From: Jimgerdemannia flammicorona
Taxonomy: Eukaryota
Assembly: GCA_003990765.1 (NCBI GenBank)
Contig: RBNJ01000257.1
Span: 1 to 35,212, forward strand
DNA: 35,212 nt
Direction: 5' to 3'
Below the pieces are notes generated by a model. That model was not told where the DNA came from. It did not search any database and saw nothing but the letters and a program-made list of their open reading frames with translations. Positions 1 to 35,212 of this stretch are shown piece by piece (position 1 is the stretch's first letter; each line of letters opens with the position of its first letter). The position numbers and the translations under genes are program-made.

Positions 1-1429
1 TTTTTTTTGCGTGTCTTCAATTCCGAGAAATAGCAAGGCTGAAAATAAGTGCGGTAAGGGTAAGGATTCACAAAACCAAGACTGTCTTATACGTTCCGAC
101 GGCATGTTGGAGATATTGTTCCAATGAGATTGTGACTTTATGTACGCCATGCCTTCCGAAAAATACTTGGCATGATATTCTTCAACTTATCTTCTCGTTT
201 TGGTGTCAACCTCACTAATGGTTTGTTGGTGGAATTCGGTTTCCGCACCACCAAAAGATTATTCACGTCGGAGGTCCACGGCCTGAGTTGCGAGAACTAC
301 CTCCTAAATCAAGCCTACAATTACAACCTTTGCGGGGCCACACAACTCCAGAAACCTGGACATCCGACTATATCACCGTAATTGTATATACACGATCCGC
401 TCCTGAACTTCGTGACACGTTGGGATCAATACCACAAGCTCTAGTATAAAGGAAAACGAAATCTCTCAGTTAGTCGAGAATTGCATGGGCGTGGGCAAGC
501 AAAGGTAATACGCGAAGTTACAGCAAATAGCAGAATATAAGTAAAATAAATATATATATATAATGCGTGAATAACTAGCGAGAATTGGAGGGTGGAGAGC
601 GCTTGTCTTCTACAACCCCAGACATCCGACCACGAAGAAAACCTGCTTACCTAGACCAGACCAAATTGATCCTGATCTTCAAGAAAAACCTGGTTCCAAA
701 CCAATGCGTGCAAGAGATTTTCCAGTCAACACAACTACCGCCGCCGGCGGTTGGAACCGGAAAGGAATTGATCACGATATTGCCTGCTTGTCGACTCGAG
801 ACTACTTAGGGGTAAAGACGAAGCCATTCAATTTGAGGAGGTGCCACTGTTTTTATCGCCATGGCTGGCAGGATGTTGAGGCTAAAGTGGACTAAGGATG
901 GCTGGCCTAAGTGGGTATTGTGCGTCAAATACCCATCCGATAATAACGAAACCAAAACCTTTTTCGCAACTGTTCTTGATTATGTTCTAAACTGCGGATG
1001 TGTAAAAAAAAATCAGAGGTTTCTCTTCAATAAGTTGACACAATCATCCGCTGCAATCCGCAACAAATGAACCCACCATTTGACAACCTTTGTTCCAGTT
1101 GACAGCTGTTTGATAACACGCTTTTAAAATTATCGTTTCCATAATTTTTCGGGCACTCCCATCAACTTTCTGATACGGTTTTCTTTGTTCTAAATTTGAA
1201 CCTCAGATATACTGTGCACACCTTCTTTGATCATGTGAAAAACGGGTTGCTTCGAAAAGAACAAGGAGGTGCCGACATGACAATGCCATTTTACGCTCCG
1301 ACACAGACAGGTGACGTTGTTCTGGGGTTCACTTGGACATATCGGAACCAGGGTTAAGACAAAAGTGGATGATTTTCTGTGTGGCGACGTCACTGGTCGA
1401 TCATACGCTATCGAAACGCCTCCCGAACC

Positions 1430-1435
1430 TATAAA
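1430..1435 (+). promoter_or_regulatory. Putative TATA box of the 1475..1846 ORF
   Basis: TATAAA 45 nt upstream of an ATG in good context (ACAATGTC). Confidence 0.3.
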
Positions 1436-1474
1436 TGCGAGACATCCGAGCATCGGTACGTTATCCACATAACA

Positions 1475-1846
1475 ATGTCAAACCATCGAGGCAACCTCCC
1501 ATCTGTTCCCGCCTCCCCTGTCGTCCCACCGACCCCGCAAAACTCTATTTCCACCCCCCCCACCGACAACCCCGCGCCCTCCGACCACCACCCCGTCGCC
1601 GCCATCGCCACCACCGGCGAGGACGAACTCAACTACTACCCGTTGTTGATGAGCGAGCACGGAAACGAGGAGCCCATCGCCTCTTCCCTCTCGCCTCCCG
1701 CCGGGCAGTCTCCCACCCATCATCCTCATCACCACGAGGAAGAAAATTGGGACCTGTACCCCGCCATTGTGCAGATGTTACATGAGATGGAAAACGGAGG
1801 GGAGAGGAAGGATAAAAGAGCTGGCGAGCGTGGAAGGCAGGAGTGA
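1475..1846 (+). CDS. Hypothetical small disordered Pro/His/Glu-rich protein (123 aa)
   Basis: GC-rich, C3-biased island in AT-richer DNA; ATG at 1475 in frame with the listed 1379..1846 ORF; upstream TATA; AT-rich sequence after the stop. No domain recognised. Confidence 0.5.
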   Translation: MSNHRGNLPSVPASPVVPPTPQNSISTPPTDNPAPSDHHPVAAIATTGEDELNYYPLLMSEHGNEEPIASSLSPPAGQSPTHHPHHHEEENWDLYPAIVQMLHEMENGGERKDKRAGERGRQE

Positions 1847-3184
1847 TTTATAAGAGACAAGATTTCCAAGCGGACAAAATGTTCGTGGCAACAATTTTAA
1901 AATTCGAATTATGTAAATTGAACCAGAGCTCTTTTTCGCATCTTTTTTATTTCACGTTTTATTTGCTCTGAATTTTGGTAATAAATGCGAAAAATTTATT
2001 AGCAACAAAGTCGATAGAAAAACACTACGTCTTTCTTAATGTGCATCCATCGACTTCATTCGCGAAAGCCGCGAGGCTGCACACGACATCACAATAAAAT
2101 GCTGAATTCGTTCGTGTCGGTTGCAAATACCGGAAAACGAGCTTCTGTCGATGAGACAGAAATGCGGATTGCTGCTGGTACGTCACAATCTTTTGTTCAG
2201 TCTTTATTTTGTTCCTCACTGAGGAATTCTTCCCCACCAATGATTTATGATTCTCAAACGTCTTTCCACGATATTAGTATCTCGGCTCTTGTTGGGCGAC
2301 AAACCAAGTTTTAGGGCGGAATCGAGCGTGGTTCGTTCCGGTAGCCTCAAAACATGCATAAGGAATGATTTGCATTGATTCACTCACCACTTTTTACTCT
2401 GTGCACAATCGCTCTAGATTCAAGTCTGTACTGGTCAGATAAGTACGCAACAGTATGTTAGTATCGAGTCGTTACTTTTTGAGCGAAATCTCACGGCGGG
2501 TCTCGGTCCATCGATTGTTTGACTATGAAACACAATGTCTATCGGAACGATATTGGAATCCCGCTTATTAACCTTGTGCGAGCAAAACTCACCGAAGGTC
2601 TGCCGAGAAATACAGTCCCTTGGCTCGCATCACATATGTAGCCGATACATATGCGAAAAAAAAAAAAAAGAAAAAAAAAAAAAACATGTATACGGTACGG
2701 TTCAACTTGAAATGAGCCTTCATTTCGCATTATCATTCAGTTTTTGCGATGCGACGTCATAGTTTTCACATATATTTTGTTCTATTATCCCTTGTCTTTC
2801 AAGACACAATTACAAGTTTCCAAGTGCAAACAAGTTGCGTCTTCTCCTGTTTACCCTTTCTGGGCCTCGACAATATTGTGTCAACCCCGATCATAGATAT
2901 CATTGTTGTCAAGGTCACATGATGACATCTCGATAATACCCAGTAGCAGATTAAGGGCCAGGCCCAAATCGCTTAATTCCTATTGTTGTCCAAACTGGAT
3001 ATTTTTTTTGTCGTCAAATGTACTCGCGGTCGAATTCTACGGATTTTTCTGGTAGTATATATTAGTGAAACCCCCATAAAAAAAAAAAAAGTATCCATTC
3101 CCACCTAAGCCCGCGACGATTTCCATAATCGCACTATCGTATCTTTTCGACATCTTGAGCTTCAACTTGTGATATCACCATTCA

Positions 3185-4303
3185 ATGTCGTACATTCCAA
3201 TCCTGCGCACTTCAGAGTTTTCCTGTCCCGCCTGCTACATTAGCTGCGACAATCAGGCGGACCTTGACCGCCACACGAGCTCCGAGTGCTACCTCCTCGA
3301 TATCCCATGCCATTACTGCCGGAAATCCCAGACTATATTCAGTTTAAACACCCACATGAACAATTGTAACATGCGGCCTCCAATTTTACCCGACACTATG
3401 CTAAATCCTGGAGAGATGCCAGGTATGGCAGCTCAAGCAGAGCAGTGGCAAATGACAGATCAAGCCGAGCAATGGCAAATGCCAGATCAAGTCGAGCAAT
3501 TGCAAATGACAGATCAAGCCGAGCAACGGCAAATGACAGATCAAACCACACAATCGTTACCCTCGGATATGTCCATCATGGCGGAGCAGGATTTCGGGGA
3601 AGCCGAACAATCGCTATTCCCATACCAGACCACGGATCTTATAGAAGAGATGTCAGATAATCCTACACAAGCCCATCGCGGGCCGATGGAAGGTGAGTCC
3701 ATCGGGTTACCACCGATGGATATGTCATTCGTCGTGCCGCATTTGTGGTCTGGTAATTTGGTGCCACCAATGACAACGCAAACGAAGCAATTCCAAAAAC
3801 CAAACCAGCCCATGGGGTTTTTATCATCAGCGGCATCCATTCTCATGTCGGATCCCATGCAAGCCATGCCAACTTCGTCAATGCAAATCGTGCCACGCCG
3901 AATAACGGATCAGTCCAAGAGGTTCCGTTGTCCCGGCTGCGACATGGGTTTTCCCACCCCAGGACAACTTGATCGCCACATAAAAGGCAAATGTGCCAAG
4001 CTCAGCGGTGTCGCGTGCCCAAAAGGATGCGGAGGGATTTTCGCACCCGAACCCATGGAGCTCCACATGAAAAACTGCAAGGTCTCCACGACCCTTAAAT
4101 GCGCTTCTTGCGCTGCCGTGTTCGACAAGAGGGAACAGCTCTCCGTGCATCTTTTTGGGAATTGTACCAGGATCAACGGCTGTGAGTTTTGTCCGTATTG
4201 CCGCAAAATTTTCAACCGCACCACGCTGCAGCTTCACAAGGTGGAATGTCCATCACGTCCCGAAACGGTTGCTCCGCCCCAGCGTGTCAATCAGCAAGAA
4301 TGA
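3185..4303 (+). CDS. Multi-zinc-finger protein with six C2HC (TRAF/XAF1-like) fingers and a Met/Gln/Pro-rich linker (372 aa)
   Basis: Six Cx2-3C-x11-12-H-x3-4-C motifs: CPAC..HTSSEC, CHYC..HMNNC, CPGC..HIKGKC, CPKGC..HMKNC, CASC..HLFGNC, CPYC..HKVEC. Intact single-exon ORF. Confidence 0.85.
   Translation: MSYIPILRTSEFSCPACYISCDNQADLDRHTSSECYLLDIPCHYCRKSQTIFSLNTHMNNCNMRPPILPDTMLNPGEMPGMAAQAEQWQMTDQAEQWQMPDQVEQLQMTDQAEQRQMTDQTTQSLPSDMSIMAEQDFGEAEQSLFPYQTTDLIEEMSDNPTQAHRGPMEGESIGLPPMDMSFVVPHLWSGNLVPPMTTQTKQFQKPNQPMGFLSSAASILMSDPMQAMPTSSMQIVPRRITDQSKRFRCPGCDMGFPTPGQLDRHIKGKCAKLSGVACPKGCGGIFAPEPMELHMKNCKVSTTLKCASCAAVFDKREQLSVHLFGNCTRINGCEFCPYCRKIFNRTTLQLHKVECPSRPETVAPPQRVNQQE
3434..3544 (+). repeat. 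Coding minisatellite, 4 x 27 bp (QAEQWQMTD)
   Basis: Copies at 3434, 3461, 3488 and 3515 of consensus CAAGCCGAGCAATGGCAAATGACAGAT with 1-2 substitutions each. Confidence 0.95.
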
Positions 4304-5522
4304 ATTAAAAGTGTCAGCAATTGAAAGTATCAGCAACAAACTCGTCTGGTTATTTTGGCGAATCTTTGTACGTTCTTGGTATACATGAGATTCCGACTTT
4401 CCATGAAAAAATGATTTTGAAATTGTGAGTTCTGTAAACTGTGAGAGATACATAGGTGTATGCGAACATAGAGGTAGCCGCATCGGTCAATGAAATTGAA
4501 TAAATGCAATTGCAAGTTTAATCTTGATAACTGGCCTCGCAATGTCCTGCAACACAGTCAAGCCGAGCACTCTCGGCGATTGTGATTGTGGTGATTGGTT
4601 TTCTTTTTTTTGCAAAGGCTCTTCGGTATCGCTTCACATTTGACTGTATCAATAAGGTTATTTCACAGCAACTGTCGGAATTCCAGAGATAGACGCTTGT
4701 CCGCAAAGTATTAATGGAATTCTCTCAGAAACAAATACAGCTTATTATGAAGCAACTAGCTGTGAAATAGGTCTGAAACCGACAATCAATTCTACAGTCG
4801 GTCAACAACCTGGTCGCAGAAGACGCCAACTACCGCTGGAACTGGAAGGAGCAGGTCTGAGCCAGACAGGACTTGATTGCCACCTTTTTGAGTCTAGGCT
4901 AGAACCCCAATCGGACGTGAAGAGTCGTTTTCCAATGTAAGAAGTTGGCATGTAAAGTAGCATGGTATTTCTTAGGACACGCACCCAAGCCTGGTATCGA
5001 TACAAAGGACAAGAGTTTTAATCTATCTATTTATTATTATTATTTTTGGAATACTAGGGGCCGTCGCCGAAGATCTTTTTGCACCGTGCAATTCTACCTG
5101 AGTTGAATCCGAGATAGCCTGTCTTGGATAATTTGATTAATTATGGCATGATGGAGATCTTTGTGTGTGTTACCAAATTATAGTTTCACCAGGTTATATG
5201 CTGACATGTATTGCGAATGCGCCAAAAACCGCATTTTTCAATTTTCCGGTTGGAGAGACGATCTCTACTGCTTACACTCCGTTGCCGAGAATTCTGCTTG
5301 TTGAGTACCAAATATTCGGGATTTGATTGGGCGACTGTCAACGAGTAGCCTTGCAAGGGTGAGATCATCAGTCTGCATCCAGGAGGCAATTCTAGGTCGC
5401 CACGACCACGGTCAACCACGGTCAACTGACACCCGCTGGTGCAACATGGATTTCCAAATCAATCGACGGGGGAGTATTTGTATATCATTTCCTGCGATAC
5501 TGCTGTCTTCAAGGACTTTCCC

Positions 5523-6227
5523 ATGTCCTCCTGGCTCCAAACTTTCCGCGTGCGCGCGCTTCATAAACGCAACGCCCGAGCTCCTCCCATCTTGCTCTCC
5601 TCCGATATCCTTGAAACCATCTTTGCCTTCCTCCACCCGCTCACAAGAACTGACTCTCAAAACTTTCATGACCTATCCCCTCTCCTCGACCTCCTCTCTT
5701 GCTCCCTCGTCTCCAACTCTTGGCACCGCGCCGCCCACACCCTGCTCCCGGAAACCTTTCTTCAGCGTGTCTACCTCGGCGGCGAATCCCGGGACTCCAC
5801 CGCCGTGTGCGCACGCCTCGTCTCCCTCCTTACCACCTCCAGTCGCATGAACGTGGACTACGGGTCTCGCATCCGCGACGTTCACGTCAACCTCCGCCCA
5901 CTTCCGGGGATGCTCTACAACTCCCCGCACGAGCGCGTTGTTCTGGCGGTCTTACGACGCGCGCCCAACGTGCGCACACTCGACGTCGCTGTTCCCAGGC
6001 TCGCCAGATCCCGCGGGTTTGTGAGACAGGCGGCGAAATTGTGTGGTGGGCTCACTCGGTTCGTGCTGATCGGGTACGAATTCACAGAACCTGATAAGGA
6101 AGCGGTACACGTGCGGTATTTAAGATTCGAGGGGGGGAAGACGGAAATTGTGTCGCCCTCCTGGAATGCTTGGTGGAAGAAGATGAAGCCGGTGGCAAAC
6201 CGGGTGGCGGTCGGCGGAAAGGTGTAG
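5523..6227 (+). CDS. F-box-like protein with short LRR-like C-terminal part (234 aa)
   Basis: LSSDILETIFAFL...DLLSCSLVSNSWHRAA is an F-box-like signature; YGSRIRDVHVNL and LRRAPNVRTLDV resemble F-box/RNI-like repeats. ATG 5523 was chosen because C3-rich codon bias starts there. Confidence 0.75.
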   Translation: MSSWLQTFRVRALHKRNARAPPILLSSDILETIFAFLHPLTRTDSQNFHDLSPLLDLLSCSLVSNSWHRAAHTLLPETFLQRVYLGGESRDSTAVCARLVSLLTTSSRMNVDYGSRIRDVHVNLRPLPGMLYNSPHERVVLAVLRRAPNVRTLDVAVPRLARSRGFVRQAAKLCGGLTRFVLIGYEFTEPDKEAVHVRYLRFEGGKTEIVSPSWNAWWKKMKPVANRVAVGGKV

Positions 6228-6739
6228 GATGTCCGCCTGCGGAACTAATCACATCGCGCAGCTCCATGTGTACAAGGTGATGAGCATGTAGCAATCATCC
6301 TGATTTTACTAGCATTGCACGTAATGCGATCTATTTTATTATCAATTCCCGCGAACGCGGTTATTATATATTCATATCAAGCATTTACTATAACATACAA
6401 TATAATTATCTTTTTATTTTTATTATTTTATTTTTGCGCTTTTCATTCACGTTTGCCATCCTAGAACGGCCCATTGAGTGTACCGGGGTTGTGATCCTAC
6501 ATCTCTTTGCGCAGTGAATAATATGCCGCAACAAAGCTAAGATAAGGTTTGTGACCAATTTATTTTTATGTTATTATTATCCTGTTGTAATTACGATATA
6601 TTGGGACTCCACAGGACATGGACGATAACTATGTACAACCTGGGGAGCGTGAATCCTCAACGCCAGTGTCCCGCACCCACTCTATATACACGGATAATGA
6701 CCACACGCTTAAACAATGGTACTGAAACTGGAGCATTTG

Positions 6740-7318
6740 TCAGCGTCCGCACCCACTGTCGTCATATGAGTACCCTTGCACGCATTGCCTGTCATGGGTG
6801 GAAATCTGGCCACGCCTGGTGAAGCAGCCACCTGCGTCGAGATTGTCGCACTCACATCCGCAGGTGTCGTAAGGGTAGCCGTACTTTCCGAAGCTGTCGC
6901 AACCTTTGAATCCGTTGTAGGGGAACTCGCACGCACCGAACTCGAAGCTAGGGAAACCATCACAGCCGTAGCCGCAGAATTCGAAGTCGTTGTATGGGAA
7001 TCCGCACGTGCCAAACTCGTCGCTCGGGAAGCTATCGCAGCCATAAGCGTCGGTTCCAAGATTGTCGTTTAGGAACCCGTACGCGCCAAATTCGCAGTTT
7101 GGGAAGCCATCGCAACCATAGCCATAGGCACCGAAATCACCAAGAGGGAAGCCGCAACAGCCGAAATCGCAAACCCCTGCTTCAAAGCTGCGCGCGTCGA
7201 GGGCAGGTTGCAGAGACTCGCTGTGGAGGTCAGGGACGGGAGGGGCGGCGCCGAAAGTGATGAGGAGGACCGGGATAAAGAGGGTCTTGAACAAGGTGGC
7301 GACGTTTTGCTTGTCCAT
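6740..7318 (-). CDS. Putative secreted Cys/Gly/Phe/Tyr/Asp-rich repeat protein (192 aa)
   Basis: ATG at 7318 followed by a hydrophobic signal-like segment (LFKTLFIPVLLITFGAAP), a pro-like segment ending LDAR, then 17 Cys with GYGCDGFP-type repeats. TATATATA at 7431-7440 upstream. Confidence 0.75.
   Translation of the reverse strand: MDKQNVATLFKTLFIPVLLITFGAAPPVPDLHSESLQPALDARSFEAGVCDFGCCGFPLGDFGAYGYGCDGFPNCEFGAYGFLNDNLGTDAYGCDSFPSDEFGTCGFPYNDFEFCGYGCDGFPSFEFGACEFPYNGFKGCDSFGKYGYPYDTCGCECDNLDAGGCFTRRGQISTHDRQCVQGYSYDDSGCGR
6899..7123 (-). repeat. Three diverged 75-bp (25-aa) coding tandem repeats
   Basis: Units start at 7123, 7048 and 6973: GYGCDGFPNCEFGAYGFLNDNLGTD / AYGCDSFPSDEFGTCGFPYNDFEFC / GYGCDGFPSFEFGACEFPYNGFKGC. 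Confidence 0.85.
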
Positions 7319-8901
7319 GGCTTTTGTTTGTGTGATTTGGATGGGCTGTAGGCTTTTTGAATTGTTTGATTGCCTTGGATCGGAATTCGTGAGAGAACTG
7401 AGGATGGGAAGGTAATACAAATGTCTGCAATATATATATACAATCTTGGTTGACTGAGCGGGCCCGCTCAAAATGCACCAATATGTTGACGAATGATGCT
7501 TCGCTCATTAACGCAAAAAAAAATAGATAGGCTTCCGAAGAACCACTATGGATCTTCCATCATGATCTCTTTCAGGCGCATAAAATTTGTCTAATTGAAC
7601 ACCGCGTGCTTTGCAGCGCCGAGTGATGGGATTCGGCACAATGGCCGCTTATATTAATTGGCAAGGTACTCGATGCCATCAACGGCGCTCATCCACGGAT
7701 ACACAATTAAAGTGGGGCTAATGCGCAGTAAACGACCAATTACGCACAGTACTCGGTATCGCCCGAGAGGGCCTATGACAGTATGCTGGTACGAACAATT
7801 GTCTTCCAACTGAATCGTGTTTGACGATGATGGGCGTTCATACTATTCCCATACCCACCAATTGGCGGTGTACGTAAAATATGTAAAGATGATTTGGATG
7901 AAAGAAGTGATAAATACCTGTCAAAGAAATAAACTAATTGCTTGAATTAATCAGAAGCCAAGAATCCGCATTTCGGCCATGGCAATCCATCGAATACTCT
8001 AACCATTACACACGTAGCTGGCTTGTTCTCAATTCGTATAAGAAATTTATCTTATATATAGTTGATGGGGGGTGGTGTGCTGCCTGTCATCGTAGTGTCA
8101 CGAGGAAAGTGTGTTGGCTAATTAATTATTCACGTTGTTTAAAAACGTAATGACATGGCAGATTTGTATCTATACGCTTACGGTCGTCCTCTGCATAAAA
8201 CAAAGTTGAAATACAGATATTGACCAAAGAATTCCTGCAAATTTCATGTTGCAAATGAGATTGTCCGAATCTAAAAATCGTTGTACTGTGGGAGGACTTT
8301 CAAAATGTAATTTCAGTGTTCTCTAGGTATGGACGTGGTTGGTAGTAGTGGTGAGCGTTGGCGTGGTCGACCAAAGAGCCTCATGCATCTCAAGGAAGAA
8401 TATTTTGAGCACACCAGTGAGCAGGCTAATTGGTTGGGTGGATGGTGGGTACGATGAAATGGAAATCTGGAAGAGCGGGGAGATTCATTTCTCAGTCACG
8501 TTGCCGCCAACTATCATCAAAATCGGTACTTGGAAGTTATATTATTGGTGGTAAAATTTGATCTTCGTAATTGGAGCTCAAACAACGGATTATGCCGCTG
8601 GCGAGGGTCTTCGCTCGGCCTTTTCGCAAGGGGTCCTACGAGCAGCCAAGACCAGCATAGCACCAAAGAGAAAGCAGAAGAAAATTCTGATTCATGACTT
8701 AAGCAGCGAGGGTGAACTCTCTTAGAGGGATGGTTATGGACCGAGGGAGTATCGGCAAGCAGCGGTTAGAAGGGTTCCTCAGAGGCAAGATAGAAGTGAG
8801 AACAAGGACCATGGCCCAACTAATCCATGAACACGTGATCCAAGGCAGGTCAACAAAGCCACTTCACCGCAGCGGTACTCTTTCGCCTCTTCCACCACGC
8901 T

Positions 8902-10392
8902 ATGAACAAGCTCCCCATCGAAACCCTCACCCATATCTTCGCCCAAATTCCCGACCCGACCGCCTGGTCTACTGTTAGTCACCTATTCCACAACATCTCG
9001 CGCGACCCGGCTGCCGTCGCCGAATGGAGCCTTCTCCGTTTCGACCGTTGGCGCGCCTTCGATGCGATGATCGGCCTTCACCCACGCATCCTCACTCCTC
9101 ACGTCTCCGTATGCATGCTCGCAAAGGGCGCCTATCTGCCCCGACATCTAGTTCAAACGGTGCTCCTACACCCAGGTATCCCGGGACTCAAGGACGAGAC
9201 GATCGGGACATTACAACACCATGCAGCGATGAAGTACGGGAATTGGGAGGCAGGACAAAACGACATCATTCTTCTCGAACCCTTGTGCGAAGAGGCAAGG
9301 ACCGCTGTTGCAGAAGACGACCCAGCCGCATCGCTATCAGACCAACTCCCCATCGGCCTCAAGACGGCCATTGACGAGCTCGTTCGACGCACACACTTCT
9401 ACCCTATCCGCTCGTCGATTCCGGGACACAACCAGAACTTCGAACTCATCCTGGTCACGCTCCTTATCTATGCCCGGTCCTATATGCAGGAGCTTTTCCG
9501 CCAAGGCTTCAGTGTGAAGGAAACCTCGGGCCCAATCAACGCCTTCCTTCCCATCCTCCAAGGCTCAGACTACTCAAATGCCAGACAAGCCAAATGCCTG
9601 AATTTCCTCCTCGCAGAAAAGGCCGTCGTCGTCCAACCCACAGAAATCCAAATCCTCCTCGTTTCTCACCTTCAATTCAACCGCTTTGAATCCGCCTTCG
9701 ACATTCTCCTCAATACATTCCCCTTTTCCCTTACGCCCCTAGTCCACAACGCCCTGCGTACCGTTCTCCCAGACCCAACCTGGCCTACAACCCTAACACA
9801 GCCTGCAGACCCAACCATCCCGGACTTCCTCTTTCGATCCATGTACCGTTTGCACCCGTCCCGCACCGTCCTGGACGAAGTCCTCGCCGCCCGCTTCGCC
9901 TCCACCCCGGAGGTATCCGACACTCTTATTCTCTCCCCATCTACCCTCAAGACCTTCCTACACGAGTTAAACTGGTCCGTCTACAGCCCGGGTGCCCGGT
10001 ACCTGTTTTCCCTTGCCGCGCGACGCATGGCACCCCCCAGTCCGCTCGCGAACGAGTACGCGGAGATCGCACGTCGGTGTGTGAAGGAAGGTTTTCGGTG
10101 GAGCGAGTCGCATTTTGATCTCATGTTTAAACAGACCAGCGTAGCTGATTTTAAACAGTTCATTTTGGACGTCGTCACCGAGGCCAAGCCTGTCGTTGTT
10201 GATCGTGGGGATGGAGAGCGTGCGATCTCGCTTGGGGAGTTTCTGACCGAATGGTTCAGGGAGAAAATCAAAGAAGTGGAGTTCTGGGAGGCGAAGAGTT
10301 GGCCGAGGTCGATTCCGAAGGATGCCGTTTTGAATGGGAGGGCTAGGATTAAGGAGGCGGTGAGGACGTGGTCGCAATTTATGCAGGGGTGA
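8902..10392 (+). CDS. Protein with N-terminal F-box-like motif and helical C-terminal region (496 aa)
   Basis: Long intact single-exon ORF. MNKLPIETLTHIF...VSHLFHNISRDP..VAEW...LAKGAYLPRHLVQ resembles, from recall, an F-box-like family expanded in Mucoromycota/Glomeromycotina. Confidence 0.85.
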   Translation: MNKLPIETLTHIFAQIPDPTAWSTVSHLFHNISRDPAAVAEWSLLRFDRWRAFDAMIGLHPRILTPHVSVCMLAKGAYLPRHLVQTVLLHPGIPGLKDETIGTLQHHAAMKYGNWEAGQNDIILLEPLCEEARTAVAEDDPAASLSDQLPIGLKTAIDELVRRTHFYPIRSSIPGHNQNFELILVTLLIYARSYMQELFRQGFSVKETSGPINAFLPILQGSDYSNARQAKCLNFLLAEKAVVVQPTEIQILLVSHLQFNRFESAFDILLNTFPFSLTPLVHNALRTVLPDPTWPTTLTQPADPTIPDFLFRSMYRLHPSRTVLDEVLAARFASTPEVSDTLILSPSTLKTFLHELNWSVYSPGARYLFSLAARRMAPPSPLANEYAEIARRCVKEGFRWSESHFDLMFKQTSVADFKQFILDVVTEAKPVVVDRGDGERAISLGEFLTEWFREKIKEVEFWEAKSWPRSIPKDAVLNGRARIKEAVRTWSQFMQG

Positions 10393-10709
10393 GGTGGCGG
10401 GAGGGAGTGGTTATGCATTTGCTTGTATTTCTTGTTAATTATTATGCTATGTATGCCGTAAAAGTATGCCTAATTGGCTTCAAACATTCCTCTTACGGCT
10501 TTCACCCGATGTACATGATATTAAAGCCCAATAACGTTCATCAAAGACGTCTAATCGTAATAGTACCCAACAAAAAGGTTCCCTCCGTGGACAATACCGT
10601 CACCTGGTTTACCGAGGTAGAACTTGTGGATGCAAAGCATAGTACAACTCTCGACTCCTAGCCGTGTTTGTTGGCGTGGAAATACCGTTAGATAGAGTGT
10701 CCAGACCTC

Positions 10710-10742
<33 letters not shown>

Positions 10743-13307
10743 AGACCGCGAAACGAAAATTGGGATGTTGATATTCCCGAACTATTAAAACAGGAGACGA
10801 AAAGCTTCTGCGAAGACTTTTCTCCATCAAGACTCCGGATGGATGAAGGTATTGAGTCCGTAATCCATTTTGAGTTGAAAGTTGGCAGGTTATGTATTGC
10901 GCGTTAGGAATCTTGGTACGGATTGCTGGCGGCGGGTGTTCGCAAAACGTTTGGGGAATGCGAAATTTAGGTTAACTGACGGACAGGCCCTGTGTTTTAT
11001 ACGTATAAATGTTTGTCAACGAACGCCCGCATATCGGTATGCATATAAATGTTCCACCGGACTTTGTAGTTCCACGTAGTTACATGTCAATTGTGAGAGG
11101 GGTATTGGAGACGGGTGAGCGCTGTCGGATTTGTGTCCAGATAGACAAGGTTGCTATTATCATGACCGGAATGCTCAAAGATGCACGGATTATGTTCTGG
11201 TTCGATGGTGCGGTTTGTTGCTAGCTAAGCTGTCGACGCGGATCCGGCGTCTAGACGAACTAACATTGGGGATTCGTGCAGTGCCGGTATTGTCACACAC
11301 GCATACACGGCCCAAGCAGACGGCCGATTGAGGCCATTCTTTTTTTCTCTCGTCACTCTAATCTGGAAATATAAGGGCCGTGCCGCTTTGTCTCGGTGTC
11401 TACCACCCATTCATTGATTCTACCAAAGGAAGTGCTATGGAAATATTTTGTTCTACATCACGCTTCCCGTTGAACGATAGCAACTTTGGTTATGAGTGTA
11501 ACAGCAAGTATGCTTGGCAGGCTGAATTGTAAACTCATTTTTTTCACGCTCACTTTATTTACTAGATAGAACAAGCCTACTTTTTTTTTTTTTTTTTTTT
11601 TTTTGGAAAAGAAATGCAAGGCCCACCAGTCTGACAGGAAACTAAAAAGCTTAGTGTTCCATTTGATTCTACCTTCTGGAATACACTGAAGCGCCATAAC
11701 TACATTGCTATTGTGCGCCGAATAACATTATGGTTTGAAAACAACACCTCGACCACCTCTACTTCTCACACGGGCACAAAAGCACGGTGACAAGACTCGA
11801 TTCGTTCGCAGTCAACCTTCTTCATGTGTGGTATATTCTCTATTGCATCACATCACATTCACGTGGATCGGTGGTTATGGTCCCACTGTTCGAGACGCTG
11901 TCGAAAGAAAACATTCACATATTTAGAGGACTTTGTTATAACATTAATGCTGTTCCCATTGTCGTTTTCAATGAAACCGAAACTCCGTTCTGCGTTTATG
12001 ATCCGAGCGATTGGATGCCGTGTGTGGCGAAATAAAACCGCTCGGAATTCCTAGCTGTCGTCGACGGGCATTATCTGCATCCATGCGAATATTGATTCCA
12101 CATCTAACGTAAAGCACAGAGCTGCCGTTCATCGAAACCGACGCTCCCGACTCGCGAATGAATCGTAATTTAGACGAGGCAGCGCGGAGGGTTCAGCACC
12201 ATAACGATTGCGCAAGTTACGCTGGATACACAAAGTCGCTCAAAATTTAAGCGGTGCCATTGAGCGGACCTTTTGCTTCGCAAATTAACAACCCTCCCCT
12301 CCCCGACTAAATCGAAACTGGTCGTTGCGTCACCGATATTTCAGCGTACGTAACACGCCGCCGGGTAAATATACTAACTATGGTCATCTCGACACGTTTT
12401 ACGAACCTTATTATTCCTCTCGTTGCTGTACAACAAATAGGATTCTGGAATAAAGTGTGGAGTACGTTCAACGATATATTCCTCATCAATCGTCAGATCC
12501 GCCAACGAGTGGGCTAAAAGTTGTCATCAGGAAATAGGTAGAATGAAGTCGCAATCATTGTCGTCATACGCCGTGATGATCTCTCCTTTATGGTCAAATC
12601 TGGAAACCCGCCAAGCCGCCAAGCCGCCTAGACGAATTCCACTCTAGCATTGAAATCGCCCTTAGCCCTACCGCTCGCACCCGCCCTTCGTCAGCACGTT
12701 CCACTATCGTCGCCCCGGGCCGGGAAATTAACGTCATTTCATCTGTGCAGTATGGAGTTCGATTTTTGTGTCCCATTTCACAATAAAGGGTTTCCCCTGT
12801 ACATATCGGGCGCCCTAAATGACACCATCAGAGTCTCGCAAATCCAATGTCCGGCTTGTCGTCCCCCTGAGGGGGTATGTATGTAAAATTTCTTTCACGA
12901 TGGTAATATCCGAAACCCTATAATAAATTTGCGCCGCGACGTCGTATTGGGCAGGCGCAAATTCGTAATTTACCCGGAATCGGCGAGACGGTTTGCCGGC
13001 TCTTGAAATGAAACCCCTGTGGACGGTATCGGTAGTGAGGGGTCAAGGTAAACGCGAGTCGAGGCATTGTCCAAGAGCCATACTCCTAAACAGGGCTCCG
13101 GGGACAAACCTCTTGGTTCTCGCTTGGGTGGGACCGAGTTGCCGGATTTGGGAAATGCAGAGGAGGCATCCCGTGACCAAGCCCCGAAGCCCGTTTCGTA
13201 TATATTTAAAAGGATGCGAATTTCAAAGGTGATCGTCGTGTTTTCCCCTCGTCTCATCCTTGGACTTCCAACTTTCCCGCCGCTCGACCCAAAACTCTAT
13301 CACCACC

Positions 13308-13670
13308 ATGGCTCCCCTCACCACGATAATTTCCAGTCCGAACAGCCCCGCTCCCTCCGTATGCGAGCTGGAACACTTCGTGAACGAGAAACAGTGCTGG
13401 GAAGAAGACGATGATAGCTTCACCGTGATCTCGCTGGACGACGATTACTACGACTCTGACGCCACCTCGCTGGACGAGAAGCACCCGGCAAGCGACCTCG
13501 AATCCCTCAACTATTGCAACTTCCAGCCTCTCTCGCGGGGGGAGTGGATCCTCCTCTTCATATCCATGGTCCTCGTCGTTTCACTCGTCGTCGGCGGGGT
13601 CAGTTTCATGGCGTGCGAAGCCTTGTGCCGGAACGAGGCGGTGAGCAATGCAAGCGTGGGGACCGCGTAG
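13308..13670 (+). CDS. Small acidic protein with a single C-terminal transmembrane helix (120 aa)
   Basis: ATG in CACCACCATGG context; TATATATTTAAAA ~100 nt upstream; strong C/G3 bias; acidic middle; hydrophobic WILLFISMVLVVSLVVGGVSFMAC near the C-terminus. Confidence 0.7.
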   Translation: MAPLTTIISSPNSPAPSVCELEHFVNEKQCWEEDDDSFTVISLDDDYYDSDATSLDEKHPASDLESLNYCNFQPLSRGEWILLFISMVLVVSLVVGGVSFMACEALCRNEAVSNASVGTA

Positions 13671-15395
13671 GAATAGCACGACGTATATCCAAGTTGAAGG
13701 TAACACGGCACTCTCAACTGACGCGATCGGTGCTGGATCGTGAAGCAGGTCAGGACGTGACGCACCCTGATCGAAGGACATAAAGCGCCAGGTCTCACGA
13801 AGTGGAGACAGGGGTCACCGCAACAAGCGAACACTACATATTAGTTATCAAAATAGTTTCTTCTGAGCTCACCGGCCGGTCCGTGAACTCCCTTTTCTTT
13901 TTTTCCGCGAAAACCTTTCATGTACCATACATTTTGTTACGCTTTCTATTACCATATCCCCCCGACCGCGAAGTGCAAGGTATCCCACACGGTGTATCTA
14001 CCTCTTTGTAAATCGATGAGATGATAAAAATGTACATATTTCATTCTTTGCTCCAATATCATTGACTTCATTCAAACAAGGAAATCGGAGTTTACACATG
14101 AAGTGCTCCATACCCGGGGATGAATCCGGAAGTTAGCCCGAATCTGACAACATTGCGGGGGTTTCAATTTTGACATCCAAGATTCCTATATAAACGTAAC
14201 ACATAGAACTGCAACGGTCACGAGGTGTATGCATTCCCAGATCTTTTTTGTACCCATATCCTCGACTAAATATACAATTGCATACAATCTCGTGATTTCA
14301 GCTGATATTACCATACGCGGTCCGTCTAACAGCGCGACGAGGGGTTCGCCAGACGCTGTCGTTAGCCTTCTGCGATCAGATGCAAAACGCGGTTTGTCAC
14401 TGTGGTCGAGATGAGACTCTCGTTTGCCCGTATCAGGAAATCGAATCGGGCAGAAAAAAATCATTCACACGCTTCAATATCTCCAAAACCAACACAAACC
14501 ATAACCATAAAAAAAAAAACATATCAAACCAAAAGACACCTGTGGCGGCGCATGTCGCATTTGGGCGAAGTTCCCAAAAGCAGAAAAGGAAGGTAAAACG
14601 ATCAACAAAGGGCCGTGAAACGTACAACGGATGTGTGTAAACCATAGAATGCTTGCGTCATGTGTCACAATGGCAATCGGTACGGACAGCGGTAAATCGC
14701 GAAAAAAAAAAAAAAAAGAACTTGTCGCAGTTGCAAATGGTACAAGGCGTCGTTCAAATAATACCCATCTCCGCTGCTCCCATGCGAAACGGCGACTTAG
14801 AGCTCTGATAAGAATTAACGTGCCAATCATCCCGTACTACGAGTTTTGAGTTTGTTCCACTTCCTGGTCTTTGAGACGGGTGTGGGGCATATTGCTGGAC
14901 TTGGAACGGTGTGCGACATTGATTATGGATAATACGCACCTACATGCAAATAAAACATTAAAAGACAGTACGACCCAAGCATCGCTTGTGTGCAACTCGG
15001 TAGTAATGAACTTGCCGCGTCGCGAGGTCTCGGTTTGCATCCCATCATTTATCGATCGTTCATTGCTTGTGTTGCTCATAATAAATCTTGACTGTATTAT
15101 TATCAAAGGCGATATCAGGTCCACGTTTGGACACTTGCGTTCAAATGAGGCGATAAAGGCAATATAGGCAATATCAATATCACTATTTACGTTCCTGCCT
15201 TCAATTGCACTCGTTCTAAACGTACAATTCCTTCCGAACCTTGTCAGGTGTACTCTGACGCAGCGACATGTATGTATTTTTATAAATGCAAATGGATCGT
15301 ACCTCAAATAAACAGTACCTCGCTCGTCTCTTTTATCATTATTGCCTACGGTTGTGTGCATCGAAATATTTAACTATTGATAACTAAGTCGAGCC

Positions 15396-15764
15396 TTTTT
15401 TTTTTTTTAAAAAAAAAAACATAATTAGGACTAATCATAAACCCAACACTTGATTATTCTCCCAACATTTTACGTTGAAAGGCTCAACAAATTGAGTTTG
15501 GCGCATGGTTATGGAATATAGGGGTGGACGAACGTATTGGAGGTATGCTCGGAAAGTTTATGGCTGAATGTACGAATATCCAGCAATTTCCTCGGTCTTT
15601 TGGTTCGTCGTCAGTTTTACTGTTACTATTTCCTCTCTGATGGCAACCCACAAATTCTAAACGCATATATATATATATATGCGCTGATGGGCTTATGTTA
15701 ATCAAATAGCAAAGAATCGATTTTTCGCTAGTTAAACAACCGAAATAACACCTCTTCTAAGCAC

Positions 15765-15815
<51 letters not shown>

Positions 15816-15823
15816 GAAAAAAA
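15396..15823. repeat. Two poly(T)-poly(A) head-to-head runs
   Basis: T13A11 at 15396-15419 and T35A16GA7 at 15765-15823. Other long homopolymers occur near 2656, 10713, 11580 and 14702. Confidence 0.9.
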
Positions 15824-15967
15824 GGAATATACATGACTACGGTGTTTTATTTCAAAGAATGCCATTATACCGGATCCACACGGCCGTTGGGGTATATGTA
15901 TATGATCCCCCCAATATTGCTCTGACAACTCTTTCTATATCCTTACCCACCTCAACCGCGACCACAG

Positions 15968-16226
15968 TGAATTACCAAAACTTTCCGCCTCGCTATTGTC
16001 CCGGGCTATTACCTCGGTATCATCCCCGCTGTCCGTTTCAACCCGTGGAATATTTACCGACAAGGTTGATGCGACCGCCATCCGCTACCTGTTTTATCTC
16101 TTTGGGCTGCTCGCCGTCGGCGGTGGGTTGTATGGGCTGGTGTTTTGGAGACATCGCGGGTTCTATTCGTGGGCGATTGATATGCTGATGGCTGTAATCA
16201 TGCTGCAGAGGCTAACGATCATGTAA
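15968..16226 (+). pseudogene. Orphan exon resembling the CLPTM1/CLPTM1L transmembrane region
   Basis: After an intron-like segment (GTATAT...CTGAC...CAG, ends 15967) the frame reads TDKVDATAIRYLFYLFGLLAVGGGLYGLVFWRHRGFYSWAIDML, matching the recalled CLPTM1 pattern T..YD..A.KYL.YL..PL.VG.A.YSL.....KSWYSW. Flanking exons not found. Confidence 0.5.
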
Positions 16227-17109
16227 TGAAAATCCAAAGTACGGTGGACATAGCATACGCAATGGGGTATATACAATCAGGCGCTAAATGGAACTTCTGC
16301 AAAAGCCACGGCTCTGCTTGATGGGCGTTCTTGGAACTTCTGACGTCCACAAATTTTGGAGGTAGCAAGAGCCGGCATAAATGGCTACTCCGCATTTATA
16401 AAATCAAATTTTCAATTTCAGTGGTCCACCCATTTAATTATTGTCAACCATAAACCTCAACCGTTTCTATTTGCAAATCCTTTCAGACAATATGTATTTA
16501 AACTGTCGAATTGGAGCTACGAACCGATATTATCCGCAAATACATGTGCATTTGCGATGAAAAGACACTTCCAAGTTGACGCTCGAGCGCAGGCCTAAAT
16601 GCGACATTTCGTCCTCCGAATTTGCATTCAAGTGTTGGAAATAGTAAACGATAGGGGTTTGCCATTTGTAATGGCTGACATTGAGGCCATCTGGTTCTTT
16701 GGTCATAGTTCACGATGAAGCGCCTAAATAAACTTGGTGATGTCACATCAAATTACGACACGAGAAGATCTGAGATAGAGCGGGAGATGCGTTGTTCAAT
16801 ATAACCAATATAACTGTAATGATGAAACCACAAAGTGTTGATTGATGAGTGCCACCCGCTGATGCCGTGACGTTTGCCACTTACGCCACCTGTTAGTAGA
16901 GGTTCTTTGAATCCCAAGAAGAATTTCCAACACTCGAAATTGCGGAGCAGTTGAACAAGAAACGAACTGCATCTTCCTTGCGTCAGTAAGGGTAATGTGT
17001 GATATCATACGACGAGGTCGGAGGTTCACCATTTTCGAGTATATTTTACAGCGCATAGATTTTGACGATGAATCGTAACGGATTTCACTCCTTCCCACAC
17101 AAACCTGCT

Positions 17110-18399
17110 ATGGATCAAGGAAGTTCCCCATCTCCGTCGTCTGCCGTATCCACATGCAGCAACGAAAGGGACGAAGAGAAGAAACCCCATGAATCGAGCA
17201 CACAATTCCCGGCCGAGCTTCAATTCTACGTCGATAACGTCGACGAGCTCTCTGCCAAACCGCGCCCCATCTGCGCCGTGGAATTGAGAAACACGGGTCG
17301 TTTGGAGCTTTTGGTCAGCACGGTAAGGCTTCCAACAATAGGCCTCCTCTTTCTCCATCACCTTGAAACACATTAAGTAATGATATCCATCGTTCCTTTC
17401 CAGATTGATGACATGATGACGAACAATATCAAGAAATTAAAATTCGAACTCCGATTTCACGGCCCTTTGGACGTCTTCCGTGCAAAAAAACAGACCGTCA
17501 CCGTGAATCTGCAAGTCTGGACCACAAATGCGCAACCCTTGGTTCAGTCCACCCGCACAATGTACAATTCGCAAACGGTCACCATTACCCCGTGTATTGA
17601 TGCATACCGCGACTTTGCGACTGGCTTCCCCGACGATACGCTGGTATGCGACTTGCGGATTCAAGCGATCAACGACGCCGATCCATCGCGCCCTATCACG
17701 CCACTGCCAGCAGTGCCTCAGCTTCTCAACGACCAGAACACGAGCGATGTGGTGTTTCGCGTAGGCGGCCGCCGTATCTTTGCGCACAAGGCAATGCTCA
17801 AAGGAGGCTCCGTTTACTTTGAGCGCATGTTCCAGGGTCGGTTCGCCGAGACTTCGGCCGGCGACGTCACCGTCGATGCCCATTGTGAAATCGACATCCA
17901 AGATTTTGACTACGATACCTTCACCGCATTCCTACTCTACCTGTATACCGGTCGCACCTCCTTCCCTGGGCTCAAAGTAAAGCCACAGGAATTGCATCGT
18001 GTCTCCGACAAGTATCTTGTCGATGGGCTCAAGCTGGCGGCGGAGAAGCTTATCGTCGCTGACCTAACGCCGGAGAATGTTGGTACCTACCTTTTTTTGT
18101 ATGCTGCGAACCACAAAAGGCTCTGCGAGCTCGTCGTGCAGTTCGTGGCGTTTAATTGGAGCCGAGTCTCGATGACCAGCGAGTGGCGTGAAGAAAGGAT
18201 GCGGTATATGGAGGATCTTGCAAAGGACAACCTGATGTCGATGCTGATGGACGCACTAGCCAGATATGCCTCGCGCGATCTCGAGAATAATACTGACGGT
18301 AAAGACCAGGCACCAGATCGCTCGCATAGTGGTCTTCTTCCCTTTCATCCATCTCGGCAAAATCAGCGGATGTCGGCATGGCGTAATTTGTACGCTTGA
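17110..18399 (+). CDS. BTB/POZ domain protein, join(17110..17322,17404..18399), 402 aa
   Basis: SDVVFRVGGRRIFAHKAML...YFERMFQGRFAE...IDIQDFDYDTFTAFLLYLYTG...DKYLVDGLK is a canonical BTB fold signature. An 81-nt phase-0 intron (GTAAGG...TTCCAG) joins the two listed ORFs in frame. Confidence 0.9.
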
Positions 18400-21300
18400 T
18401 GCGAAAAACGGAGTTAGATTCATTGAGTAAATGTAGGTATAATCGTACAAATGGCAACCACCTCAGTCCCAAAGTGTTTTGTATGTGACGATCCATTTCG
18501 TGCGTGATATTCTGAGTAAATAGTTAGAGCCATACGCAATAACGTACACATTCAAAAAACATTTTACTCACCTTTGCGACATTTCTTTCTTTCCCGACAA
18601 TTTTCTTTGAGAAATGATTTAACATAGCCTAAAAACTGTACAAAATTGTACCGAATTCTCGAAAAATATCACCATAGGAAGATAAATCACATACCAAAAT
18701 CTATCCGGCAGTTACTTTGTTCTTACTGTAACTGTCAAGGAATGGCTTAGTCGTAAAATGGTTGGCGAGGCGAGGTGTAAAGGTTCGTTGCGCCGAAAGC
18801 GTTCGCAAGCGGCTATCGAACCAAAACATGGCCAAACCGACTCAGCCGATTTAGCAACTTCTAAAACTCGTCGCAAATCCTTTCGGGATGTTAAGTGAAT
18901 CGAAGCAAGAAAGGTCCAAAAGCCATTTAGAATGTACCCATATCAGGTTCTTTAAAAGAACGTAAGGGCGTCCCTATCACAATGGCTTCATTCCTTCCAG
19001 CGGCCTGAACACACTCAACCACTTGTGTCACCGCGTGTTCGAGAGCGAGATATCTAAGGCGATCGGGGTTTGTCTCTCCTCGAACCAATCCAGAGGAATG
19101 CGTTGCGTTACCGTCAGATGGTTGGCCTTGGGGAGTTCCATGCTTGTTTCTGTTCTATCCGAGATCTTTAAATACGTGGGATTCTGGTCTATGCAACAAC
19201 AGGGTTTAAGAACTTGAATTTATGACGATAAATTACTCGACCCAAGCCAAAATGCGCTTTGATAATTTGCAGGACAGTGCTTCTTGAAGTTCTATAGTTC
19301 GGTCATGCAAAGTTAAATTTGTTCGTCATGCTATACTAGAACTATTCGAGATTTTTGAGAAATCGCCAAGGACGGGTGGAACAAGTGTAAGAAGACGGGA
19401 ACTTTGTAGTTGTCTACGCATATCAGGAGTTCAATTAAAATATATATTGCTTACAGAATTTATGAGAACGGCCTAAGAAGGGATCGGTTTGGAAACAATT
19501 TCTTGGACCCGACCGAGTGACCATACATGCTATGACAACGAAGAGTGAGTGACATGCCGTCAATATCGATTTAGACGTATCGCGTCCGAGAGGTTAGTAC
19601 GGGCTCTTGGTCTTCGGAAAATACGATGTTCCTGTTGATGACAGTCAGAGTGCACGGAGATGGTGTAAAATGGATGGCGTGTCCCACAAGTCGTAATTTT
19701 AAAACATGAATTTGTATTTAGTATGCGGCTTCAAATATTCACATTTAGAGTAGCCCAATTGCAAATGTTTTGTGCGATCAGGCGGCGTACTTTAACTCAT
19801 AGCATGCTTTGCTACAGCCTAAATCTAAACCTTTGTGATTATCTGAAGTGGACAGAAATCTGAGTTTGATATCGATGTTGTATATCAAGAAAATTCTCGC
19901 AGTGCTCTCCCTATACTGCATGATGGACAGTTATATTTAAAAAATGTATTTGCTTACACTGATATGCAGATGGTTTTCTACTTGAAATGACCACGCCAGG
20001 CCAATAAAACATTATTGGTTTGTAGTTCATGGGAAAGCTTAAAGATTGCCAACTTTTGAGGATTGTTACAAATCTGGCAAGGAAATAACTAAGTGCAGTA
20101 AATCAATTCCCACTATTGTGCAAAGGACATTACCGATATACATTTTTAAGGCGTCATCCGGTATCCTTTTATCAGCATGTGTGTGAGTTAATTTCGTTAT
20201 GCACATCTACATTGTTGAATTTAAATGTGCGCTGCCGCGTCGATATATCTTCCATTGCCACGAGTCGTAATGCCCGCAACGCGAGACAAAGATGTTTTCA
20301 CCGGGGGTTTCCTTGCTGCTGTAGGAATAGAATATATTTCTACACCAGAGCATAAAGCGAATTCACCGCGTTAATTTGGGCGCCGCATGCAATACATTCG
20401 ACTGTCGTCTACGTCATTTAGATCAAGGCTATATAGATGTCTTAGCTCGACGCAATCCTCTCGACACAGTTAATCAAATTAGTATTTGCCTTCCGCCTAA
20501 AAATCTCCTCCAAATCATGTCTGCAGAGATCACAACGAGGAAGCCTTTCGCCCTCGCGTCTCCGCCACGGGCGGCAAGCTCGCATTCGACACGGCCCTTT
20601 CACAAACGAGCCAACTTTGCGGCTAACATCATCTCGTAGTCGGCGTCTGGTGGTCCCACCACTCTCTCCCTCTCAAAAAAGGTATAATGGATTTGCATTA
20701 TGCCTAGGTGGGGGTGGATATGCTATTATTTGATTATGATAGCTTCATTTAATTAAAAGGAGGACTTGTATGTCGTATGATGGTAGAGATATTTATTCAA
20801 ATCAAACTGTTCCCCGACCAAGTGGTAGCGTTTGGTATTTCGACATGTGACATGGATTCAAAGTAAATGGTGTGTTTACAAACCGGTATGTTCTGTCAGT
20901 TTGTTTTTATCCAACTCATGTCACCGTAATATGTGTTCTCTGTTGCAATGTGTGCCTAGCGGGAATCATTTGCCGATCTTGATAGTTGTCATTTTGAGAG
21001 CTGCTCCGCACAAAATAATTACAGCAAGGTTAATTTACTAGGCTTGTTGGGTAGTTGCAAGTAGCAAACTTTATACAGACATATAACTGCTCCGGGGGCT
21101 GAACATGGCCTACATACATGAGAATCTGTTTCAATCATTGCATGCAGCACGCATCTGATCGTTTCAGCAGCTGTTCCAGACCTCAGCAGGTTAAAACCAT
21201 GCGAAATATTGTAAAAACCATACTTATTGACTTAAATTCAGATAAGGCACTGGGGATGTTTGCACGTGGTATTTTGTAATTATCTTGTACGTGCCTTGAA

Positions 21301-21559
21301 TCGATAGGTCAGAAAGGAACGCTGGAATACGTTTGTTTGGCATCACGCAGTAAATTAATAATGACTTTATTTGATGGTTTGCAACGTCATCGACAACGCC
21401 CACAAAGTAAGCCTCATCAACAACAGCCAACCAACCATATACACAAAACAATGAAACGCCGTGGTTCCCGAAATCGCATTCGTCATGAAAGCGCTGCTGG
21501 AAGCACAGCTACCCTCGGGCAGCGAACCCCTCTCTGCGGCACCGCATTCACCAGTCTCG

Positions 21560-21763
21560 CTCCAACAACGCCAACTTCAGTCGCCGTGGGTGGTCCTGTG
21601 GGCTCCAGCCCTGTTGCCCGCTTAGATATCCTCATTATTCGGACGCCGAGCGCAGTTCAACCTGGCAAGCCCGAGAGATCCAAGGACATAGGCGTCGTCG
21701 TCCCCAGAACCGCTCAAGAGGTGGACGTGTTTGTCATCAGAACCCGGTCTGCAGGAACGCTTG
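21560..21763 (-). pseudogene. Possible decayed WD40-repeat exon
   Basis: After acceptor TTTTCAG the minus strand reads ...SDDKHVHLLSGSGDDDAYV then a frameshifted (W)DL-like stretch; downstream H...TEVGVV; in-frame stops present. Confidence 0.25.
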
Positions 21764-24161
21764 CTGAAAACGAGAGCGTCAAGAATGCTTCACATAAGCA
21801 TGGGGTAAAAACATGCATTTGGGGTGCGTTAGCAAGACATTTCAAAGAAACATTGTACGATCTTGGGAGAAGAGAAAATAGCTCCGAATTTCCGGAGGTT
21901 TTGGTAGAACCATAACGCTCTCATTTTAGGCAAAAGCATATAGATCATTCTCTTTTGTATTTTATGTTCTAACAAGAGAAATCTTTCCGCTTTTTGATGG
22001 ACTAAGACGTTGCAATGGAGAAGGTTTTATTGATACAAACGGCTCAACACGTTTTGCACGCTTGATCTGTGTTGGCTTCCTGGCACGTTATTTGTCCCTT
22101 TGTTGGTGCATGATTCGCTTTTGAGCCATGGCATCTCGGTGAATCAAAAAAAAATTTATAATTATTTCAGGTTAATGCACGCCATTAATTTGTGAAGGGA
22201 AAATATAAACGTTTTTTCAGATTATTATAGGTTATGAATAGAAAAGAGGACAAAGGTTAGGCAAGAGGCTGTTTCATCCCGGGCAGTTCATCCGTATCGG
22301 AGGGACATTAGGCTAGAGTTAGCGGTTTTGTGAGATCGATCTTGCGATTAAGATGGTATCTGTAATCAAAGGACCAGTTCCCATTATCATCCCATGCTTA
22401 GGGCACCTGACCTCCGCCAAATATTATCGATCATGGCGCAGTGTATTGTTTGTTGAACATATTTTTTGACAGATATGGCAAGTGTTTGTAAACATGATTT
22501 TTATCGTACCAAAGAGGCAATTGCCCTTCACTAATTTGTGTATGTACTGTTATTGCCATAAAAAAAAAAATTATCCGCCATGAACTTGGGTACAATCAAC
22601 CCACTCAACTTGCTGGGGTCCATTGGGGGGGTGGGGTGAAGAAAGTGGTCGGGAGCGGAGCTCGAGCGGTGAGAAAGGGGGGAGGAGGGGGGAGAGGCTG
22701 CCTCTCGTTGGTGCAATACGCAACGTGTTTGCAGTTTTCAAACGCCACGTTGCAAGTCCTATAGACATCATGGCCATGGGGATACCGGTACCCTCCACAC
22801 CTCTTCTGGAGGGGACGTGCTTTTTGAGGCAGCCTGTGCTGACACAGCCCCGCATAGGGCCAAGACCTTCGCAGGTCTTTGGCACCATAGATTTCACTTG
22901 GCTTGAAGGATTGACGGAGGATGTCATTGGGAAAACAAGAGGTTGGCGTGGTTGGTAAACGACTTTGTACTTTGAATCCACGCGATCGTGCAACTCATTC
23001 CATTTTTCTGGTTAAACTATCATCCGGTTTTTATCACGTTTGAAATGATTTGTATGTTGGCGCTTTAAGATCGCGCTCGCGCTACTATTACGACACAGTG
23101 TTTGCAGCCATTGGCTACCGAGAAGTACATGCAAAGAAAAGAAAAATCGGTCGGTTGCTAATTCTAATTTCAACGGAGTCCAACAATAATATTGAATATG
23201 TTCAGCAATCTCCTGTGGGGCGGACTTGTTTCCTAAGAAAATAGTGATCTTCCGAGTGTTGCAAATGACGTCATCGCACAACAGCTTGTCGGCCCTTAGG
23301 AGATTCGCATATTAAGTAGTAATACGTTAGGTTTGCTAATACGATTTGACCCTTTAATAATTGGCTGCTATTAGCTTCTTTCCGATGCTCTGCTTGACAC
23401 ATTCTTTTTCTCGATTTTTGCGGAAACGACAACAGACCGCAGTAATATGGTAAGTGCAAGACGAGAAGGTTCGAAATACAAATAGATATATTGTGGCGTA
23501 TACTAATTATATGAGAAATGAGATTATGCAAGAAAGCTTCCAGAACTTTTCAAAAGAAACGTGGAAAAAATATGCATAGAAATGTCTTGATACGCCGGTG
23601 CGGTTAACGCAACTGGACAAGCTCAAAACAAAATACCCGTTATCCGCGGTCTTCACCGCCGAGGTAATGCTATCCTCCCATCGCAGAATTGGAATCCGTC
23701 ATCACCGGCATCGTTGCCTCCCACTTCAGGAACACAGCTGATCAAAAACGTTGCCATTCAGGCTCGAAGCAGGTTTGTGAACAGTAGAAGCATCTAGTAT
23801 ATTTTAAAATCACGTGGTGATAATGTCGTCAATGCTGCGCATGCGCCAGGTTTCAGAGACCCCCGTCATGACGTGATTATTTCATTGCCAAACACACGCG
23901 TATAATAAGCTGGGCACACACACACACATATAAACACAAACTCCTCCTCCCCCTTCCCTCGGCAAAGCTTTTTCCCTTCCGCATATTTTTCGTCCCCGCA
24001 AAAGCTTTTTTCCTTCCACATTCTTCCTCCCCCCTCCCCGGCCCCCGCAAAGGTATGAAAGCTAACCCTTCGAACTCGAACTCTGAAACTCTCCCTCCCT
24101 CAAACTCCTCGCTCATCAAGGATCGTCAAACTTCCCCGGCCTTTGCCTCGTTCGTAACTCG

Positions 24162-24332
24162 ATGACACTCACGCAACTCGAGGTCAGTTTTTACCTAACC
24201 TTGCGTTTTGAGTTCCTCGAACCTCGGGATAATGTTTACGAAGGCCTTTATTTTGCTTGCAGTTATCGACCTCCGCGTTCGAGAGCGTCGACACAACGTC
24301 CATCTTCACTCGTCCCTCCGACATTAATTCGG
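24162..24332 (+). other. Two short apparent 5' coding exons of an unidentified, truncated gene
   Basis: ATG..GAG|GTCAGT (24162-24182), intron ending TTGCAG at 24262, open exon 24263-24332 |GTCAGT; preceded by a pyrimidine-rich promoter-like tract (23940-24120). Confidence 0.3.
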
Positions 24333-24445
24333 GTCAGTTTTCTAGTTTCTGGTAGCAGATAGATATAGAGATGGGCGGGTGTGGCCTTGCAGAGAGTACC
24401 AACTTTGTCGAGTTTCGGCTTCAGTTGATATTTTTCATTGCTTGA

Positions 24446-25540
24446 TTAGGCTGCACCCCAGTTGGTATCTGGTGCGCATGGCTGGCCAATTCCTGCAATG
24501 GTACACATACGGCAAGTCTGTTTACTGCAATTTGCCATACGTCGTAGGATGGAGTTTAACTCGACAAGCTCTTTCTTACGTCCATAAAACGTCGATGTAG
24601 GCGGGATTGGCTCGGGGAAATGTGAAGTTCGGCCGTGGGTTTCCCTGATCATACATGAATGCGACACCATCTTCTGGAAACATGAACGAGTAGAGCACCA
24701 TGGTGCCAAAGAAATAATCACGTTTCCGGACATCGTTGTGGATGTGCGCGCCTTAAACATCTTCATTTCAACCGCGGAGCCGCTGGCAAGGAGCTAGTAG
24801 GACTTGGATTCGAATTTGCGGGCAAGATCGTCAGGCAAGGCGCAGATTTTTGGGTACGATAGTAAGGCGTACGCGTCAACGAATTCGTGTTTGCCAGTTT
24901 CGTCATGTTCGAAGATGAGGGCCTTTGCGCCATTCTTTGACCGGCAGTGACCCATAAAATGAAGCACTGTGGCTGTCTCGGGGTTGCTCATGAGCAACGC
25001 GTCCATTTGGTTGACAGTGGGAGGGAACACGCGTTCCAATATTATCTTTTCGTCATTGTGGGTGTGAAAGTTGATAAATTTCTGAAACTGGTCGCCTAGG
25101 TGCAGATCTGGAAGATCCTTCGAGTCGGGATCGTCTAGCGGGATAACGGGATCCGGTACAACGACGACAGTGCGTAGGGGAAGTTTTGGCAGTTGAAGTT
25201 CCTTTTGATTCTTTTAATTGGAGAACATAAAATGGTGCACCAGATACGAACTTGCTCCCCCACGAATACTTCCAGGGAATAGCATCGAGTTCAGGATTAC
25301 CGTTGAGCTGGAGCAGGACTCGACCAATGGCTGAGGTGCCAATATTTTCTTCAGTCGCTACTGAGTAAGACTGGACTCATCTGTCAAGAAGAGAAGAGAA
25401 ATAATATCTTGCCGTATTTTCTAAGATCCCTGCGTTGAAGACTTCGACGGCTACGGGTCGCTTCTTTTGGCATTCTTGAAGATCGAAGGAGGGACTCAAT
25501 GAATTCGGCATGTGCATCGCCGGAGACGAAACCCCTTACA
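24446..25540 (-). pseudogene. Decayed CHAT (caspase-like protease) + NB-ARC/STAND NTPase gene (NLR-like), truncated at Walker A
   Basis: Collinear motifs across frameshifts and stops: DLRKYGKILF; RVLLQLNGNPELDAIPWKY; PLRTVVVVPDP; LERVFPPT; VLHFMGH (His codon 24949-24947); ALIFEHDETG; LPDDLARKFESKSY*LLASG; DYFFGTMVLY; then PPTSTFYGRKKELVELNSIL...CTIAGIG. Confidence 0.75.
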
Positions 25541-25822
25541 TGTAATTATTTTGATTTCGCCGGAGTTGGCACGCTTGGTGCACTTGGATAAAGATATACG
25601 CATGTTTGATAAGGATGTATTCTTGTTCTTAGGTCGCCACTGTATGGACCTTCGATCAGGGTTTTACTGCGCTCCAATCTTTTTCTATGCGAGGCGGTAT
25701 AGTTGACCCCAGAGCCCAGGTTTGGCTTCAGCGGAGGCTGCTACCCCTTTTGGTTAGCCAACGTATATACATTCACCCGGTACGTCACCTTCCCCCACGC
25801 AAATTCAACATACGCCTTCACC

Positions 25823-26843
25823 ATGTATCGCTCCTTAAGACCTCTCGCCGCCCGCCTCTCCCCTGCCTCACGCGTCGCCACCTTCCAGCCCGTGCCCACT
25901 CCAAAGGCGTTCTACACCACTGCTGGAGGACGCGTCCGGTTCGCCGTCGCCGAAACTAATAAGCGAACAGGTAATGGCCAGAAGGGAATTGGTTTCCGTC
26001 CGCCGCTCACATTTCAAACTTCCTTACCTAATCCTGTCGCTGTTGAAACTACAAACACATCTCTTAGTTCTCCTCACCCAGACCACACATTACGCCCGTC
26101 CCGCTCTCCTTACCTCCCTTGCCCGTGCCGGTCCTGTCGCTACCTTCGGCGCCACCACGGCGCTCTTTACTGCCGCACGCACAACCTACTGCAACCCTGC
26201 CGTGTGCGAAGGTAACGTATCGAGAATTAAAAAACCCACTCTCGCTCATCTTTCTCCATCATATCCGTCGCACTGATATTCTCACGTCAATACAACAGCT
26301 GCGCCACCACTGCCGTCTTCCTCGCAACCACAGCCGCTCGTACGCAAGGGCGAGTTGACCTTTGGCGCCTCTCTGGGCTTCTGCACGGGCTATCTCGTCA
26401 AGAAGATCGGCCGCGCCTTCGCCCTCATCGTCGGCGTCGGGTTTCTGTTCTTACAGGTGTGTGTGTGTCGTGTCATGTGGACAAACTTCGGTTGGGGTTT
26501 CAGGTTTCGTTCGGTTTACGGAGTTATGGGCACGGGCACGTTTTCTTGGGAAGGGTACTACCTTGATGACGTATATACCCATTTGTGTACGAATTCGGAA
26601 CGACGCTGACATGAGGTTGAAATCTGCCACTTCTAGTACCTCTCCGCCAAAGGGTATGTGACCGTGCACTGGGAACGCATGGCGAGCCATTACCGCCGCC
26701 AGCTCGATCACGACCGCGACGGTCGCGTCACCGCAAGCGACTGGCGCACGAGCCTGGCCATCCTGTTAGATTTGTTGACGGCCAACATTCAGTTTAAGAG
26801 CACCTTCGTAGGGGGGTTTTATCTCGGGGCGAGGTATGGGTAG
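25823..26843 (+). CDS. FUN14: FUN14-family mitochondrial outer-membrane protein (four exons)
   Basis: ELTFGASLGFCTGYLVKKIGRAFALIVGVGFLFLQ|YLSAKGYVTVHW...FVGGFYLG is the FUN14 signature. Exons 26082..26211, 26299..26456 and 26637..26843 splice in frame with GT-AG. Exon 1 starts at 25823 with an Arg/Ser/Ala-rich presequence-like peptide; its donor is uncertain (25933/25934 keeps frame). Confidence 0.9.
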
Positions 26844-27607
26844 AGCAGCCGGGTAGAGCTCAGCGCTGAGGCTCTGGGAGGAGGCGGAGTTCGGTCAGGG
26901 TCGCGGGTACGAAATGAAGGTTGGGTTGGCATATCCGGTAATAGTTGTAGAGAATTGTCGATCGAGGCAGCAAATAGGGTGCACGGTGCGAAAGTTTTAT
27001 GCGTTCGATGTCGAAAAATAATATTTCCTGCTTTTGCGGTTGATCACCGTCAGAAATCATATCAAAGATTTGGGTTGTTTCGTCCACACGTGGCAGGTAG
27101 AAATGATAGGGCGGCCAAAAAAATATGTCCGTGATGGGTTGTGCGACCAACCTGTCGTCTCCTGACCGCCCGCATCAGTTTTGTCGTAAAAACGGCGAAA
27201 ACGGCAGAGACCATGCCTTAAACTACGATGGCATGTCTTCCCCCACCAATAGCGTCTCGCTCACTCACGCCGAAATTGCCTCATCTCAAATGGAAACGAG
27301 CTCTCATACTTCCCACGAGTTGACGAAAGGTACATAGGACGTTGGGGGCGACGCGTTCGTATCCCCCCTTAAAGTCTAACCCGAGGTGCAACAAAGTGTT
27401 GCGCATATAGTTTCGCATTTGACGTCCAAAGGTATTTGTGAGGTCCCTCGGGTGATGGCTATTATCAGATCGGCAAAGTCCATCCCGTTATAAGCCAGTC
27501 CCATGCGTCATCTCCGTGGCCTGTGCGCCAGGTTGATGCTTGTTTTATTTTTATTTTTATTTTTTATTTTTTTATCTTTCTTTCCTTCACCAGAGCATCG
27601 AACCATC

Positions 27608-27645
<38 letters not shown>

Positions 27646-28336
27646 CTTTTTTGTTTTTTTTTTTTTTTTTTTTTTTCACAAGTGCTGAGGCACTTTATTA
27701 TCTATACATTTCTATATACATCAGAAAGACCTCTTGCCACAACAGCAGCAAAGCAAGCATATGACAGAGATCCAGACCAGGACCAAGAGCCCAAATCCAG
27801 GGCTCTAGCCAATATCTTCCTTCCACCTTACTCCTTGAAAATCCAGCACTAGCTGGCTCTGGCTTCCCAATATAATCTCATTTATCTTCCTCAAAGTATC
27901 CATTTGATTCTGCTTCCCCTGGAACTACCACCTTTGTGCCACTTCCTTAACTAACTACTGCTATCTGTTAATCAACTTCCCAACATCCATCTACTACTTT
28001 CCATCAAAAACTCATCACCAGTAGATAGCCATCAGTACTCAAATATTGAGGATCTGTCTAATATCTCTCTACAAATTGCCAATCTCCCCCACCAACCTCC
28101 TTTTGATTACTAACCTAGTAATTTCACCTATCCTTCTATCACTAGAATCTCAATATATCTCTAGGCTTTGTTAATAATCTTCTATATCTAGACAATTAGT
28201 CAAAATATGTTCTGGAATCTGTATCTCTCCTCTCTGTAGTTCTGTATACCATTTACAATCATAATATTCTTCACTATCTATCTAGTCAGTTCTATACTCT
28301 AGTATTATATTTTATCTTAAAAATCTCCACTATACT

Positions 28337-28692
28337 TAGTGCTCCCAAATAAGTTGAATCAAATTGGGGATTTTTCAATTTGAATCAAATTGAGGGTCTG
28401 ATTCGAACCCTAATTTTCCAAATACAATAACTCAACATAAACTCATCCAAATCTAACATACTTTAGCTTGTTAGAATCACATTAATACGGTGAATCTAAC
28501 AAGCTAAAATATGTTAAATTTAGATGAGTTTTCGTCGAGTTATTACATTTTGAAAATTAAGGTTTGAATCAAACTTCAAATCGAATTGGACCTTTGATTT
28601 GATTTAAATCAAATTGAATTGGACCCTTGATTCAATTGAATTGAATCGAGTTTGGGCCAAATTTGATTTGATTCGATTTGTTGGGAGCACTA
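28337..28692. mobile_element. 356-bp hAT-type MITE with foldback structure, nested in the LINE
   Basis: Perfect 12-bp TIR TAGTGCTCCCAA/TTGGGAGCACTA with further subterminal similarity; 8-bp TSD ACTATACT (28329-28336) / ACCATACT (28693-28700); long internal inverted repeat centred at ~28485. Confidence 0.9.
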
Positions 28693-31267
28693 ACCATACT
28701 ACTCAATACTTAGGAGATACTACTCTGCACAAAATATCAGTCCAACTTTACACTTTTTCCCACTCTCAAGTCTTGCTAATCCCAGTCTTCTGCCAATCTA
28801 TTAACTACTGCTCTAGAGATCCTACTTATATTCACTCTATAGCCTTTTCTAACAAATACTCTTCTAAGCTTTTATCTCTTATTTAGAGCAACTTTAGCTT
28901 TTATCACTTTTTTTTAAAATCCTCATAATCCTCTACTTTTAGCTTATCTAGTCTTATATTCAACTATACCTCTACTATATATCACCAAAATCCTCTGTAC
29001 CATAATCTACTCATACTTCTCATCTGAAGTAGACTTCCCAAATTTCTTTACTCTATCTTATAGAGATAGAACCTAATCTCCCAATTATCCATAGCTAGTC
29101 TGCCTTACTTCTTCTCTCCCAAGTCTACTAACTTTCACCCCCACTATTCTCTCAAGATCTTGAGATACTGCTAAAAGTCTAATAATCTTAAACTACTATC
29201 TACTATCTATAATACTATTATCTCTCAACTAATCTATAGCTACTTCTCTCTCTACAACTATTCTTCAATAACTTTCTTCAATCTCCTCACTATCTATCTA
29301 GGAAAGTCTAGATAATAACCCAGATACTATAGCTTTAGCAGTCAGTAAATATTCAAAACTACCACCCTATCTACTAAAGAGAAATTTCTCTCTAACTATT
29401 TCATCAAAGCCTTTTCTTATTTTAATACTATTTCTCTCTACTACTTTATAGACAAAACTGTCTTATAGACTAAAAACCAGATCTCTAGATATCAAACTAT
29501 CTCTCCAATAACTACTATATATCCAAATCTCTCTATCTCTCTTAAACTAGCTCCAATCTCTATTATCTTATATTTTTCCCAATTTAGCTTTGCTCCTACT
29601 ATCTTCTCATACCTTTTAACTCTATCTCCACATCTTCCTTATAGCTCAAATCAATCACTATATTATCTATAAAGCCCCCACCTTCTAAACCACCTTTTCT
29701 ATCTTTAGTTCAGTCAGATGTTCTCTCAATTAATTCAGTAATAGTTCTAAGAACAAAATATATATAAGGGGGGAAAGTATATTTCCCTATAGTATACCTT
29801 TCTCTAATATAAACTCTGATTTACTCTAATTATTCATCAGTATAGCTACTTAATAACTTTATATCAGACTTATCATCCTCCTCATCTTGTCAAGATCAAA
29901 CCCAATTCTTCTCAATACTCATTCCAAATAGTTCCACCTCACTCTGTCATAAGTCTTCTCCTAATTTTTAAAAAAAAACCATCTATCTATCTACTTGATG
30001 ACTCCTGTAATCCTCTAATATATTCTATATCCAGGCAGTACTACTTCTCTTTACAAACTCATACTACTTCTCTCTCATTAGTCTGTCAATCCACTGCTAC
30101 ATCTTTGCTGCTAAAGATCTTTATAACTAACTTTCTATTAACATTCAACAGTATAATTAATCTCTAATTATACTATATTCTCCTATATATCTTCTTTCTT
30201 CTTATAGATTAGAGAAATCAATCCTAAGAAGCTATTATTAATCTAGCAGCTCTCTTTCAAAATATAGTTCACTATCTTTATTAATCAATCATTAAACTTT
30301 ATCTAAAACTTCTTCTAAAATTTCCATAGCAGTCCATTCTTTTCTAGTAAAGATCCAGTCTATATCTTTCTCAAAACTTCAAGTATATATACTTCCTCTA
30401 AGAATATCTTCTTTATAACTATACTGTCTATTTTCTATATCTCTACAATTTGTTAATTCTCCAACAGACTCTCCCTTTTAACTCCAATCTCTCTGCTCTC
30501 CTCATATATCTCTCTATTCTACCAGAGAGCCTGTTACTGTTCAGAAACCTCCCCTAATATCTCTTCAATCTCAGAGACCTCAACTTTATTATTCTGTAAT
30601 ACTAATACTTAACTCTACCTTACCTATCTAATTTTCAGAACTTCAGACAAAATTTAGTATATAAGTCTCTCTCCTTTCTCTAACTACTGAACTCTCAATC
30701 TTACTAGCAATCTATCTACTACTCTATCCTCTGCCACTCTTAATTCTGACTATAGATCCTTCACTTCTACAGTCAGTTTTCTTAGCTCCTCTACTATTAA
30801 CTCTTTCTTCTTAAGCTTTATCAGCCATCATTGCAGTCTCTTTTCCAGCCTCCTCTCTCTATCTTATTGTTTTTTATTTATCACTTCTCCTATACCCCTC
30901 TAGAAGACTCCTGTCAAGTATTTATATCAATCTCACCATTTTACTACAGACTGTCCATCTATTTTTCACTTTGTTACATCTTGATAAATAACTCTAACAA
31001 ATCTCTCTCTCTCTATCTATCTCTGAAACAATACAATATACAAGTACCAGTACTCTCTACTACCTCTTGATACCAGAAACTGACTCTATACCTCTACCCT
31101 TCAGTAGTGAGACTAGGAATATCATCTCATCTCTATAGTATTTAACATATTCTTCCAATACTCTACCACTAATATCTAGTCAATTTTTGTCTCTATCAGA
31201 ACATCTCCAACTAAGTATTATTTAGTAAAATATCTAGATACCTCTCTTATTTATGTCTAATTCTATC

Positions 31268-32450
31268 TTTTTTTTTTTTTGTTTAACAGACTCTATATCC
31301 CGTGGAATTTTATTGGAAGGGAACCTAGACTGTATAGGCCAAAACCCTCCCCCACCACCCACCAAGCACTGCTCCCCCATTAACCTAGGCTAGCTATTGT
31401 CCAGCAGCTTGACCATGCCAGGTGCAGCAGGGCAAATAAGCCTGCACCTTGTTCTGCACACCAAGCTCTCTCTACCACCAGGGGAAACCCAGCCATATGC
31501 CAATAACCGAAAGCGCACACCCGAGAACCCAACATATGTACAAGGCCATGCCCGAGCTAAATAGAATAGCCCCTGCCACCCCAAAGAGAATGACAGGCAA
31601 AGAAAAAACCCTCATCAAAGCACAACATGGTGGGTAGGGCCTGGTTCTCCCAGTCGAGGTGAGTAAAGAACTTACATGTGAGGTGGGAGGAAACCCCCAA
31701 CCCCACTACTCAAGCCTGCGGGCCTCGATCATGTTGCCATATCAGCTCCTAGTTCCAGTTGAGTGTAGCCAAGATGCCTGAAATGGGTAGCCTCAGGCCC
31801 CCCGACCCCCCCTGATGACTGGGGCCTCACCCCACTACCCACCAAAAGAAGCCGAAAGTGACACCTACCACCTAACCGCGCCACACCAATCAAAAGGCCC
31901 CACCAAAGCAGCACCTGCCCCAGCCCTGATGACCGCCCCCAGCCTGGCACCCTACTGGTCCACCGTTATCGCCCTTCCTCCTATCTATGACGGCCATCTC
32001 CCCTCCCAACCCGATAACACCCGAAAAGCAGTCACCTATGCCAGAACCACACTCACTGGGAAGCTCACCAAGCCAGAGGGCCCCACCACAGGCACCAAAG
32101 ACCTGCAGGTAACCTACACTGGGCACTTGATGCCCAAGGTCGGCCGACTCCCTACGTAGCCCGAGACACACCAAGACAACTCCTTGTTGGCAACGGCAAA
32201 AGGAAGAAAGCACCGCACCAAAATGGGTACATCCCAGATGCAGCTGAAGGCACCAGAATCTGCGAAAAAGTGGAGGAAGCACCAATCTGACACCGATAAA
32301 GGGACAACTCATCACCATTACCCTCCTCCCACCATGCCCCTGCAGGCACAGCAAACCAACCCGAGGTAGAGGGGGTAATATTAGAGGAAAGGGGACTCAG
32401 AAGGTCACCTACCAAACCTTGTGACCAGTAAGGTAGCAGAGAAAGGAGCG
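31268..32450 (-). mobile_element. 1.18-kb polyadenylated non-LTR retroposon (non-autonomous element or 5'-truncated LINE 3' end) nested in the LINE
   Basis: T13 at 31268-31280, AATAAA at 31314-31309, 16-bp TSD TATGTCTAATTCTATC (31252-31267) / TATACCTAATTCTATC (32451-32466); abrupt switch to GC-rich, CpG-containing sequence. Confidence 0.88.
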
Positions 32451-32999
32451 TATACCTAATTCTATCTATTAGCTCTATTTATTTCTCAATCTACAGTCAT
32501 CTTGACAGACTCAGAGAGACTATTACCCTAACTTTTTTATCAGAATGATTCAGCCTCCTGTCTTACACTATGTTAAAATTTTCCCCAACAATGTCCAGTT
32601 CTACCTCCTTCTATCTTTTCATACTATCTACTCTTTTATATATTACTTTTGCTCTCTGCCAACTACCAGAAGATAGACAGAGCCCACAACTAGCCCATTA
32701 CTAATCTTCTCTTTCAATTGCCCTCATATAAAATGTTCACTATAGATAGCCACCTCTATTAGTTCTCTCTGTTCAACTCTAATCAAAATTCTAACCTATC
32801 TATTCTACTCTGTACCTCTAAATCATTCCTTGCTTCACTTCTCCTAATCCTACTTATCATATATCCAGACATCCTAAATAAGTACTACATCATACTTTTG
32901 TATCTTTAGTTACTAGAATAAATATCATCTCTTCACTCTATCTCTCAGATTATTGACATTAAGTAATAAAATGCTGAGATCTTTTATAATATATTAATG

Positions 33000-34400
33000 G
33001 AGAATTAAAGTACTCTAACTACTACTACTACTCTTTCAGCTTTCTCCAGATGATATTCTGTCATTTCTTACAGATTATTCTCCAGATATATTTGCTACTC
33101 TTACTACTATAAAACTCATCTATATACTTTACACCACTCTTCTGATATTAGCTATCTGAGCTTTATCTACTTTATATTCAAGAGTACTATTACTATAGCT
33201 ATCACCAGCTTTTATCTCTGAAGTACAATATTAAGGAGCCCAGTCCAATCTTCTTAAGACTCACTAAACACATCTATCTCCTGAATATCCTTCTCTACTA
33301 GCTCTTTCAGAACTATCTTAAATTAGTCTATCTCTGAGAACTCTCTGAACTTATACATATATAGAGGGTCTTGGAGTCCTGATCAGCTTCTGAAGCATTT
33401 CTCTTTAGTCAAAATATCAGATGCTATTTCTATCAATTTATTCTCCTTAGTAGCCTTCTCTAACTATACTCTCTTATCTATCTTTGAGCACTCTCAATAT
33501 ATATTTACTATCTCAGCTATATAAATATCCTCTATCTATATTTTAAACACCATCTATATAGCCTCCTCAAATCCACCCTGCTCCACCTCCTCTTTGTTAG
33601 CTCATTTCTCCATAACTGGTGCATATTGTATATCTTTCACTTTTTTAAGCTGAGCAAATAACATCTCTGCTACCTCTATACTCTCTATCTGATTGCTTTT
33701 CACTACTACTCTCTCAGCTATCTTCTCTTCCATTTCTTACAATATATACTATCTACAGATATTTTCAGCCTTATCTCCTCTATCTCTTCTTCTTCTCATC
33801 TACTAGAACTCATATCTAATTCTTGATAAATTTCTCTATCTCTTCTGATATATCTTCTTAGCTGCTCTCCTTTCTTCTAGAGTCATCATCAGTTTACTCT
33901 CCTTTTGCTTCATTCTCTTTCTCCTCTACACCTTATACTTCTGCCCTATAATATAAATTATCTCCAGCTAATCCTTCTCTAAGTTAGTCACTTCTCTCTC
34001 TTCTAGCCTTACTATCACCTTATAGTTTCCATTCCTTAGCTTAGTGATCTCTTAGAATATAAAGCTGAAGTCTACTATCTTACTATATTACTTCAAAGTC
34101 TCTACTACTATTTCTTTTATCTCTTGTATCTTTAGTATTGATACTTCTTCTACTACCAATCTCACAGCTCTGAGATCTCACTACAAATATCTTACTATTT
34201 CAATCCTGACTCCTCTAACTATCAATCTTTTGTCAATAGTAGTCATCATTATCTCCTCCTCTATAAAGCCAATATTGACCATCTCTATTAACAGAATAAA
34301 CTTTAGAGACTTAACTCTTATAAGCTAATTAACTATAGTATTTCTCTGGCTAATATCTCAAGATCTAAAAAGTTAGCTGAGATTGCCTATATCAATACTG
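33000..34400 (-). pseudogene. LINE ORF1 relic (approximate limits)
   Basis: Purine-rich, Glu/Lys/Arg-coding relic just upstream of ORF2, with TLK*YSKIVDFSFIF..TKLRNGNYKVIVRL resembling the L1/Tx1 ORF1 RRM-like region. Confidence 0.6.
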
Positions 34401-35212
34401 ATTTGTAAAAGAAGAGTTATACCAGAAGAGAAAAAAAGCACACTAAGAGCTGAGAAAAAGGAAAGAGAGCAAGAAGGTCAAGGGAGAGGTGTTGTGGGGT
34501 TCTCATATATGATGATGGAATAGACTACTTCTGGGGAGTGCTCCACTTGTTACTTTTGATATTGGGGATAGAGTAGAGTATCAGTGGAGACTTGGCCAGG
34601 ACCTTTGGCCAAGCAGTTGGCAGGTAGTCAGGATTGGCAAGGAGTGGGACTGGGCAGGTATCTGGTCTTAGAGTGCTGAGGTGTGGAGGTGGCTTCTCCC
34701 CAAGTTCTGGGTGGTGTGGTGGTGAATGCTGCAGAGAAATATCATGTTGAATTTCCGCACCAGGCATCTGGTGGATGGTGGCTGTTTTGACTGTGAGGAG
34801 TATTACAATGTAGGGCAAGTTGGGGGTTTGGTGCAGATACCAGAACATTGGCTGGGGGAGTGTGAGGTTTTGGGGGACTTTTGGGTTAAAATAGGGAATA
34901 GACTGGGTGTGGAGTGCAGGCCAGTGGGTGAAGGGGACCACTGGGAGGCCTTGAGATCTCGGCTGGTAGGGGGGGTGGGTGATAGTTGGCTCACTGTCGG
35001 GTGGGTGTTAGCAGTTTGGGTGGGTCTGGTGGGACATTGGCTTTTTGTGTTTGAGGAGGAGTGGCAGATGAGCCTACAGGAGAAGGTTGTGAGGTGGGAG
35101 GAGCTGTTAGGGAATCTGTTGACTGGATGGTGGATTGGTTGGGGTCCTTCAGGGGGGTGATAGTGTGGTTTGGTGGCAAGGATATGCAAACAGAGTAGTG
35201 GGAGAGTTGGAA

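Follow-up and report, generated by a model that had tools for sequence, protein, structure and literature searches.

The locus analysed here raises the question of which process can strip a LINE retrotransposon of every CpG dinucleotide and of about half of its remaining cytosines, largely sparing those followed by T, while leaving the genes nearby untouched. The window, that is the whole stretch of DNA under analysis, is a complete contig of 35,212 nucleotides from the mycorrhizal fungus Jimgerdemannia flammicorona (Mucoromycota, Endogonales), and the host is thereby of the kind supposed in the initial annotation, which had proposed a RIP-like hypermutation in an apparently early-diverging fungus. 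The genome of this species is reported to measure ~240 Mb, with repeats making up >77% of it (PMC10386755).

The left part of the window consists of gene-bearing unique DNA, in which C2H2, F-box and BTB domains were detected and in which a BTB gene encodes a product 100% identical to a J. flammicorona protein. This part was used as an internal control, with positions 1-27500 as the reference range for most composition figures. A mutational spectrum common to repeats and unique DNA, which would speak against a repeat-directed process, was not encountered: CpG observed/expected (O/E) is 1.11 in the control, which is unaffected. At the poly(A) tail the composition switches abruptly. In particular, CpGs are dense up to position 27526, one more is found at 27599, and none directly follows the T run on its far side. 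The LINE stretches 27677-28330, 28701-31270 and 32451-34450 hold no CpG at all, where ~100 would be expected from their present base composition; the only CpGs of the LINE-bearing block (27600-34755) are 7 in a nested MITE and 28 in a nested retroposon. TpA is very abundant in the two large stretches, with a TpA/ApT ratio of 1.27 in 28701-31270 and 1.20 in 32451-34450 as compared with 0.70 in unique DNA, and the ratio (CpA+TpG)/(ApC+GpT) is 0.85 and 1.05, respectively, versus 1.15; in 27677-28330 the two indices are 0.97 and 1.38. The cut-offs usually applied to these RIP indices are 0.89 and 1.03. The cytosines that survive are mostly followed by T (+ strand, 764 of 1309; - strand, 254 of 405; unique DNA, 22%), and at 29161-29220 this holds for all 10 of 10. 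The initial reading of these compositional features from the bare sequence was thus accurate throughout.

The assignment of 27677..34450 to a single LINE, by contrast, has to be revised, as the interval comprises an old LINE body, a less decayed piece, a 352-bp MITE and an 1187-bp nested retroposon. More generally, everything between 27.6 kb and the end of the contig is best read as retroelements heaped on one another (Table 1).

Table 1. Features of the window, with positions, strand and state of decay.
Feature	Position	Strand	Remarks
Gene-bearing unique DNA	1..27526	.	Internal control: CpG O/E 1.11, TpA/ApT 0.70
BTB gene	17380-18399		100% identical to J. flammicorona protein
Poly(A) tail	27610..27676	-	T36-C-T6-G-T23 on + strand; left edge of CpG-free block
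Less decayed retroposon piece	27677..28100	-	0 CpG; many CpA and CpC kept; adjoins poly(A)
Old LINE body, 3' part	28101..28338	-	Heavily decayed; CT-dominated, TA-rich; 0 CpG
Nested Stowaway-like MITE, 352 bp	28339..28690	.	TA target duplication, GTGCTCCCAA inverted ends, long internal hairpin
Old LINE body	28691..31268	-	Reverse transcriptase, linker, C-terminal half of endonuclease; 0 CpG
Reverse transcriptase of old LINE	~30344-29561	-	
Linker of old LINE	31097-30330	-	
Endonuclease of old LINE, C-terminal half	31247-30855	-	
Nested poly(A) retroposon, 1187 bp	31269..32455	-	Tail T12 at 31269-31280
Old LINE body, 5' part	32456..34400	-	0 CpG; endonuclease N-terminal and middle parts plus upstream region
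Endonuclease of old LINE, N-terminal and middle parts	~32980-32455	-	At least one frameshift
G-rich, CpG-poor right flank	34460..35212	.	To contig end; 3 CpG, O/E 0.08

A 60-bp scan places a change point of composition near 28100, and a weak endonuclease-like tblastn match lies at 27965-27823 (E 0.011); the piece adjoining the poly(A) tail is probably a separate fragment, younger than the LINE body, to which the tail itself may belong rather than to the old LINE. The MITE, whose internal hairpin (28396-28574) pairs at 82.7% over 179 bp, retains 7 CpGs (28404-28674; O/E 0.81) and is therefore young or untargeted. The nested retroposon is flanked by a 12-bp target duplication, CTAATTCTATCT (31257-31268 and 32456-32467), and shows an intermediate decay, with 28 CpGs between 31301 and 32449 (O/E 0.33); no Pfam domain was found in it in the three frames searched, nor in the right flank in six frames. 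This flank, beyond the right end of the LINE interval, is also poor in CpG, its non-CpG cytosines remain abundant, and it may be a repeat-like sequence whose decay has only begun. Decay is graded by nesting: CpG O/E is highest in the MITE (0.81) and declines through the nested retroposon (0.33) and the right flank (0.08) to 0 in the LINE, and only the old LINE body has lost non-CpG cytosines as well, the nested and flanking elements keeping theirs. The notion that the hypermutation is confined to the LINE accordingly holds in the sense that only transposon DNA is concerned, but not in the sense of one element, as the footprint extends beyond a single LINE.

As judged from its similarity to known proteins, the old element is a non-LTR retrotransposon combining a reverse transcriptase (RT) with an upstream APE-type endonuclease. 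For the RT, phmmer returned 2124 matches at E<=0.001 (best 6.1e-19), 22 of 35 conserved columns are identical, and the Pfam RVT_1 match, at E 0.0018, is below the cut-off. When P0153, P0004 and P0006 were used as tblastn queries, P0153 aligned over 32687-30855 (with E 1.9e-21 for its main HSP), its HSPs across the endonuclease falling in two frames; P0153 itself carries a weak Exo_endo_phos match below the cut-off (E 0.0017). No target duplication of the old LINE was found. The 701 codons counted in its part at 28691..31268 include 59 stops and, for arginine, no CGN versus 64 AGR.

The direction of change was determined by means of just three related protein fragments, encoded on metagenome contigs without assignment, which served as a proxy for the ancestor and cover ~380 codons. 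Specifically, 381 codons could be aligned, 73 of which were dropped because the relatives disagreed, leaving 308 with a single or unanimous relative residue; 74 unreachable codons were further dropped, and the sites scored for context are non-synonymous ones at codon positions 1-2. These relatives are ~36% identical to the LINE as read. Allowing C>T/G>A changes raises the match from 130 to 234 of the 308 codons, a gain of 104, whereas the five control classes of substitution gain 11, 18, 5, 7 and 23 codons, the reverse transitions explaining 11. In the 35 conserved RT columns, C>T/G>A accounts for 7 of 13 differences (controls, 0-3), and at determinable sites G+C has fallen from 257/455 in the inferred ancestor to 150/455. 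The claims that transitions on both strands had broken conserved RT and endonuclease codons were well founded: CAG>TAG is seen at 29789, GAT>AAT at 29783 and 29966, and TGG has become TAG, TGA or TAA at 15 of the 20 aligned Trp positions. The GGG>GGA change listed with them would be synonymous.

The same sites disclose a clear order of contexts, with CpG at the head (12 of 16 cytosines mutated and every CpG dinucleotide destroyed), CpA and CpC following at similar levels (17/30 and 48/95) and CpT far behind (7/38; Fisher p = 3e-4 against CpA and CpC together). Arg>Lys replacements, which may be ordinary divergence, make up 6 of the 7 events at CpT, and where both following bases could be determined, none of 18 CTN cytosines was mutated. 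The sparing of CpT, with loss of CpG, CpA and much CpC, is genuine, although a part of the present CpT excess arises because CpC turns into CpT when its second C mutates, as illustrated by the retained TCN serine codons, 8 of 10 of which read TCT. A G two bases downstream makes no difference (C[A/C]G mutated in 7/12, C[A/C]H in 34/58), and at the 70 sites examined for the base before the cytosine no influence of it was detected (p = 0.88). Both strands are hit alike, with 28/62 sense C and 92/215 sense G mutated (p = 0.77). The mutated fraction stays between 0.38 and 0.47 in all five blocks tested, and no clustering of mutated sites was seen, the concordance between neighbours being 0.507 and the mean of shuffles 0.507.

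That no targeted process was at work, the element being natively AT-rich and CpG-poor, or simply old and subject to neutral decay, is very improbable. LINE coding strands are often purine-rich, and the relatives available for comparison are few and distant; nevertheless, this explanation is disfavoured by the directional test (104 codons versus 5-23), and also by the drop in G+C from the ancestral value, by the complete absence of CGN codons beside 64 AGR and by the CpG content of the adjoining unique DNA. Even less credible is an AID/APOBEC-like deaminase editing the retroelement RNA or its single-stranded cDNA during retrotransposition. Such editing is brought to mind by a retroelement whose + strand contains 7-10% G and 24-27% C, a strong asymmetry on which the initial annotation did not remark. 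This imbalance, however, was already there in the inferred ancestor, which at determinable codon positions 1-2 had 195 G to 62 C, against 116 to 34 at present, so that the skew goes back to a coding strand rich in G. APOBEC enzymes read the base 5' of the cytosine; in the LINE it is the following base that matters and the preceding one that does not, the per-site rates of the two strands are equal, and neighbouring elements of other kinds are CpG-depleted too. Neither a one-strand bias nor a dependence on the preceding base being present, this type of editing is disfavoured.

A more serious contender, though still a doubtful one, is a true RIP-like mutator, that is, a dedicated enzymatic C-to-T conversion directed to repeats or heterochromatin by a DNMT-fold protein, premeiotic or mitotic, which in Endogonales would serve as a genome defence and would not be a mere side effect of methylation. 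The conversion of about half of the non-CpT cytosines, against so few reverse transitions, argues for it, together with the sharp border with unique DNA and with composition indices that, in the two large LINE stretches, reach or approach the RIP cut-offs. The 67-nt poly(A), although probably the tail of the younger piece, points the same way, background change appearing low because it has 2 interruptions only. In addition, Zymoseptoria tritici is described as having a mitotic mutator of broadly this type that depends on Dim2 (PMC8016269). On the other hand, the spectrum is led by CpG, with CpA and CpC alike, rather than by CpA; the mutated sites are spread evenly and without clusters; and decay is graded with nesting age, CpG being the first to go. 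Given the reported size and repeat content of the genome, any defence has not contained the transposons (PMC10386755), and a 2025 kingdom-wide screen reports strong signatures in four ascomycete classes only (PMC12543289).

On balance, we lean towards the view that the footprint was left by transposon-targeted cytosine methylation followed by deamination of 5-methylcytosine, the methylation and the enzymes being putative. CpG has been lost first and most completely, and in transposon DNA only, as such a decay would predict, and the dependence on the following base matches a known 5mC preference and is symmetrical between strands. The process would act on double-stranded DNA and read the base 3' of the cytosine, its rate being fastest at CpG, intermediate and similar at CpA and CpC, and nearly nil at CpT. 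Maintenance of methylation at CG would fall to a DNMT1-class enzyme, and its addition outside CG to a DIM-2-type enzyme with a preference for CG over CA and CC, and for these far over CT; 5-methylcytosine would then deaminate to thymine gradually, each site independently. The presence of Dim-2 in early-diverging fungi has been inferred (PMC7862722). Against the methylation reading, 5mC is reported to be generally low in Mucoromycota (PMC11258239). Nor do methylation level and mutation necessarily go together, new mutations in the Z. tritici experiment being reported at CA and not at CG, the most methylated context. The Phycomyces CHG pattern, compared below, likewise speaks against it, and for a passive decay the removal of roughly half of the non-CpT cytosines is a very heavy loss. 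A bolder proposal, offered tentatively, is that an active transposon-directed cytosine mutator operates in Endogonales as an analogue of RIP, in which a DIM-2/DNMT1-type enzyme, without RID, would target any C not before T, and CpG fastest. If true, a RIP-like genome defence, or its precursor, would predate the origin of Dikarya.

RIP-like transposon mutation is regarded as a speciality of ascomycetes, some basidiomycetes having a variant limited to CpG. A literature search, outside which most subscription journals lay, turned up no publication in which such mutation is connected with Jimgerdemannia or Endogone. Most likely, the decay of the LINE is the scar of transposon-targeted methylation in a lineage from which a mutation pattern of this sort has not been described, and a footprint in Mucoromycota would make the mutagenic side of transposon methylation older and wider than the ascomycetes and some basidiomycetes. 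For the methylome of Endogonales the prediction is mCG first, mCA and mCC next, and hardly any mCT. Such decay did not stop the J. flammicorona genome from filling with repeats (PMC10386755).

Among known systems, the RIP of Neurospora crassa and other Pezizomycotina resembles the process at this locus in its C>T/G>A changes on both strands, in its restriction to repeats and transposons, seen here as a gain of 104 codons with unique DNA unaffected, and in its stop-riddled, AT-rich relics with raised TpA/ApT. RIP prefers CpA (PMC8016269; PMC12543289), whereas in the LINE no preference for CpA was found, CpG being lost completely, CpA and CpC about equally and CpT least. The contention that the spectrum fits neither RIP nor ordinary 5mC decay is thus only partly right: it is not the CpA-first RIP of Neurospora, but its ranking coincides with the 5mC preference published for Dim2 of Z. 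tritici, in whose transposons Dim2-dependent methylation is reported to prefer CG, then CA, then CC, with almost none at CT, and in which Dim2 promotes C>T mutation (PMC8016269). The two cases share C>T changes confined to transposons, and the order of methylation in the one is the order of cytosine loss in the other. Z. tritici, however, is an ascomycete that also has RID, and its new mutations in the experiment reported arose at CA and not at CG, despite CG being most methylated (PMC8016269); in J. flammicorona, known here from its mutational footprint alone, no CpG is left and CpC is affected about as often as CpA. The TpCpG hypermutation of transposons in Pucciniomycotina (PMC3318451) offers another RIP-like, CpG-centred C>T pattern outside Pezizomycotina, but that pattern is defined by a T preceding the CpG and does not go beyond CpG, whereas here no influence of the preceding base was detected and CpA and CpC are heavily hit. 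Finally, Phycomyces blakesleeanus, a member of the Mucoromycota, is reported to have DIM2 and DNMT1 and to carry 5mC almost exclusively in repeats, in both CG and non-CG contexts, CG and CHH methylation being enriched in its transposable elements and CHG not (PMC11258239). Those data concern methylation and ours a mutational footprint, in which, unlike the Phycomyces CHG pattern, C[A/C]G is mutated as often as C[A/C]H; the two fungi nevertheless belong to the same phylum, and the enzyme set reported for Phycomyces is a plausible one for the footprint in the LINE.

The first 27,500 nucleotides have the appearance of ordinary gene-bearing DNA, in which Pfam recognises C2H2, F-box and BTB genes, with a CpG observed/expected ratio (O/E) of 1.11 and no 500-bp window below 0.66. 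A 496-aa ORF on the plus strand has no Pfam match and lies in C-rich surroundings (GC 0.54-0.57). Several A/T tracts are scattered over this region and the DNA immediately to the left of the poly(A). The window is an entire contig of 35,212 bp. Its source, Jimgerdemannia flammicorona, belongs to the Mucoromycota (Mucoromycotina, Endogonales) and is not an ascomycete; the initial annotation was thus right to suppose an early-diverging fungus. CpGs are dense up to 27526 and a single further one lies at 27599, followed by a T run at 27610-27676, that is, a poly(A) on the minus strand. From this run to 34755, CpGs occur only within 28404-28674 (7) and 31301-32449 (28). The three LINE stretches (27677-28330, 28701-31270 and 32451-34450) contain none, against about 100 expected from their present composition, and TpA/ApT rises to 1.20-1.27 in the two large ones, compared with 0.70 in positions 1-27500. 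Among surviving cytosines, 764 of 1309 on the plus strand and 254 of 405 on the minus strand precede a T, versus 22% in unique DNA; in 29161-29220 this holds for 10 of 10. In other words, the sequence features first described for this region, namely absence of CpG, abundance of TpA and survival of C in CpT, are real and far beyond chance. Their attribution to one LINE has to be amended: a transposon block with an old LINE is indeed present, but several elements make up the interval.

Features of the contig and their coordinates
Feature	Position	Strand	Description
A/T homopolymer or (TTTTA)n tracts	2656-2684, 10712-10739, 11581-11604, 15762-15823, 27541-27575		24-60 nt; 15762-15823 palindromic
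496-aa ORF	8902-10392	+	
BTB-domain ORF	17380-18399		matches a Jimgerdemannia flammicorona protein at NCBI with 100% identity
Poly(A)-bearing piece	27677-~28100		change point near 28100 in a 60-bp composition scan
Old LINE body	28101-28338, 28691-31268, 32456-34400	-	decayed non-LTR retrotransposon
Stowaway-like MITE	28339-28690		352 bp; TA target duplications; inverted ends GTGCTCCCAA; long internal hairpin (28396-28574, 82.7% over 179 bp)
Nested poly(A) retroposon	31269-32455	-	1187 bp; perfect 12-bp target duplication CTAATTCTATCT on both sides
Right flank	34460-35212 (contig end)		G-rich (40% G, 12% C); switch at ~34460

These elements form a series of decay. The MITE lies inside the hypermutated LINE and yet keeps 7 CpGs (O/E 0.81); it must be a very young insertion or one that is not targeted. 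The nested retroposon, whose sense strand is G/T-rich and which shows no Pfam domain in three frames, stands at 0.33. The right flank, with no Pfam domain in six frames, has 3 CpGs (O/E 0.08) and intact non-CpG cytosines, and is probably another repeat, in opposite orientation and at an early stage of decay. The LINE itself stands at 0, and only in its body are non-CpG cytosines also lost. Taken together, the series and this restriction indicate that CpG is lost several times as fast as CpA and CpC. The poly(A)-bearing piece has no CpG, retains many CpA and CpC, and is probably a fragment separate from the LINE body and younger than it. Within this piece, 27823-27965 shows weak endonuclease-like similarity to residues 83-123 of P0153, a metagenome protein fragment related to the LINE (E 0.011, with two HSPs in different frames). 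The poly(A) follows within some 150 bp, which makes this an odd location for an endonuclease remnant; a LINE derivative with an internal deletion could account for it, or the similarity may be due to chance. Self-BLAST of the window revealed no second copy of the LINE, the matches being confined to the MITE hairpin and A/T runs.

A search with the stop-masked minus-strand translation of 30851-28749 yielded 2124 proteins at E<=0.001, the strongest at 6.1e-19, and almost all of them match the reverse-transcriptase (RT) core. Pfam RVT_1 scored no better than E 0.0018. The 701 codons of this frame include 59 stops, no CGN and 64 AGR. Relatives at the family level are P0153, P0004 and P0006, fragments from JGI metagenome contigs, which by tblastn span 32687-30327 of the window, that is, the C-terminal half of an APE-type endonuclease and a linker; P0153 has a weak Pfam match to Exo_endo_phos. 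With respect to these relatives, the endonuclease part carries at least two frame changes (32455-32700 and 31100-31260); alignment with the family relatives across 31247-30327, and with the RT matches that cover the RT core at 29972-29726, needs none. A search for longer relatives of the family fragment returned only a distant fish LINE protein, no near-length relative appeared beyond P0004 itself, P0006 and P0153, and none of the 598 pattern matches from a metagenome DNA scan with the family alignment was confirmed. A scan of metagenome DNA with P0004 alone gave 22 loci at 22-33% identity, which are other LINE families and were left out.

To read the direction of change, the ancestral protein was approximated by the three relatives. 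Specifically, 381 window codons were aligned, the 308 with a single or unanimous relative residue were used (73 with disagreeing relatives being dropped), and each codon was scored for derivability from a codon of the relative residue by one substitution pair alone. Identical codons number 130; allowing C>T/G>A brings those explained to 234, a gain of 104, against gains of 11 for T>C/A>G, 18 for C>A/G>T, 5 for A>C/T>G, 7 for C>G/G>C and 23 for A>T/T>A. The fates of individual amino acids fit the same direction: 15 of 20 Trp positions are now stops, 27 of 41 Gly positions have become Arg, Ser, Glu, Asp, Lys or Asn via G>A, 11 of 13 Ala positions are now Val or Ile, and no Arg remains as CGN. 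An alignment of the RT core, based on 148 of the 150 matches listed (145 HSPs obtained, 3 dropped for frame or place), has 35 conserved columns out of 287, at 22 of which the window is identical; of the 13 differences, 7 can be accounted for by C>T/G>A and 0-3 by the controls. A native composition of the element, with no targeted process behind the bias, is disfavoured.

Sequence context was scored on the 234 identical or reachable codons only, both strands pooled, at sites where the amino acid fixes the ancestral base (codon positions 1 and 2, and position 3 of Trp and Met). Mutated sites amount to 12 of 16 for CpG, counted per cytosine and with all CpG dinucleotides destroyed, 17 of 30 (0.57) for CpA, 48 of 95 (0.51) for CpC and just 7 of 38 (0.18) for CpT (p = 3e-4 for CpT versus CpA and CpC). 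Even this last figure lies at or near background, since six of the seven events are Arg(AGR)>Lys, a frequent natural replacement (the reverse, Lys>Arg, is seen at 3 of 15 positions), and CTN is mutated at 0 of 18 sites where both following bases can be determined. Moreover, when the second C of a CpC mutates, the first comes to stand in a protected CpT, so that part of the CpT excess is self-generated; for example, retained TCN Ser codons are TCT in 8 of 10 cases. The base preceding C has no effect (70 sites, p = 0.88). Such an effect had been suspected from the survival of Ala GCN (0 of 11) versus Ser TCN (9 of 10), and was ruled out because neither strand shows a deficit of GCT among its surviving cytosines and no trend emerges site by site. 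Sparing of CHG, reported for Phycomyces methylation, was not seen, albeit in small numbers (C[A/C]G mutated at 7 of 12 sites, C[A/C]H at 34 of 58).

The plus strand of the LINE has 7-10% G and 24-27% C, with a GC skew as low as -0.6. Editing of the retroelement as cDNA or RNA is disfavoured, and editing of a single strand as the source of this skew is ruled out by equal rates on the two strands (sense C 28 of 62 mutated, sense G 92 of 215, p = 0.77) together with the ancestral skew. At determinable codon positions 1 and 2 the inferred ancestor has 195 G and 62 C, the present element 116 and 34, and G+C falls from an inferred 257 of 455 to 150 of 455. The skew is ancestral; the coding strand had an abundance of Gly, Glu, Val, Asp, Arg and Trp codons. 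Mutated sites show no clustering (neighbour concordance 0.507, shuffle mean 0.507, sd 0.03), and the proportion of mutated sites stays at 0.38-0.47 in each of the five blocks examined along the LINE. Together with the decay series, this speaks for steady change acting on each site independently rather than for a few bursts. A dedicated mutator resembling repeat-induced point mutation (RIP) would give the same picture through many blurred rounds; we regard it as possible, if rather unlikely. The best reading, which we hold with moderate confidence, is that methylation of the Dim2 kind, in both CG and non-CG contexts, would have been directed at transposons and the methylated cytosines would then have been deaminated. 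The window supplies a direction test backed by controls, context rates at site level, a demonstration that the GC skew is ancestral, and a nested age series.

Several reports bear on this reading. Phycomyces, of the same phylum, is described in PMC11258239 as encoding DIM2 and DNMT1, with 5mC almost exclusively in repeats, and Dim-2 is inferred for early-diverging fungi in PMC7862722 and PMC13297926. PMC3318451 describes hypermutation limited to TpCpG in Pucciniomycotina, and a 2025 kingdom-wide k-mer survey (PMC12543289) reports strong RIP-like signatures in four ascomycete classes only. Our search, largely outside subscription journals, found no paper on such a footprint in Jimgerdemannia or Endogone. 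According to PMC8016269, CpA is the favoured target of Neurospora RIP, and CT that of DIM-2 in N. crassa; the spectrum of the old LINE is unlike either. The initial annotation had held that loss of CpG, CpA and much CpC with CpT spared fits neither RIP nor ordinary 5mC decay well, a view that overlooks a published precedent. The same paper reports that 5mC in transposons of Zymoseptoria tritici favours CG, with CA second, CC third and virtually none at CT, and that Dim2 promotes C>T. The experimental mutations reported in it fall at CA and not CG, whereas in the old LINE every CpG is destroyed; the Dim2 5mC ranking itself is that of cytosine loss in the old LINE.
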